Made by a program: the position numbers and the translations under genes
The notes under the pieces: generated by a model
What the model was told of the DNA's origin: nothing
The model's input: the letters and a program-made list of their open reading frames with translations, nothing else
Databases searched by the model: none
NCBI GenBank assembly: GCA_012520975.1
Contig: JAAYNF010000128.1
Coordinates: forward strand, 12,380 to 76,379
Direction of reading: 5' to 3'
Source: Clostridiaceae bacterium
GTDB taxonomy: Bacteria > Bacillota > Clostridia > Saccharofermentanales > UBA5734
Length of the DNA: 64,000 nt
In this document: positions 1 to 64,000 of the stretch, piece by piece
Layout of the letters: every line of letters begins with the position of its first letter
Numbering within the stretch: the stretch's first letter is position 1

Positions 1-780
1 TTTGCGCTTTTTGATCAAACGGGCCTGCTGTATGAGGCCGTTGTTGAGGGCCGAATCTGCGGAGCCGCCATTCGCGCTGACGGCCATGTGGCGGTCATTC
101 AAGACAAAAGCGGCAGCACCGGGCTGGTTAGCCTTTACGCGCCGTCCATCGGCGAGAAGATTTTCGATGTCTTGTTTGCCGAATCCGGATATGTTTTGTC
201 TGTATCCTTTCCACCGGATGAAGAAAGCTTTGATGTCGCTTTGCTGAATACAGATTTTTCCGAAGCCCGACCGGTTGTCAAAAGATATAGTCTTGACGGC
301 CGTCAGTTGGGGCAGCGTCTGCCTGCTCTGGGGCAGATATATCCGATTATGGTTTATGACGATGCGTCGGATCTGGTTATGTGTGGAGCCACCAGCCTGG
401 CGGCGATACGCTATAGCCAAGATGAAGTGGTTTGGCTACGCAGTTTGCAAAGGATTGTAACCGCAAAGCAAACGTCGGCCGGACTGGCCGTTCTGGCAGC
501 CGACGGGCAAGATGACCGGATCGGCCTGCACCTGTTGGACAAGGCCGGCGGTTCGATTTTTGAAATTCCGATCGGTGAGGGGGTCGTTGATTTCGCGGTT
601 CGAGAAAAACTGGCGGCTATCGGCTGCGGAACACGTGTCCTGCTCATTGATCTGGCTCAAGGCAAAACGATACAAAATTACGATGCCGCTGTCGAGATCA
701 TCCGGACCGGATTTTCCGGAGACGGTGCCTTGACACTGGTCACCCGCGCCGGTGTGATGCGGGTGGTCATCCCGACTTAA
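1..780 (+). CDS. hypothetical protein, C-terminal part (5' end outside window); repetitive beta-strand-rich, possibly propeller-like
   Basis: Frame 1 is open from nt 1 with no stop before the track Met at 88, and ends at TAA 778-780. I can name no catalytic motif. Short hydrophobic strand-like segments recur. Confidence 0.45.
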   Translation, partial: FALFDQTGLLYEAVVEGRICGAAIRADGHVAVIQDKSGSTGLVSLYAPSIGEKIFDVLFAESGYVLSVSFPPDEESFDVALLNTDFSEARPVVKRYSLDGRQLGQRLPALGQIYPIMVYDDASDLVMCGATSLAAIRYSQDEVVWLRSLQRIVTAKQTSAGLAVLAADGQDDRIGLHLLDKAGGSIFEIPIGEGVVDFAVREKLAAIGCGTRVLLIDLAQGKTIQNYDAAVEIIRTGFSGDGALTLVTRAGVMRVVIPT

Positions 781-821
781 TAATCCCCAAGAAGAACCTT
801 TAGAGGGTGAAAGGAGCAACG

Positions 822-2672
822 ATGAACACAGATCAGCAGGCGAACAAAGGAACACGAGCCGATATCCCGGAAAAGTATCGTTGGCGATTGGAGGATATCT
901 TTCCGGATGATGAAAGCTGGGAAACAGCATGGCAGGCAATAGCACCGCTCTTGGATGACCTGCTTGCTCATCGAGGCAAACTGGGCTTGGGTGCTGCGGA
1001 ACTGGCCGAGGCTTTGGAAAAAGCCAATCATATTTATCTTGAGCTCATGGAGATTTTTGCCTATGCGCGTATGCGCCGGGATGAAGATAATACGGTTGCC
1101 AAATATCGAAATATGGCCGACCGAGCAATAGGCCTTTACTATCAAAGCGCATCAACGATGGCCTTCCTGACTCCGGAAATCGCTGCTTTGTCCGAGGATC
1201 TGGTTAGCAGCTGGCTGGCTACAGAGCCTCGGCTGCAGCCGTTTCGACAAAATCTCCTTGATATCATGCGAACCCGCCCGCACATTCTACCGGAAAACGA
1301 GGAGGCATTGCTGTCTCGCTTCGGTCCGATTACCGAAGGGTTGGGGGATATTTTTTCCATGCTGAACGACGTTGAGATTCAACTGGGCAGCATTGATGAC
1401 GGCCAAGGCGGCAAGATCGAGCTAACCCACGCTGAATTTATCCGTCTGCGGGAAAATCCTGATCGAAAGATCCGTGCGGCGGCCTTCGAGCAGATGCACC
1501 AGGCCTATGGTAAAATCGGCGGAACTTTGTCGGTACTGTATGGCACTCAGGTCAAGGCCGACTTGATGGTCGCCAAGACCCGGCGCTACCGGAACAGCCT
1601 GCAAGCCGCCCTGTTCAGTGACAATCTTCCCGACAGCATTTACTCAACGCTGATTGCCGAGGTTCGGAACGGACTGCCGATTCTTGGTGGTTATCTGAAA
1701 TTGCGCAAATCCTGCATGAATCTGGAAGAACTCCATCTCTACGATGCTTATGTGCCGATGCTCAGCCAGCCGGTACGTCAATATACTTTTGAGCAGGCTT
1801 GCGATCTCCTGCGGGCCGGTCTGGCCCCTTTAGGCGAGCAATACTTGGCTGATCTGGAACTGCACCTGAGCAATCGCTGGGTTGATGTCTACGAGACACC
1901 GGGCAAAACCAGCGGTGCTTTTTCTTGGGGAACTTATAAAACGCACCCCTATGTTTTGCTCAATTTCAATGGTACCTTTTCCGATATTTTCACCCTTGCT
2001 CATGAAGTCGGACACAGCATGCATACTTTTTACTCCCATAAGCGCCATTTCGCAGAAGCTTCCTACCCGATTTTTCTGGCCGAGATCGCCTCGACCGTCA
2101 ATGAAAATCTGCTTATGCGGTATCTGCTTGGTCAGTGCGATGAAACCACAGCCGAAGGGAAACAGGAAAAAGCCTATTTGCTTAATCATTTTCTCGAAGA
2201 ATTCCGCCAGACGGTTTTCCGCCAGACCCTTTTTGCCGAGTTTGAATGGCAGGCACATCAGCGCGCCGAAGAAGGTGAAGCTTTGACCGCCGATTGGCTC
2301 TGCAATCTATATGCCAACCTGTTGGATGATTATTATGGCTCGGCTACCAAGATTGACGATTACATGAAATGGGAGTGGGCTAGAATCCCACATTTTTATA
2401 ATGCTTATTACGTTTTCAAATATGCCACCGGGTTTTCGGCTGCCGTGGCGCTCAGTCAACAAATTCTGTCCGGCGCTCCGGAAACCCGTAGCCGTTATCT
2501 GCAATTCCTTGGCGCCGGAAGCTCGGATTATCCCATGGCTATCCTGAACAGGGCGGGAGTCGATCTGACGACCGGTGAACCGGTCAAGGCGGCGTTGACC
2601 GAGTTTGCGGCCGGTCTGGATCAGTTGGCGTCACTAATTGATGGAGGCTCTGACCAATGGAAACCGAATTAA
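822..2672 (+). CDS. pepF: oligoendopeptidase F (M3B metallopeptidase)
   Basis: 616 aa. Zinc motif HEVGH lies in 'FTLAHEVGHSMH'. Start moved to ATG 822, 5 nt after AAAGGAG, instead of the track GTG 807. Confidence 0.9.
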   Translation: MNTDQQANKGTRADIPEKYRWRLEDIFPDDESWETAWQAIAPLLDDLLAHRGKLGLGAAELAEALEKANHIYLELMEIFAYARMRRDEDNTVAKYRNMADRAIGLYYQSASTMAFLTPEIAALSEDLVSSWLATEPRLQPFRQNLLDIMRTRPHILPENEEALLSRFGPITEGLGDIFSMLNDVEIQLGSIDDGQGGKIELTHAEFIRLRENPDRKIRAAAFEQMHQAYGKIGGTLSVLYGTQVKADLMVAKTRRYRNSLQAALFSDNLPDSIYSTLIAEVRNGLPILGGYLKLRKSCMNLEELHLYDAYVPMLSQPVRQYTFEQACDLLRAGLAPLGEQYLADLELHLSNRWVDVYETPGKTSGAFSWGTYKTHPYVLLNFNGTFSDIFTLAHEVGHSMHTFYSHKRHFAEASYPIFLAEIASTVNENLLMRYLLGQCDETTAEGKQEKAYLLNHFLEEFRQTVFRQTLFAEFEWQAHQRAEEGEALTADWLCNLYANLLDDYYGSATKIDDYMKWEWARIPHFYNAYYVFKYATGFSAAVALSQQILSGAPETRSRYLQFLGAGSSDYPMAILNRAGVDLTTGEPVKAALTEFAAGLDQLASLIDGGSDQWKPN

Positions 2673-3325
2673 AGTTGCGTTTTGTTCGCGCTGATGATCT
2701 GGAAGACTTTCTGGCCGATCCTTGGCTGCATCAACTGACCATGCCCGACTCGCGTATTATAACTCAAATGATCAGTCATTATCTGGACACGGCTGACCGG
2801 CTGATGACGCAAAGAAAAATCAGCTTGCGCGTGAGGGAAGAGGATGACCGGCGGATCTTGACGGTCAAAAGTGATGGGCAATCCAAAAACGGTCTGCATC
2901 AGAGACCGGAATGGTCTCTTGCGCTGGAGGACGATTGGTCGGATTTTCTGCAAGCCGGCCTTGATACCGAATGGTTTTATCGGCACGCGGTCAGCCAAGG
3001 TGATTCTGACGATCAATTGCACGAGATCCTGACCGGGCTGGACGGTCAACCTCTGGTCGAAATCGGTCGGATCCGATTTACCAGGACGGCTTTTGACGTT
3101 GGCTACGGCGACACGCTGATGGAGCTGGCGCTTGATCAGGGTGAAATAATTGTAGGCCGGATAACCGAACCCATCAACGAGTTGGAACTGGAGTTGCGGG
3201 AAGGCGACGTCCGTGACCTGATGGCACTGGGTGAAGAGCTGACAGGGAAATTTGCGCTGGTGCCGGAAACCATGAGCAAGTTTGCCCGATGCCTGTCTCT
3301 GATGGTCGGTCAGGAAAATCAATGA
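2657..3325 (+). CDS. CYTH-domain (triphosphate tunnel metalloenzyme family) protein
   Basis: 222 aa. N-terminal 'METELKL' fits the ExExK CYTH signature. Overlaps the pepF stop by 16 nt. Confidence 0.7.
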   Translation: METELKLRFVRADDLEDFLADPWLHQLTMPDSRIITQMISHYLDTADRLMTQRKISLRVREEDDRRILTVKSDGQSKNGLHQRPEWSLALEDDWSDFLQAGLDTEWFYRHAVSQGDSDDQLHEILTGLDGQPLVEIGRIRFTRTAFDVGYGDTLMELALDQGEIIVGRITEPINELELELREGDVRDLMALGEELTGKFALVPETMSKFARCLSLMVGQENQ

Positions 3326-4641
3326 CCGGTTTGCCCAACTGTTTGGTTGCTGTTGTCGGTGGCGGCGCCGCCGGCATGATGGCGGCCATTGTGGCTGCAA
3401 GAACCATAGCAACGGCAGGAGTTGACAAGTCAGGGATTGCGGTTCCCGTGGTATTGCTGGAAAAATCCGACCGGGTTGGCCGCAAGCTTCTTGCCACCGG
3501 CAACGGCCGTTGCAATCTGAGCAATCAATTCATGACGCCGGATCACTTTCATGGTCAAGATCGACAATTTGTCGAGGCTTTGCTAGGTCGGTTCTCGGTC
3601 AATGATACCCTTGAGTTTTTTCTCTCACTGGGACTTGACTGTCGAATCGAAGGCAACGGCCGTATCTATCCCTACAGTTTACAATCCACTGCCGTGCTGG
3701 ATTTGCTGCGACGGGCTGCGGCGCGATCGGGCGTAGAAACCATATCTCATTTCGATGTCGAAGATATCGTGGTCGTCGATGGAACAGACGGTGGTTTCCG
3801 GATGGTTGCGGTCGATGGCCGTTTTGTTTCGGCCCGAACATCGATTGTGGCCACCGGTGGTATGGCGGCGCCGGCCTTTGGTTGCGACGGCACCGGCTAT
3901 TTTCTTTTAAACAAATTCGGCCATGTATGCACACCTCTGTTTCCGGCTATTGTTCAGATCAAAACCGATACGGAACTGGTCCGTGGTCTGGCCGGAATCA
4001 AATTTGAGGGGATCGCCGGCCTGAGAATAGGCAGTCGAATGGCCAAAACCGCCTCCGGTGAGATTCTTTTTACTGATTATGGATTGTCGGGTCCGGCGAT
4101 CCTCGATCTGGCTCGCGAGATCGGCGGCGTCTTGCAAATGGATCCCGCCGAACAGGTGTTTATTGAGCTGGATCTTTTGCCGGACATGGAATACCAAAGG
4201 CTTCTTACCTGGCTGAAAAAACGCAGAGGACTGGATCCGGATCTGGAACTGTCCGGTTTTCTCACCGGATTGGTGCACAAAAAAATAGGCCAAGCTATTG
4301 TTAAACGCAGTCTGGAAAAGCCCTTGCCTTTGACAAGGCCGGCGGCTGAGCTTACCGAGCGGAGCCTGACACGGACGGCGCATTTTTTAAAAAAATTATC
4401 GATCCGCGTCACCGGAACCCGTGGTTGGGCACAGGCTCAAGTGACCGCCGGCGGTTTAAAGACCGATCAGTTTAACCATTCGACCTTGGAATCAAAACTT
4501 CAACCGGGCCTTTTTGTCGCAGGAGAAATTCTTGATGTGGACGGCGATTGCGGCGGTTACAATCTGCAGTGGGCCTGGACCACCGGCTATGTGGCCGGCA
4601 AAAGCGCCGCCTTGTCGGCCATCGGAGCTCGTCGATCATGA
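3322..4641 (+). CDS. HI0933/YhiN/BaiN-like NAD(FAD)-utilizing flavoprotein
   Basis: 'VAVVGGGAAGMMAA' dinucleotide motif and 'LLATGNGRCNLSN' family signature. ATG 3322 overlaps the CYTH stop (ATGA). The track start 3289 was rejected. Confidence 0.85.
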   Translation: MTGLPNCLVAVVGGGAAGMMAAIVAARTIATAGVDKSGIAVPVVLLEKSDRVGRKLLATGNGRCNLSNQFMTPDHFHGQDRQFVEALLGRFSVNDTLEFFLSLGLDCRIEGNGRIYPYSLQSTAVLDLLRRAAARSGVETISHFDVEDIVVVDGTDGGFRMVAVDGRFVSARTSIVATGGMAAPAFGCDGTGYFLLNKFGHVCTPLFPAIVQIKTDTELVRGLAGIKFEGIAGLRIGSRMAKTASGEILFTDYGLSGPAILDLAREIGGVLQMDPAEQVFIELDLLPDMEYQRLLTWLKKRRGLDPDLELSGFLTGLVHKKIGQAIVKRSLEKPLPLTRPAAELTERSLTRTAHFLKKLSIRVTGTRGWAQAQVTAGGLKTDQFNHSTLESKLQPGLFVAGEILDVDGDCGGYNLQWAWTTGYVAGKSAALSAIGARRS

Positions 4642-6224
4642 AACCGGCCATCCTTATCCGTGATATCCGCTTGCCGCCGGGGCATCATCAAGAGGATTTG
4701 ATCAGCGCCGCGGCTCAAAAAGCCGGGATGACGCCAGACGCCGTGGAACGGGCCGGTTGGCGAGTGGTTCGTCGCTCCATCGACGCCCGCCGTCGACCGG
4801 ACATCACCATCCAGTATCATGTGGAAATAGGCCCGCCCGAATCAGAAATTTCCGGGCTGCGCAATTTTTTTGAACACCGACCCGCCGGCGGTCGGACGGT
4901 GGTAGTGGGTGCAGGTCCGGCGGGTTTGTTTGCCGGCTTGGCCTTGGCCTTGGCCGGCCAGGCTCCTCTTATCATCGAGCAGGGCCTGCCGATGGAGCAA
5001 CGACAGGCCGACGTCGCTCGTTTTTGGAGCTCCGGCGTATTCAATCCTTCATCCAATGTCCAATTTGGTGAGGGGGGCGCAGGCACATTTTCAGACGGCA
5101 AGTTGACCACACGAATCAAAGATCCGCGTTGTCGTGCGGTTTTGGAAGAGTTGATTCTTGCCGGAGCACCACCGGATATCTTGGTTTCGTCACGCCCTCA
5201 TCTTGGAACCGACAACCTTCGCCGGATTGTTCGCCACTTGCGGGAGAGGATCATCCGGCTTGGCGGTGAATTTATCTTTGAATGCCGTCTGATCGACTTC
5301 CGGCAGATTCATGGCCGGATTGTCGGCATTACCGTAACCACAAGAAAAAGTCAAGACCGGGTTTCCTACGAAGATATACCGGCCGAGCGTGTCATACTGG
5401 CAATCGGACACAGCGCTCGCCAAACTTTTCAATTGTTGGACAACAACGGTATTTTGCTGGCTCCCAAACCATTTTCCATCGGTGTCCGGATAGAACATTT
5501 GCAATCCCGGATTGATTACAGTCAGTACGGGTCTTCTGCCGGTCATCCTCAATTACCGCCGGCCGATTATCAGCTGAGCTGTCATCTTCCGTCCGGACGT
5601 TCCGTTTATACATTTTGCATGTGTCCGGGCGGGCAAGTGGTCGCCGCCGCATCGGAAACCGGCGGTGTTGTGACCAATGGCATGAGCTACCACGCTCGTA
5701 ATCAGGCCAATGCCAACAGCGCTTTGCTGGTCGGCGTCCAACCCGAAGACTTTCCCGACCCCGGACCGCTGGGCGGCATCGCATGGCAAAGACGTCTCGA
5801 ACAGCAGGCCTTCGATCTGGCCGGCGGCGGCTATCGGGCTCCGGCCCAGTATGTCGGCGATTTTCTCAAGGATCCGAAGGCAAGCCGCTTCTTAATCGGC
5901 TCGGAGGACCATGTTGCGCCCAGTTATCTTCCCGGGGTCAATTGGTGCGATCTGGATGCCTGTTTGCCGTCGTTCGTCACCCAGGCGCTGCGCGAGGCCC
6001 TGCCGATTCTGGAACGTCGTTTGGCAGGTTTTGCCCATGGAAGAGCTGTTCTGACCGGAGTCGAAACCCGCAGTTCTTCGCCGGTCCGCATTATTCGTGA
6101 CGCGCGTCTGCAAGCCAGCCTGTCCGGCTTGTTTCCCTGTGGTGAAGGCTCCGGTTATGCCGGAGGCATCATGTCTTCTGTCATCGATGGTTTGCGCTGC
6201 GCCCAAGCCGTTCTGGCAATGTGA
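4638..6224 (+). CDS. FAD-dependent protein (COG2509-type uncharacterized dehydrogenase)
   Basis: 'VVVGAGPAGLFAGLALA' and 'FGEGGAGTFSDGKLTTRIKD'. 528 aa from ATG 4638, in an ATGA overlap with the upstream stop. Confidence 0.8.
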   Translation: MKPAILIRDIRLPPGHHQEDLISAAAQKAGMTPDAVERAGWRVVRRSIDARRRPDITIQYHVEIGPPESEISGLRNFFEHRPAGGRTVVVGAGPAGLFAGLALALAGQAPLIIEQGLPMEQRQADVARFWSSGVFNPSSNVQFGEGGAGTFSDGKLTTRIKDPRCRAVLEELILAGAPPDILVSSRPHLGTDNLRRIVRHLRERIIRLGGEFIFECRLIDFRQIHGRIVGITVTTRKSQDRVSYEDIPAERVILAIGHSARQTFQLLDNNGILLAPKPFSIGVRIEHLQSRIDYSQYGSSAGHPQLPPADYQLSCHLPSGRSVYTFCMCPGGQVVAAASETGGVVTNGMSYHARNQANANSALLVGVQPEDFPDPGPLGGIAWQRRLEQQAFDLAGGGYRAPAQYVGDFLKDPKASRFLIGSEDHVAPSYLPGVNWCDLDACLPSFVTQALREALPILERRLAGFAHGRAVLTGVETRSSSPVRIIRDARLQASLSGLFPCGEGSGYAGGIMSSVIDGLRCAQAVLAM

Positions 6225-6377
6225 GTTATAATCCGGGCACAAACCGTTAAGAAAAAGGCCTAAGATCGGGATTGTCGTCCATCCTGTTTTGGTTGTATGC
6301 TATGGGTATCCGCAAAATCGGGTATCTGTTGCCCCCAATACGTCGACAGTGATCAGCATGACGAGCAGAGGTGAAAA

Positions 6378-7973
6378 ATGTCAATGAACAAACGAGTTGT
6401 AGAAATTTTGGATACCACACTGCGTGATGGCGCTCAAGGCGAGGGTGTTTCCTTTTCGGTCAACGATAAACTCCAGGTCTTGGATGCGCTGGTGGGTTTT
6501 GGCATCCGTTATATTGAAGCCGGGAATCCGGGATCCAACCCCAAGGATCGCGCGTTTTTTTCTCAGATCGCGGAACGAAAGCCGGAAATGGGTCACAGCG
6601 TACTGGCTGCATTCGGTAGCACCAGGCGCAAGGATACCAAGCCCGAGGATGATCCGGGATTGGCGGACTTGTTGTCCGCCGAAACAAGGACCGTTGTTGT
6701 TTTCGGCAAAGTCTGGGATGTGGAGGTGCACGAAAACCTCTGCTGTTCTCTCGAGGAAAATCTGGCCATGATCCGTGAGTCCATTGCTTATCTTTGCGCC
6801 CGTGGCCGGGAGGTTATTTTTGATGCCGAGCATTACTTTGAAGCGGCGCAGGACAATCCGGACTACACGGAGGCGTGCTTGCGAGCCGCTTGTGAGGGCG
6901 GGGCTGTTGTCCTTTGTCTTTGCGACACCAATGGTGCCGTGATGCCCGAAGAGGTATCCCGCCGGACAGCCGCGGCGGTTCAAGCTTTTCCGAATGTTAA
7001 AATCGGTATTCATTGCCACAATGACAGCGGTGTGGCCGTGGCCAACTCGATCGCGGCGGTATTGGCCGGTGCCGATCATGTCCAGGGCACCTTCAACGGT
7101 ATTGGCGAGCGCTGCGGCAATGCCAACCTATCCACAATCATCGCCAATTTACAGCTTAAGTACAGCATCACCTGCGTGCCGGACGAGTATATGACCAAGT
7201 TGACACCGACCGCCCGATGGATGGCCGAAATAGCCAACATCACCTTGCCGAACGGCGAACCTTTTGTCGGCCTTTCGGCCTTTTCACACAAAGCCGGGAT
7301 GCATGTGGATGGTGTCAAAAAAAATCCGGATACATTCGAACATATATCCCCCGAAGCCGTCGGCAACAATCGCCGATTCCTGATTTCTGAGATGTCGGGT
7401 CGTTCGGCCATCATGGAAATGATTCAGCGGATCAAGCCGGACATCGAAAAAGATGCGCCGGAGGTCGGCCGTGTGTTGGAAAAACTCAAGGAAATGGAGC
7501 ACCAAGGATACCATTTTGAAGGCGCTGAAGCTTCCCAGGAGCTTTTGGTTTGCAAGGAGTTGGGTCTCTACAAGCCGTTTTTCAGTTTGGAAAAAATGCG
7601 AATCAGCAGCGAGCAGCCCCAAGTCGGTGAATACAGTGCTCATACATACATTAAGATTCTGGTTGACGGTGTCACCGAAGTCACCGCGGCCGAGGGAGAG
7701 GGTCCAGTCAATGCCATGGACCGGGCATTAAAGAAAGCCATGGAAGTCTTCTATCCCGAGTTGATCCATGTCCGGTTGACCGACTATAAAGTCCGCGTAC
7801 TCAATGCGGAGGCAACCGCATCCCAGGTCAGAACTCTGATTGAATCGACAGATGGCCACCGGGTTTGGCACACCGTCGGCGTGTCCACCGACATTCTGGA
7901 AGCTTCGTGGCAGGCGCTGGTCGACTCGCTGGAATATAAATTAATGCGTAAAGAATTAGGTTGGGAGGAATAA
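6378..7973 (+). CDS. cimA: citramalate synthase / 2-isopropylmalate synthase family enzyme (CimA-like)
   Basis: 'ILDTTLRDGAQGEGVSF' DRE-TIM start. 531 aa with a LeuA-dimer-like C-terminus. First gene of a leuCDB-ilvDB operon. The family call is firm; the citramalate substrate call is tentative. Confidence 0.75.
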   Translation: MSMNKRVVEILDTTLRDGAQGEGVSFSVNDKLQVLDALVGFGIRYIEAGNPGSNPKDRAFFSQIAERKPEMGHSVLAAFGSTRRKDTKPEDDPGLADLLSAETRTVVVFGKVWDVEVHENLCCSLEENLAMIRESIAYLCARGREVIFDAEHYFEAAQDNPDYTEACLRAACEGGAVVLCLCDTNGAVMPEEVSRRTAAAVQAFPNVKIGIHCHNDSGVAVANSIAAVLAGADHVQGTFNGIGERCGNANLSTIIANLQLKYSITCVPDEYMTKLTPTARWMAEIANITLPNGEPFVGLSAFSHKAGMHVDGVKKNPDTFEHISPEAVGNNRRFLISEMSGRSAIMEMIQRIKPDIEKDAPEVGRVLEKLKEMEHQGYHFEGAEASQELLVCKELGLYKPFFSLEKMRISSEQPQVGEYSAHTYIKILVDGVTEVTAAEGEGPVNAMDRALKKAMEVFYPELIHVRLTDYKVRVLNAEATASQVRTLIESTDGHRVWHTVGVSTDILEASWQALVDSLEYKLMRKELGWEE

Positions 7974-7976
7974 CCT

Positions 7977-9260
7977 ATGGCTATGACCATGACACAAAAA
8001 ATTCTGGCTGCGCACGCAGAGTTGGAAAGGGTTCATGCCGGTCAGCTGATTGAAGCTCGATTGGACCTTGTGCTCGGCAATGACATTACCACTCCGCCGG
8101 CTCTGACTGTTTTTGACCAAATCGGCAGCAACGACGTTTTTGATCGTGAAAAGGTGGTCCTTGTACCCGATCATTTTACCCCGAACAAAGACATCAAATC
8201 GGCAGAGGCCTGCGCCAAGATCCGCCGATTTGCCCGCACATACGATTTGACCCACTATTACGAACAGGGTGAGCCAGGTATGGGTGTTGAGCATGTCATT
8301 TTACCGGAAAACGGACTGGTGGCGCCGGGAGACGCCATTATCGGCGCCGATTCGCATACCTGCACCTACGGAGCTCTGGGAGCTTTTGCCACCGGAGTCG
8401 GCAGCACCGATCTGGCTTGCGCCATGGCAACCGGCCAAACATGGTTCCGTGTCCCGGCCGCCATTAATTTTGTGCTCGAAGGTCAATTGCAGCCCGGCGT
8501 CACCGGCAAAGATCTCATCCTGCACCTGATCGGCCTGATCGGTGTCGATGGGGCCTTGTATCAATCGATGGAATTTACCGGCCCCGGCGTGGCCACACTG
8601 AGCATGGCCGAACGTCTGACCATCTGCAACATGGCCATTGAAGCCGGTGGTAAAAACGGCATCTTCCCGGTCGATGGGAAGACCTTGGCTTACATCGAAA
8701 TGTATGCGCCGGATCGTTTTGCCAAAAAACAATATGCAATTTTCGCCGCCGATGATGATGCCGATTATGTGCGGACGATCGTGGTTGATCTGGCCAAGGT
8801 TCCGTTGACCGTCTCGTTCCCGCATCTGCCGGAGAATACAAGAGTTGTCGGTTCTTTCGATAAAATTCCGATCGACCAAGTTGTTGTCGGCTCTTGCACC
8901 AATGGACGCCTCGAAGATATGCGCGTGGCCGCCCAGTATCTCAAAGGGCGAAAGGTGGCCAAGGGCTTGCGCCTGATCATCCTGCCGGGGTCTCAGCGTG
9001 TCTGGCGCGAGAGTTTAAAAGAGGGCTTGTTTGAAATTTTCGTCGATGCCGGCGCGGTTGTCAGCGCGCCGACCTGCGGGCCCTGTCTGGGTGGCCATAT
9101 GGGGGTTCTGGCCAAAGGCGAACGTTGTGTCTCAACCACCAACCGCAATTTTGTCGGTCGTATGGGGCATCCGCAATCAGAGGTTTATCTGGCCGGTGTA
9201 CCGGTGGCCTGTGCGTCTGCCGTCAAGGGATATATCGCCGGTCCGGCGGATCTGGATTAA
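7977..9260 (+). CDS. leuC: 3-isopropylmalate/citramalate dehydratase large subunit
   Basis: Aconitase-family motifs '[15 protein letters not shown]', '[12 protein letters not shown]' and '[12 protein letters not shown]'. 427 aa. GGAGG RBS. Confidence 0.9.
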
Positions 9261-9274
9261 AGGGGGAAGTCGTT

Positions 9275-9760
9275 ATGAAGGCAAAAGGCAAGGTTTTTAA
9301 ATATGGGGCCAATGTGGATACAGACGTGATCATCCCGGCCCGCTACTTGAATACAGCCGATCCGTTGGAGCTGGCCGGCCATTGTATGGAAGATATCGAT
9401 AAGACTTTTGTCAACCGGGTCAAACCGGGAGACATGATTGTCGCCGGTCCTAATTTTGGCTGCGGATCCTCTCGCGAACACGCTCCGATCGCCATCAAAG
9501 CCAGCGGCATCAGTTGTGTCATTGCTCCCAGTTTTGCTCGTATTTTTTACCGTAACGCCATCAACATGGGATTGGCTATCCTGGAAAGCGCCGAGGCCAG
9601 CGCCGCTGTCAATGACGGCGATGAGCTGGAGGTTGATTTCGATAGCGGACTGATCCGCAATTTGACCGTTCGACAAACCTACCAAGCCAATCCTTTCCCG
9701 GAATTTATCAAGAGAATCATTGCGGCCGACGGCCTTGTCGGCTATATCCGCCGGAAATAG
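9275..9760 (+). CDS. leuD: 3-isopropylmalate dehydratase small subunit
   Basis: '[15 protein letters not shown]' and '[14 protein letters not shown]'. ATG 9275 follows a GGGGGAAG RBS. The track start 9125 lies inside leuC and was rejected. Confidence 0.9.
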
Positions 9761-9785
9761 AATCTTTCAAAGGAGATCAACATCC

Positions 9786-10895
9786 ATGGCCAGATTCAGA
9801 ATAGCGGTCATTCCCGGAGACGGCATCGGTCCGGAGGTCATCAACAGCACGCGCCACGTATTGGACGCGGTGGGTAAAAAATTTAATCATGATTTTAAAT
9901 ATGAAGAGCTGCTTGCCGGAGGTATCGCCATTGATACAACCGGAGAGCCGCTTCCTGCATCCACGCTGGAAACCTGCAAGAGCTCGGATGCGCTTTTGCT
10001 GGGCGCTGTCGGTGGGCCGCAATGGGATAATTTGCCCGGTCATATGCGCCCTGAAAAAGCACTCCTCGGTCTCAGGTCCGGACTGGGGCTTTATGCCAAT
10101 CTGCGGCCCGCGATCCTCTATCCGCCGTTGGCATCGGCCTGCCCCTTGCATCCGGCCACGGCAGCTCGCGGCATCGACATGATGTTTGTCCGCGAATTGA
10201 CCGGTGGCATTTATTTTGGTGACCGCGGCCGCCGGGAAGAGGAAAACGGACTCGAAGCTTACGACACCGAAACATATAGCGTGAAGGAAATTGAACGCAT
10301 TGCGCGCATGGGTTTTGAGCTGGCCCGCGGCCGCCGCAAAAAATTGACCAGCGTGGACAAGGCCAATATCCTCGAAAGTTCACGCCTTTGGCGAGAAACC
10401 ATCGTCAAGTTACACGCAGAATATCCGGATGTTGCGTTGGAACACCTTTATGTTGACAATGCCTCGATGCAGTTAATTTTGAGACCGGACAGTTTTGATG
10501 TTGTTGTAACCAGCAATATGTTTGGTGATATTCTTTCTGACGAAGCAGCTATGATCACCGGTTCGATCGGCATGCTGCCGTCGGCATCCCTTGGTCAGCC
10601 CGGTCGTCCCGGAATGTACGAACCGATCCATGGTTCGGCACCGGACATTGCGGGACAGGATAAAGCCAATCCCTTGGCCACAATTCTTTCCGGCGCCATG
10701 ATGCTGCGTCTGGCCTTCGGATTGCCAACCGAGGCCGATGCCGTCGAGCAGGCGGTGAATCAGGTCTTATCCGCCGGTTATCGCACGGTCGATATCATGG
10801 ACAAAAGCGGTTCGGCCGACGGTCTGAAGCTGGTTGGCACCCGTGAAATGAGCAATCTGGTTGTTGCCGCCATTTTGAAAGGAGCTCAACAATGA
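9786..10895 (+). CDS. leuB: 3-isopropylmalate dehydrogenase
   Basis: '[14 protein letters not shown]' and '[26 protein letters not shown]'. 369 aa from ATG 9786. Confidence 0.9.
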
Positions 10896-12568
10896 GAAGC
10901 GATGCAATGAAATCAAAACCTGTGCGTGCCTCCCATCGGTCACTGCTCTATGCTCTCGGTATGTCCGAAGAGGAGATGAAACGCCCCTTTATCGGGGTTG
11001 TCAATTCCTTCAATGAAATTGTGCCGGGTCATATCCATTTGCGCACGCTGACCGATGCCGTTAAAGCCGGTATTCGTAACGGCGGCGGTGTGCCTTTTGA
11101 ATTTCCGGCTATTGCGGTTTGCGATGGTCTGGCTATGAATCATGCCGGAATGAAATATTCTCTGGTCAGTCGCGACGTCATCGCCGACAGTTGTGAAATT
11201 ATGTTGATGGCGCACGCCTTTGATGCTGTGGTTTTTATTCCCAGCTGTGACAAGGTGGTGCCGGGTATGCTCATGGCGGCCGCCCGAATGGATCTGCCCA
11301 GCGTTTTTGTCAGCGGTGGCCCCATGCTTCCCGGGCGCTACAAAGACGAAAACATCGGTCTGAGCAACCTTTTTGAAGCCGTTGGCGCTCATGCCGCCGG
11401 TAGAATCAGCGACCAGGATCTGACCCGCATGGAAATGTCCGCCTGTCCGACCTGTGGAAGCTGTTCGGGAATGTACACGGCCAATACCATGAACTGCCTG
11501 ACCGAAGCGCTCGGATTGGCTTCTCCGGGAAACGGCACCATTCCCGCCGTCTACGCCGACCGGCGCCGCTTGGCTTACAAAGCCGGTTTGACAGCGGTTG
11601 AGCTGTTTAAAAACGGGCCGACAGCCCGACAAATTCTATCGCCGTCCGCCATTCGCAACGCTTTGCGCGTAGATATGGCTCTAGGTGGATCGACCAATAC
11701 CATTTTGCATCTTCTGGCCATCGCCCGGGAAGCCGGTTATGAGCTGAGCATGTCGGAAATCAGCCGCATCAGCGACAGCACGCCGCAGCTCTGCAAACTG
11801 AATCCGGCCGGTCAGGATTTCATTACCGACCTCAACGACGTTGGGGGCATTCAAGCTGTCATGGCAGAGCTCAACAAAAAAGATCTGATTGAAGTGGAGG
11901 CTTTGACGATCGATGGAACGGTTTCCAGTCGAATTGCCTCCTTGAAAGGCGCGGATGGTAAGGTTATCCATTCGGTCGACGCACCCTATGCCCTTGACGG
12001 GGGTTTGGCGGTCCTGACCGGAAACTTGGCGCCGGACGGCAGCGTGGTCAAAAAAGGCGCTGTTTTGCCTGAAATGCTGCAACATGAGGGGCCGGCTCGC
12101 GTTTTTGATGGTGAAGAAGAAGTATCGGAGGCTATTTTCAATCAGATGATCCGTCCCGGAGATGTGGTGGTCATTCGTTTTGAAGGTCCACGAGGCGGAC
12201 CGGGCATGCGTGAGATGTTGTCGCCAACCAGCGCGTTGGCCGGCATGGGTTTGGACAATTCCGTTGCGTTGATTACCGATGGTCGCTTTTCCGGTGCGAC
12301 GCGTGGCGCCTCAATTGGGCACGTTTGTCCGGAAGCCGCTGTGGGCGGCCCCTTGGCCTATGTTCGCGAGGGGGATCGGGTTCGCATCGATATTCCGGCT
12401 CGCCGCATTGACCTTCTGGTCTCTGCCGAAGAACTTGCCTCCCGTAATCCGGCTCCGCGACCGGATCGCGGCCTGAAGGGTGTTCTGGCTCGATATCAAC
12501 AGCAGGTCGATGCCAGCAATTGCGGTGCCCGCATGCTATTACCTCGAAAGGAGGGAGAGAAATCATGA
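10892..12568 (+). CDS. ilvD: dihydroxy-acid dehydratase
   Basis: 'HRSLLYALG', '[13 protein letters not shown]', '[14 protein letters not shown]' and '[16 protein letters not shown]'. ATGA overlap with the leuB stop. Confidence 0.95.
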
Positions 12569-14271
12569 ACGGAGCAGAACTGGTCATTGATTTTTTAATT
12601 CGTAAAGGCGTAAAGAAGGCCTTTGGTTATCCCGGCGGACCGGTCATCATCCTCTATGAGGCTATTTACAAATATGAGTTTCCTCATGTGTTGACCCGGC
12701 ATGAACAAGGCGCGGTCCATGCCGCCGAGGGTTATGCCAAGGTGTCCGGCCAACCCGGTGTTTGTTTGGCCACGTCCGGGCCCGGAGCCACAAACTTGGT
12801 TACCGGCTTGGCCGACGCTTATCTGGATTCGGTTCCTGTGCTGGCGATTACCGGAGCTGTGGCTCGGGAATCAATCGGAACCGATGCCTTTCAGGAAGCT
12901 GACATTACCGGCGTGACGCAACCGATTACCAAGTACAACTATTTGGTTATGGATCCGGAGGAACTGTTGCCGATTCTGGAGGAAGCTTGGACCTTGACGA
13001 CCGAAGGCCGGCCGGGACCGGTTCTGGTCAATATTCCCAAGGACATTCTGTCCATGACGATCGAATTGTCGCAAATTAAAAGTTCGAGCTATGCCCGGCA
13101 TCGACCGCCCAAGATCAAAACGCAGGCTTTGTCGGACAAGGTTTATGCGGCGCTGGCCCGAAGCCGACGGCCCTTGCTGTTGGCCGGTGGCGGTTGTGTC
13201 ATCTCCGAAGGCGGTACCGATGATCTGCTTCGGTTTGTGGATGGTCTTGGAATTCCTGTTGCCACGACCTTGATGGGCAAGGGTGCGATTCCCGAGGATC
13301 ATCCCTTGTTTTTAGGTATTTTGGGTATGCATGGAACACCTCAGGCCAACACGGCGCTGGGCAACTGCGATCTGCTGCTGGCTGTCGGCAGCCGCTTCAG
13401 TGATCGGATCATTGGCGACTTTAAGAGCTACAACCCCGATGGCAAGAGGCAGATCATCCATGTCGATATTGATCCGGCCGAAATAGGCAAGAACGTCAAG
13501 GCCGATTTGGGGATTGAGGATGATGCGGCCGGTTTTTTTGAAGCAATGCTGGCGGTTCGGCCCGAAATAGATTATTCTGCGGACTGGTCGGCGTGGAAAC
13601 AAGAACTGGATCGCAAGAAACAAGAGTATCAGGCGGTCAAAAACGCCATGTACGAGCCCAGCCGACCATTGACGCCTCAATTTGTCGTCCATCAGGTTGC
13701 CAATGCGCTGAAAGGCCAAAATCCGGTTGTTGTCACCGATGTCGGTCAACACCAGCAATTTGTCGCCCAGCACTATCCCGTTGAATCGCCGCGATCCTTT
13801 ATCACCTCAGGGGGGTTGGGCACAATGGGCTTTGGGCTGCCGGCGGCGATCGGAGCATCGGCGGCTGCCCCTGATCGAACGACGCTTTTGTTTGCCGGAG
13901 ACGGCGGTTTCCAAATGACAATCCAAGAGCTTGGTGTCTTGGCCAAGCTGCGGTTGCCGTTAAAGATTTTCATCATGGACAATTGTTGTTTGGGTATGGT
14001 TCGGCAATGGCAAGAATTGTTCTTTGACCGCCATTACAGCCAGACCATCTTGGACAACAACCCCGACTTCGTGATGATTGCCGAAGCCTACGGCCTGCCG
14101 GCCGGAACAGCCTGTGACGGCGAATCCCTCAAAGAGCAGATTAACCACGCATTGGCGGCCGAGGGTCCTTACATTGTTCATTGTTTGATCAATCCGGATG
14201 AAAATGTTTTTCCCATGATTCCGGCCGGCAAGATGCCTCAGGATCTTATCATGCCCGGTATGGGTGACTGA
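12565..14271 (+). CDS. ilvB: acetolactate synthase (AHAS) large catalytic subunit
   Basis: TPP enzyme with '[13 protein letters not shown]' and '[15 protein letters not shown]'. 568 aa from ATG 12565, in an ATGA overlap with ilvD. Confidence 0.9.
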
Positions 14272-14292
14272 ACAAGCCCATAATCCCGGATC

Positions 14293-14330
14293 AAATCGCC
14301 TCTGCCGCCACAACGACCGGGGCGATTTTT
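14293..14330 (+). terminator. candidate intrinsic terminator after ilvB
   Basis: AAATCGCCTC (14293-14302) pairs with GGGGCGATTT (14319-14328), including one G.U pair. 16-nt loop, followed by TT. The loop is long. Confidence 0.45.
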
Positions 14331-14341
14331 ATCCCGTTAAA

Positions 14342-14370
14342 TTGACACAAGGGGGACTGCTATCTATAAT
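14342..14370 (+). promoter_or_regulatory. consensus sigma-A-type promoter for the metal ABC pair
   Basis: TTGACA (14342-14347), 17 nt, TATAAT (14365-14370). Both hexamers are perfect matches. Confidence 0.65.
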
Positions 14371-14376
14371 TCTAAA

Positions 14377-14391
14377 TGCAAGTGTTTTGCA
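14377..14391 (+). promoter_or_regulatory. inverted repeat just downstream of the -10 (candidate metalloregulator operator)
   Basis: TGCAA-gtgtt-TTGCA (5-5-5) starts 7 nt after the -10. Confidence 0.3.
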
Positions 14392-14420
14392 ACAAGCCGG
14401 AATGAACAAGGGTGAGACCG

Positions 14421-15173
14421 ATGCCAACCGAAAATCGAAAAATTAGCCATCAACCCGCACAAAACATCCATCCTCGGCACAACTTGCATTTGAATCATGT
14501 AACCGTCAGGCGCGGCGGCAAATGTATCATTACGGATATCACTTTCAGTTTAGCCTGCGGCGAATTGGTTGTGGTAACCGGCCCCAACGGAGGCGGTAAA
14601 AGCACACTGTTGCGAACCATTCTTGGAGAATGGCCATACGAAGGCACCATCATTTTTTCTGATTGTCAGGGAAATATTTCAACGCGACCGACAATCGGTT
14701 ACATGCCTCAGCATTTGATCTTTGACCGTCAGGCGCCGCTGACCGTCGCAGATCTCATGCTGGCCAACTCCAGTCGATGGCCTGTTTTTTTGAGTCATCG
14801 GCAAAAAGACCGGCAGGAAATCAGCAAAATACTGGAACAGGTTGACGCCTCAAGGTTGATCGATCGTCGTTTGGGCGAGCTGTCCGGTGGTGAGCTTCAA
14901 CGGGTAACGTTGGCGTTTGCCTTGAATCCGATCCCGGACATCTTGCTGCTGGATGAACCGGTTTCGGCGTTGGACGTCAAAGGACAAGCCTTATTCTATC
15001 AGCTGGTGCTGGATCTCCGGGCGCGCTATGATCTTCTCACCTTGGTTGTTTCGCACAATCTGGATATCGTGACAAAATATGCCACCTCACTCATTGTTCT
15101 CAACCGCACCATCCGGTTCTCCGGTCCGACCCGGGATGTTTTGGAAGCACGTGAAAGAGGTACCACGATATGA
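14421..15173 (+). CDS. metal-type (ZnuC/TroB/MntB-like) ABC transporter ATP-binding protein with a His-rich N-terminal extension
   Basis: Walker A 'GPNGGGKST', signature 'LSGGELQRV' and Walker B 'LLLDEP'. The N-terminus 'HQPAQNIHPRHNLHLNH' is His-rich. ATG 14421 follows AAGGGTGAG. Confidence 0.8.
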   Translation: MPTENRKISHQPAQNIHPRHNLHLNHVTVRRGGKCIITDITFSLACGELVVVTGPNGGGKSTLLRTILGEWPYEGTIIFSDCQGNISTRPTIGYMPQHLIFDRQAPLTVADLMLANSSRWPVFLSHRQKDRQEISKILEQVDASRLIDRRLGELSGGELQRVTLAFALNPIPDILLLDEPVSALDVKGQALFYQLVLDLRARYDLLTLVVSHNLDIVTKYATSLIVLNRTIRFSGPTRDVLEARERGTTI

Positions 15174-16024
15174 ATGTCTGGTACACGTTGGTCGAATGGT
15201 TGCCATTTTCTTTTTTGCAATATGATTTTATTAAAAACGCTTTGTTGGCGATCTTGCTGATTGCTCCGATTTTTGGTTTGGCCGGAACCATGGTTGTCAA
15301 CAACCGTATGTCTTATTTTTCAGATGCTCTAGGCCATTCGGCTTTGGCCGGAATCGCGCTGGGAACGTTATTGGGCCTTCAGGATTTTTTACTTTCGATG
15401 ATTTTGTTCAGTGTTCTGTTCGGATGGCTATTGTCGGGTATCAAAAACAGGGCTCGATCATCAACGGATACAATCATTGGTGTTTTTTCCGCTACGGCTG
15501 TCGCCTTGGGAATTGCTTTGCTTTCACGTCAGGGTGGGTTTACCCGTTATAGTAATTTTTTGATCGGTGATATCTTGGCCATCCGCCCCTCGGATATTCT
15601 CATTTTACTCATCGTTCTGGTTCTTCTATTGCTTTTCTGGATCTTATTTTTCAATCGGCTGCTCATTCTGAGTGTCAATGCTTCACTGGCGCGTAGCAAG
15701 GGAATTTCCGTTCGCGCTCTGGAAATAGCCTTTATGACCCTGATCGCTGTTTTGGTTACTGTTTCCATCAAATGGATCGGTACCTTGTTGATCAATGCTT
15801 TGCTCATTCTTCCGGCGGCTGCTGCGCGAAATGTGGCCGGCAGCATTCGATCCTATCATGGACTGTCGGTCTTGTTTTCCCTTGTTTCCGGCGTTTCCGG
15901 TTTGATCTTGTCTTTTTATCTGGATACATCAGCCGGCGCAACCATTGTGTTGTGCAGTGCCGTGATCTTTGCGGTCAGTTGGCTGGTCGGCCGGGGAAAA
16001 ACCGACAGTCGAGAGGAGCCATGA
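15170..16024 (+). CDS. ABC-3 family metal transporter permease (ZnuB/TroCD-like)
   Basis: Polytopic membrane protein. 'NNRMSYFSDALGHSALAGIALG' is typical of the ABC-3 family. ATGA overlap with the ATPase stop. Confidence 0.8.
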   Translation: MNVWYTLVEWLPFSFLQYDFIKNALLAILLIAPIFGLAGTMVVNNRMSYFSDALGHSALAGIALGTLLGLQDFLLSMILFSVLFGWLLSGIKNRARSSTDTIIGVFSATAVALGIALLSRQGGFTRYSNFLIGDILAIRPSDILILLIVLVLLLLFWILFFNRLLILSVNASLARSKGISVRALEIAFMTLIAVLVTVSIKWIGTLLINALLILPAAAARNVAGSIRSYHGLSVLFSLVSGVSGLILSFYLDTSAGATIVLCSAVIFAVSWLVGRGKTDSREEP

Positions 16025-16139
16025 GTAGATAAAAAAGCGCCGGATTTCGCCGTATGTAGGGTAATCAAGCGCTTTTGCTTCACATATTTTCGATGCTTTG
16101 CCGCTATGAGACAGCTGGATCCGGGGGTTTTGGCTCTTG

Positions 16140-17144
16140 TTAGAGAATCTCGATTTCCTTGTTCCAGCTCATCATTGCCCGCAGCTCGCGACCAACCTGC
16201 TCCACTTGGTGTTCCGATTCAAGACGGCGACGAGACAGGAAGTTCGGGCGACCGGCTTGGTTTTCTAAAATCCAGTTTTTGGCGAAAACACCTTCCTGAA
16301 TTTCCTGCAAGACCTTTTTCATCTCTTTTTTGGTCTCGTCGGTGATGATCCGGCGACCAACACTATAGTCACCGTATTCGGCGGTATCGCTGATTGAGTA
16401 GCGCATCAGGGATAAACCGCCCTGAGCCACCATGTCGATGATTAATTTCATTTCATGCACACACTCATAATAGGCATTTTCAGGATCATATCCGGCTTCA
16501 ACAAGCACTTCAAATCCGACCTTCATCAACTCGGTAACACCACCGCAAAGGACGGCCTGCTCACCGAAAAGATCGGTTTCGGTTTCCTCACGGAAGGTTG
16601 TGCTGAGCAGGCCGGCCCTGCTGCAACCGATGCCGTAACCATAATCAAAAGCAATATCCCGAGCCTTGCCGGTGTAATCCTGATGGACGGCAAACAGTCC
16701 GGGCACGCCGCGCCCGGCTTGATACTGGCTACGAACCGTGTGGCCGGGTCCTTTAGGCGCGATCATGAAAACATCAATGTCCGCCGCCGGAATAATTCGA
16801 CCGAAATGGATGTTAAAGCCATGGGCGAATGCCAGTGCTTTACCGGTCGTGAGATGGGGCTTGATATCTTTCTCATATAAATCCGGTTGCTTCTCATCAC
16901 TGACCAGAATCATAATAACGCTGGCCATCTCAGCCGCTTGACTTGATGTGGCAACTTTCAGACCGACAGCTTCGGCTTTCGCCCATGACGGGCTGCCTTC
17001 ATAAAGTCCGACGACGACGTCAAAACCGCTTTCACGCAGATTTAAGGCATGGGCGTGCCCTTGGCTGCCAAAGCCGATGATGGCGATGGTCTTGCCATCC
17101 AAGGCATGTGTGCGGCATTCATTTTCTTTGTAGATTTTTTTCAT
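16140..17144 (-). CDS. ilvC: ketol-acid reductoisomerase (class I)
   Basis: '[23 protein letters not shown]' Rossmann motif. 334 aa. Confidence 0.95.
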
Positions 17145-17185
17145 GGAAATCCTCCTTTAACTTTGGTCGGGTTCTGGCAGAGTGA

Positions 17186-17695
17186 TCACTCTTTTTCCGG
17201 ATGCGTCACATTCATGGCTCGCACGCCGCGTTCAATGGCAATTGGGCCGGTACGAACCAGCTCAAGAATACCGTAAGGCTCCAGCATACCTTTGAGGGCA
17301 AGGATTTTATCGTCTTTGCCGCTGAGCTCGATGGTCAATGTGGTGGGCGAAACATCAATGACGTGGCCGCGAAAAATATCGATAATTTGAAGAATCTGTG
17401 CCCGTGACGCGGCTTCGGCCTTGACCTTGATGAAGACCAGTTCTCGGGAAAAAGATTCATCGGGGGACAAGTGTCGGACCAACAGAACATCCGGCAATTT
17501 GTGGAGCTGCCGGATAATCTGATTGATCTGCTCATCGCTGCTGCGCAAGGTAATCGTAATTCGGGAAATCGCAGGGTCCTGAGTTACGCCGACAGTCAGG
17601 CTCTCGATATTGTAGCCGCGACGGGCAAACAAGCTGGAAACCCTGTTGAGGACACCGGCTCTGTTTTCAACCAGAACAGAAAGGCTTTTCAACAT
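17186..17695 (-). CDS. ilvN: acetolactate synthase small (regulatory) subunit
   Basis: ACT domain 'LSVLVENRAGVLNRVSSLFARRGYNIESL'. 169 aa. GGAGGAGG RBS. Confidence 0.9.
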   Translation of the reverse strand: MLKSLSVLVENRAGVLNRVSSLFARRGYNIESLTVGVTQDPAISRITITLRSSDEQINQIIRQLHKLPDVLLVRHLSPDESFSRELVFIKVKAEAASRAQILQIIDIFRGHVIDVSPTTLTIELSGKDDKILALKGMLEPYGILELVRTGPIAIERGVRAMNVTHPEKE

Positions 17696-17826
17696 AGAAG
17701 ACCTCCTCCTTTAAGCGCTACACAACAAAACTACCACTTTTAAGCGGTGGCTTCAATCGGAACATTTGATGAAGTTACAAAACGATAAGAAATATCGATC
17801 ATTCCTGCTCCGGAATCCGCCTTGCG

Positions 17827-18246
17827 TCAATCCGGACTATTTTTCAACAGATCGCGGATTTCCTCAAGCAGAATGATGTCTTCGGCTTTGGCCGGCGGCG
17901 CTTCTTGCTCTTCCTCTTCTTTTTTTCTTTGTAATTTGCCAATGGCTTTAACCAACAGAAAAATGACCAAAGAGATAATCAGGAACTGCAAAACGACCTC
18001 GATTAAATGACCGTATGTAACCGCGACCTCCGGTTTGACAATTTCCGAACCGCTCATCTGCGCCGGACTGAGAATAATTTTAAAATCGGTAAAACTGATG
18101 CCGGCCGTCAGAAATCCAATGATCGGCATGATGATGTCATTGACGAAAGAACTGACGATTGCGCCAAATGCCGCGCCAATAACAACCGCAAACGCAAGAT
18201 CGAGAACGTTACCGCGCAAGATGAACTTTTTGAATTCAGATAGCAT
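17827..18246 (-). CDS. mscL: large-conductance mechanosensitive channel
   Basis: 'FKKFILRGNVLDLAFAVVIGAAFGAIVSSFVNDIIMPIIG'. 139 aa from the ATG at 18246, 9 nt after GGAGG. The track start 18291 was rejected. Confidence 0.9.
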   Translation of the reverse strand: MLSEFKKFILRGNVLDLAFAVVIGAAFGAIVSSFVNDIIMPIIGFLTAGISFTDFKIILSPAQMSGSEIVKPEVAVTYGHLIEVVLQFLIISLVIFLLVKAIGKLQRKKEEEEQEAPPAKAEDIILLEEIRDLLKNSPD

Positions 18247-18384
18247 ACACTTAAACCTCCGTATGATTTGGAATGAATGATCGTTCTTCACCTCAGTATA
18301 GCGAAATTAAAGCCGATAGTGAAGTGGGCAGGGGAAAGCATGCGCCGATCCGGAATGGTTACCTTGAGCGACTCAATTAGATGA

Positions 18385-18414
18385 TTGACTCATTGGACAG
18401 ACGTATGTTAAAAT
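18385..18414 (+). promoter_or_regulatory. candidate promoter of the SucCD-like operon
   Basis: TTGACT (18385-18390), 18 nt, TAAAAT (18409-18414), with the TG of an extended -10 at 18406-18407. Confidence 0.5.
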
Positions 18415-18422
18415 AAATCACA

Positions 18423-18437
18423 TGAAACATCGTTTCA
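18423..18437 (+). promoter_or_regulatory. perfect 15-bp palindrome (candidate operator)
   Basis: TGAAAC-atc-GTTTCA lies immediately downstream of the predicted start site. Confidence 0.4.
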
Positions 18438-18442
18438 CACAA

Positions 18443-18455
18443 TGAAATAATTTCG
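18443..18455 (+). promoter_or_regulatory. IclR-box-like palindrome
   Basis: TGAAAT-a-ATTTCG. The core GAAATnATTTC matches the recalled E. coli IclR box TGGAAATNATTTCCA at 11 of 14 defined positions. Confidence 0.4.
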
Positions 18456-18507
18456 ACGAGCAATTCACCTGTTGCAGCAACATTTTGTCAATGAAGGGGA
18501 TGTTAAA

Positions 18508-19791
18508 ATGGCCAAATTTCTCGAATACCAAGGAAAAAATTGGTTGCGAAAAGCCGGTTTGCCCATACCGGACGGTCAGGTGGCCTATACAGCGGAACAG
18601 GCGCGCGATATTGCTCGGCAATTTGGCAAACCGGTCGCCGTTAAAGGGCAGGTTCAAGCTGGTGGGCGAGGAAAGGCCGGCATCGTCAAGTTGGTTGATA
18701 CACCGGATTTGGCCGAGCAGGCAGCGACGCAGATTCTGTCGACCCAAGTCAGAGGTATGCCTGTACGAGCCGTTCTGGTAGAGGAAAAATTAAGCATTAA
18801 AAAAGAATATTACTGTTCGATTGTGGTGAATGGTGCCCGTGACGCCAGGACACCGCTTTTGATGTTCAGCCCTGAAGGTGGCATGGACATTGAGAGTGTT
18901 CCCGAAGATCAAATTTATCGGCTTAATCTGGATCCGATCTTTGGACTGCAACAATATCAAGCCATTGATCTTTGTGTTCGAGCCGGAATTGACCGTCAAG
19001 ATCTGGATAAATTCACGACCTTTCTAACCAAGCTGGCGGCGGTGTATCGCCAATACGATTGTCAGACTCTTGAGATCAATCCTCTTGTGGTCACCGAGCA
19101 AGAGGACATAGTTTGTGCTGACTGTAAGATGGAAATCGATAATAGCGCGGTCAGCCGCCATCCGGAATTTGGTATTAAAATTGCTCGTGATTTCCCGGGA
19201 GAGATCACCGAACTTGATGAGATCGGCTGGTCCATTGAGGAAACAGATGCCAGAGGAACCGGTTTTTTGATGAATATGGGCTTTGACGAAGTAAGTCCGG
19301 GCTATATCGGCTATCATCCGATTGGTGGCGGATCGGCCATGATGGGTCTGGACGCGCTCAACCATGTCGGATTAAAACCCGCCAACTATGCCGATACCAG
19401 TGGCAATCCGGTCGGTTCAAAAATTTATCGCGTGGCCAAATGTGTTTTATCGCAACCTAATATCGATGGTTATTTATTGGGTGGATTCATGATGGCCAAT
19501 CAAGAGCAGTGGCATCATGCGCATGCTCTGGTCAAAGTGTTATGCGAGATGCTGCCCGAGAAAAAACCTGGTCTGCCGTGCGTTTTACTTTTATGCGGCA
19601 ACAAAGAAGAGGAATCTCTGGCCATCTTGAGGAAAGGCCTGGCCGAACTGATGACCCCCGATGGGCCGGGCCGCCGAATTGAAATCTACGGTAAGGAACA
19701 TGTGACGGATACGCTTTTTATTGGTCAACGTTTACTGGAACTTAGCAAGGCGTACCATTTGGAGAAAGTACAAGGAAAGGAGAACGGCTGA
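18508..19791 (+). CDS. SucC-like ATP-grasp subunit of an NDP-forming acyl-CoA ligase (substrate unknown)
   Basis: By-eye alignment to SucC: 'FLEYQGK', 'AVKGQVQAGGRGKAG' and 'TLEINPLVV'. The C-terminal half is divergent ('YADTSGNPVGSK'). 427 aa from ATG 18508. Confidence 0.7.
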   Translation: MAKFLEYQGKNWLRKAGLPIPDGQVAYTAEQARDIARQFGKPVAVKGQVQAGGRGKAGIVKLVDTPDLAEQAATQILSTQVRGMPVRAVLVEEKLSIKKEYYCSIVVNGARDARTPLLMFSPEGGMDIESVPEDQIYRLNLDPIFGLQQYQAIDLCVRAGIDRQDLDKFTTFLTKLAAVYRQYDCQTLEINPLVVTEQEDIVCADCKMEIDNSAVSRHPEFGIKIARDFPGEITELDEIGWSIEETDARGTGFLMNMGFDEVSPGYIGYHPIGGGSAMMGLDALNHVGLKPANYADTSGNPVGSKIYRVAKCVLSQPNIDGYLLGGFMMANQEQWHHAHALVKVLCEMLPEKKPGLPCVLLLCGNKEEESLAILRKGLAELMTPDGPGRRIEIYGKEHVTDTLFIGQRLLELSKAYHLEKVQGKENG

Positions 19792-19792
19792 T

Positions 19793-20083
19793 ATGTTTGA
19801 GATTGTCGAAAGAACAATTGTTGTCTCCATCGATACCTCCAAATGCCCGGACTGTGTGACCAAGGCATGTGAGGCGGCCTGCGCCAAGTATGCCCGGGGC
19901 ATCATCAAAATTGATACGAACGGTTGTGCCTCAACCGGTGACCTGAGCAAGCAAGAAGTACTTAGGCTGGGTACCGAGTGCCTAGCCTGTGAGTTTGCCT
20001 GTAAACATGATGGAAATCAAGCTATTACAATCAATATTCCCATCACCGGACTCGATGAATATAACCGGAAACGCGGCCAGTAA
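19793..20083 (+). CDS. 8-Cys ferredoxin-like small protein between the ligase subunits
   Basis: 96 aa. 'IDTSKCPDCVTKACEAAC' (C-x2-C-x4-C-x3-C), a lone Cys45, and 'CLACEFAC' (C-x2-C-x3-C). Starts 1 nt after the upstream stop. Confidence 0.55.
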   Translation: MFEIVERTIVVSIDTSKCPDCVTKACEAACAKYARGIIKIDTNGCASTGDLSKQEVLRLGTECLACEFACKHDGNQAITINIPITGLDEYNRKRGQ

Positions 20084-20093
20084 GGAGGATTAT

Positions 20094-21017
20094 ATGGGTA
20101 TCATGGTTCACCAAGAATCCAAAGTGATTATTCAGGGCATCACCGGCCGAGAAGGTTCGCTGCGCACAAAATATATGAAGGAATACGGCACCAATGTCAT
20201 TGGCGGCACCAGTCCGGGCAAGGCCGGTGAAATCGTGTTTGGTGTTCCGGTTTTCAATACCGTGCGGGAAATCGTCCGACAATTCGGCGCCATCGATTTT
20301 AGTGTAATCTTTGTGCCCGGCCACCGTCTCCTGTCGACAGTCATGGAGGCCTGCGATGCTGGTGTCAAGAACATCGTACCGTGTGTGGAAGGCACACCGA
20401 TCCACGATATTATGTATATGATTGAATATGCCCGAATTCGCGGCTCGAGAATTATCGGCCCCGGATCAATCGGAATTATCACGCCCGGGCAAGCCGTTGT
20501 CGGCTGGTTGGGTGGAAATGTCGGCTGGGCCAATCAGTTTTTTGTTCAAGGTAGCATTGGCGTGATCTCGCGCAGCGGCGGTCAGTCGGGAACCATCCCT
20601 TGGGTTTTGCGCGAGGGCGGTTTTGGCGTCAGTACGGTCGTTCATACAGGTACTGAACCGGTTGTAGGCACTTCTATGGCCGATCTGCTTCTGGAGTTTG
20701 AGGCCGATCCGGCAACGCGCGGCGTGGCGATTTATGCGGAAATCGGCGGCACTTTGGAAGAGGAATGCGCCGAAGTTATCGCATCCGGGCAATACACCAA
20801 GCCACTGGTTGTGTATGTGGCCGGTGCTTGGGCGCCGGAAGGGCAACGATTCTCCCATGCGTCGAATATTGTTGAGCGGGGTCGCGGTTCGGCAAAAAGC
20901 AAAATTGCCGCCATTACCAAGGTTGGTGGCTTAATCGCCGAGACCCCGACCGATATTCCGGTTCTTTTAAATCGAACCTTACCTTTGGATTTTGCTATTA
21001 CCAAGAACAAACAGTAA
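20094..21017 (+). CDS. SucD-like CoA-binding subunit of an NDP-forming acyl-CoA ligase
   Basis: 'KVIIQGITGREGS', 'NVIGGTSPGKAG' and 'GVISRSGGQSGT'. 'RFSHASNIV' sits at the SucD phosphohistidine loop. RBS is TAAGGAGGA. 307 aa. Confidence 0.7.
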   Translation: MGIMVHQESKVIIQGITGREGSLRTKYMKEYGTNVIGGTSPGKAGEIVFGVPVFNTVREIVRQFGAIDFSVIFVPGHRLLSTVMEACDAGVKNIVPCVEGTPIHDIMYMIEYARIRGSRIIGPGSIGIITPGQAVVGWLGGNVGWANQFFVQGSIGVISRSGGQSGTIPWVLREGGFGVSTVVHTGTEPVVGTSMADLLLEFEADPATRGVAIYAEIGGTLEEECAEVIASGQYTKPLVVYVAGAWAPEGQRFSHASNIVERGRGSAKSKIAAITKVGGLIAETPTDIPVLLNRTLPLDFAITKNKQ

Positions 21018-21097
21018 AAACCTTCAGGGATGCATCGATATAGGCTTTGGAGATGGTAGACAAACCCTGGCTGGTTTGCTTATGTCGTGGATGTAGG

Positions 21098-22210
21098 CTA
21101 TTTAAGAATTTCTTGGATGGCCTTTAGCAATCGGTCAACATTTTCCTCTTTGGCACCATATCCCATCAGACCGATCCGGATAACCTTGCCGGCCAGATCC
21201 CCAAGGCCGCTTCCGACCTCAATCAGATATTGGTCGCGTAGCCTTGCACGCAGGGCTTTCTCGTCGATGCCTTGTGGAACTTTGACCGTATTGAGCATCG
21301 GCAAACGATAAGGCTCGGCAACCAGCATCTCCCAACCCATTTCCGAGAGACCTGCTATCAGGCGAGCATGGGCTTTTTGATGCCGGAGAAAAACCTGTTC
21401 AAGACCTTCTTCCAGTACGTTATAAAGCGACTGGTAAAGGCCGTAGAGCATATTGATGGGCGCGGTATGATGATAAACCCGGCTGGCGCTGGCCCAATAG
21501 GCGGTCAGCAAGTTCATGTCCAAGTACCAGTTGGGTACTTTGCTGGCCCGATTGGTAATTTTTTCCATGGCACGATCGGAAAAGGTGATCGGTGCAATGC
21601 CCGGCGGGCAAGAGAGACATTTCTGGCTGCCGGAATAACAGACGTCAACATGCCAGTTGTCGACTTCGACGGGCATACCGCATAAACTGGTTACGCAATC
21701 AAGCAGATATAGGCTGTCGGTTGACTTCAGAAGGTCGCCGATTTCCCGGGCCGGATTTAAGACGCCGGTTGATGTTTCGGCATGAACCATGGCTACGATT
21801 TTATACTGATTCTGTTTAAGTTTGTCCGCCGCTTGGTCGATCGAAACAGGCTGGCCCCACGGAAAATTCAAAACGTCTACATCAGCGCCGAGGCGTGTGG
21901 CTACATCAATCATCCGATTACCAAAGACTCCGTTAGCCAGAACGAGGACCCGGTCGCCCTGCTCAATGGTGTTGACAAAAGCCGTTTCCATGCCGGCCGA
22001 ACCTGTGCCGGAAATGGGTATCGTAAAGGTATTCTTTGTTCCCAAAACAATAGCCAAGTTGGCCTTGATTTCATCCATAATCTCGATAAAGAAAGGATCC
22101 AAATGGCCTAATGTCGGTCTTGACAAGGCTTGGTAGGTTGAGGGTGCAACGGGGCTCGGCCCCGGTCCAAGCAAAAGAACATTCTGTACGCGATCCAATA
22201 GATTATCCAC
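21098..22210 (-). CDS. class V aminotransferase (serine-pyruvate / alanine-glyoxylate aminotransferase family)
   Basis: 'LLLGPGPSPV', 'ISGTGSAGME' and the PLP-lysine context 'YSGSQKCLS'. 370 aa. GTG start 5 nt after GGAGGAG. Confidence 0.85.
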   Translation of the reverse strand: MDNLLDRVQNVLLLGPGPSPVAPSTYQALSRPTLGHLDPFFIEIMDEIKANLAIVLGTKNTFTIPISGTGSAGMETAFVNTIEQGDRVLVLANGVFGNRMIDVATRLGADVDVLNFPWGQPVSIDQAADKLKQNQYKIVAMVHAETSTGVLNPAREIGDLLKSTDSLYLLDCVTSLCGMPVEVDNWHVDVCYSGSQKCLSCPPGIAPITFSDRAMEKITNRASKVPNWYLDMNLLTAYWASASRVYHHTAPINMLYGLYQSLYNVLEEGLEQVFLRHQKAHARLIAGLSEMGWEMLVAEPYRLPMLNTVKVPQGIDEKALRARLRDQYLIEVGSGLGDLAGKVIRIGLMGYGAKEENVDRLLKAIQEILK

Positions 22211-22334
22211 TTTTACTCCTCCTTCATGCTCTGACGAAAGGCATCAGAATGAAATTAATTTTTAAAATTGCTTACTACAATATTATCACAATTTCTTTGC
22301 CGGTCAATTGGTTTTTCTCCGGTTGTACCGATGG

Positions 22335-22363
22335 TTGCAAAGAAATTATGTGTATGCTATGAT
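22335..22363 (+). promoter_or_regulatory. candidate promoter of the IclR-family gene
   Basis: TTGCAA (22335-22340), 17 nt, TATGAT (22358-22363), preceded by TGc (extended -10). Confidence 0.5.
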
Positions 22364-22377
22364 TTCACCAAGTGAAA
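22363..22377 (+). promoter_or_regulatory. inverted repeat overlapping the -10/+1 of the iclR-family promoter
   Basis: TTTCAC-caa-GTGAAA (6-3-6, perfect). Confidence 0.4.
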
Positions 22378-22397
22378 CCCGAAAGGTTGTTGGTCCG

Positions 22398-23189
22398 ATG
22401 GCACAAAAACTGTCTAAATCAAACCAATCCATCGAAAAAGTTCTGTTTATTATTGAGATCATGGCCAATGAAAGTGGCCCAATGCGGTTACAGGACATTG
22501 CCGAACGGGCCGGCATACCGGCCAGCACGACGTTGCGGCTGGTCAACACGCTTTTGCGACATGGCTATGCCCACCAAGATGCCTATTCGCAAAGGTATCA
22601 TCTTTCGTTGAAATTCATGCAAATCGGCAACAAGATTCATAATCAGATCAGTTTGCGAGGTATTGCGCGTCCATTCCTGCTGGAGCTGGCTCAACGTTGT
22701 CAGGAGGCCAGTTGCTTGGCCGTTGACCACAATATGGAGGTTGTCTATACCGATGTTGTGGAAGGACCGGATAATATGCTCAAGATTATGCAGCACATTG
22801 GCAAAAGAGCGCCCATGCACTGCACCGGTGTCGGCAAGCTCATGTTGCTGAATTATAATGAGGAGAAGTTGGACAACTTTATCCAAAGCAAAGGCCTGCC
22901 GGTTTTGACACCCTACACCAAGGTGACCAAGGCGGCATTGCTGGCCGATCTGGAAAATTGCCGGGAACAGGATTATGCGTTGGACGATGAAGAGTGTGAA
23001 ATTGGTGCTCGCTGTGTAGCCGGACCAATTCGAGATTATACCGGCAAGATCATCGCCGCGATCAGTGTTTCCGGACCGACATCCCGCTTGACTCTTGAGC
23101 GGACGCCGGCGATTATTGCGGTTGTTAAAGAAATCGCTGCCAGAATATCCCAGCAAATGGCCTTTGAAGAAAGGCCGCCAAAGGATTGA
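22398..23189 (+). CDS. IclR-family transcriptional regulator
   Basis: N-terminal wHTH 'SIEKVLFIIEIMANESGPMRLQDIAERAGIPASTTLRLVNTL' and a C-terminal IclR effector domain. 263 aa from ATG 22398. Confidence 0.85.
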   Translation: MAQKLSKSNQSIEKVLFIIEIMANESGPMRLQDIAERAGIPASTTLRLVNTLLRHGYAHQDAYSQRYHLSLKFMQIGNKIHNQISLRGIARPFLLELAQRCQEASCLAVDHNMEVVYTDVVEGPDNMLKIMQHIGKRAPMHCTGVGKLMLLNYNEEKLDNFIQSKGLPVLTPYTKVTKAALLADLENCREQDYALDDEECEIGARCVAGPIRDYTGKIIAAISVSGPTSRLTLERTPAIIAVVKEIAARISQQMAFEERPPKD

Positions 23190-23255
23190 TAGCGGAACAC
23201 TTTTGTTAAGGTCTTTTAATGCTTGAAGACTTATCCCTCCGTTTGCCGGCAAAAT

Positions 23256-24260
23256 CTATGATTTTGTCGTGAAAACAATGCCGGCCGCCAAGCGCGCCTT
23301 TTCCATCACGCCGATGACCGAACGGGTGATGGTCATGTTCCGGGCGAGGATGTCATATTTTTGCGCCAGAATCAATCGCGTAATTTCTTGTATTTCATAA
23401 AACCAACGATCAGGATCAGGCTGTTCGTTGAATGTTTTGTCTGCGGAACGGGTGACGACCCGGATCTCGGCCAGTCCATTGCTGCCGCCCTTGACCTGAA
23501 TATAGCCTTGCTCACCCTCGATCAGGACCTGATTTTCGCCCCAAGTGTCCTTGGCAGCTGCGCAACTGCTGACAAAATCATCATATTGCATCATCATCAC
23601 CCCGGATGTGTCCGCCTGCCCCGTCCGGCGGTTGGGATAATACACAGCATCCCGGGGTTCACCGAAAAGGGCAACATTGAGGTAAATATTGTAGTAATTG
23701 ATATCCTGCAGGCAGCCGCCGGCATGATCCAGACTGAATACATTGGGCAGTTTACCGGCCAAAAGCGCATCGTAGCGGCTGGAATATTGGCTGTAATTGC
23801 AAAGAACCAACCGAATGCGGCCGACACGCGGCAAATGTTTCTTCAACAGCTGGAAATTAGGCAGATAAGGTGTCGGTACGGCCTCCAAAAGCAATAAACC
23901 TTGTTCATCAGCCAGCCGCGACAGTGTTTCCAACTGCTCTTTTTCCGGTGTCAACGGTTTTTCGCACAAGACATGTTTGCCATGGGACAAAGCCAAATGA
24001 GCTTGGGGGAAATGCAGATTATTGGGGGAAGCGATATAGATGAAGTTAACCTCACTGTCATGCATCAAATCGGTAAGATCGGTGCAGACCTTTTCCACAT
24101 TGTGCTCAGAGGCCAAAGCCCGGCCTTTTTCTTGGCTGCGTGAATAGACGGCGCCCAACCGGATGCCATCGGTGCGCGCCACGCCGGCCAGAATGGATCG
24201 AACAATGGGGCCGGTGCCGATGGTACCGAGGACAATTTCTTTAACAGCTCTTTTTTTCAT
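23256..24260 (-). CDS. Gfo/Idh/MocA-family NAD(P)-dependent oxidoreductase
   Basis: N-terminal Rossmann 'LGTIGTGPIV' and the 'HVLCEKPL' family motif. 334 aa. Confidence 0.85.
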   Translation of the reverse strand: MKKRAVKEIVLGTIGTGPIVRSILAGVARTDGIRLGAVYSRSQEKGRALASEHNVEKVCTDLTDLMHDSEVNFIYIASPNNLHFPQAHLALSHGKHVLCEKPLTPEKEQLETLSRLADEQGLLLLEAVPTPYLPNFQLLKKHLPRVGRIRLVLCNYSQYSSRYDALLAGKLPNVFSLDHAGGCLQDINYYNIYLNVALFGEPRDAVYYPNRRTGQADTSGVMMMQYDDFVSSCAAAKDTWGENQVLIEGEQGYIQVKGGSNGLAEIRVVTRSADKTFNEQPDPDRWFYEIQEITRLILAQKYDILARNMTITRSVIGVMEKARLAAGIVFTTKS

Positions 24261-24382
24261 AATTATTATCTTTCTTGCCGATTTGCTAGGGCCGGCATAC
24301 TGGTTCGGATGGTTGTTTTTATGTTACCATATTATTCACAGAACGGGATTCGGACATTTTTATCGGCTAAGGTGATCATGGG

Positions 24383-24841
24383 ATGTTGGAAAAAACCTTC
24401 GGCTCCAGGAAAGCAAATACAATTTACCAAGAACGGGTCGGCGCCTATGGCATTGGTTTTGATCACGAGCAAAAAATCCCGGTTGTCATGACACCTCTCC
24501 TTGATGGGAGAACAGGCTGTTTTTTGCCGGGCGGTGGGATTGAGCACAATGAAACCCATGCGGCTTGCATAATTAGAGAATGTCTGGAAGAAGCCGGCCT
24601 GCATGTTATTCCTCGGGAATTAATTTGCAAAATTGACTACTACCATTTTATTGAGCAAACCCGAACCAATATTTATGGAATCGGTTATTTCTATACCATG
24701 GAGATCAAAGGTGTGGTATCCGAACCAACGGAAAAAGACAGCGTTCTGACCTGGCTCACGCTTGCTGAAGTGAAAGAGCGATTGTTTTTCCCCCATCAAA
24801 TCTGGGCGGTTGAACAAGCGTTTCAACACCACGGTCGGTAA
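24383..24841 (+). CDS. NUDIX hydrolase
   Basis: Nudix box 'GGGIEHNETHAACIIRECLEEAG' (GX5EX7REUXEEXGU). Confidence 0.8.
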   Translation: MLEKTFGSRKANTIYQERVGAYGIGFDHEQKIPVVMTPLLDGRTGCFLPGGGIEHNETHAACIIRECLEEAGLHVIPRELICKIDYYHFIEQTRTNIYGIGYFYTMEIKGVVSEPTEKDSVLTWLTLAEVKERLFFPHQIWAVEQAFQHHGR

Positions 24842-24917
24842 TTCATATGGCCAGGAGACATATTGTACAATTATACAGTCAGCAGATCCATATTAATTAA
24901 TCGAGAGGTTCCTACCA

Positions 24918-26474
24918 ATGAAACTGCTTCCCAAACTTGAAATGAACAACGGCTTGGCTACCCTGTACGTCGATGGCAAACCCTTCTTTGCCTTGGGGGG
25001 TGAGCTTCATAATTCAAGCGCTTCCAGTACGACCTATATGCGCGAGGTGGTTTGGCCCAGCCTGCGTCAGATCAGTGGCCTTAATTCGATCATCGCTACG
25101 GTTTCCTGGCAGCAGATCGAGCCCGGTCAAGGGCGGTTTGACTTTACCGTTCTGGATGATCTGATCGCCGATGCTCGCCAAGAGGGTATTCGCTTGGTTT
25201 TGATCTGGTTCGGTCTTTGGAAAAACGGCGCGTCGTCGTATGTTCCGAGCTGGGTCAAACGGGATCCGGTCACTTATTTTCCCTGTGTCAGAGCACAGGG
25301 AACGCAGTTGGGTTCACGTTTTGGCGGTCTGGGCGACTATACAATCTCACCGCTTTGCGAGGCCGCCGTAGCCGCCGACGCGCGGGCGTTTGCCGCCGTT
25401 ATGGCGCACATCCGCGCTGTTGACACCGACCATACGGTGATCATGATGCAGGTGGAAAATGAAATCGGCTTGTTGGGCAGCGCCCGAGATTATTCACCGG
25501 TGGCCAACGCCAAATACTTGGAACCCATCCCGCAGGTGGTCGCCGAAGCCTATGGTGTTTCAGGCAATTGGGAACAGGCTTTTGGCGCTGATGCCCAAGA
25601 ATATTTCATGGCTTGGTACTATGCCCGTGCGGTCCAAACCATTGCCTCCGCCGGCATTCGAGAACTGGCCCTGCCCATGTATGTTAATGCTTGGTTACAG
25701 CAGGATCCAGATCGCGCCGGCGCATATCCGAGCGGCGGCCCGATTGCCAAAATGATCAAGCTTTGGCGTTTGGCCGCGCCAAGTATTTGCCTCTATGCAC
25801 CGGATATTTACCTTCCGGATTTTGAGGCCGTCGTGGCTGAATACAGTGCGGACGGCAATCCTTTGTTTATCCCCGAAACCAGAACCAATGTTTCGTCTGC
25901 CGCCGCGGTTTTTCTGGCTTTTGGCAAATACAACGCTATCGGCTTTAATCCCTTCGGCATTGAAGATCTGTTTTCGCCGCGCTCCGGTGGGTTTGATCCG
26001 GCCGAACTGGCAGCCTTGAATATCGATGTATCCGCGTTTTCCAATGAGGGGACCGCCACTTATTTGCCCCAGAGCTATTGTCTGATCGGCAATATGCTGG
26101 GAATCATCGCCCGTTATCGGGGAACCAAACAGATGACTGGATTCTACCAATATGGTGACGCGGAAGGCTGCATGCTGTCCTTTAGCAAGTATGACATTCG
26201 GATTGCTTATGGTCGGATCGGTCCGGGCAAACCACCCGCGGGAGGCTTGGTCATTGAAGTCGATGCGGATAATTTTATTTTTGCCGGAACCAATTTTTTG
26301 GCTTCGTTTCTGCCTAAAAAGGATGTCGAAAAATATGTCGGCTACGTCATGATTCAAGAGGGCAAGTATCAGGATAATGTCTGGCGGCCCGGTCGGATTC
26401 TCAATGGCGACGAACAACGGGTCGGTCTGCGGGATGTGCCGCAGGCTTTGCAGGTCGAGGTTTTTCAGTATTAA
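24918..26474 (+). CDS. GH35-like glycoside hydrolase (beta-galactosidase-like TIM barrel plus C-terminal beta domain)
   Basis: 'GGELHNSS', 'WQQIEPGQGRFDF' and 'MQVENEIG' (acid/base NE). 518 aa. No obvious signal peptide. Confidence 0.65.
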   Translation: MKLLPKLEMNNGLATLYVDGKPFFALGGELHNSSASSTTYMREVVWPSLRQISGLNSIIATVSWQQIEPGQGRFDFTVLDDLIADARQEGIRLVLIWFGLWKNGASSYVPSWVKRDPVTYFPCVRAQGTQLGSRFGGLGDYTISPLCEAAVAADARAFAAVMAHIRAVDTDHTVIMMQVENEIGLLGSARDYSPVANAKYLEPIPQVVAEAYGVSGNWEQAFGADAQEYFMAWYYARAVQTIASAGIRELALPMYVNAWLQQDPDRAGAYPSGGPIAKMIKLWRLAAPSICLYAPDIYLPDFEAVVAEYSADGNPLFIPETRTNVSSAAAVFLAFGKYNAIGFNPFGIEDLFSPRSGGFDPAELAALNIDVSAFSNEGTATYLPQSYCLIGNMLGIIARYRGTKQMTGFYQYGDAEGCMLSFSKYDIRIAYGRIGPGKPPAGGLVIEVDADNFIFAGTNFLASFLPKKDVEKYVGYVMIQEGKYQDNVWRPGRILNGDEQRVGLRDVPQALQVEVFQY

Positions 26475-26531
26475 GACGCATCTTGCTTTTTGTATCCGAC
26501 CGATCTTGATGAAAACTATGGATAATGCAAT

Positions 26532-26569
26532 AAGGGGTCTCCTTAAAACAAGGCGACCCCTTCCTTTTT
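26532..26569 (+). terminator. intrinsic terminator after the glycosidase gene
   Basis: AAGGGGTCTCCTT / AAGGCGACCCCTT stem with one T.C mismatch and an AAAAC loop, followed by CCTTTTT. Confidence 0.7.
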
Positions 26570-26601
26570 GCTATTGGATGAACAGATTAATTGCTCTATT
26601 T

Positions 26602-27012
26602 TCAACAGTATTTTTTGATCCCGGGAGGAAGATCATCGGGATCGGCACTGAGAATAATCATGACATTTATTGCATCTCGTTCGGCAAAAGCCTCGAGTTT
26701 TTCGAGAAAGGATTCCAAATTGCTTAGATCGGAATCACCGGAAATCTTACCGATGCTGTCAATGTAGATGTGGGTGACATCAAAGTCTTTGGCGCTTATC
26801 CCGGCGATGAAGCTTAATAGCTGGTCGTATCCTCTGACCGGATACTGTGAAACGTCAACCAGGCGGATTTGATACTTGACCAACCCGTTCAACCGCTTGC
26901 CGAACTCAAGGCAAACAACGTTGGCGGATTCGCTGGTGGCCTGCATATTGAGGTCGTCTACCAATCTGGCGGTTTTTCCGCTCCCTTTTTCACCGACAAT
27001 TAACTTGATCAT
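26602..27012 (-). CDS. stand-alone mini P-loop NTPase, function unknown
   Basis: 136 aa. Walker A 'GEKGSGKT' at residues 7-14 and a Walker-B-like 'THIYIDS'. AGGAG RBS 9 nt upstream. Confidence 0.6.
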   Translation of the reverse strand: MIKLIVGEKGSGKTARLVDDLNMQATSESANVVCLEFGKRLNGLVKYQIRLVDVSQYPVRGYDQLLSFIAGISAKDFDVTHIYIDSIGKISGDSDLSNLESFLEKLEAFAERDAINVMIILSADPDDLPPGIKKYC

Positions 27013-27032
27013 AGGCGCTCACTCCTTTGCGT

Positions 27033-27062
27033 ATTATAAAATGGAATCTGACTCTATTGTAA
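27033..27062 (-). promoter_or_regulatory. candidate promoter of the mini P-loop gene
   Basis: On the - strand: TTACAA, 18 nt, TATAAT. This implies a very short leader before the AGGAG. Confidence 0.4.
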
Positions 27063-27074
27063 CCTACTTTGACC

Positions 27075-27103
27075 GACAATTGAAAGACAATTCGGAGACA
27101 ATT
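27075..27103 (+). repeat. three helically phased direct repeats GACAATT (11-bp period)
   Basis: GACAATT at 27075, 27086 and 27097. The last two units are GACAATTCGG(A/C). They lie 19-47 bp upstream of the rimP -35. Confidence 0.6.
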
Positions 27104-27121
27104 CGGCCCAATTTTTTCAAC

Positions 27122-27150
27122 TTGCATAGTTATGGCCATCATGCTATAAT
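27122..27150 (+). promoter_or_regulatory. rimP-nusA-infB operon promoter (extended -10)
   Basis: TTGCAT (27122-27127), 17 nt, TGcTATAAT (27142-27150). Confidence 0.7.
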
Positions 27151-27180
27151 GCCGATGTTAAGAAGTAGGCTTGGAGACAG

Positions 27181-27207
27181 AGAGTGGGGTGCCCCCACTC
27201 TTTGTTG
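27181..27207 (+). promoter_or_regulatory. GC-rich leader hairpin with an interrupted U tract (candidate attenuator/terminator in the nusA-operon leader)
   Basis: AGAGTGGGG-tgc-CCCCACTCT (perfect 9 bp) followed by TTGTTG. It lies between the predicted +1 and the rimP RBS. Confidence 0.45.
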
Positions 27208-27235
27208 CTATAAGAGGTCTCGGAGGATGCTTTTG

Positions 27236-27706
27236 ATGACAGACGGTCGCTCGCCCGCCGCGCAAAAAGTTTTCGCAGCTGCTGCGCCACTGATCGAAGC
27301 TCTGGATATCGAACTGGTTGACGTTGAATATGTCCGGGAAAACCAAGCTCGTATCCTACGCCTCTACATCGACAAGCCTGATGGTGTCACCGTGGAGGAC
27401 TGCGCAACGGTCAGCCGGATGGTCGATCCGGTCATTGATCATGAGCTGGGTCTGAAAACCCATGATTATCTGGAGGTGTCATCACCGGGTCTGCAAAGAA
27501 TACTTAAGACCGAACGTGATTTTAAGCGTTACGAAGGGGAATGGGTCGAAGTAACACTCTACCGCGCCTTGGACGGCAGAAGAAAATATCAAGGTGTTTT
27601 GGGACCGTACGCATCCGATCAAGTTGTGATTCGTTTGGAAGATGACAGTGAACGGATATTTGCAAGAGAATTAGTAGCCAGAACCCGGCGTTTTTTCCGG
27701 GGCTGA
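27236..27706 (+). CDS. rimP: ribosome maturation factor RimP
   Basis: 156 aa from ATG 27236, 9 nt after GGAGG. 'ELVDVEYVRENQARILRLYIDKPDGV' is typical RimP. Sits directly upstream of nusA. The track TTG start 26876 was rejected. Confidence 0.85.
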   Translation: MTDGRSPAAQKVFAAAAPLIEALDIELVDVEYVRENQARILRLYIDKPDGVTVEDCATVSRMVDPVIDHELGLKTHDYLEVSSPGLQRILKTERDFKRYEGEWVEVTLYRALDGRRKYQGVLGPYASDQVVIRLEDDSERIFARELVARTRRFFRG

Positions 27707-27746
27707 AATCGGGATATGTGATAATACGGAAGGAGCATATAGGCAG

Positions 27747-28901
27747 ATGAATGTAGAGTTGATTGAAGCTCTCAGGCTTTTGGAAAAAGAAAGAGGCATT
27801 GAAGCCGAGGTTTTGTTCGAAGCCATAGAAGAGGCCTTGGTGTCGGCATATAAACGTGAATTTGATGCCAAGACAACCGAGAACATCCGGGCGGAAATCG
27901 ATCGCGAAACAGGGGAAATGAAAGTGTTTTTAACCAAAACTGTTGTGGATACGGTGACGGATTTCAATGCCGAGATTTCCTTTGAGGAGGCCGTGGCCAT
28001 TTCGGAGGAATTTGAAGTCGGCGATATCCTGGAATACGAGTTAAGCCCACAGGACTTTGGTCGTTTGGCGGCGCAAACCGCCAAAAACGTCATTAATCAG
28101 AAGCTGTGCAGTGCCGAGCGTGAGCGGATTCATAATGAGTTTTCCAACCGAATCGGAGAAATTGCCGCCGGAGTCGTCCAGCGCAAGGACCGTCGCGAAG
28201 TTATCGTCGACATCGGGCGGGCCGAAGCTGTTTTGCCGTATAATGAGCAGGTTCGCCTTGATGGTTATAATTTCAACCAGCGTTTGCGTTTTTTGATCCT
28301 CAAGGTGGACGAGAAAAAGGGACGGCCGATTGTTTATGTCTCGCGCAGCCATCCAAATTTTGTTCGCAAGCTTTTTGAACAGGAGGTTCCGGAAATCGCC
28401 AGCGGTATTGTAGAAATCATGTCGGTGGCCCGTGAGGCCGGTTCCAGAACCAAAATCGCCGTTGTTTCCCGAGATAGCAATGTGGACAGCGTTGGCGCCT
28501 GTGTCGGCCAACGGGGCTTGCGCGTTCAGGCGATCATGGATGAGATGATGGGTGAAAAGATCGATATTATCGAATGGCACCCTGATATTGTTGAATTTAT
28601 CAGCAACAGTCTCAATCCGGCCAAGGTTGTTCGTGTGGATATTCAGGAAGAGGAAAAGGTCGCTCGTGTGATCGTTCCGGACCGCCAGCTTTCGCTGGCT
28701 ATCGGCCGCGAGGGGCAAAATGCGCGGCTGGCGGCTCGTTTGACCGGATGGAAAATCGACATCAAAAGCGAATCTCAGTATCGGGAGGCCATTGAAGCCG
28801 AAATCATGTCGCGATTTATCGATGCGGTGGAATCCACGGCAGCCGAAAGTGACGACCTTGAACATGAGGGGAACAACCACGTCTACGAAAACGTGGAATA
28901 A
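27747..28901 (+). CDS. nusA: transcription termination/antitermination factor NusA
   Basis: N-terminal, S1 and KH domains. '[32 protein letters not shown]'. Confidence 0.95.
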
Positions 28902-28925
28902 GGATTGCGCGGGAGGTCAACCAGC

Positions 28926-29252
28926 ATGCCTAGAAAAATTCCGCAAAGAATGTGTGTTCATTGCCGGATCATGCGACCAAAGCGCGAGTTGATCCGTCTG
29001 GTGGCCACCAAGGATGGAGTCATTTCCCTCGATCCATCGGGCAGAAAACCCGGCCGCGGCGCCTATGTGTGTCGCAGCCGCAATTGTCTGGAACAGGCAA
29101 TTCGCGCACGAAAAATAGACAGGGGACTGAAGGCCAGAATGGATGAAACAATCATTGCGGCATTGATCGCGCAAATGGAGTCTTTGGCGGTTGATTTTGA
29201 GGAGGAAGATGGCACGACAGTCGCAAACAAATCGAAAAGCTCGTTCCCTTGA
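28926..29252 (+). CDS. ylxR: YlxR (DUF448) RNA-binding protein
   Basis: 'RKIPQRMCVHCRIMRPKRELIRLV'. ATG 28926 lies 9 nt after GGAGG. Conserved position after nusA. Confidence 0.8.
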   Translation: MPRKIPQRMCVHCRIMRPKRELIRLVATKDGVISLDPSGRKPGRGAYVCRSRNCLEQAIRARKIDRGLKARMDETIIAALIAQMESLAVDFEEEDGTTVANKSKSSFP

Positions 29253-29622
29253 ACAGGCAGAGCCCGAGGCCGTTTGGCGAATGTTGGGCCTGGCTGCCAG
29301 AGCCGGCCGCGTGGTGATCGGCGCAGAGGGCGCAGCCAAAGCCGTACGGCGTCAAAAAGCGCAATTGGTGATTCTGGCAGCCGATGCGGCAAATGATACG
29401 GCCCAAAAGGCCAAAAGGCTATGCCGAAGAGCCGGTGTGCCGTTCCGGCAATTTGGCACAAAAAACGAAATAGGCCATTGGACCGGTCATACAGCAAGAG
29501 CGATTGTGGCTGTCCTGGATGATGGTTTTGGCCGTCGCCTGACGACGTTGATTGATCAAATTATTGAACCGGCCGGCCCAAATCGGCAAACGGATGATGT
29601 GAATACAACACTTGGAGGTTAA
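29209..29622 (+). CDS. ylxQ: L7Ae-family RNA-binding protein (YlxQ-like)
   Basis: 'LGLAARAGRVVIGAEGAAKAVRRQKAQLVILAADAANDT'. The start is uncertain: 29209 follows GAGGAGG, with 29281 as the alternative. Confidence 0.7.
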   Translation: MARQSQTNRKARSLEQAEPEAVWRMLGLAARAGRVVIGAEGAAKAVRRQKAQLVILAADAANDTAQKAKRLCRRAGVPFRQFGTKNEIGHWTGHTARAIVAVLDDGFGRRLTTLIDQIIEPAGPNRQTDDVNTTLGG

Positions 29623-29634
29623 GGTAGAGATATT

Positions 29635-32424
29635 ATGGCGAAAAAAGACGATGCAGGATCCGGACTGAGAGCAGGGTTTATCCGTAGTGACGGGCCTCCT
29701 CAGCCCCCTAAAAAGAAAAAACCGGAAGGGTCCGAGCAAAAGGTTGCCGCTCCGACACTTCCGCCTGCCGAAACCAAACCGGCCGATCCGAAAGAGGTGA
29801 CCGGCCCAACAATAACCATGCGGGGTGTTTCCGGAAAAAAAATAACCGGCGCCGTCAAGGTTATTAAGGCTGCCAAAGCCGCCAAGCCGGTGGAAAAAAA
29901 GACCGATCCGGAGAGCGAGAAAAAAGTCGATGTCGAGGTTGCTTCAATACCGGAGGATTCGAAACAAAACATTCCGGCGGCCAAGGGCAAAGCGGTCAAA
30001 GATCCCAAAGCCCCCAAGGTTGCGCAACCTGCGGAGGTTGCTGAGGTGGATGTCAAACCGAAAAAAACGGTTGCCAAAACCAAAGTTCAGCCCGAAGCCG
30101 AGCAACCCGCCGAACCACCTCGGTCTCAGCCGCGCTCGCTTGTCTCCCCCGGGCAAACCGGGCCCCGGCCACGACGTCCGCAAAGCGGTCTTGGTGATCT
30201 GCCCCAAAGCCAACGGGCACCCGGTCAAGGGGGCAGTTTTACGCCGCGCTCCCAAAGTGATCATCCCCAGAGCTCACGGCAGCCGTCGGGTCGCGACGTG
30301 AGTGCTCGTGACGGCGCTCCTGTCGGTCGTCCGTCGAGCTCCCGCCCCCCTCGTCTGAAAATTCCCGATATTCCGGAGGAGCTGATCGAGAAACTTCCCG
30401 ATTCACCCAGAGCACGCGACTCATTCGGCCGGGATGGCAAACGTGATGAACGTCGTGAACCCAGAAAAGAAACCGGTCGGACAGCGGCTGATACCCGAGA
30501 TAAGCACCGAGCATTCAGGCAGCAGGCGCAAGCCATGTCCGGTCGGGGTGTCAATGCCGCCCTGTCCGATGAAGCATTGCTTGAAACCTTCTATCGAGAT
30601 TCCGGCAAGGGGAGAGGACGAGGCGGCCGCAGTCGCCGCAGCCCAAAACCGGCGCCGGTGGTTCGTGCGGTCTTGACCCATGTGGTTTTGCCCGAAACAT
30701 TGACCGTTAAGGAATTCGCCGAAGCCATCAAAAAAACCTCCGCTGAGGTCATTAAAAAATTGATCAAACTTGGCATTATGGCCACGGTCAATCAGCAAAT
30801 CGACTTTGATACCGCGACGATTGTTGCCGAGGAATTTGATATCACAACCGAAAAATTGATCGAGGTGACCGAAGAGGAAATTCTCTTTGATGAATCGGAG
30901 GATTTGGAAGCCGATCTGAAGCCGCGTCCACCTGTTGTTGTGGTCATGGGTCACGTTGACCATGGAAAAACGTCGATACTCGACCGAATCAGGTCGGCTT
31001 CGGTTGTTGAAGACGAAGCCGGAGGCATCACGCAGCATATCGGCGCTTACACCGTACAGGTCAAGGGGCGTCAAATCACCTTCCTAGACACACCCGGTCA
31101 TGAGGCCTTCACAACCATGCGGGCCCGTGGGGCACAGGTCACCGACGTGGCGATCTTGGTTGTCGCGGCGGATGACGGCGTCATGCCGCAAACCATCGAA
31201 GCCATCAACCATGCCAAGGCGGCCGACATCCAAATTATTGTCGCCATTAATAAAATTGACAAAGCAGATATCAACATCGACCGCGTTAAACAGGAGTTGG
31301 CGACCCACGACCTGATTCCCGAGGAATGGGGCGGAACAACGGTTATGGTACCGGTTTCCGCCAAAACCGGCCAAGGCATGGATGAGCTGTTGGAAATGGT
31401 CTTGCTGACCGCGGATATCCTTGATCTCAAAGCCAATCCGGACAAGCAGGCCAAGGGTACCGTCATCGAAGCACAATTGGATCGAAATCGCGGCCCGGTG
31501 GCCACTGTCCTCGTGCAAAGAGGCACACTCAGCATCGGCGATACGCTGGTAGTAGGATCCATTATTGGCAATGTTCGTGCCATGGCCAATGATAAGGGTA
31601 GTCAAGTCAAGAGCGCCGGTCCCTCGATACCGGTTGAAATTCTCGGTATGCCGGAAGTTCCGGAAGCCGGTGAAATCTTCTATGCGGTCACCGATGACAA
31701 AGTGGCGCGCGCACTGGCCGAACGCCGGCGGACCGAGCAGCGCGAACAACAGCTGCGCAGCAGTTCACGTATGTCGCTGGATACTTTGTTTACTCAGATA
31801 GCAGCCGGTGAAGTCAAGGATTTCAACATTATTGTCAAGGCCGACGTCCAAGGCAGTGTCGAAGCTGTTCGACAAGCCCTGGAAAAATTGACAAGTCCGG
31901 AGGTGCGGATCAATATTATTCATGGCGCGGTCGGCGCAATTACCGAATCCGATGTTCGGTTGGCCGAGGTTTCCAATGCGATTGTTATTGGCTTTAATGT
32001 CCGGCCGGCGGCAAATGTTGCGGATATGGCCAAGGAAACCGGAGTTGATCTTCGGATGTATCGGGTCATTTATCATGCGATCGAGGACATAGAAGCCGCC
32101 ATGAAAGGTCTGCTGGCACCGCAATTTGAGGAAACCATTCTTGGTCATGCCGAGGTGCGGCAGGTGTTCCGGGTCAGCGGAGTCGGGAGTGTTGCCGGCT
32201 GCTATGTCACCGACGGCAAGATCCACCGTTCCTCGGAAGTTCGCATTGTCCGGGATGGCATTGTTGTCCATGAAGGCAAACTGGCATCTCTCCGTCGCTT
32301 CAAAGACGATGTTCGAGAAGTGGCCGCGGGCTATGAATGCGGCATGGGTATCGAACGTTTCAACGACATTAAAGAGAATGACATCATTGAGGCTTTCGAG
32401 ATGACTGAAATTGAAAGGGGTTGA
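29635..32424 (+). CDS. infB: translation initiation factor IF-2
   Basis: G-domain motifs 'GHVDHGKTS', 'DTPGHEAF' and 'NKIDK'. 929 aa with a long K/P/A/E- and R/S/P-rich N-terminus. Confidence 0.95.
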
Positions 32425-32786
32425 TCGGTCTGCGACGTTCAGATCGGGTCGGCGACGAAATCAGGCGAGTGGTTGCCGACATTATTCAAAATGAGATCAA
32501 GGATCCGCGACTGCCTCCTATGGTTTCGGTTGTGGAGGTTCGTATGTCACGCGATCTGTCCCACGCTTACCTTTATATCAGCGTGATGGGCGATGAGCAG
32601 GTCAGAAAGGACTGTGAGGCTGCTCTAAGCAGCGCTTCAGGCTACATTCGCCGTGCATTGACCAGCCGCGTCCGCCTGCGGATCGCGCCGGAGCTTCATT
32701 TTATCATTGATCATTCCATCGAACACGGTGCCCGGATGATTCGCCTGATCGATGAGGCGATCGGAGGTTCCCAAAAAGATGACTGA
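32421..32786 (+). CDS. rbfA: ribosome-binding factor A
   Basis: '[23 protein letters not shown]'. TTG start in a TTGA overlap with the infB stop. Confidence 0.9.
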
Positions 32787-33792
32787 ATTGGACAGCATCA
32801 GCCAGCTGGCCGATCGGTTGCTTGCAGCCGAGCACATAGCGGGTTCAATCTTTCTCTATCCGCACGTCAGCATTGACGGCGATGCTCTCGGCTCAATGCT
32901 TGCTCTGGCCAATGCCCTCGGTCAGCTTAACATCAGAGTCCGCATGCCTTTTGATGAGGAAATATCCGACCGTTTGCTCTTTTTACCCGAGCTGGATCGG
33001 CTGGAACCCTTTGATGAGTCTTTGGTTGCCGAGCTGGCTTCGGATCAACAATTCGCCTTGCTGGTGGATTGTTCGGATAGCGGACGAATAGGGCGTCTCA
33101 AGGCATTGAGTGATTTGGCCCCGCAAATCGGTGTCATTGATCATCATGTTTCCGGCGGGCAATCCGGATTTCTCCGTTGGATTGACCCAACGGCCGCTGC
33201 GGTCGGCGAAATGGTCTATGATCTGATTGTGGAACTGGAAAAACGCACGGGCCGTTCCTTGTTCAACCAAACCATAGGTGTTTTGCTGATGACCGCCATT
33301 GTCTCGGACACAGGAGGCTTTGCTTTTTCCAATGTGTCGGCCCGGACGTTCCGTACAGCTGCCGCTCTGATGAAAAATGACATTGACCTGAGAACAATTA
33401 CCTATTATTTGTTTGATCTGACCAGTCAGGAACGTATGCGTCTGATGGGCCGCGTGTTTACCGACGCTCAATTTCATTATCGCGGCCGTCTGGCGATAGC
33501 TCTTGTTGACCAAGAGCTGATTAATTCTTGTGGTGCCAGCGACGCGGATTTGGAAGGTGTGATCGGGCATTTGCGGAATGTGGCCGGTGTTGAAGCAGCA
33601 TTTTTGATCCGAGAATTACCGGGTCAAGACCTGCGAGTCAATATCCGAAGCAGTGAAGCATTCAATGCGGCGGAATTTGCCCGCTTGTTTGGCGGCGGCG
33701 GTCATCCTCGAGCCGCCGGCCTGCAATTTGAGCCGATGCCCTTGGATAAAGCCGCAGCTTTGATTATCAATAAGGCAGGTGAATGGCTGTAG
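32779..33792 (+). CDS. DHH/DHHA1-family phosphoesterase (NrnA-like)
   Basis: 'DGDALGS', 'VIDHHVSG' and 'FGGGGHPRAAG'. ATG 32779 overlaps the rbfA end by 8 nt. Confidence 0.8.
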   Translation: MTELDSISQLADRLLAAEHIAGSIFLYPHVSIDGDALGSMLALANALGQLNIRVRMPFDEEISDRLLFLPELDRLEPFDESLVAELASDQQFALLVDCSDSGRIGRLKALSDLAPQIGVIDHHVSGGQSGFLRWIDPTAAAVGEMVYDLIVELEKRTGRSLFNQTIGVLLMTAIVSDTGGFAFSNVSARTFRTAAALMKNDIDLRTITYYLFDLTSQERMRLMGRVFTDAQFHYRGRLAIALVDQELINSCGASDADLEGVIGHLRNVAGVEAAFLIRELPGQDLRVNIRSSEAFNAAEFARLFGGGGHPRAAGLQFEPMPLDKAAALIINKAGEWL

Positions 33793-34838
33793 GCAGAACT
33801 ACGGCAATCAGATCAGGTATTTTATTGATAGACAAACCCCGCGGGATGACATCTTTCGGGGTCATTTCACGTTTGCGAAAACTGACCGGTATTCGTCGGA
33901 TCGGGCATACAGGAACGCTGGATCCTTTTGCCGAAGGCCTTCTTCCTGTTTGTATCGGCCGCGCGACCGTTGCGGTCCAGTTTATGAGCAATTATGATAA
34001 ACAATACATCCTGGGTATCGAATTCGGACGGTCGACAGACACACAGGATTTGACCGGCACGACCATCCATACAAAATCTCTTAGCCCGGCCGAACAAGCC
34101 GAGCTGATTGCCTCTGATTTTAAGCCGATACGTGAAGCGATAGACACACTTCGAGGTGATCATTTCCAGATTCCACCGATGTATTCAGCCGTCAAGATAG
34201 ATGGCCGGCCGCTCTACGATTACGCCCGTAGCGGCCGGAAGGTCGAACGCCCGGCCCGGGCGGTCAGTATCAAAGAGGTGGTTGTTGAGAAAATCGGTCT
34301 GGAAGACGGCATTCTTCGTGCCGTTATACGGGTTGATTGCTCAAAAGGCACCTATATGCGCACCTTGGCCGACGATCTGGGGAAACAGACGGGCCATTAC
34401 GCCCATGCAACCACACTTGTTCGCAGCCGATGCGGACCGTTTGAGCTGGCAGATGCCGTGAATCTGGAACAGTTGTTTGACTGGAGTCGGCAAGGTATCG
34501 ATCAGCAGTCCTTTATGACATTTCTGCACGACAAAGGTTTGCTCTTAGACATCAGTCGGGCATTTGATTTTTTCCCGGCTTGTGATCTGCCTGCCGATCT
34601 GGCGGGGAAATTGATATCCGGGCAAACCCTTGCTCTTTCCGAGGATTTTTTGCTGAAAAGCCAACAACTTTCTTGGGCCAACCGTCCGGAGCTGATTCCG
34701 GCAAATGGTCAAAGGCTGGTCTTCTACAGTTGCGGTCAGCTGATTTGCGTTGCCCGACTGGAGGAAATCCAACCGGCATTTTACCGGATTAAAACCGAAA
34801 GGGTGTTGATTGACCTTGCTGATTTTCGACAATCCTGA
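33783..34838 (+). CDS. truB: tRNA pseudouridine(55) synthase
   Basis: 'GMTSFGVISRLRK..IGHTGTLDPFAEGLLPV' with the catalytic Asp motif. 351 aa. Confidence 0.9.
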   Translation: MAVGRTTAIRSGILLIDKPRGMTSFGVISRLRKLTGIRRIGHTGTLDPFAEGLLPVCIGRATVAVQFMSNYDKQYILGIEFGRSTDTQDLTGTTIHTKSLSPAEQAELIASDFKPIREAIDTLRGDHFQIPPMYSAVKIDGRPLYDYARSGRKVERPARAVSIKEVVVEKIGLEDGILRAVIRVDCSKGTYMRTLADDLGKQTGHYAHATTLVRSRCGPFELADAVNLEQLFDWSRQGIDQQSFMTFLHDKGLLLDISRAFDFFPACDLPADLAGKLISGQTLALSEDFLLKSQQLSWANRPELIPANGQRLVFYSCGQLICVARLEEIQPAFYRIKTERVLIDLADFRQS

Positions 34839-37086
34839 GCATACCGTTGCCTGTCATCCACGAGGCATAGGCCTTGGTTTTTTCGACGGCGTCCACCGTG
34901 GTCACTTGGAGCTTCTGCGCACCTTGGTTTTCGAGAGCAACCGTATGGGTATCGTACCGGCGGTTCTTACTTTTCCCGATCGTCCGGAAAGTGTTCTGAG
35001 ACCGGATGATTCTTTCAACGGGTACCTTTGCGATCTGGAGGATCGGTTGGCTTTGCTTTCAGACTGCGGGATCGGTGAAACCCACCTTTTGACTTTTGAT
35101 CAAACTTTTGCCGCGATCAGCCCGATTGACTTTTTGCACAATTACTTGGGAAAAAGACTCCGGGCCAAGTTGGTTGTCGTGGGTCATGATTATCGATTCG
35201 GCCGTGGCGGGGCGGGTAATGTTGAGCTTTTGCGAAAATGGGCAGAGGACAATCAAGTTCGACTCATTGTGGTCGAGCAGGTCAAACAGGGAGGAGATCG
35301 TATTTCTAGCTCCCGTCTTCGGGAATTGATTGTCCAAGGTAAGGTGGATGAGGCTATAAGTTTGTTGGGGCGCCCATACAGCCTGCGTGGAAAGGTCATC
35401 CAAGGCCGCCGTCTGGGGAGTAGACTCGGGTTCCCGACCGCCAACATATCAATTTTGCCATTTCTGGCCTGTCCAGCGCATGGCGTTTATGCCACCAGAA
35501 CCCGTGTGGATGGACGGACATACGATTCAATTACTAATGTTGGCCTTAGACCTACTGTCGATGAGGCCGCCAAGTGTCCCTTGGCTGAAACCTATTTATA
35601 TGATACGAATCAAACGCTTTACGGTCGTGACATTCATATTGATTTTTTGCAAAGAATTCGGCCGGAAATGCAGTTTGAATCGATTCGTCAGCTGGTCGAG
35701 CAGGTCAACGCCGACCTAAAGCAGGTTCGGCAATGGCACCGCGAATCGGAGTTGTGCCACGAAAAGGCCAGAATTTCCGGTGTGCCGGTTTATGTTTTAC
35801 CCACCGACCGATTCGCGCAGGCCGCCATTTACTTTGTTTTCTATTTGCCGTTAAAAAAGCGGCAGGCGGCGAGCATGGCACTTCTTTCCCGTGTTCTGAC
35901 GTCATCCTGCCGGCGATACCCAAGCAGGATCCTGTTGGCTAGGGCCCTCGACGGTCTATACGGAGCCACCCTCGAATCCAACCAGGAGAGACAAGGGGAT
36001 CTTCAGCTCATTACATTTTCCGCCGGTGCTTTACGGCGTTGGAACGACGATTCGTCACCCTTTTCTGCGGTCTGCGATCTTCTTTTTGATGTGCTTTTAG
36101 ATCCCTTGCTCGATGAAGAAGGCCTGTTTTATGAGGATATCGTTGAAGCCGAGCGTCAGAACCTGATGATGGAATTGTCCGCACGCGAAAATGACCGGGC
36201 GAAATTCGCTTTTGATCGCTGCCTGGAAATGTTTTGCGGAGACCGGCCCCAAGGTCTGTCGCCATATGGTGACCTTGAATCTTTGCAAACGATTTCGCGC
36301 CAAGAGCTGGCCAAGGCATATCAGACACTCTTGTCGCAGTGCAGTGCTTCGATTTATCTGGGCGGATCAATAGACGCTGACCTGCTGGAAGCCTGTCTGG
36401 CCAGAATCAGACAACTGCCGGTTGGCGAAAGGGTAAAAGTTCGTCCGTCTGAACGACCATCGCCCTTCGATCCGGCTGAGCCGTCCGCCGGCCTGGAAAA
36501 GAGGATGGTGGAGCAAGCCAGAATCGTACTGGCTTATCAAGGGCTGCCACCTTACTTTAGCCATCGCACCATTGCTGCAACCTTTTTGAACAGCATGTTG
36601 GGCGGCGATGCGCATTCGTTGCTCTTTGATGTCGTCCGAGAAAAAATGGGTTTGGCTTACAGCGTGTTTTCTTCGCATCTACGTAGTTTGTCGGCGATGT
36701 TTATCATGGCGGGCGTGACCCCGGAGAAAGTGAATGATGCACTGAAGGCAATCCAAGATCAGCTTAGCAGATTGACGATCGGCGATTTTGACAGGTCCTT
36801 GTTTGAACGAACCGCCCGCATGATTGAAACCGGGATTCTTTCGGTCAACGATGATCTTTCGTCCATGCTGGCTCATCAAATGTATGGGCACCTATACGGC
36901 CGACTAATGAATCGGAAAGAATCTCTGGATGCTTTACGGTCGGTGACCCCCGAGGAGGTCTCGCAAATGGCATCAGGTTTGCGGTTGGTGACATGCTATG
37001 TTCTGACCGGAATGGATTCGGACTTCGATTTAACCTCTGCCGGATTATTCGATGATTTTGAAGAAGTTAATGAGGCGCAGAAATGA
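34810..37086 (+). CDS. ribF: fusion protein: bifunctional riboflavin kinase/FMN adenylyltransferase (aa 1 to about 310) plus a non-catalytic M16 (pitrilysin) peptidase-like domain (about aa 320-758)
   Basis: 'GFFDGVHRGH' and 'GFPTANI' RibF motifs are followed, with no stop, by 'GVPVYVLPTDRF...', an M16-like region that has 'AASMALLSRVL' where HxxEH would be. TTG start 7 nt after GAAAGGG. Confidence 0.8.
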   Translation: MTLLIFDNPEHTVACHPRGIGLGFFDGVHRGHLELLRTLVFESNRMGIVPAVLTFPDRPESVLRPDDSFNGYLCDLEDRLALLSDCGIGETHLLTFDQTFAAISPIDFLHNYLGKRLRAKLVVVGHDYRFGRGGAGNVELLRKWAEDNQVRLIVVEQVKQGGDRISSSRLRELIVQGKVDEAISLLGRPYSLRGKVIQGRRLGSRLGFPTANISILPFLACPAHGVYATRTRVDGRTYDSITNVGLRPTVDEAAKCPLAETYLYDTNQTLYGRDIHIDFLQRIRPEMQFESIRQLVEQVNADLKQVRQWHRESELCHEKARISGVPVYVLPTDRFAQAAIYFVFYLPLKKRQAASMALLSRVLTSSCRRYPSRILLARALDGLYGATLESNQERQGDLQLITFSAGALRRWNDDSSPFSAVCDLLFDVLLDPLLDEEGLFYEDIVEAERQNLMMELSARENDRAKFAFDRCLEMFCGDRPQGLSPYGDLESLQTISRQELAKAYQTLLSQCSASIYLGGSIDADLLEACLARIRQLPVGERVKVRPSERPSPFDPAEPSAGLEKRMVEQARIVLAYQGLPPYFSHRTIAATFLNSMLGGDAHSLLFDVVREKMGLAYSVFSSHLRSLSAMFIMAGVTPEKVNDALKAIQDQLSRLTIGDFDRSLFERTARMIETGILSVNDDLSSMLAHQMYGHLYGRLMNRKESLDALRSVTPEEVSQMASGLRLVTCYVLTGMDSDFDLTSAGLFDDFEEVNEAQK

Positions 37087-38429
37087 GCAGGAGTAGCTTT
37101 GGGCCAACAACAGACAACAGCGGTTTCAGCCGCCGGACCGTGATCGATCCGCTGACCGGCAAAACACTTAGGATTCTTCGACACGAAAGCGGCCTTGTGA
37201 TTAAATTGCTGCCCCGGCCGGGCTTTAGCCGCCGCTTTGCGGCGATCACCGTGCCCTATGGCTCGATTCACACCACCTTTAATGTCGGGAACAAGACCAT
37301 TCATGTTCCGGCCGGAACCGCTCACTTTCTTGAGCACTGCATCTTCAGCCGGGACGACAACGGCGGATTATTGGGTGGTTTGGCCAGTCTAGGGGCATCG
37401 GCAAATGCCTATACCTCGCATACACACACCCTGTACTATTTCACCACCGTATATCATTTTGAACAGGCTCTGGAGCTTTATTTACAAGCCATCTTTACCC
37501 CATATCTCGAACGTGACCGCGTTGAGGCCGAAAGACCGGTTGTTTTGGCAGAAATCGACCAATATCAGGATGATCCGGATTCGCGATGCTACAACAATCT
37601 GCTGTCCGCTCTGTACTCCTGCCACCCGGTTCGTGAGGATGTCGGGGGTACGCCCGAGTCGGTCAGCCAAATCACAGATACCGATCTCAAAACGGTCTGG
37701 CGATCTTTTTACCGGTCGGATCAGATCATCCTCACCCTTTCCGGAGATCTGGATGAGGATCGATTACTGACTTTGCTGACCGGGATTCTTGAAGAAAAAA
37801 CCGCCCGACCGTCATATTCAAGACCGAAGCCTATTTTTCTTCCCGAACCTTTGTTGCCGACCTCCTCCGGCAACAGTCTGCGGATGGATGTCAAGACACC
37901 TTCATTTCTGGTCGGGTTCAAAGACTCCTCTGTCCGCCCAGGTCAGGAACTCAAAGGTCGCCGGTTGGTGACCAGGCAGCGGGGAGTGCGTCTTTATCTG
38001 AATTCCATCCTTTCGCCGGTATCGCCCCTTTACGATCGCCTTTACGGCTCCGGGCTGATTAATGATTCCTTCGGATTCCACTACAGTTGCGAAAACAACC
38101 ATGCTTTTTTGGTCTGTGGCGGTGAATCTTCGCAACCGGAACAAGCTGCTGCTGCCGTTATAGAAGGGCTGATCGATCATTTCTCCATGGAGCCGGACGA
38201 GCATTTATTCGACATTCAAAAGAGAGCCGCCGCCGGTAATTTTCTTCGTTCGCTGGATTCAGTGGAACACAGCGGTCTTGTTGAAGCTCAATGCAGCCTG
38301 CACGAGATCGACCTCTTCGATTATCCGAAAATCTATGATATGATTGACTGTGCAACCGCCCGATCCATGACGAATTTTTTGGAGAACCGGGCGGGCTACG
38401 CAGCTTCGATTCTGCAACCAGCGAGGTAA
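37083..38429 (+). CDS. M16-family zinc peptidase, predicted active subunit
   Basis: Inverted zinc motif 'HFLEH' and a downstream 'VVLAEIDQYQDDP' Glu. ATGA overlap with the fusion-gene stop. Confidence 0.8.
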   Translation: MSRSSFGPTTDNSGFSRRTVIDPLTGKTLRILRHESGLVIKLLPRPGFSRRFAAITVPYGSIHTTFNVGNKTIHVPAGTAHFLEHCIFSRDDNGGLLGGLASLGASANAYTSHTHTLYYFTTVYHFEQALELYLQAIFTPYLERDRVEAERPVVLAEIDQYQDDPDSRCYNNLLSALYSCHPVREDVGGTPESVSQITDTDLKTVWRSFYRSDQIILTLSGDLDEDRLLTLLTGILEEKTARPSYSRPKPIFLPEPLLPTSSGNSLRMDVKTPSFLVGFKDSSVRPGQELKGRRLVTRQRGVRLYLNSILSPVSPLYDRLYGSGLINDSFGFHYSCENNHAFLVCGGESSQPEQAAAAVIEGLIDHFSMEPDEHLFDIQKRAAAGNFLRSLDSVEHSGLVEAQCSLHEIDLFDYPKIYDMIDCATARSMTNFLENRAGYAASILQPAR

Positions 38430-38435
38430 CATGCA

Positions 38436-39467
38436 ATGAACCCTGATTTTTTGGTTAGTTTTCCCGGTTTGGGCATCAAAAATCTACCGATCAGCCGTCA
38501 GGCATTTTCCATTTTCGGCATGCCGATATACTGGTACGGCCTGTTGATTGCGGTCGCCCTGATTCTCTGTATGTTGCTGGCTATGCGCCACGCGTCGGCA
38601 TACCAACTCAAATCCGATGATGTCCTGGACACTTTCATCGCCGTCATTCCATTGATGATTATTTTCGCTCGTCTTTATTATGTTGTGCTGGAATGGGATT
38701 CTTTCAAAGACGACATCCTCAGCATTGTGGATACGCGACGAGGCGGACTGGCCTTTTACGGCGGCGTTATCGGCGGAGCATTGGGGATTTTGCTGGTTAC
38801 CCGCCTGAAAAAAAAGCCGATTTCCCGCTTGCTGGATTTTTTGGCGGTTTATGTGCCGCTCGGACAGGCGATCGGTCGCTGGGGCAATTTTTTCAATCAG
38901 GAGGCCTTTGGCAACAACACCACGTTGCCATGGGGCATGATCAGCAATCAGACCACAGCCTATCTGCAAAGCGTCCGCATAGCCGGTGTTGATCCGTTTA
39001 AGCCGGTTCATCCGACCTTTTTCTACGAATTTATTGCCAATTTAATTATTTTTGTGATTTTGCTCCGATTGCGTAAAACCGCCAAAACGCCTTTTGCCGT
39101 CACTTTATGGTATTTGTTGCTCTATGGTTTTGTCCGCTTCTTTGTGGAGGGGATCCGGACAGACCCGCTGATGCTCGGCACAACCGGCATTCGCGCTTCA
39201 CAGCTGTTATCGGCCTTGATGATGATCGGAGCAATTATTCTACTGCCGGTCCTCCGTCAGCGCCGTCTGAAACGCGAGTTTTCGGCGGCATTATCTGCCT
39301 CAATGGCTTTCCGTCCGGATCAGTCAGACAAGGGCGACCCCGTTTCTGATTTTATCGAAATCTCTGATTCGGATTTCCAGGATGAATCGCCGGAGCCGTC
39401 GGTATCGACCGATGATCAAGCTTCAGAATATTTACCCGAAGAACAAACCGAAGATCATGATGATTGA
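38436..39467 (+). CDS. lgt: prolipoprotein diacylglyceryl transferase with an acidic C-terminal tail
   Basis: 'YWYGLLIA', 'FYGGVIGG' and 'GRWGNFFNQEAFG'. About 80 extra C-terminal residues rich in D/E/S. Confidence 0.9.
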   Translation: MNPDFLVSFPGLGIKNLPISRQAFSIFGMPIYWYGLLIAVALILCMLLAMRHASAYQLKSDDVLDTFIAVIPLMIIFARLYYVVLEWDSFKDDILSIVDTRRGGLAFYGGVIGGALGILLVTRLKKKPISRLLDFLAVYVPLGQAIGRWGNFFNQEAFGNNTTLPWGMISNQTTAYLQSVRIAGVDPFKPVHPTFFYEFIANLIIFVILLRLRKTAKTPFAVTLWYLLLYGFVRFFVEGIRTDPLMLGTTGIRASQLLSALMMIGAIILLPVLRQRRLKREFSAALSASMAFRPDQSDKGDPVSDFIEISDSDFQDESPEPSVSTDDQASEYLPEEQTEDHDD

Positions 39468-39490
39468 TGATAGATGATAGATGATGATGT
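39453..39490 (+). repeat. GAT-rich simple tract spanning the lgt stop and the lgt-rodA spacer
   Basis: gatcatgatgattgatgatagatgatagatgatgatgt. The lgt stop TGA (39465-39467) is directly followed by in-frame TGA and TAG. Confidence 0.5.
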
Positions 39491-39493
39491 CTG

Positions 39494-40621
39494 ATGGCAA
39501 AGCCCGGTATTGAACGTCTGAAAAGGATCACCTATTTTGCCGCCATGGATTATTGGTTGCTGGTACCGGTTTTGCTGATTTCCATGATCGGCTTGTTTGT
39601 GCTCAACCGCGTTCTGTCATCCGGCTTTGATGCATATCCGATGGTTTTTTATAAACAGGCCGGAGCGGTTCTGATCGGGTTGTTAATCGCCTTGACGCTT
39701 AGTTTGGTCGAGGTGCCGACGCTAAACTTGATCGCTTGGATTATTTATGGCACAAGTCTGCTCATGCTGGTTTGGGTGTTGGTGGATAATTTTTCCATGA
39801 TCGGTGAGTGGGGTGCCGACAGCTGGCTGGAATTACCTTTGATTGGTACCTTTCAGCCGTCGGAACTTGCAAAAATCGGCCTGGCCATGACATCGGCGCA
39901 GATCTTTGAGGGCATGACCATCGGCCGTCTTAAAAAATGGCAGGGAGGCCTGAGTCTAGCGGCCTTATACGGTGTTCCGCTTCTCCTTATCCGGGAGCAA
40001 CCTGATTTGGGGACATCGATGGTTATCCTCTTCATGTTGATTTGTATGATTTTTGTTTGGGGCTTGCGCTGGCGCTTTATTCTTTTAGGCATCTCCGGTC
40101 TGGTGTTGGCCGGTGTCTTGGCTTGGTTGTTTCTCCTCAAAGATTTCCAGAAAAGCCGCATCATCACTTTCTTGTATCCCGGTCATGACCCTGCGGCATC
40201 TTATAATCTGATTCAATCCAAACGGGCGATTGCCTCCGGTGGGCTGACCGGAAACCTGCAGGGTAATTTAGTCCATGTGCCGGTCAAGGAATCCGATTTT
40301 ATTTTTACGGCGGTTTCCGAGCATATGGGATTTATCGGAACAACGGCTTTATTGATATTAATTTTCTTCTTTTTAGCCAGAAGCCTGTATGTTGCTTCAA
40401 AAATTCGGACCTGGAGACCGGCGTTGGCCTATACGATGGTCGGCATCACGGCTTTTTTGGCCTTCCATTTTATCGAGAACCTAGGCATGTGTGTCGGTTT
40501 GCTGCCGATTACGGGTATACCGTTGCCTTTTGTCAGCTTGGGCGGGACGGCTATGATTGTTAATTTTTTGGCTCTCGGCGTGATGTTATGTATCTCGATG
40601 GAGCGAAATCTGAACAAATAA
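39494..40621 (+). CDS. rodA: SEDS-family peptidoglycan polymerase (RodA-like)
   Basis: 'FQPSELAKIGLAM' and 'PFVSLGGTAMIVNF'. It lies outside and upstream of the dcw cluster, while a second SEDS gene sits inside it. No clear SD, so the start is uncertain. Confidence 0.65.
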   Translation: MAKPGIERLKRITYFAAMDYWLLVPVLLISMIGLFVLNRVLSSGFDAYPMVFYKQAGAVLIGLLIALTLSLVEVPTLNLIAWIIYGTSLLMLVWVLVDNFSMIGEWGADSWLELPLIGTFQPSELAKIGLAMTSAQIFEGMTIGRLKKWQGGLSLAALYGVPLLLIREQPDLGTSMVILFMLICMIFVWGLRWRFILLGISGLVLAGVLAWLFLLKDFQKSRIITFLYPGHDPAASYNLIQSKRAIASGGLTGNLQGNLVHVPVKESDFIFTAVSEHMGFIGTTALLILIFFFLARSLYVASKIRTWRPALAYTMVGITAFLAFHFIENLGMCVGLLPITGIPLPFVSLGGTAMIVNFLALGVMLCISMERNLNK

Positions 40622-40647
40622 ATCCCACAAGTACAACTTTGACCTCG

Positions 40648-40671
40648 ACTGCCGTGACAGGCAGTTTTTTT
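40648..40671 (+). terminator. intrinsic terminator after rodA
   Basis: ACTGCC-gtgaca-GGCAGT followed by TTTTTT. Confidence 0.75.
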
Positions 40672-40769
40672 ATTTTTCAACATGTTGTGTTTCATATTTC
40701 CGGCAACACAAGGTGTAGGGATGTTAAATATTTCATTTTAATTACAATTCGTCAACAGGCAATTAACGG

Positions 40770-40798
40770 TTGAATTTCTCAAAAAGTATGTGTAGAAT
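40770..40798 (+). promoter_or_regulatory. candidate dcw (mra) promoter
   Basis: TTGAAT (40770-40775), 17 nt, TAGAAT (40793-40798). Confidence 0.55.
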
Positions 40799-40807
40799 AG
40801 CAAATAA

Positions 40808-40887
40808 GTGGTGAAATGTAGAGCAATTATACATTGATGTGGTTAATTGTGGTGAGATTTCGCCAATGTTGTCGCCCCATGGTGGAT
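40808..40887 (+). promoter_or_regulatory. GTGG(T/A) direct repeats downstream of the promoter (candidate MraZ boxes)
   Basis: GTGGTG 40808, GTGGTT 40839, GTGGTG 40849 (10 bp after the previous one) and GTGGAT 40882. Confidence 0.4.
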
Positions 40888-40928
40888 GAAAGCCAGACCA
40901 TTACTCAAAGAGGAAAGGTGGGATCAGT

Positions 40929-41363
40929 ATGGCCAGATTTACACACATCATTGATGCCAAAGGCCGCGTCTTTGTTCCCGCCCGCTTGCGAGAGAGCATC
41001 GGGGGCTCGCTGATCGTCACACTGAGTTTGGACGATGGCTATCTTTCGGCTTACACACCGGAGAATTTTCGCGGCATACGTGACCAAATCAATCAATTGT
41101 CGGGCACGGATCCGGCGGTTCGTCGTTTTAAACGAGCCATCCTCGGTGAAGCCATGGTCTGTGAATTAGATAGCCAGGGCAGGATCTCCATCAGTGAAGA
41201 GCTCTGGTCCCACATTCAGGTTAAGCCCGGCGAGGAGATTTGCTTTATCGATATGTTCGATAAACTCGAAATCTGCTCCAAGGCTTTCTATCAGCAGCAA
41301 AAGGAGGAACAGGGATCCTTGTCCGAGGTTGACCTGTCGCGGTTTGATGTCAAGGGAATTTAG
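40929..41363 (+). CDS. mraZ: transcriptional regulator MraZ
   Basis: Two SpoVT/AbrB-like halves: 'DAKGRVFVPARLRE' and 'DSQGRISISEELW'. 144 aa. First gene of the dcw cluster. Confidence 0.9.
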   Translation: MARFTHIIDAKGRVFVPARLRESIGGSLIVTLSLDDGYLSAYTPENFRGIRDQINQLSGTDPAVRRFKRAILGEAMVCELDSQGRISISEELWSHIQVKPGEEICFIDMFDKLEICSKAFYQQQKEEQGSLSEVDLSRFDVKGI

Positions 41364-42312
41364 CTTCTCGCATCAACCGGTTCTCGTGCAGCCGGTTCTG
41401 GATTTGATGAACATCCTCGCGGATGGTCTTTATGTTGATTGTACATTGGGCGGGGGCGGGCATGCCGCCGAACTGCTCTCGCGCTTGAGCAACCGTGGTC
41501 GTCTGATCGCGATCGACCGCGACGAGGATGCCATGCGAGCCGGCAGCAAGCGCTTGGCTTCGGTCGAAAGTCCGGCCGCGTGGCAGGTCGTACATGGTAA
41601 TTTTGCCGATCTTGCCCAGATTATGACTCAATTGGGAATCGACGGCGCGGATGGAATACTGGCTGATTTTGGTGTTTCGTCTTGGCAATTTGATCAGGCC
41701 GGTCGGGGTTTTGGTTATCGGCAGGAAGGGCCTCTGGATATGCGAATGGACCGTGACAGCGGTCAGACCGCAGCGGATGTGGTCAATACATACGGAGAAA
41801 AAGAATTGACCCGGATTTTCCGCCAATACGGTGAAGAGCGGCACGCCGAGCAAATAGCTCGTGCCATTGTAAACCGACGCGATGACGCCCCTTTTGCCAC
41901 GACAACCGATCTGGCGGAAGTCGTCCGGCGGGCGATGCCTTCCAAGAGCCGTCAAGAAGATCAGCACCCGGCCAGAAGGGTTTTTCAGGCGATCCGCATT
42001 GAGGTTAATCAAGAACTTGATGCCATCGAGCAGCTGCTGGCGGTCGCGCCCCGGTGGCTTCGGCCCGGAGGTCGACTGTGCATCATTACCTTTCATTCCC
42101 TTGAAGACCGGTTGGTCAAAGAGGCTTTCCGAAAATTGGAAAAACCCTGTACCTGCCCCCGGAATTTTCCGGTCTGCGTTTGCGGTCAAGTCGCGCAGGG
42201 GCAGGTCATAACCCGGAAAGCCATCACCGCGGACGAAAACGAACGTCAGGAGAATCCTCGTTCCCGCAGTGCCAAATTACGTTGTTTTGAAAAAAACAGG
42301 CTGACAGCCTGA
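41347..42312 (+). CDS. rsmH: 16S rRNA (cytosine1402-N4)-methyltransferase
   Basis: 'HQPVLVQPVLDLM', 'DCTLGGGGHA' and 'DFGVSSWQFD'. 321 aa from ATG 41347. The track start 41194 lies inside mraZ and was rejected. Confidence 0.9.
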   Translation: MSREFSFSHQPVLVQPVLDLMNILADGLYVDCTLGGGGHAAELLSRLSNRGRLIAIDRDEDAMRAGSKRLASVESPAAWQVVHGNFADLAQIMTQLGIDGADGILADFGVSSWQFDQAGRGFGYRQEGPLDMRMDRDSGQTAADVVNTYGEKELTRIFRQYGEERHAEQIARAIVNRRDDAPFATTTDLAEVVRRAMPSKSRQEDQHPARRVFQAIRIEVNQELDAIEQLLAVAPRWLRPGGRLCIITFHSLEDRLVKEAFRKLEKPCTCPRNFPVCVCGQVAQGQVITRKAITADENERQENPRSRSAKLRCFEKNRLTA

Positions 42313-42341
42313 TCGATATAGACGAGGGGAGGGAGCCCACA

Positions 42342-42938
42342 ATGACAAAAACATCCGGCAATCTGGCCCTAAATACCGGCGCGACCATGAAAACCTTCGA
42401 TGTTCGGCGGTCGGCAGGACCGGTCAAAAGAAAAAAACCGGTGCTCAAGCCCAAGCGGGTTTCTGTTTCAGCAACTCCGAGGCGTGAGGTTGTTCAACAG
42501 GCTCAGGTCAAAGCCATTCGACAGCAATTGGCTTTTCAACGTCTACGTATGTTGTTGGGCGCCATCCTGACCATATTTGTCATCGCCGGTGCCTTTGCCT
42601 TTGTCGTGTATCGTCAGGCCACCATTCTGGAAATGAATTTTAAAAATCTGGCCATTGAGCGTCAAATTTCCCGTCTGGATCAGGAGCGCGGCCAAATTAG
42701 CGAAGAGTTGGCCCAAAAAACCAATCTGGATTTGATCCGGCAACAGGCTATGGATAAGTTGGGTTTACAGGATCCGGCCGGAAGCCAACTGGTTCAGGTT
42801 GTCATTCCACAGTCCGATCGGATTATTTTTGCTCAGCCTTCTGCGGGCACCTCTGAAAATGAAGCTTTTCTGGCCAGCGTTTATCGCACCGTGGAAGGTT
42901 ATTTTAAGAGTTTGAATCAGCAAGGGAAGGTCAAGTGA
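42342..42938 (+). CDS. ftsL: cell division protein FtsL-like (single TM plus coiled coil)
   Basis: Basic N-terminus, TM 'LLGAILTIFVIAGAFAFVVY', then a heptad-like 'LAIERQISRLDQERGQISEEL'. Conserved position between rsmH and the PBP gene. Confidence 0.65.
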   Translation: MTKTSGNLALNTGATMKTFDVRRSAGPVKRKKPVLKPKRVSVSATPRREVVQQAQVKAIRQQLAFQRLRMLLGAILTIFVIAGAFAFVVYRQATILEMNFKNLAIERQISRLDQERGQISEELAQKTNLDLIRQQAMDKLGLQDPAGSQLVQVVIPQSDRIIFAQPSAGTSENEAFLASVYRTVEGYFKSLNQQGKVK

Positions 42939-42939
42939 T

Positions 42940-45369
42940 TTGAGCCGGGGGAACAGACGCAGTCTTGAAACCGATCGGCGGTTTCTGCGTGAAAAACAGC
43001 GCCAGCAGCGTCAGCGTGCCAAGAGAGCATCCACGAATCGTTTGCAACAATCCGTTCGTCAAGTTCAGATCAAGGAACCTCGCAGCAACATGAGACGACC
43101 GGGACGAAGCCGACGAGTAGGATTTGCTCTTTTGTTTATTTTTGTGCTTCTTTTTGCCGGTCTCCTGGTTTATCGGCTGTACAACATTCAAATTGTCGAA
43201 CATGCGACTTTTGCCGAAACCGCCGCCGGTCAACACTACAAGAAAGTTGCCGAAAATCCCAAACGGGGTCGCATTCTTGATCGCAACGGCCTGGAGCTTG
43301 CCGGAACGACCTATGTATACCGGATCGGTGTGACCCCCAAGGATGTTTATTCAATTACCAAGAATATCTCTCGTCAGGAAATCGCGGACAATATAGCGGC
43401 TTGCCTTAATCTGGACAGTCATGATGTATTGATCGAATTAGAAAAAACCGAAAGCACTTATATTCAACTTAAAAAGGATGTTCCCCGGGCTGAAGCCGAG
43501 GCGCTGCTGACATACAAAAGAAATGCCGACATCGGAGGAATCCGGATCGACGCGGAGCCGCACCGCTATTACACCAACGGCAGCTTGGCCAGTCAGGTGA
43601 TCGGATATACAAATTATGACAACGGAAATCTTATTGGCCAACTTGGCATCGAGCTCCAGTATAATGCGCTGTTGACCGGCGAACCCGGCTACACATATGT
43701 TGAAACGGATAATTATCTCGGCAGGGGAGAGCTGCCTTTTTCCGTGCCCACCAGTCTGCGTGCCAAAGATGGCCAAAACATCATTTTGCATCTCGATGTT
43801 AACATTCAAAAAATTGCCCAGGAGATTCTGGCTAAGGCGGTTAAGCTTTACGATGTAACCCAAGGCGGTTCCATTCTGGTTATGAACCCACACACGGGCG
43901 CTGTTTTAGCCATGGCTTCGTATCCATATTTTTCCAGCTCAGAACCGACGGCGCGCCCGGATTTTATTTTGGCGGATGAATGGGAAGCCATGTCGGATGA
44001 AAGAATTGACTTTCTGTCCTCGGAGGTCTGGCGCAACAAAGCCATTTCCAATACTTATGAGCCCGGTTCGACCATGAAGGCGATTACAGCGTCGATTGCG
44101 CTGGAAGAGGCGCTGACCAACGAGTCGGAGATTATGAATGATGCGCCGTTGCGTGTTTTGGATTGGAAGATCGAGTGCTGGTACAAGCCCTCGCATGGTT
44201 TGGAGAGTTTACAGCAGGCCTTCTGGAATTCATGCAATCCGGTTTTTGCGCAACTTGCGCAAAGGATCGGGGTCACCAGATTTTATGACTATATCCGCGC
44301 CTACGGTCTGTCCGTCCCAACCGGGATCGATCTGCCGGCCGAAAGCGCCGGTATTCTGCACGCCAAGCCCACGGAACTGGACATGGTTACCTTATCATAC
44401 GGCGAATCTTCAACGGTGACTCCTTTGCAGATCGCCACGGCTTATTGTGCACTGGCTAACGGTGGTCGATTGGTCAGGCCCATGCTGGCCAAAGCTGTCA
44501 CGGATCATAACGGTTCCATTGTTAAGGAGTTTCAACCGGAAACCATCCGCAAGGTTATTTCGGAAACAACTTCGACACGGATCATGGAATTGCTCAAGGG
44601 TGTCGTGCTTTACGGAACCGGAACTCCGGCTTATGTTGAAGGCTATACCGTTGCCGGCAAGACCAGCACATCGACCGACGAGCAGGGTTATTATACACTC
44701 TCCTTTGCCGGTATCGCCCCGGCGGACAATCCTGAAATTGTGGTCTTGGTTGTTTTGGAAAAACCTTCCGACAAGGATGTTTCTTCCCGAATTGCTTCCA
44801 CGGCCTGCGGAGAAACCATCTCTCGCACTTTGGAATACATGGCTGTGCCAAGGGTTTACAGCGATCGCGATGTTTCGCGCCTGACTCAGCTGCATGATGT
44901 TCCCGAGGTTGTTGGCAAAAAATACAGTGTGGCCATGAAGGAGCTCACGACGCGGGGTTTCCGAGTGGAGGCCGGTGATTCGGCCATGGGCAATAACACG
45001 GCGGTTGGTTATCAATGGCCGGCGGCAGGCACGCAATTACATAAATCCGGCTTGATCATTCTTTATCCGGAACCAGAGCCGGATGAAAAAATGGTTGTCA
45101 TTCCGGACTTTAAAGGTAAAAATGTTAATGAATGTATGAGATCAGCTGCCGAAAGCGGTCTGAACATTCTGATTCATGGCGACAGTTTGGGCATTGCCGC
45201 CGATCAGGATCCGGCTCCTACTTTTAGTCGGATACCGATCATCAAGGATGACCTGCCCATTGACCCTGAGGAGCCGATCGGCCCGCTCCGACTGAAGCGG
45301 GGCAGCATTGTGACCATCCGGTTCGAAACGTTCGAGGAAACGGTTGTCCAACCGGATGAGGAAAATTAG
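42940..45369 (+). CDS. class B penicillin-binding protein (FtsI/SpoVD/PBP2B-like) with two C-terminal PASTA domains
   Basis: SxxK 'STMK', SxN 'SCN', and a third motif reading 'KTS' instead of KTG. Two PASTA-like repeats near the C-terminus. TTG start. Confidence 0.9.
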   Translation: MSRGNRRSLETDRRFLREKQRQQRQRAKRASTNRLQQSVRQVQIKEPRSNMRRPGRSRRVGFALLFIFVLLFAGLLVYRLYNIQIVEHATFAETAAGQHYKKVAENPKRGRILDRNGLELAGTTYVYRIGVTPKDVYSITKNISRQEIADNIAACLNLDSHDVLIELEKTESTYIQLKKDVPRAEAEALLTYKRNADIGGIRIDAEPHRYYTNGSLASQVIGYTNYDNGNLIGQLGIELQYNALLTGEPGYTYVETDNYLGRGELPFSVPTSLRAKDGQNIILHLDVNIQKIAQEILAKAVKLYDVTQGGSILVMNPHTGAVLAMASYPYFSSSEPTARPDFILADEWEAMSDERIDFLSSEVWRNKAISNTYEPGSTMKAITASIALEEALTNESEIMNDAPLRVLDWKIECWYKPSHGLESLQQAFWNSCNPVFAQLAQRIGVTRFYDYIRAYGLSVPTGIDLPAESAGILHAKPTELDMVTLSYGESSTVTPLQIATAYCALANGGRLVRPMLAKAVTDHNGSIVKEFQPETIRKVISETTSTRIMELLKGVVLYGTGTPAYVEGYTVAGKTSTSTDEQGYYTLSFAGIAPADNPEIVVLVVLEKPSDKDVSSRIASTACGETISRTLEYMAVPRVYSDRDVSRLTQLHDVPEVVGKKYSVAMKELTTRGFRVEAGDSAMGNNTAVGYQWPAAGTQLHKSGLIILYPEPEPDEKMVVIPDFKGKNVNECMRSAAESGLNILIHGDSLGIAADQDPAPTFSRIPIIKDDLPIDPEEPIGPLRLKRGSIVTIRFETFEETVVQPDEEN

Positions 45370-45405
45370 ATTGTAAACGCGGTTTAACCGGGGAGCGTGT
45401 GATTA

Positions 45406-46887
45406 ATGCAGGTGCAGGAGTTGCTAAAAGGATTGGAAATATTGGAGGCGCACGGCGACCCATCCGTCGAAATCGACTCCATTGTTTACGATTCGCGCAA
45501 AGCTCGCCGAGGTTCTTTGTTTGTCTGTATCGAAGGTTATGTGACGGATGGACATCGTTACATCAATCAGGCATTGGAGCAGGATGCCTCGGCCATTCTT
45601 GTGCAAAAACCGGTCGGCGATCTTGATGTGCCTTGGTTTCGGATTGCCGATACAAGGCGGGGACTGGCCCATGTGTCGGACTTGTTTTTTAATCATCCCT
45701 CGGGTCGTCTGTCTTTGGTCGGCATCACGGGAACCAAAGGCAAAACTACGGCAACATACATGACCAAGGCAATCTTCGATGCGGATAGCCGCCGGACCGG
45801 ACTAATCGGCACGGTGGCCAATATTATCGGAGATGAAGTGACCTTTGCTTCCCGGACGACCCCGGAATCCTATGATTTGCAGGCGCTGCTTGATGAAATG
45901 TGCGACCGGGGACTGAAGCATTGTGTCATGGAAGTTTCCTCCCAGGGCTTGATGCTGGAGCGCGTTTACGGTTGCCGTTTTACTTCCGGCATTTTTACCA
46001 ATCTTTTTCATGACCATATCGGGCCGACAGAACACGCGACGATGGAGGATTATCTCGCGGCAAAACTTCGATTGTTTGCGCAATGTCAATATGCCATGAT
46101 CAATTGTGACATCGATTGTTTTTCACAGGTTCGCGAGGCGATTAGCGGCCCCTGTCTTACTTATGGTCTAACCGACCAAGCCGACGTACGGGCGAAAAAC
46201 ATCACGAAAACCACACGCAATCATCGGAGCGGCACATCTTTCGATCTGCAAAGTCCTTGGTACAGAGGTGAGGTCTTTGTCGGCATGCCGGGCCTGTTCA
46301 ACGTCTATAATGCTTTGGCAGCCATTGCCGCTGCGGGTCTGGAGGGAATCGGACTGGAAGCTGTGCGCAGCAGCCTTTCCACGATAGCCGTGCCCGGCCG
46401 CGTTCAGCCCATTCCAACCGGTCGTCCTTTTCAGGTCATTGTCGATTACGCACACAATGCCGTCAGCTTGGAAAATTTGCTCAGTACATTGCGTGAGTAC
46501 ACCACCGGCCGCCTGATTGTTTTGTTTGGCAATGGCGGCGATCGTGCTCGTTCGCGACGATTTGAAATGGGCGAGGTTGCCGGCCGCTTGGCGGATTTGG
46601 CGGTCATTACCTCTGATAACCCGCGCACGGAGGATCCCTTGGCGATCATTGATGACATCCTGATCGGCCTTACGCCAACCGGCGGTCAGCATGTGGTCAT
46701 TCCCGATCGCCGGGCGGCCATCTTTTGGTCGGTCGGCGCGGCACAGCCCGGCGATATGATCATCATTGCCGGAAAAGGACATGAGAACTACCAGATATTT
46801 AAAGACCGAACCATTCATTTTGATGATGCCGAGACAGCTGCCGAGGCAATCGCAGCACTGGAGCCGGAAAAAAATGGCCAAGTATAG
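45406..46887 (+). CDS. murE: UDP-MurNAc-L-Ala-D-Glu:meso-DAP ligase
   Basis: 'GITGTKGKTT' P-loop. The 'SDNPRTEDP' DNPR motif indicates the meso-DAP-adding type. Confidence 0.9.
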   Translation: MQVQELLKGLEILEAHGDPSVEIDSIVYDSRKARRGSLFVCIEGYVTDGHRYINQALEQDASAILVQKPVGDLDVPWFRIADTRRGLAHVSDLFFNHPSGRLSLVGITGTKGKTTATYMTKAIFDADSRRTGLIGTVANIIGDEVTFASRTTPESYDLQALLDEMCDRGLKHCVMEVSSQGLMLERVYGCRFTSGIFTNLFHDHIGPTEHATMEDYLAAKLRLFAQCQYAMINCDIDCFSQVREAISGPCLTYGLTDQADVRAKNITKTTRNHRSGTSFDLQSPWYRGEVFVGMPGLFNVYNALAAIAAAGLEGIGLEAVRSSLSTIAVPGRVQPIPTGRPFQVIVDYAHNAVSLENLLSTLREYTTGRLIVLFGNGGDRARSRRFEMGEVAGRLADLAVITSDNPRTEDPLAIIDDILIGLTPTGGQHVVIPDRRAAIFWSVGAAQPGDMIIIAGKGHENYQIFKDRTIHFDDAETAAEAIAALEPEKNGQV

Positions 46888-48355
46888 TTTAAGTGAAATC
46901 ATTCAATGGACCGGCGGTGTTTTAACCGATGAGACAACGATGAATGCCGATCCGGATTTTGCCGGCGTCTGTACGGACACACGGGAACTTGTTCCGGGCA
47001 GCCTCTTTATTGCTTTGCGCGGTCCCAATTTTGACGGGCATGATTTTCTTGGCAAGGCCATCCTTGAAGGAGCCGCCGGCTTGGTTGCGGCAAAGGGAAG
47101 CGACCTTGATCTTCCAGAGATGTCAATATTCACAGGGCCGGTGGTCTTGGTCGAGGATACATTACTGGCTTTGCAGGCCGCTGCCGCCGGCTATCGACAG
47201 ACCCTGTCCGGACGCGTCTTGGCGATCACCGGCAGCGTAGGCAAGACATCCACCCGTCAGATGGTGGCGGCCTGTCTGGGTGGCACCATGCCGGTTCATC
47301 TGACCAGTGGAAATCTGAACAACGAGATCGGTCTGCCTCTCACCCTGCTCCAAGCAGAACCAAGCCATCGGGCGATTATTCTTGAGATGGGTATGCGGGC
47401 ACTGGGGGAGATTCGCTTGCTCAGTCAGCTGGCTCGACCCGATGTGGCCATGATCACCAATGTCGGCTTTTCGCACATCGGCCGGTTGGGCAGCCGGGAA
47501 GCCATTTTAGCCGCCAAGACCGAGATTATAGATGGTTTGCGGCCGGGCGGGCTGTTGATTTTGAATGCCGATGATCCGCTGCTCCATAATTGGGGTTTGC
47601 ATCAACCAGGGAGTTTTCGCTTGGTCTGGGTTTCCACCGACCTAGATCTTGCCCGGCGCATGTCCACCGACGCGGCTTTCACGGTTGGCGCGACGGATGT
47701 TCGTGCCACCGCCAGAGGTGTCGACTTTTCCGTTGGTATTTTTCAAGCCGGCCAAGCATATTGCCAAACCCGCGTGCACTTGCCCTTTCCGGGTCATCAC
47801 CATGTGCTTAACATGCTTTTTGGTTTGGCCTGCGCTTGGGATATGGACATCCCGCCGGAAATTGCCGCGGCCGACGCGACGGCCTATGAGCAAACCGGAA
47901 ATCGTCAGCGTTTGATCGAAGCCAACGGCGTTCTGATCATGGATGACTCATACAACGCCAGCCCCGAATCCATGCAGGCGGCCTTGCGAACCTTGGCCGA
48001 GATGGCCGAGGGGCGACGGATGATCGCGGCCTTGGGCGGTATGCTGGAACTAGGGGAATTTTCGGCGCCGGCCCATCGTGAATTGGGAAGACAGGCCGCA
48101 CACTTGGGCTTTTCCGCCCTCTATCTGACCGGACCGTATGCGTCGGATGTTGTGGCCGGAAGCCGCGAACTTAAGCCGGACATGACCTGCGCGATCTTTC
48201 CGGATACAATGAATCTGGCCAAGGCAATATCCGATGGGATACGTTCCGGTGATTGCGTTCTGGTCAAAGGGTCGCGTGGCTTTACCATGGAGCAGGTCAC
48301 CGCAAAAATACTTGAGGATTTGGAAAAACGGAGAACCACCAACCATGATATCTGA
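46874..48355 (+). CDS. murF: UDP-MurNAc-tripeptide:D-Ala-D-Ala ligase
   Basis: 'ITGSVGKTSTR' and 'DDSYNASPESM'. ATG 46874 overlaps the murE end by 14 nt. Confidence 0.9.
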   Translation: MAKYSLSEIIQWTGGVLTDETTMNADPDFAGVCTDTRELVPGSLFIALRGPNFDGHDFLGKAILEGAAGLVAAKGSDLDLPEMSIFTGPVVLVEDTLLALQAAAAGYRQTLSGRVLAITGSVGKTSTRQMVAACLGGTMPVHLTSGNLNNEIGLPLTLLQAEPSHRAIILEMGMRALGEIRLLSQLARPDVAMITNVGFSHIGRLGSREAILAAKTEIIDGLRPGGLLILNADDPLLHNWGLHQPGSFRLVWVSTDLDLARRMSTDAAFTVGATDVRATARGVDFSVGIFQAGQAYCQTRVHLPFPGHHHVLNMLFGLACAWDMDIPPEIAAADATAYEQTGNRQRLIEANGVLIMDDSYNASPESMQAALRTLAEMAEGRRMIAALGGMLELGEFSAPAHRELGRQAAHLGFSALYLTGPYASDVVAGSRELKPDMTCAIFPDTMNLAKAISDGIRSGDCVLVKGSRGFTMEQVTAKILEDLEKRRTTNHDI

Positions 48356-49334
48356 ACTGTTGGCCGTCGCCTTTGGCATAACTGTTTTAACCATTATTTG
48401 CGGATGGGCGGGTCTACCCTTGCTGCACAAGCTTAATGTCGGTCAACGGGTTCGTGACGATGGGCCGGAAAGCCATTTTAAGAAGAGCGGAACACCGACC
48501 TTCGGTGGTTTGTTCTTTCTGCTGCCACTGGCTCTGTTGGCTGTTACCGCCTTGATTATTAACCGACGGCTTGGCAATCTGGCTGTTCTGATTCTCCTGA
48601 TGCTGCTTTTTGCGTTGGCGGGCTTTCTTGATGACTACATCAAGGTTCGCATTAGCAAGAAAGGCCTTTCCATGGGGCAAAAAACGCTTTTGTTAGGTGT
48701 TTTCTCAATCCTGTTTACGATCTATTATCTTTATTTTTCTCAGGAAGACCCTTTCTTGCTGGTTCCGTTTAGCGGCCGGCAATTCCTGATCACCGGCTGG
48801 ATGAAAATTCCTTTTGGCCTGCTGGTGGTTCTATATCTGTTTTTTATCAGCAATGCCGTCAACTTGACCGATGGCATTGACGGTTTGGCATCGTCCGTGA
48901 CCGCCATCAGTTCCGCTGCGTTGGCCGGAGCCGCGCTGATATTGCAACCGTCGTTAAATCAGGCCCGTTCGGTCGGATGGCTGTCTGCGGCCATGTTCGG
49001 CGGATGCCTTGGCTTTTTGGTTTTCAACCGCCATCCGGCTAAGGTGTTTATGGGCGATACCGGTTCACAGGCCCTAGGAGCCGGCATAGCCGGTGCTGCG
49101 CTGTTGCTGGGGATCCCGTGGGTTTTATTGCCGGTTGGCATTGTCTATATCGCAGAGGCCTTTTCTGTCATGATCCAAGTCGTTTATTTTAAAAAAACGG
49201 GTGGAAAAAGGATCTTCCGTATGTCTCCCATCCATCACCATTATGAATTGGGAGGCTGGTCGGAAAATAAGATCGTGCTTGTTTTTAGTTTGGTGGGACT
49301 GGCCGGTGGCCTGCTCGGCCTCCTTATGATTTAA
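48345..49334 (+). CDS. mraY: phospho-N-acetylmuramoyl-pentapeptide transferase
   Basis: 'NAVNLTDGIDGLA' and 'FMGDTGSQALG'. 329 aa from ATG 48345. Confidence 0.95.
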   Translation: MISELLAVAFGITVLTIICGWAGLPLLHKLNVGQRVRDDGPESHFKKSGTPTFGGLFFLLPLALLAVTALIINRRLGNLAVLILLMLLFALAGFLDDYIKVRISKKGLSMGQKTLLLGVFSILFTIYYLYFSQEDPFLLVPFSGRQFLITGWMKIPFGLLVVLYLFFISNAVNLTDGIDGLASSVTAISSAALAGAALILQPSLNQARSVGWLSAAMFGGCLGFLVFNRHPAKVFMGDTGSQALGAGIAGAALLLGIPWVLLPVGIVYIAEAFSVMIQVVYFKKTGGKRIFRMSPIHHHYELGGWSENKIVLVFSLVGLAGGLLGLLMI

Positions 49335-49371
49335 TTGTTATTATTATACTACCACGGAGGTGAGGCGTACG

Positions 49372-50721
49372 ATGAGACGCGAACAATTGATTGAATCAGC
49401 TGCCTATCGCAACCGCGATGTGCGTCATGTGACCAACTCCGTCTCGCCGCTGCCCTCGCCCCGTCGAATTCACGGGGGACTGTTGATCGTCATGTTGATC
49501 ATGGCCTGCTTTGGCTTGATTATGTTGTTCAGCGCCAGCATGAGCGGCTCCTTTGATCAAGAGGGCGATGCCATGTATGTTGTTTTTCGACAGGCCGGCA
49601 TCACCGCTATGGGTTTGGCGGTCGCCCTGATATTGGCTGTTGCCATTCCGCTTAAATTGTTTGATCATTTCTGGATGTCCGCGATTCTTTATGTGATTAC
49701 GTCAGGTTTGCTGGTTTATGTCAAGCTTTTTGGCGTCGTAATCAACAGTGCCCGCCGCTGGATCCGGATTCCTGTTTTCGGAACCTTTCAACCCTCGGAG
49801 CTGGCCAAACTGGCCATGGTTTTCTGTTTTGCCGGATATGTCTCCATGGTGCGGCGCCGCCGGGCAAAAGGTAAATGTCGATTTAAAACAAAACTGGGCC
49901 AATTTCTGGCTGATGGCTGGATCGATATTCTTTTTCCATTCCTAGCTTTCTTGGTCTGGCTGGGCCTGATCCTCTGGCAACCACATCTGTCGGCCACGCT
50001 TATTCTCGGCTTTGTCATGCTGGCAATGTTCTTGGCTGCAGGTATTCGTTTGCGTTCTTGGATCAGCGCCATCACTCAAATGGTATTAATACTGGTCATT
50101 ATTGCTTTGCTGGTCGGCGTTGCCCTTCCTGCTCTCAAAGCCAAAGGCTTTGAGGAAACAATTGAGAAAAATTTTGCCCATGTCGAAAAACGCTTGGACA
50201 CCTTTCTTAATCCGGAATCCGCTTCGGCCGACGATACCTACCAGATTGATCAGTCGGTCATTGCCATGGGATCAGGCGGCTTATCCGGAGTAGGTCTGGG
50301 TTCGGGACGACAAAAATATAATTATCTACCTGAACCCTACAATGATTTCATTTTTGCGGTGATCGGTGAGGAGCTGGGTTTTATCGGCACTTTATCGGTC
50401 ATTCTTTTGTTCGTGTTGTTTTTGCTGATGGGGGTTGGTATTACGTACCGTGCTCCCAATGCCTTCGGAGCTGTTTTGGCCGGAGGATATACCATGCTGA
50501 TCAGCATCCAGGCTTTCCTTAATATAGCTGTCGCGACCAAGACCATACCGGCAACCGGCATTTCGCTGCCTTTATTCAGCTACGGCGGTACTTCCAATCT
50601 GTTTTTCTTGCTTGCTATCGGTTTTATTTTGGCTGTTTCCAAAACCGGACGCCTGCAGGGACAGGAGCTTGCGGAACGCTCGCCATCGGCGACCGCCCGG
50701 CGTACCGGTGGGCGACCATGA
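49372..50721 (+). CDS. ftsW: SEDS-family protein FtsW/SpoVE
   Basis: 'FQPSELAKLAMVF' and 'PLFSYGGTSNLFF'. ATG 49372 follows GGAGG. Conserved position between mraY and murG. Confidence 0.8.
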   Translation: MRREQLIESAAYRNRDVRHVTNSVSPLPSPRRIHGGLLIVMLIMACFGLIMLFSASMSGSFDQEGDAMYVVFRQAGITAMGLAVALILAVAIPLKLFDHFWMSAILYVITSGLLVYVKLFGVVINSARRWIRIPVFGTFQPSELAKLAMVFCFAGYVSMVRRRRAKGKCRFKTKLGQFLADGWIDILFPFLAFLVWLGLILWQPHLSATLILGFVMLAMFLAAGIRLRSWISAITQMVLILVIIALLVGVALPALKAKGFEETIEKNFAHVEKRLDTFLNPESASADDTYQIDQSVIAMGSGGLSGVGLGSGRQKYNYLPEPYNDFIFAVIGEELGFIGTLSVILLFVLFLLMGVGITYRAPNAFGAVLAGGYTMLISIQAFLNIAVATKTIPATGISLPLFSYGGTSNLFFLLAIGFILAVSKTGRLQGQELAERSPSATARRTGGRP

Positions 50722-51842
50722 CCGGGCTGCGCTTTTTACTGGCGGGCGGCGGCACCAGTGGCCATATTACGCCGGCTCTTGCCATAGCCGATCAGATCCG
50801 TTTGGATCATCCTGATGCCGAAATCCGCTTTTGCGGAACCGAACGGGGTTTGGAGAGCATATTGGTTCCTCGTGCCGGTTATCAGTTGACCACCATTCGC
50901 GCCAGCGGCCTGCCCAACAAACCATCACCGGCTTTGTTTCGTGCCTTGGCTGATTTTTGGGCCGGGCGTCGTCAATGCCGTCGGATCCTGTGCGAATTTC
51001 AGCCAAACGCGGTGATCGGAACCGGTGGCTACGTTTGCAGTCCGGTTATCGCGGCGGCCGTCAGCCTGCGAATTCCGGTTCTCCTTCACGAACAGAATGC
51101 CTTTCCCGGCCGGTCCAATCGTCTGATGGCCAGAAAAAGTCAGGCTGTTTGCATTAGTTTTCCGGGAACAGAAACAAGATTTCCTGTCGGAACGCCGGTC
51201 TTTTTGACCGGAAATCCGGTTCGCGGCAGTTATTTTTCTCTTACACGAGACCTAGCCCGTTCACGTTTGGTTGAGCAAGGATTGGTCATTACAGACAAAA
51301 CCAACCTCATACTGTCGATGGGCGGCAGCCTTGGTTCCCACACGATTAATCAGGCGGTCGTGGCCTTTGATCCTGATCTGGATTTCCAATCGGAAAACGG
51401 CTCAAACCTGCTTGTCGTTTTGGCCGCCGGCCATCGCCAATATTCAGATGTTGCTCAACAAGCGGCGGGCAAGCCATGGCTTGATATTCGCGAGTACATC
51501 CATGATCTGGACCTGTTGATGGCCGCCGCTGATCTGGTTATCAGCCGTTCAGGGGCCATGACCTGTGCCGAACTGGCCGCATTGGGACGCCCTTCAATCT
51601 TGGTGCCATATCCTTATGCTGCCGGCGACCATCAAACATTTAACGCTCGTGCGCTGGCTGATGTCGGTGCCGCCATCCTTTGTCCCGACTCGGAAATGTC
51701 CGCCGACTACCTCAATAAGATGTTACCGGATTTGCTCCATGATTCCGCGCGGTTAGAGGAGATGGGAAGGGCGGCTGCAACATTGGCCCGACCGGACGCG
51801 GCCAAGGCAATCTGTCAGAAATTATATGAGGTCATGATGTGA
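50718..51842 (+). CDS. murG: UDP-GlcNAc:lipid I GlcNAc transferase
   Basis: 'LAGGGTSGHITPALAIAD' and 'ISRSGAMTCAELAALGRPSILVPYP'. ATGA overlap. Confidence 0.9.
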   Translation: MTGLRFLLAGGGTSGHITPALAIADQIRLDHPDAEIRFCGTERGLESILVPRAGYQLTTIRASGLPNKPSPALFRALADFWAGRRQCRRILCEFQPNAVIGTGGYVCSPVIAAAVSLRIPVLLHEQNAFPGRSNRLMARKSQAVCISFPGTETRFPVGTPVFLTGNPVRGSYFSLTRDLARSRLVEQGLVITDKTNLILSMGGSLGSHTINQAVVAFDPDLDFQSENGSNLLVVLAAGHRQYSDVAQQAAGKPWLDIREYIHDLDLLMAAADLVISRSGAMTCAELAALGRPSILVPYPYAAGDHQTFNARALADVGAAILCPDSEMSADYLNKMLPDLLHDSARLEEMGRAAATLARPDAAKAICQKLYEVMM

Positions 51843-52639
51843 AGTCGACAGGTTCCCGACATTGGCCGGGAATTCTGGCCACGATAATGCTTTTGGCGGT
51901 GTTGTTGCTGCTTGTCTGGCTTTTACCTGTTTTTCATCTCAGCGAAATAGAAACACATGGTTTGCGAACCTTGGATGAGACCGAGATCAAGGCAGTGAGC
52001 GGCTTGACTCCGGACCAACACCTGCTCAGGGGTCTGGGCGGGTCACTGACCCACATTCTGCAGCTGCGCTATGCTTTTGCCGAGAATAATTTGAAGGCGG
52101 CTTATCCCTCCATCCGCACGGCTGTTGTCCAAATGGATTTTCCCCGAAAAATCATCATCGACATCGAGGAACGGGTGGAAGTGGCCTATTTGCTTGTGCC
52201 GGACGGGTGTGCCGTTATTGATAAATCAGGCTATTTGATTGACATTTTGCCGACTCCGCCATTGGGTATTCCGGTGATCAATGGACTCAAGGTGACCTCC
52301 ATGACGCTCGGGCAGGCCATCAGTGTGGATGTTCCTACGGTTTTGAATAGTGCAATCTCCTTAATGGGTGCTATAATTGATGCGGACAAAGACGACCGCA
52401 CCGATCTGAAGCTATTGCCGACCATCAGCACGATCTTGCCGGTTGGGGGACGCAATCTTTACATGGTCCTTATTTTGCCGGGAAGCAGGGATGAGTTGCA
52501 TGTTGCGGTCGAGATCGGCCCGGATCTCCGGGAGGATATGCTGTGGCTGCGTTTCGCGGTCGCCCAAGGTGTGCTGGACAATCGAGGCAAAGGCATTCTT
52601 GACCTGACCGGAACCCGGCGAACATTTATACCGGATTGA
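51839..52639 (+). CDS. ftsQ: cell division protein FtsQ/DivIB (POTRA)
   Basis: N-terminal TM followed by a POTRA-like 'IETHGLRTLDETEIKAVSGL'. GTGA overlap with murG. Confidence 0.75.
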   Translation: MKSTGSRHWPGILATIMLLAVLLLLVWLLPVFHLSEIETHGLRTLDETEIKAVSGLTPDQHLLRGLGGSLTHILQLRYAFAENNLKAAYPSIRTAVVQMDFPRKIIIDIEERVEVAYLLVPDGCAVIDKSGYLIDILPTPPLGIPVINGLKVTSMTLGQAISVDVPTVLNSAISLMGAIIDADKDDRTDLKLLPTISTILPVGGRNLYMVLILPGSRDELHVAVEIGPDLREDMLWLRFAVAQGVLDNRGKGILDLTGTRRTFIPD

Positions 52640-52653
52640 GGAGGAGCTGAATC

Positions 52654-53034
52654 ATGGTAGCTTTGATCGGCCTGATTATCGGCCTGATAATCGGATTGCT
52701 CTGGAATTTCGATATCCCCGCGGCCTATTCATCATATGTGGCGGTGGGCATTCTGGCGGCGCTTGATTCGGTGATCGGAGCCTTGACCGCTAATCTGCAA
52801 AATAAATTTAACTTTCGCTTGTTCATCACCGGCTTTATTGGCAACAGCGCCATCGCCGTCGCACTGACGGCATTGGGCGACCAACTGGATCTAAATTTGA
52901 GTTTGGCGGCTATTTTTGCTTTTGGCAATCGGATCTTTGTCAATTTTTCCATCATTCGCCGTTTGATGCTGGAACGCTACGATAAAAGGCGCAGTCGGTC
53001 AAAATTACCGGTCGACGATGAGCTCGACGGTTGA
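52654..53034 (+). CDS. sbp: small basic membrane protein (Sbp, DUF1290)
   Basis: By-eye alignment to B. subtilis Sbp: 'AAYSSYVAVGILAALDSVIGA' and 'AAIFAFGNRIFVNFSIIRR'. Confidence 0.8.
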   Translation: MVALIGLIIGLIIGLLWNFDIPAAYSSYVAVGILAALDSVIGALTANLQNKFNFRLFITGFIGNSAIAVALTALGDQLDLNLSLAAIFAFGNRIFVNFSIIRRLMLERYDKRRSRSKLPVDDELDG

Positions 53035-53253
53035 CGTCACCTGCCTTCATCGATTCATATGTCAGGTCGGATTTTCACTAGATGTTGTAATCAATTTTTA
53101 ATTTAATACTAAATGTTGTTGTGCCGCTTGTCATATTGGTGTAAAATTGGGTAATGAATAGACCTGCAGTCGTTGACAGAGCAATGGCATGACGACAGGA
53201 CCTCATGACAAGTTGTTATTTGTAGATTTGCGGTTAATGGCGCTTGAGAGGGG

Positions 53254-54702
53254 ATGGAAAACTTGACTGATTATAAAATGGGATTTGGCATGGATAACGA
53301 TCATTTTGCCACAATCAAAGTGATTGGTATTGGAGGCGGAGGCTGTAACGCAGTCGACCGAATGATTGACAGCCAAGTTCAGGGCATTGAGTTTATTACC
53401 GTAAATACCGATAATCAGGCATTGCTGCGTACCAAAGCCAACAACCGGCTTCAAATCGGCGAAAAGATCACACGAGGCTTGGGAGCAGGAGCCAATCCGG
53501 AGATCGGCGAAAAGGCCGCCACCGAGTCCAAGGATGAGATCGGCCAACTGATCCGCGGAACCGATATGCTCTTTATCACGGCGGGCATGGGTGGTGGAAC
53601 CGGTACAGGCGGTGCGCCGGTCGTTGCTCAGATTGCTCGTGAGCTTGGTATTCTGACTGTGGGTGTCGTCACTCGGCCATTTCGTTTCGAAGGATCCCGG
53701 CGTATGCAAAATGCCGAACGTGGCATCCGCGAAATGGAGAAATATGTCGACTCGCTCATTGTAGTGCCCAATGACAAACTTCTTGAAATCGCCTCGGACG
53801 ACACGTCTCTCGACGAGGCCTTTAATTTGGCCGACCAGGTTCTCAAACATGGCGTCTCCGGCATTTCTGATCTTGTGGCGATCCCCGGGCTGATCAATCT
53901 GGACCTAGCAGATGTTCGGCGCATCATGACACAGGCCGGTGTTTGCCACATGGGGATTGGTCGGGCATCCGGCGAAGGCCGGGCAGCGGCGGCTATTCGG
54001 CAAGCGATCAACAGTCCGCTCTTGGATACGACCATCGATGGTGCCCGGGGTGTTATTCTTAATTTTACCGGTGGTCGGGACATGAAAATTCGGGAAGTTG
54101 ATGAAGCGGCATCGGTTGTCCGCGACGCGGTATCACCGGAAGCCGACATTATTTTTGGCGCGGTGATTGATCCGGAAATGAATGACGAGATTGTGATCAC
54201 GGTTATTGCCAGTGGCTTTGATCGGGAAAACAAGCCGGCATCTCACAGGGCCATGTCGGCTCAAGGTCAGCGGCCGTCGCCGATTTTTGCTTCGCCGGAC
54301 GTTACCCAAGAAAATACAGAGCCAACGGAAAAACAACCGGGAACCGATGAAACCGATGATGAATTAAGTCGGGTTCCGGATTTTCTTAACAGTTCCTACA
54401 CTGCGCCGGTGCCCGAGCCGCCGTCGACAGCATCCGAAAGCTCCGGTTTCCATACCGTCGGCGTGGAAAACGAAGATCCGGAGCGCGATTTTTCTCCGGG
54501 GCCGGATTTCCCCCTATCTTCGGCAACTCCGACGAGGCAGCCCGTGAATCCGCCCTTACGGAGCGCCCAACAGCCGGATGGCAGCGACCCGAGGGCAAAA
54601 AACCCGGCGCAATCAGCCGCCCCCGAGCGCCGAACCGAAAAAAAGAGCAGTCGGATCCTGCCTTGGTTCTTGCAGGATAACGATAATCGTTATCAGGATT
54701 AG
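53254..54702 (+). CDS. ftsZ: cell division GTPase FtsZ
   Basis: '[14 protein letters not shown]' and '[13 protein letters not shown]'. C-terminal peptide '[10 protein letters not shown]'. The start is uncertain: ATG 53254, in-frame TTG 53263 or ATG 53278. Confidence 0.93.
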
Positions 54703-54711
54703 GAAAGACTT

Positions 54712-55167
54712 ATGCGTTGTCCTTTTTGTGGTCATGATGAGGATCGGGTTGTGGATTCACGTCCGTCTGATGAGGGATCCGCCATCAGGCGCCGCCGGGA
54801 ATGCCTTTCTTGCAGTTCACGCTTTACGACCTATGAAAAAGTTGAAAGCCTGCCTCTGCTCGTAATCAAAAAGAACGGTACCCGGGAACCCTTTGATCGG
54901 GAAAAGCTGATGGCCGGCATCATGAAAAGTTGCCAAAAACGACCGGTTTCCAATCAACAGATTGATGATCTGGTTTCATCAATAGAAGTTCAAACCCAGA
55001 ATGCTCTCAAACGTGAAATCAGCTCGCAGGAGATCGGCGAACTGGTCATGGAGCGGCTGAAAGACATTGATGAAGTGGCTTATGTCCGGTTTGCATCGGT
55101 TTACAGGCAATTCAAGGATGTCAATTCTTTCCTTGACGAGTTGCACGATATGCTGCGCAAGACATGA
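54712..55167 (+). CDS. nrdR: transcriptional repressor NrdR
   Basis: Zn ribbon 'MRCPFCGH...[13 protein letters not shown]' plus an ATP-cone. Confidence 0.95.
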
Positions 55168-55201
55168 CGAATCTGCCATCTGTGACGGAGGTGTAATCAG
55201 C

Positions 55202-55912
55202 GTGAAAAAAGTTCTGATCGTTGATGATGATCCGAATATCAGCGAATTGCTCCGACTTTACTTTGACAAGGACGGGTTTGCTGTTGTGAGTTGCCTTGAC
55301 GGCAACCAAGCATATGATGCTTTTCTCCGTTCTTCGCCTGATGTCGTCATTTTGGATTTGATGCTGCCCGGACGTGACGGCTACGATATTATGCGGGAAA
55401 TCCGCAAGACCTCCGATGTTCCGATCCTGATGCTGACCGCCCGTGGTGATACCCTGGACAAAGTAGTCGGACTTGAATTGGGTGCCGATGACTACATCCA
55501 AAAGCCCTTTGAACCTAAGGAATTGATGGCCAGAGTCAAAGCTGTTCTGCGCCGCTATGAATTCCGCTCGGATCAACGCCGGCAGGCAGATGATGACCGG
55601 CCGTTCGATGCTGTTGATCACCCCGGACTACGTGTCGATAAATCGCGCTATTCGGTTCTGGCCCACGGAAAAGAAATAGAAATGCCTCCCAAGGAGCTTG
55701 AACTCCTGTTTTTTCTGGCGACCCATCCCAATCGAGTTTTCACCCGTGAACAGTTGCTGGAAAATGTTTGGGGCTATGATTTCTTCGGTGAATCTCGAAC
55801 CGTTGATGTCCATATCAAACGTATCCGCGAAAAACTGGATGATGCCGGAGAACATCCGGATTGGCAGATCAAAACGGTTTGGGGCGTCGGTTACAAGTTC
55901 GAAACGCGTTGA
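55202..55912 (+). CDS. OmpR/PhoB-family response regulator
   Basis: Receiver 'KVLIVDDDPN' and 'ILDLMLPGRDG'. Winged helix 'TVWGVGYKFE'. GTG start 10 nt after GGAGG. Confidence 0.9.
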   Translation: MKKVLIVDDDPNISELLRLYFDKDGFAVVSCLDGNQAYDAFLRSSPDVVILDLMLPGRDGYDIMREIRKTSDVPILMLTARGDTLDKVVGLELGADDYIQKPFEPKELMARVKAVLRRYEFRSDQRRQADDDRPFDAVDHPGLRVDKSRYSVLAHGKEIEMPPKELELLFFLATHPNRVFTREQLLENVWGYDFFGESRTVDVHIKRIREKLDDAGEHPDWQIKTVWGVGYKFETR

Positions 55913-55926
55913 ATGGATCGTGAAAA

Positions 55927-57441
55927 ATGAGCAGGTTAAATCTGATCCGTTCGGTTTATACTCGCACCATCTTATTGTTGACGCTGGCTGTCCTGATTGT
56001 GTTCAGCGTTTTGGGGCTTGTTTATTATGGCATTGTTTCCCTTGAAGCCGTCCGTCTGCAGAATGTCCGTCTGCTCAACAGCGCTCAAGCCATTTCCGAA
56101 GTGGTATCCGAAAATCTTAATGCGGCCGGTGAGGTTACCAATCGTGAGATCGCCAGTTACGTCAATTTTACCGCGCGCTCTACCGGTGCCTTGATCTGGG
56201 TCATTAATCATAAACATGAAATTATCCTTTACTCCAATTTACCCGGGTATGTTATTGAAAAATTGGAACGTTCCGGTCCGGGGCAATACATCATTGATGG
56301 CAAATACCTGGTTACACGCAGAACCGGTACAACAGGAATCAATCAAAGCGGTGATTTTAATGGGCTTTTTGCCGAGTCCGGCGCCCGCTGGCTTTCGGCT
56401 GTCTGGCCAATCGCCTCGGCAACGGGCTTTTATCGCGGCGAAGTACACGTTCACTACCAACAGAATCCCAGCAGTTTGGCCAGCTTTTTAATGACCGGCA
56501 GCCTGGTCGCATCTTTTTTGGCCGCATTTGGTATTGCCCTGATCTTCATCGGTATCCTATCCCGTAACATTACCAGACCGATCCGACTCTTATCCCATGC
56601 GGCCGACCGGGTTTCCCGCGGGGACCTGTCGGTTCGAGTTGAGTTGCCCGGCAGCAGGAGCGGAACGGATGATGCTGCCGGCAAGCTGGTCGCCGATGAC
56701 TTGACCGTCTTGGTCAGAACAATGAACACCATGATTGAAAAATTGGAAAACCAGGAGAGGGAGCGCAAGGATTTCATCTCCAGCGTTTCTCACGATCTGA
56801 GAACACCGATCACATCAATTGGCGGTTTCGTTTCCGGCATGATTGACGGTACTATTCCGGCTGATCGCTTCATGCATTATCTTGGTATTGTCAAGCAGGA
56901 GGTCGCGCGACTGCAAATGCTGGTCAACACCATGTTCGAAGGGAATTTGATGACCAATGATCGCACATTAAATATGTCGGTTTTTGATATTAACCAGGTC
57001 ATCAAGGAAGATGTGATCGGCCTGGAAGCTTTGTTGTCAGAAAAGCAACTGGGTGTGCAGACAGATTTTGCCGCCGATGAGACGGGTCGATTACTGGTTT
57101 TGGGTGACCGCGAAGCCATTAATCGGGTGGTTTACAATATTTTGGTTAACGCCATTCGCTTTACCCCTGTGGACGGCGTTGTGGCTCTGACCACAAGATA
57201 TTTGGGAAAAAGCAAGGAAATCGAAGTGATTATTGAAGACAGCGGCATGGGGATTCCGGAAAGCGAGTATCCTTATATTTTCGATCGATTTTACAAAATT
57301 GACAAGTCCAGGACGTCCAGCGGATCCGGGCTGGGACTATATATCAGCCGAACCATCCTGGCGGCTCATGGCCAACGGATTACCGTTGGACGAAGTGATT
57401 TGGGCGGAGCGCGATTCGCCTTTACATTAGCCATTCCTTAA
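55927..57441 (+). CDS. sensor histidine kinase (2 TM, extracytoplasmic loop, HAMP, HisKA, HATPase)
   Basis: H-box 'SSVSHDLRTPITSI', N-box 'NILVNAIRFT', and G-boxes 'EDSGMGIP' and 'GSGLGLYI'. Confidence 0.9.
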   Translation: MSRLNLIRSVYTRTILLLTLAVLIVFSVLGLVYYGIVSLEAVRLQNVRLLNSAQAISEVVSENLNAAGEVTNREIASYVNFTARSTGALIWVINHKHEIILYSNLPGYVIEKLERSGPGQYIIDGKYLVTRRTGTTGINQSGDFNGLFAESGARWLSAVWPIASATGFYRGEVHVHYQQNPSSLASFLMTGSLVASFLAAFGIALIFIGILSRNITRPIRLLSHAADRVSRGDLSVRVELPGSRSGTDDAAGKLVADDLTVLVRTMNTMIEKLENQERERKDFISSVSHDLRTPITSIGGFVSGMIDGTIPADRFMHYLGIVKQEVARLQMLVNTMFEGNLMTNDRTLNMSVFDINQVIKEDVIGLEALLSEKQLGVQTDFAADETGRLLVLGDREAINRVVYNILVNAIRFTPVDGVVALTTRYLGKSKEIEVIIEDSGMGIPESEYPYIFDRFYKIDKSRTSSGSGLGLYISRTILAAHGQRITVGRSDLGGARFAFTLAIP

Positions 57442-57468
57442 AGTTTCGAGGAATCAATCAACAACTTG

Positions 57469-57485
57469 TTCACAATACATTCACG
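57469..57485 (+). promoter_or_regulatory. direct repeat TTCACA-N5-TTCACG (candidate OmpR-family response-regulator site)
   Basis: The hexamers are 11 bp apart (57469 and 57480), placed where a -35 would be relative to TAAAAT at 57495-57500, upstream of the HtrA-like gene. Confidence 0.4.
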
Positions 57486-57543
57486 ATTATTGACTAAAAT
57501 AGTAATCGTTCGGTAGCACAAAATTGGAGGTAGTTGTCGGCAT

Positions 57544-58845
57544 ATGAACACCAAACGGATTGTCGGATTGGCGGCTTTGTGCCTAATCTGTGCGGTTGCA
57601 GCCTCAGCGTTAACCCTTTGGGCTATGACGCGCGGCTTGTTCGGGATTTATCCACCGACTCCGGAAACCGGCGCCACGCCTCAAACTTCGCCGCAGGATT
57701 CAACGGCGACTCCGACACCAACAAAAAAGCCAACACCGACGCCCACCAAGGCGCCGAGCGTCACGTCCCAACCCACGATTTCAGTGCCCCCCACGCCGAC
57801 CCCCAAGCCGAATGAAGCAACAAACGGCGATCCCGAGCCCAAAGATCACCCTGAGGACTCGATGATCCTGTCCACAGAACGCTTGATCGAAAAGCTGTAT
57901 GAGGAGGTTTCTCCTTCGGTTGTCAGCATCGAGGTGGAGGTTGAGGAGTTTGGCAAATCACAGTTTCGGACCAACCAAGGCTCGGGACTGATTTTGCGCG
58001 AAACAGGCGAGATCGCCACAAATGCAGCCATTTTATCGATCGCCACCGACAAAAACGGCAACCTCCTCGCCAACGCCATCGTTCGGGTCAAGGTCAAGGA
58101 CATTGACAGACCTTTTGCGGCCGCTCTGATCGGTCACGATGTTCTGTCGGGTCTGGCTGTTATCAAGATCGATCCGGCAGACCATAAGCTGAAACCGGGT
58201 GTTTTTGCCCAAGCGCCGGATGTCCGGATCGGTCAGGTTGTCATGGCGGTCGGTTATCCGGACATTCTTTATGAATCCGGCGGCCTGTCCAGCGGGTTGA
58301 TCACCGGCATCAACCGAACGGTGTTATTGGAGGACGGCCTTGCGGTCCAGATGTTGCAGACCAATGCGCCGGTCAGTCTGAATTGTTCCGGCGGACCTTT
58401 ACTCAATCTCAAAGGCGAAGTCCTTGGACTGACCAACTGCGCCGTGATTCGCGAAGCCATCGATTCATTGAGTTATGTCCTGCCGTCGGCCGTTGTTCAA
58501 ACCGTCAGTGTTGAACTGATCGATAACGGTCAGACTTCCGGTCGCTCTTGGCTGGGCGTTTCTGTGCTGTCGGAAGCCAGTTTCTTGGAGTTGCAAAAAT
58601 TATACGGTCTGCCTGACGGACTTTATGTCAGTCACGTTATCAGTGACAGTCCTGCCTATACGGCAGATCTGCGCAAGAACGACATCATCACCCGGCTCAA
58701 TGGTATCGATGTGGGAACTTCTCTGGACATTTCTCGTTTTCTTCAGATCAACCCTCCCGGTACATTGGTGGAGATCCGGGTTTACCGCCGGACGGACGGT
58801 CGTTACTATAATCTCAAGACTTATCTTCAGGAGAAAATCGGTTAA
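57544..58845 (+). CDS. HtrA/DegP-like S1C protease homolog with a PDZ domain and a degenerate catalytic triad
   Basis: N-terminal TM, a P/T-rich linker, then a trypsin-like core: 'ATNAAIL' (expected TNxHV), 'SGLAVIKI' (expected DLAVL) and 'NCSGGPL' (Ser kept). C-terminal PDZ. Confidence 0.8.
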   Translation: MNTKRIVGLAALCLICAVAASALTLWAMTRGLFGIYPPTPETGATPQTSPQDSTATPTPTKKPTPTPTKAPSVTSQPTISVPPTPTPKPNEATNGDPEPKDHPEDSMILSTERLIEKLYEEVSPSVVSIEVEVEEFGKSQFRTNQGSGLILRETGEIATNAAILSIATDKNGNLLANAIVRVKVKDIDRPFAAALIGHDVLSGLAVIKIDPADHKLKPGVFAQAPDVRIGQVVMAVGYPDILYESGGLSSGLITGINRTVLLEDGLAVQMLQTNAPVSLNCSGGPLLNLKGEVLGLTNCAVIREAIDSLSYVLPSAVVQTVSVELIDNGQTSGRSWLGVSVLSEASFLELQKLYGLPDGLYVSHVISDSPAYTADLRKNDIITRLNGIDVGTSLDISRFLQINPPGTLVEIRVYRRTDGRYYNLKTYLQEKIG

Positions 58846-58847
58846 GT

Positions 58848-59480
58848 ATGGATAAACACCGGACAGCAGCAACTGTGGTTCGACGCCTTCGGCAGCATTA
58901 CCCTGACGCACAATGCACCCTCGACTTTCAAGAACCTTGGCAACTTCTGGTCGCCTCTATATTATCGGCCCAATGTACCGATGCTCGGGTAAATTTAATT
59001 ACGCCGGACCTTTTCAGCCGTTATCCAACGTTAAACAGTCTGGCCCAAGCCGACCTTGCGGACATTGAACGGTTGGTTCGCAGCTGCGGCCTGTTTCGTA
59101 CCAAAGCCCGAGCCATTCTCGGTTCGGCAACTCGTTTGGTCACTGATTTTAATGGAATATTACCGCCGGACCGGGAGGCACTGATGAGCCTTCCCGGTGT
59201 TGGCCGCAAGATCGCCAACCTGTTGCTTGGGGATTGTTTTGGCATTCCGGCCATCGTTGTCGACACACATTGTGCCCGCATTTCGACCTTGATCGGTTTG
59301 ACCAGACAGACTTCGCCCTTGGCAGTTGAGAAGGATCTTGCCGAAGTTCTGCCACCCGAAGATTGGATTGCATATGGTCATCTGATGGTCAGTCACGGCC
59401 GCGCGATTTGCGTCGCCAGAAAGCCCGATTGTTCCGGCTGTCCGTTGCAGGATATTTGCCAATATGCTTTGCGCCGATGA
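58848..59480 (+). CDS. nth: endonuclease III
   Basis: HhH-GPD 'LPGVGRKIANLLL' and 'VVDTHCARI'. Fe-S motif 'CVARKPDCSGCPLQDIC'. Confidence 0.9.
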   Translation: MDKHRTAATVVRRLRQHYPDAQCTLDFQEPWQLLVASILSAQCTDARVNLITPDLFSRYPTLNSLAQADLADIERLVRSCGLFRTKARAILGSATRLVTDFNGILPPDREALMSLPGVGRKIANLLLGDCFGIPAIVVDTHCARISTLIGLTRQTSPLAVEKDLAEVLPPEDWIAYGHLMVSHGRAICVARKPDCSGCPLQDICQYALRR

Positions 59481-61573
59481 GCCAGGCAAGAGAAAGCACC
59501 GATTTATTTTCCCGGCCGGTGACGGCTCTACCCGGCGTAGCCGGTCGCCGTGCTGCGCTTCTGCGTCGCTTGGACATTACGACTTGGTTTGACCTGCTGA
59601 CTTGGTTTCCTCGTGATTTTGAGGATTGGTCGACGCTCACGCCCCTTGCCGAACTGATCGATGGCGAGGAGCAGACCTTTGTTGCTCGTGTGACACGCAA
59701 ACCGACTCTCACGCGCAGGGGTCGTTTGAGCATTCTTCGCGCCCACCTGCGTGATGATGCGCAGGCGATTGCGGCGGTCTGGTTTAACCAGGCCTGGCTG
59801 GTCGATCGGCTCGAAGTCGATCAATGGTATATTTTTCATGGTCGAATCACGCGCCGCGGTTCCGCGTTCAGTGTTCAGAATCCGGCTTTTGAGCCGTGGG
59901 ATCCGGAAAAGGACGGTTCCTATGGTATTCGTCCGATTTATCCCTTGACCGAAGGACTCAGCCAAGGCGTCATGCGCCGGCTCATTCAAACCGTTATTCC
60001 GCGCCTGATCGGGCAGATACCCGAACCCCTGCCCGACCAGATTCGACGTCGACACAAATTGTGTGCCGTTGATTTCGCCTACAGCCGGATTCATCATCCT
60101 TCAAGCTGGGAAGAGGCGGAAATCTGCCGCTATCGCTTGGCGTTTGAAGAACTTTTTCTCTTGTTGGCCGGATTGCAATTGCTTCGGAATCAAAGCCGGA
60201 ATCAAAATTTGGGCTGTGTCTTAACTCTGGATCCGGAACAGACCATAAAATTCAACCAAATCTTTGCCGGTTTACCATTTAGTCTGACCCAAGCACAGGA
60301 GCGCACTTGGAAAGAGGTACTGGAAGATCTGGGCAGCCCTCAACCGATGAATCGTCTCATTCAGGGCGATGTCGGTTCCGGAAAAACGGTAATCGCGGCC
60401 TTGGCCATGCTTTGGTGCGCTCTGGCCGGTGGGCAGGCCGTCCTGATGGCGCCCACCGCAATTCTTGCTCGGCAGCACTTTGATACTCTGAATCGTTTGT
60501 TGTCCGCCAGCGGGGAACCGATCGCTTTGCTGACTGGTTCAACCTTGGCCAAGGAACGTCGGCAGCTGTTATCCGATCTGGCCGATGGCCAAATTCGTCT
60601 CTTGGTGGGCACCCATGCCCTGATTGAAGAAAGCGTGAGCTTTCACAATTTGCTGCTGGCTGTCACCGATGAACAACATCGGTTCGGTGTCCGACAACGA
60701 ATCAAGCTCGGCTCCGGTGAAACCGCCGTTCAACCGCATGTTCTTGTCATGTCGGCCACTCCGATCCCCCGAACACTGGCCCTGATTCTCTACAGTGATC
60801 TTGATATTTCCTTGATCGACCAACTGCCTCCCGGGCGGCAACCGATTCGCACCTACACCGCGGTCAGCAGTGACCGGCCGCGTATCGAGCAGATTATGCG
60901 TCGGCAGGTGCAGGAAGGACGGCAGGTTTATGTTGTTTGCCCCATGATCGAAGAGCAGGCCGACACCGATCTGAAATCAGCCGTCAGTACCTACAATCGA
61001 CTGGCGCAGCAGGTCTTTCCCGATTTGCGCATCGGGTTGCTGCACGGCTCGTTGAAAACCGATGCCAAGGATCAGGTCATGCAGGCCTTTATGCAAGGTG
61101 AGATTCAGATTTTGGTCAGCACGACGGTCATTGAAGTCGGCGTGGATAACCCCAATGCAAACTTGATGCTGATCGAAAATGCCGAGCGTTTCGGGTTGGC
61201 TCAACTTCACCAATTGCGCGGCCGGATCGGTCGGGGGGAGCATCAAGCCTTGTGCATCCTGTTATCCGACAGCCAAGATGAGAAGGCCCGTGAGCGGCTG
61301 CGGACCCTTTGTCGATCGGAAAACGGTTTCGAAATCGCGGAAAAAGATTTGGAGTTGCGCGGACCCGGAGAATTTTTCGGCACACGCCAACACGGTCTTC
61401 CGCCTCTAAAACTGGCCAATCTGTATCGTGACCGGAAATTGCTGGCGGATGTGCAGGTTTCACTGGCCGAACTGGCCGAACGTGATCCTTTGTTGGAAAC
61501 CCGAGAAAATCAGCCGATTCGTCAGGCATTGGATACCCGGTATGGACAGTTGTTCAAGCGAATCGGCATCTGA
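59477..61573 (+). CDS. recG: ATP-dependent DNA helicase RecG
   Basis: 'GDVGSGKT', 'TDEQHRFG' and 'QLHQLRGRIGRG'. ATG 59477 is in an ATGA overlap with the nth stop. Confidence 0.9.
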   Translation: MSQARESTDLFSRPVTALPGVAGRRAALLRRLDITTWFDLLTWFPRDFEDWSTLTPLAELIDGEEQTFVARVTRKPTLTRRGRLSILRAHLRDDAQAIAAVWFNQAWLVDRLEVDQWYIFHGRITRRGSAFSVQNPAFEPWDPEKDGSYGIRPIYPLTEGLSQGVMRRLIQTVIPRLIGQIPEPLPDQIRRRHKLCAVDFAYSRIHHPSSWEEAEICRYRLAFEELFLLLAGLQLLRNQSRNQNLGCVLTLDPEQTIKFNQIFAGLPFSLTQAQERTWKEVLEDLGSPQPMNRLIQGDVGSGKTVIAALAMLWCALAGGQAVLMAPTAILARQHFDTLNRLLSASGEPIALLTGSTLAKERRQLLSDLADGQIRLLVGTHALIEESVSFHNLLLAVTDEQHRFGVRQRIKLGSGETAVQPHVLVMSATPIPRTLALILYSDLDISLIDQLPPGRQPIRTYTAVSSDRPRIEQIMRRQVQEGRQVYVVCPMIEEQADTDLKSAVSTYNRLAQQVFPDLRIGLLHGSLKTDAKDQVMQAFMQGEIQILVSTTVIEVGVDNPNANLMLIENAERFGLAQLHQLRGRIGRGEHQALCILLSDSQDEKARERLRTLCRSENGFEIAEKDLELRGPGEFFGTRQHGLPPLKLANLYRDRKLLADVQVSLAELAERDPLLETRENQPIRQALDTRYGQLFKRIGI

Positions 61574-61597
61574 ACCCCGAACAAGAAAGGAGAGCAT

Positions 61598-62149
61598 ATG
61601 CCCCGTGTGATAGCTGGCAGTGCCCGCGGCATCCCCCTGATGACTCCGCGCGGATCAAGCACCCGACCGACCGGCGATAAAGTCAAGGAAGCCCTCTTTT
61701 CGATTCTGACGCCCCGTCTGCCCGAGGCGAACTTTCTTGATTTGTTTGCCGGAACCGGACAGATCGGTCTTGAGGCGGCTTCCCGCGATGCCGGACAGGT
61801 GGTCCTGATCGAAAGCGCTCCCCAATGTCTGCAGGTGATCCGGGAGAACATAATCAAAACCCGGTTGGCGGACAAGGTTGCCCTCATGTCGGTGGATGTT
61901 TTTTGGGCTGTGCATAAACTCCGCCACAACGGTCGGAAGTTCGACATCATTTTTTTGGACCCACCCTACAATCGCGCTTATGCGACACTTAACCGTCTGG
62001 CGGATGATTTGCAGGCCCTGCTTGCGCCGGCTGGATTATTGGTTCTGGAACATGATGCCAAGGAGGCGACGCAGCCATTTGTAACCAATTTGAAATTATC
62101 AAGAAGTTGCCAGTATGGGGCGTCGATGTTATCATTTTATCAGCTGTAG
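61598..62149 (+). CDS. rsmD: 16S rRNA (guanine966-N2)-methyltransferase
   Basis: 'RVIAGSARG', 'TRPTGDKVKEALFSIL' and 'IIFLDPPY'. Confidence 0.9.
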   Translation: MPRVIAGSARGIPLMTPRGSSTRPTGDKVKEALFSILTPRLPEANFLDLFAGTGQIGLEAASRDAGQVVLIESAPQCLQVIRENIIKTRLADKVALMSVDVFWAVHKLRHNGRKFDIIFLDPPYNRAYATLNRLADDLQALLAPAGLLVLEHDAKEATQPFVTNLKLSRSCQYGASMLSFYQL

Positions 62150-62190
62150 CCGATTTCGGTCTGATTTTATGCGTGGAGGACGGTTGAGTC

Positions 62191-62697
62191 GTGAATACCC
62201 TCATCTATCCGGGTTCGTTTGATCCGTTCACCAACGGTCACGTCGACATCGCCAGCCGGGCGGCCCTTCTTTGTGACCGGCTTCTGATTGTGATCTTGAC
62301 AAACAGAGCCAAAAAACAGCACTTCGATGCCGACACCCGCGTCGCAATGGCCCGACTGGCCATGGAGGGCGTGGACAACGTCGAGGTTGAAAAATTCGAC
62401 GGTTTGCTGGTCGACTACTATCGCCGGGTCGATGCCACCGCCGTGGTTCGCGGATTGAGAAGCCAATCTGATTTTCGTTTTGAAGCCGAGATTGCCGCGG
62501 CCAACAAGCTGTTGTTGCCAAGTTACGAGACCTGCCTGTTGCCTTGTCGCCCCGATCTGGCCTTTACCAGTTCATCGCTTGTGCGTGAGGTTGCTTCTTA
62601 TGGCGGTGACATTTCGGGCATGGTTCCGAAAGCTCTGGTTTCCATCATTCAAAAACACCTGAATAATAATAAACCGGCTGCTTTGCAGCCTGATTGA
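62191..62697 (+). CDS. coaD: phosphopantetheine adenylyltransferase
   Basis: 'YPGSFDPFTNGHVDI'. GTG start. Confidence 0.95.
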   Translation: MNTLIYPGSFDPFTNGHVDIASRAALLCDRLLIVILTNRAKKQHFDADTRVAMARLAMEGVDNVEVEKFDGLLVDYYRRVDATAVVRGLRSQSDFRFEAEIAAANKLLLPSYETCLLPCRPDLAFTSSSLVREVASYGGDISGMVPKALVSIIQKHLNNNKPAALQPD

Positions 62698-62717
62698 CTT
62701 CGGAGGATTTGACCGGA

Positions 62718-63188
62718 ATGTACGAACAAAAACCAAGAAGACAAGCAGAACAAGATACTGCCGAACTGCTCAATCGGCTTGAGAACAGCGTGATCTCGGC
62801 TCGTTCGATGCCTTTTTCCAGCAGCTGCGTTGTTGATCGTGAAGAAATGATGGTTCTGATCGGTATGATTCGGGAGAGTCTGCCGTCGGAGTTGCAACAG
62901 GCGAAATGGCTGCTTGAGCAAAACCGGCAGCTTATCGCCGAGGCCAGAAAAGAAGCCGAGAATATCATGCGCGAAGCCGAAACCCGTATGGCCAGCATGA
63001 TTGATGAGCATGAGATTACGGTTCAGGCCCGCAACCAAGCGGCGCAGGCTATTGAAGCCGCCAATCATTCGGCTCGTCAGATTCGCAACGGCGCCATCGA
63101 ATATGCCCGGAAGCGGCTGGTTAACCTAGAGGAGCAATTGACCGAAATGCTGGTCATGATCCAACGAAACAAAAAGGAATTGAAATAG
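62718..63188 (+). CDS. hypothetical coiled-coil protein conserved after coaD
   Basis: 156 aa from ATG 62718, 11 nt after GGAGG. E/Q/A/R-rich helical sequence 'QQAKWLLEQNRQLIAEARKEAENIMREAE'. No enzymatic motif. Confidence 0.5.
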   Translation: MYEQKPRRQAEQDTAELLNRLENSVISARSMPFSSSCVVDREEMMVLIGMIRESLPSELQQAKWLLEQNRQLIAEARKEAENIMREAETRMASMIDEHEITVQARNQAAQAIEAANHSARQIRNGAIEYARKRLVNLEEQLTEMLVMIQRNKKELK

Positions 63189-63216
63189 TCGTCCTATTTG
63201 GTGTCTCCTATTGAAC

Positions 63217-63252
63217 AAAAGCCGATCCGTCGTACAAACAGGATCGGCTTTT
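63217..63252. terminator. bidirectional intrinsic terminator between the convergent coiled-coil gene and ilvE
   Basis: AAAAGCCGATCC / GGATCGGCTTTT 12-bp stem with a 12-nt loop. The A and T tracts on either side allow termination in both directions. Confidence 0.8.
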
Positions 63253-63274
63253 CCTGTATGATCAGACTTTATAA

Positions 63275-64000
63275 TCAGACTTTTTCCGTCCAGCCAAAGG
63301 CATCAGGATGTTGGCCGTACTGAATGGCGGTAATGGTGTCATAGAAAATCTGACTTAACTTGCCGATTTGGCCGTCATTGAAAATCATGACATCATCATT
63401 GTATTTCAGCTTGCCGACCGGTGAGATGATGGCCGCCGTGCCCGATCCGAAAACCTCGCTAACACGATCGGCACGAGCCAGCTCGGCCAGCTCATCTATA
63501 GCGATCGCCCGTTCCTCGATCGGAATGTTCATGGCTTCGGCCAGTTCGATCACGGTGCGACGGGTAATTCCGGGCAGGATGCTGCCATTAAGCGCCGGAG
63601 TGACCAATTGATCGTCAATAACAAAAAAGACATTCATTGATCCGACTTCTTCGATATAGCGACGATGCACCCCATCGAGCCAGAGCACCTGAACATAGCC
63701 CGCAGCGTGAGCATTGGCCTGTGAAATCAAGCTGGAGGCGTAATTTCCGGGCGTTTTGGCATAGCCGGTTCCACCTTTAACCGCGCGAACATATTCTGCT
63801 TCGACATAAATGTTGACCGGCTTGATGCCTTCCGGGTAATAAGCCCCCGAGGGTGACAGAATGATCATGAACCGATACGTCTGGGACGGACTTACGCCGA
63901 GATGGGCATCCGTGGCAAAAATGAAAGGTCGAATGTAAAGGGAAGTGCCGGGGTCGGTGGGAACCCAGTCCTGATCGACCCGAATCAACTCTTTGAGACA
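63275..64000 (-). CDS. ilvE: branched-chain amino acid aminotransferase (class IV), 3' part; the N-terminus lies beyond the right edge
   Basis: 'SLYIRPFIFATD', 'VRAVKGGTGYAKTPGNYASSL' and 'NGSILPGITR'. The frame stays open to nt 64000. Confidence 0.85.
   Translation of the reverse strand, partial: CLKELIRVDQDWVPTDPGTSLYIRPFIFATDAHLGVSPSQTYRFMIILSPSGAYYPEGIKPVNIYVEAEYVRAVKGGTGYAKTPGNYASSLISQANAHAAGYVQVLWLDGVHRRYIEEVGSMNVFFVIDDQLVTPALNGSILPGITRRTVIELAEAMNIPIEERAIAIDELAELARADRVSEVFGSGTAAIISPVGKLKYNDDVMIFNDGQIGKLSQIFYDTITAIQYGQHPDAFGWTEKV

Follow-up and report, generated by a model that had tools for sequence, protein, structure and literature searches.

The locus examined here raises the question of which enzyme is encoded where a small cysteine-rich open reading frame (ORF) lies between a SucC-like and a SucD-like gene. 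Positions 18508 to 21017 of the window (the whole 64-kb stretch of DNA that was analyzed) hold three genes on the same strand, encoding a SucC-like beta subunit, a 96-amino-acid (aa) Cys-rich protein, and a SucD-like alpha subunit with a catalytic His. A preliminary description had remarked on the tight packing of the three genes and on the start of the small ORF 1 nt past the beta stop codon, and the sequence bears out both points (ATG at 19793). With moderate confidence, we interpret the trio as a malate-CoA ligase with three components, one of them a ferredoxin-like Fe-S subunit, that acts in the anaerobic malyl-CoA pathway; the metal, the substrate, the complex, and the role of the cluster are inferred. 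The features of the locus are as follows (coordinates, strand, description).

18385..18414, +, promoter-like site, TTGACT + 18 nt + TG-TAAAAT (consensus scan)
18508..19791, +, beta-like subunit, 427 aa, with an ATP-grasp N-terminal half and a divergent C-terminal half resembling citryl-CoA synthetase
19387..19524, +, motif region of beta (YADTSGNPVGSK, GGFMMANQEQWHHAH) within the half presumed to bind the acid (alignment)
19793..20083, +, small ferredoxin-like subunit, 96 aa, its ATG one base past the beta TGA
19844..19882, +, Cys motif 1, C18-x2-C21-x4-C26-x3-C30
19925..19942, +, Cys45 and Asp50
19970..20002, +, Cys motif 2, G60-x2-C63-x2-C66-x3-C70, in which Gly replaces the first Cys of the canonical motif
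20094..21017, +, alpha-like subunit, 307 aa, with CoA-binding domain and catalytic His (Pfam, NCBIfam, PDB alignment)
20856..20858, +, His255 codon (predicted phosphohistidine)
21098..22210, -, class V aminotransferase, glyoxylate-aminotransferase type (NCBIfam)
22308..23189, +, IclR-family regulator (NCBIfam BhcR-like, 197 bits, under cut-off)

The promoter-like site, about 95 nt upstream of the beta start, has 10 of 12 consensus matches and an extended -10 element but is only a pattern match. An Rfam scan of positions 17600 to 22400 (E ≤ 1) revealed no element, riboswitch, or leader, and a scan 3' of alpha revealed no convincing terminator. The aminotransferase, whose top NCBIfam match was the aspartate-glyoxylate aminotransferase BhcA (221 bits, under cut-off), is a probable functional neighbor of the trio; in the two closest relatives (L006 and L059), alpha is followed by an aminotransferase gene that is 65 to 66% identical. 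The IclR regulator shares 33% identity with the IclR gene of a Desulfosporosinus cluster. It is uncertain whether it belongs to the unit, and its true start may lie downstream of 22308.

A ligase pair that departs from SucCD

The beta-like protein had been described as an ATP-grasp subunit, and all of the motifs quoted are present (EYQGK at residue 6, KGQVQAGGRGKAG at 46, LEINPL at 188, YADTSGNPVGSK at 294, and GGFMMANQEQWHHAH at 325), with residues 4 to 195 matching Pfam ATP-grasp_2 (170 bits, E 5.5e-50). No Pfam Ligase_CoA match was obtained for beta, and its match to Citrate_bind was weak. Over its full length, its best PDB match was Thermus SucC (207 bits, versus 135 bits for citryl-CoA synthetase), while the C-terminal 203 aa alone best matched the large subunit of citryl-CoA synthetase (6hxq_B; E 6.5e-10, over 64 residues only). 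The divergence previously noted for the acid-binding half was corroborated by the missing Ligase_CoA match and by the affinity of this half, taken alone, to citryl-CoA synthetase. The product of 19387..19524 aligned with the stretches 'NFTDIGGNPPAEKMYK' (citryl-CoA synthetase) and 'NYAEYSGDPADWAV' (ATP-citrate lyase beta), such that citryl-CoA-synthetase-like sequence replaces 'NFLDIGGGAKADVV' of SucC. The Gly-rich 'GGGA' region of SucC ('DIGGGAKA' or 'DVGGGATK') corresponds to 'DTSGNPVG' in beta, and His336 and His337 are invariant across 115 relatives.

The alpha-like protein, preceded by TAAGGAGGA, contains QGITGREGS and GGTSPGKAG and matched Pfam CoA_binding, Succ_CoA_lig, and Ligase_CoA, in agreement with its earlier designation as a CoA-binding subunit. 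Its best PDB matches were the archaeal SucD structures 2yv2 and 2yv1. The suggestion that RFSHASNIV occupies the phosphohistidine loop was upheld, as it aligned residue for residue with RMGHAGAII of solved SucD; the loop reads SHASN in place of the GHAGA of 2yv2 and 2yv1, and the aligned His255 is invariant in 99 relatives. In place of a phylogeny against MtkAB, SucCD, CcsAB, and AclAB, the pair was assessed by curated HMM cut-offs and PDB scores. The NCBIfam cut-offs were reached neither by beta for SucC (237.4 versus 370 bits) nor by alpha for SucD (251.8 versus 336 bits); the pair is not a bona fide SucCD. Beta also scored far below the MtkA cut-off (NF010647; 173.8 versus 604 bits), giving no MtkA orthology.

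The small Cys-rich protein and its fused relatives

The small protein contains cysteines at positions 18, 21, 26, 30, 45, 63, 66, and 70. The pattern originally reported, C-x2-C-x4-C-x3-C followed by a lone C and C-x2-C-x3-C, is therefore present, but only seven of the eight residues are conserved. Among 108 distinct sequences, all four cysteines of motif 1 are 100% conserved and C63, C66, and C70 are 99 to 100% conserved, while the lone Cys45 occurs in 2% of sequences. Of the 97 split-family sequences whose second motif could be scored, 96 have Gly at its first position. Position 50, Asp in the window, is His in 83% of sequences, and a His 10 residues before the motif 2 Gly was found in 164 of 207 Gly-type modules versus 0 of 163 Cys-type modules. 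Position 50 is a candidate non-Cys ligand by inference only. With 104 homologues (48 to 82% identity) and relatives in 299 species-level genomes, the ORF is a real gene rather than a chance reading frame, and, on the proposed check at orthologous loci, it proves widespread and keeps seven of its cysteines.

Fe-S binding by this protein is inferred from the invariant cysteines in ferredoxin-like spacing, the predicted helices, and the nearest folds. The fold class comes from an AlphaFold2 model (pLDDT 92.7), in which both Cys-bearing helices are predicted as in ferredoxins. Speaking against the Fe-S reading, Pfam Fer4 matches were sub-threshold only (E 0.1 to 0.3; best 12.8 bits versus a cut-off of 25), and the nearest Foldseek folds, single-cluster ferredoxins, were not significant (E at least 0.09). 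A profile of the small family likewise retrieved only insignificant matches among PDB sequences (E at least 0.44). In principle, zinc rather than Fe-S could be bound by the seven cysteines, and the metal content remains an inference. Like 2x[4Fe-4S] and 7Fe ferredoxins, the protein has two Cys motifs with a short helix at the end of each, a comparable size, and the predicted fold, and its seven-Cys count is reminiscent of the 7Fe type. However, it differs from both in the four-residue spacer of motif 1, against the two residues of the canonical C-x2-C-x2-C-x3-C(P), the lack of the first Cys in motif 2, the lack of a Pro after the last Cys, the sub-threshold Fer4 score, and a conserved C-terminal tail ('P-I-x-G-L-D-E-Y'), and it was never found free-standing.

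Gene order was examined across genomes, as had been suggested, and in both search directions the position between beta and alpha was kept. The small ORF lay between beta and alpha on the same strand at all 80 genome loci with flanks allowing a check, with a CitE-like HpcH lyase 3' of alpha in about 68 of these and malic enzyme in about 45. Of the beta-anchored metagenome loci with room for the gene in question, all 73 contained the small ORF, all 62 alpha, and all 57 the lyase, and 43 of 50 contained malic enzyme. No free-standing copy of the small ORF was found among the loci examined.

A sister clade carries this module as a C-terminal fusion to a SucC-like beta. An exhaustive profile search yielded ten full-length fusions, and a follow-up search yielded more than 120. 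These uncharacterized proteins of about 510 to 540 aa occur in Zixibacteria, Acidobacteriota, Anaerolineae, KSB1, and other groups and are 39% identical to the window beta and 35% identical to the window small ORF. All eight cysteines are present in 126 of 128 fused forms, with the same motif 1 and with Cys at the first position of motif 2. An AlphaFold2 model of one fusion was confident throughout (mean pLDDT 91, pTM 0.84; linker 81 to 92, module 90 to 96). Fused-clade genes neighbor those for a citrate-synthase-type citryl-CoA lyase, aconitase, and isocitrate dehydrogenase. The module is thus not unique to the window enzyme but marks a hidden branch that includes citryl-CoA-synthetase-like enzymes. 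Gene order, conservation, and fusions are observations; formation of a complex is inferred.

Two further possibilities for the three-Cys cluster were considered and set aside. A ligand supplied in trans by beta or alpha has invariant candidates (beta C185, C206, H270, H336, and H337 and alpha H184), but nothing ties any of them to the module. A Lewis-acid, aconitase-like role of a three-Cys cluster is unlikely to be ancestral, as the fused relatives have all four cysteines.

Operon context, expression, and the likely substrate

A CitE-like acyl-CoA lyase lies 3' of the trio in about 85 to 100% of related loci, usually with malic enzyme next, and GlcD/GlcF-like (glycolate-dehydrogenase-like) genes often adjoin the operon. 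A D-2-hydroxyacid dehydrogenase and LrgAB are encoded at locus L005, and a glyoxylate-type aminotransferase is encoded in the window, L006, and L059. The top NCBIfam match of the lyase was CitE, under cut-off, and it scored 147 bits on the RipC itaconate-degradation model. Its similarity to solved malyl-CoA lyases (5ugr, 4l9y) equals that to CitE and CLYBL, and its specificity is not established. The window itself is an exception. A tblastn search of the 64 kb with the Desulfosporosinus lyase, malic enzyme, GlcD, GlcF, and cupin found no copies, and the lack of a CitE-like lyase, malic enzyme, or glycolate dehydrogenase there counts against the malyl-CoA reading. A citryl-CoA lyase of the citrate synthase family is absent from the window and from window-type loci, and no canonical sucCD paralogue was present in the fetched loci.

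Expression data exist for one carrier of the operon, "Ca. Dichloromethanomonas elyunquensis" strain RM. By gene order and protein lengths, PROKKA_18948-18952 were assigned to the strain RM genes of locus L037. All five operon products, including the small one, were detected by proteomics and were 13.4, 11.7, 8.4, 11.3, and 6.7 times higher, respectively, on dichloroacetate, which is broken down via glyoxylate, than on dichloromethane (PMC8092247; abundances from Table S2). The small protein was represented by 13 peptides at a log2 intensity of about 23 (PMC8092247 Table S2) and is on par in abundance and co-regulated with its four operon neighbors. Co-expression is thus an observation, and together with the synteny, the fusions, and the fusion model it supports the three-subunit NDP-forming ligase put forward in the preliminary description. 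The authors of the strain RM study ascribed glyoxylate use to a glyoxylate carboligase that was induced about 270-fold (PMC8092247), an attribution that weighs against the malyl-CoA reading. The induction of this carboligase far exceeds that of the trio operon.

On the strength of the operon context, the substrate is probably malate/malyl-CoA, to which the induction on dichloroacetate lends only indirect support. In the scheme we propose, alpha, beta, and the small ferredoxin-like subunit would form one ADP- or GDP-forming acid-CoA ligase of the succinyl-CoA synthetase/citryl-CoA synthetase/ATP-citrate lyase superfamily, for which the family mechanism is expected. The ATP-grasp half of beta would provide the nucleotide site, alpha His255 would shuttle the phosphoryl group, and the acid and CoA would be bound by the C-terminal half of beta and by alpha, respectively. 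During anaerobic glyoxylate or glycolate breakdown, the CitE-like lyase would condense glyoxylate and acetyl-CoA to malyl-CoA, most likely the (S) form, the trio enzyme would convert malyl-CoA, ADP, and Pi to malate, CoA, and ATP, and malic enzyme would convert malate to pyruvate. The small protein is envisaged as docked on the C-terminal part of beta, with one [4Fe-4S] cluster probably on C18, C21, C26, and C70. The second would have only three cysteines (C30, C63, and C66) and might be a [3Fe-4S] cluster or a [4Fe-4S] cluster with a non-Cys ligand at position 50. As no redox step is involved in the ligase reaction, the clusters are most likely structural or redox/oxygen sensing rather than catalytic. 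No biochemical data exist for any member of the clade, and the nucleotide and stoichiometry, like the substrate and the role of the clusters, are inferred.

Several other readings must be weighed against this one. If citrate were activated, the trio would be a citryl-CoA synthetase, the CitE-like neighbor a citryl-CoA lyase, and malic enzyme would decarboxylate the resulting oxaloacetate. The C-terminal domain of beta, alone closest to the Hydrogenobacter thermophilus enzyme, the weak Citrate_bind match, the CitE assignment of the lyase, and the citrate-type neighbors of the fused clade all fit this scheme, and the domain, the lyase match, and the fused clade count against malyl-CoA. However, the genes linked to the window-type operon encode glycolate-dehydrogenase-like proteins, a 2-hydroxyacid dehydrogenase, and a glyoxylate-type aminotransferase and not aconitase or isocitrate dehydrogenase. 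Moreover, growth on a substrate broken down via glyoxylate induces the operon, its lyase is equally like solved malyl-CoA lyases, and these fermenters would have little reason to cleave citrate at the expense of ATP. Citrate is in our judgment an unlikely substrate. CitE-like lyases act on malyl-, beta-methylmalyl-, and citramalyl-CoA, and with the substrate not readable from the sequence, another small hydroxy- or dicarboxylic acid (e.g., citramalate, itaconate, beta-methylmalate, or tartrate) might be activated and its CoA ester cleaved by the lyase, as the RipC score would also allow. We give this little credence, as the conserved operon showed no hydratase for itaconyl-CoA or mesaconyl-CoA and the gene that most often comes next, malic enzyme, points to malate as the likely product.

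The small protein might also be an ordinary soluble ferredoxin serving neighboring oxidoreductases (glycolate dehydrogenase, malic enzyme, or pyruvate:ferredoxin oxidoreductase), its position being incidental. Its spacing and fold are ferredoxin-like and redox enzymes occur in many operons, but the position is kept without a nearby redox gene in the window, L008, L010, L014, and L049. Furthermore, the module is covalently fused to beta in relatives of a different pathway, where it is modeled docked on beta with a confident linker, and its 'P-I-x-G-L-D-E-Y' tail is foreign to free ferredoxins, which leaves an incidental ferredoxin very improbable. We find it hardest to accept an ordinary succinyl-CoA synthetase with an unrelated inserted gene, even though GenBank and JGI label the flanking genes as its beta and alpha subunits and SucC and SucD are the best full-length PDB matches. 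Both subunits fall well under the SucC and SucD cut-offs, beta lacks Ligase_CoA and carries a citryl-CoA-synthetase-like motif in place of the 'GGGA' region, and the operon combines them with a lyase and malic enzyme rather than with tricarboxylic acid (TCA) cycle genes.

Relation to known ligases

The proposed malate-CoA ligase shares with SucCD (Thermus aquaticus 3ufx, Escherichia coli 1jkj, and Aeropyrum pernix alpha 2yv2) the two-subunit core of an ATP-grasp beta and an alpha with the CoA site and aligned His, and a related fused protein matched this fold at TM 0.84 to 0.88 (normalized to the solved chain). It differs in its scores below equivalog cut-offs, its divergent acid half, the third gene between the subunits, and its lyase and malic enzyme context. 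None of the solved structures of the family covers the extra module, and the query-normalized TM was at most 0.66. The reaction, malate + CoA + NTP <-> malyl-CoA, is probably shared with MtkAB of serine-cycle methylotrophs (NF010647). In relatives, although not in the window, a gene that may be of the malyl-CoA lyase type is likewise linked. However, the trio is not orthologous to MtkAB, has an extra Cys-rich subunit, and in anaerobes would be expected to work in the direction of ATP formation. CcsAB of H. thermophilus (6hxq) has a two-gene large/small layout and shares the motif 'GNP...K.Y...K..LS.P.I.G' with the C-terminal domain of beta. In contrast, CcsA (429 aa) lacks the ferredoxin-like module, the partner lyase of CcsAB belongs to the citrate synthase family rather than the HpcH/CitE family, and its context is the reductive TCA (rTCA) cycle, whereas that of window-type loci is glyoxylate. 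The fused proteins belong to the same beta lineage and share the module, 'DTSGNP', and the insertion 'RHPE.GI.IAR.F....TELD.I.W..E..D.RGT', but they differ in the fusion itself, the eight cysteines, and the citryl-CoA lyase, aconitase, and isocitrate dehydrogenase neighbors.

To our knowledge, the ATP-forming step of the anaerobic malyl-CoA pathway has been known since the 1990s only as an enzyme activity, and its genes were not named in any paper that our searches found. The malate-CoA ligase reading would give this step a gene identity. The key paper on Moorella biochemistry is that of Sakai et al. 2008, used here as cited by others. Moorella and Syntrophobotulus are malyl-CoA pathway users according to the papers we consulted, and Moorella species are among the carriers of the operon. 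Glycolate is a very abundant algal exudate, and the pathway therefore matters for anoxic carbon turnover. An Fe-S subunit would also be added to a superfamily (succinyl-CoA synthetase, ATP-citrate lyase, and citryl-CoA synthetase) whose structures have been under study for decades with no such subunit. Our literature searches found no Fe-S or third subunit of a succinyl-, malyl-, or citryl-CoA synthetase, nor did a targeted reading of a 2026 rTCA genome survey. As operon expression is already part of published proteomics, the hypothesis is directly testable.

A broader role of the module is possible, but we put it forward only tentatively. It could gate ATP-coupled thioester chemistry across an unrecognized superfamily branch, either as an Fe-S switch that responds to redox state or oxygen or as a place where reduced ferredoxin docks. 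In the window clade, sensing would fall to the second cluster, with three Cys, Gly for the fourth, and a co-varying His or Asp. This branch would join two sets of enzymes, a split malyl-CoA type in fermenters and sulfate reducers and a fused citryl-CoA type in Zixibacteria, Acidobacteriota, and other groups. Such a role, if real, would be the superfamily's first case of substrate-level phosphorylation or citrate cleavage under Fe-S-dependent control. On the malate-CoA ligase reading, hundreds of database entries are mis- or underannotated, with the flanking genes labeled "succinyl-CoA synthetase" and the small gene "hypothetical." Metagenome contigs from the human gut are another common source of the operon.

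Three-gene ligase set and its conserved small protein

The preliminary description had reported a SucC-like gene (beta), a Cys-rich ferredoxin-like small open reading frame (ORF) and a SucD-like gene (alpha) at 18508-21017, and all peptides quoted there were recovered in the sequence:

18508-19791, co-oriented with the small ORF and alpha: beta, 427 aa
19793-20083, co-oriented with beta and alpha: small ORF, 96 aa, its ATG one base past the beta stop codon
20094-21017, co-oriented: alpha, 307 aa, ten bases after the small ORF and preceded by TAAGGAGGA

A promoter-like site lies ~95 nt upstream of beta, and no Rfam elements were found around the three-gene set. In Pfam searches, beta matched ATP-grasp_2 (170 bits) and, weakly, Citrate_bind, but not Ligase_CoA; alpha matched CoA_binding, Succ_CoA_lig and Ligase_CoA, and all Fer4 matches of the small ORF were sub-threshold. 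Both beta (237 versus 370) and alpha (252 versus 336) scored under the NCBIfam cut-offs for succinate-CoA ligase, and beta was far below that of the malate-CoA ligase MtkA model (174 versus 604). The catalytic histidine of alpha, His255, aligned exactly with that of solved SucD, within a loop reading SHASN versus GHAGA. In public databases, the products are entries MGI6327067-69 / NLM15646-48 of a metagenome-assembled genome (MAG) classed as Saccharofermentanales or Clostridiaceae, and they are named succinyl-CoA synthetase beta, hypothetical protein and succinate-CoA ligase alpha.

Conservation shows the small ORF to be a genuine gene: it has 104 homologues of ~95 aa (48-82% identity), and a profile scan found relatives in 299 species-level genomes. 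Carriers include Desulfosporosinus, Desulfitobacterium, Dehalobacter, Moorella/Neomoorella, Gracilibacter and Oscillospiraceae, as well as Dehalococcoidia, Thermoleophilia, Thermodesulfobacteriota, Syntrophorhabdus and a Bathyarchaeia MAG. On the contig of this archaeal MAG (L082:5154-6683), a beta gene with 45% identity precedes a small ORF with 52% identity, which suggests either transfer between domains or a contaminated bin.

The proposal of a three-component ligase with a ferredoxin-like partner was backed by synteny in both directions and by beta-module fusions. The small ORF lay between beta and alpha on the same strand in 80/80 genome loci with checkable flanks, and a reverse search of metagenome contigs by beta alone recovered it at all 73 loci with room for it and alpha at 62/62. 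Ten full-length proteins (470-541 aa) carrying the module on the C-terminus of a SucC-like beta emerged when 1.84 billion representative proteins were searched exhaustively with a profile, and a follow-up search showed this fused family to be large (>120 clusters). Zixibacteria, Acidobacteriota, Anaerolineae, KSB1 and other MAGs carry the fused forms. The window beta shares 39% identity over 417 residues with them, together with insertions and the motifs 'DTSGNP' and 'QEQ.H.A', and the C-terminal ends of the fusions share 35% identity with the small ORF. As the model of one fusion was confident throughout (pLDDT 91, pTM 0.84; linker 81-92, module 90-96), it suggests a fixed docking of the module on beta, and the separate small protein is predicted to contact the beta C-terminal domain in the same way. 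No solved structure of succinyl-CoA synthetase, citryl-CoA synthetase or ATP-citrate lyase covers the module.

Cysteine pattern and putative clusters

The eight-cysteine pattern first described for the small protein stood only in part. Cysteines 18, 21, 26, 30, 63, 66 and 70 were kept in 99-100% of 108 distinct sequences, while the lone Cys45 occurred in 2%; this gives C-x2-C-x4-C-x3-C ... G-x2-C-x2-C-x3-C as the pattern of the family. The invariant Gly occupies the position of the first Cys in the canonical second ferredoxin motif. In the fused forms, both motifs are complete, with eight cysteines, in 126/128. An AlphaFold2 model of the small protein was confident (pLDDT 92.7) and placed C26/C30 and C66/C70 on two helices, as in ferredoxins. 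The nearest solved folds were all small ferredoxins, at nonsignificant scores (E >= 0.09, probability 0.7-0.9).

By analogy with ferredoxins, C18, C21, C26 and C70 could hold one [4Fe-4S] cluster, and C30, C63 and C66 would bind a second, incompletely ligated one; metal binding is inferred in both cases. In modules with Gly at the missing Cys position, a His is found ten residues upstream in 164/207 (79%), compared with 0/163 Cys-type modules. The window protein is an outlier (19925-19942), with Asp at the His position and the extra Cys45 five residues earlier, and Asp50/Cys45 may represent a ligand swap. Because of this His/Asp pattern upstream of Gly, the sequences hint at a 3Cys+His/Asp or [3Fe-4S] second cluster. 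Spacer lengths differ between Gly-type and Cys-type modules, so the positions are possibly not equivalent. As the ligase reaction has no redox step, we infer that a structural, assembly or redox/oxygen-sensing role of the module is most plausible.

Operon context and substrate

A CitE-like HpcH/HpaI lyase gene is located directly 3' of alpha in ~68/80 genome loci and 57/57 metagenome loci, with malic enzyme next in ~45/80 and 43/50, respectively. GlcD-/GlcF-like glycolate-dehydrogenase genes and an IclR regulator are frequent operon flanks. The lyase is about equally similar to the solved malyl-CoA lyases 5ugr and 4l9y and to CitE-like proteins and CLYBL. An Oscillospiraceae locus (L005:2224-11202) encodes, in order, IclR, malic enzyme, HpcH lyase, a D-2-hydroxyacid dehydrogenase, LrgA, LrgB, an M24 peptidase/creatinase-like protein, beta, the small protein and alpha. 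LrgAB-type proteins have a relative in the plastidial glycolate/glycerate transporter of plants, and for this reason LrgAB may serve as the uptake system here.

The operon gene set matches the anaerobic malyl-CoA pathway, in which glycolate is oxidized to glyoxylate, glyoxylate and acetyl-CoA are joined to malyl-CoA, malyl-CoA yields malate and ATP, and malate is converted to pyruvate. We therefore read the three-gene enzyme as the malate-CoA ligase of this pathway, working in the ATP-forming direction, with substrate and activity inferred. The pathway has been attributed to Syntrophobotulus glycolicus, Desulfofustis, Moorella and a Lachnospiraceae strain, and the operon is present in Moorella species.

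Expression data exist for one such operon. In "Candidatus Dichloromethanomonas elyunquensis" strain RM (L037:8717-13695), beta, the small gene, alpha, a CitE-like lyase and malic enzyme follow one another. PROKKA_18948-18952, labeled SucC-like, hypothetical, SucD-like, citrate lyase beta and malic enzyme, were 13.4, 11.7, 8.4, 11.3 and 6.7 times higher, respectively, in dichloroacetate than in dichloromethane cells, all significantly, and the hypothetical (small) protein was detected at a log2 intensity of ~23, with 13 peptides covering 77% of its sequence (PMC8092247 Table S2). Lengths of 425, 97, 299, 296 and 419 can be derived from the coverage fractions. Each of these equals the corresponding L037 ORF length (424, 96, 298, 295 and 418) plus one, which confirms the assignment of the five proteins to the L037 genes. 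Strain RM dehalogenates dichloroacetate to glyoxylate. The authors preferred a glyoxylate carboligase route and put forward no other, stated that canonical malyl-CoA lyase genes were absent and did not discuss the five-gene operon (PMC8092247).

Action of the window enzyme on citrate remains an alternative. The best match of the beta C-terminal 203 residues is the citryl-CoA synthetase of H. thermophilus (E 6.5e-10), ahead of Thermus SucC, whereas full-length beta matches Thermus SucC best. Furthermore, in 3/4 long-contig loci examined, the neighbors of the fused-clade genes encode a citryl-CoA lyase of the citrate synthase type that scores above the NCBIfam cut-off, together with aconitase, isocitrate dehydrogenase and a conserved protein of 177 aa whose function is unknown; two further contigs were short, with little flanking sequence. 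As the fused clade has these citrate-type neighbors, the module is ligase specific rather than pathway specific and marks a superfamily branch acting on hydroxy-acids, the substrates being inferred. However, the operon context of the split family, in which the module is a separate gene, argues against citrate, and malate is retained as the inferred substrate. At three fused loci (L087:8001-15133, L169:6001-13111 and L170:4623-12184), genes for alpha, a short citryl-CoA lyase of the citrate synthase family, the 177-aa protein and aconitase come after that for a 510- to 540-aa beta-module fusion; isocitrate dehydrogenase is found at L087 and L170.

The window locus is atypical among related loci. 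In the window and its two closest relatives (L006 and L059), a glyoxylate-type aminotransferase gene adjoins alpha, and no lyase or malic enzyme gene was found near the trio. Its beta and alpha share 77-78% identity with their counterparts at a Desulfosporosinus orientis-type locus (L001), so the window enzyme is expected, by inference from this similarity, to have the same specificity.

Three Desulfosporosinus loci (L008, sp. SYSU MS00001; L010, sp. FKB; L014, D. acididurans; around 6060-11300) also carry beta-small-alpha without lyase or malic enzyme. The L008 set lies behind a sigma-54 PrpR-type activator, and an unannotated ORF of the same size occupies the corresponding position in L010 and L014. 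Approximately thirty of the 80 beta-found loci (L107-L135) are contigs of human-gut or gut metagenomes that are nearly identical to one another, with a beta 74% identical to that of the window. They contain the full operon in the layout of L033, a MAG labeled uncultured Desulfovibrio sp. UMGS1582, and a malyl-CoA-type pathway may be common in a gut sulfate reducer.

Novelty and window surroundings

Neither the enzyme class nor the pathway is new. The accessible full-text literature, which excludes most subscription journals, yielded no report that succinyl-, malyl- or citryl-CoA synthetases have a third subunit or an Fe-S module, and no mention of an Fe-S domain on citryl-CoA synthetase; a targeted reading of a 2026 rTCA survey likewise brought up no such subunit or module. 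The three-component architecture, the gene assignment to a pathway step and the fused citryl-type relatives thus appear new, although this coverage leaves their novelty unproven.

The trio has housekeeping surroundings (branched-chain amino-acid biosynthesis, mscL and rimP-nusA-infB). Downstream of it lie a convergent class V aminotransferase gene of the glyoxylate-aminotransferase type and an IclR-family regulator gene. The branched-chain amino-acid genes at 6378-17695 are divided between strands:

within 6378-17695, + strand: citramalate synthase, leuC, leuB, ilvD, ilvB
within 6378-17695, - strand: ilvC, ilvN
14412-16024: ABC ATPase and permease pair, between the two gene groups

A 152-aa ORF (24383-24841) between genes for a Gfo/Idh/MocA oxidoreductase and a GH35 beta-galactosidase had no NCBIfam match at E <= 1e-10 and looks Nudix-like by eye.
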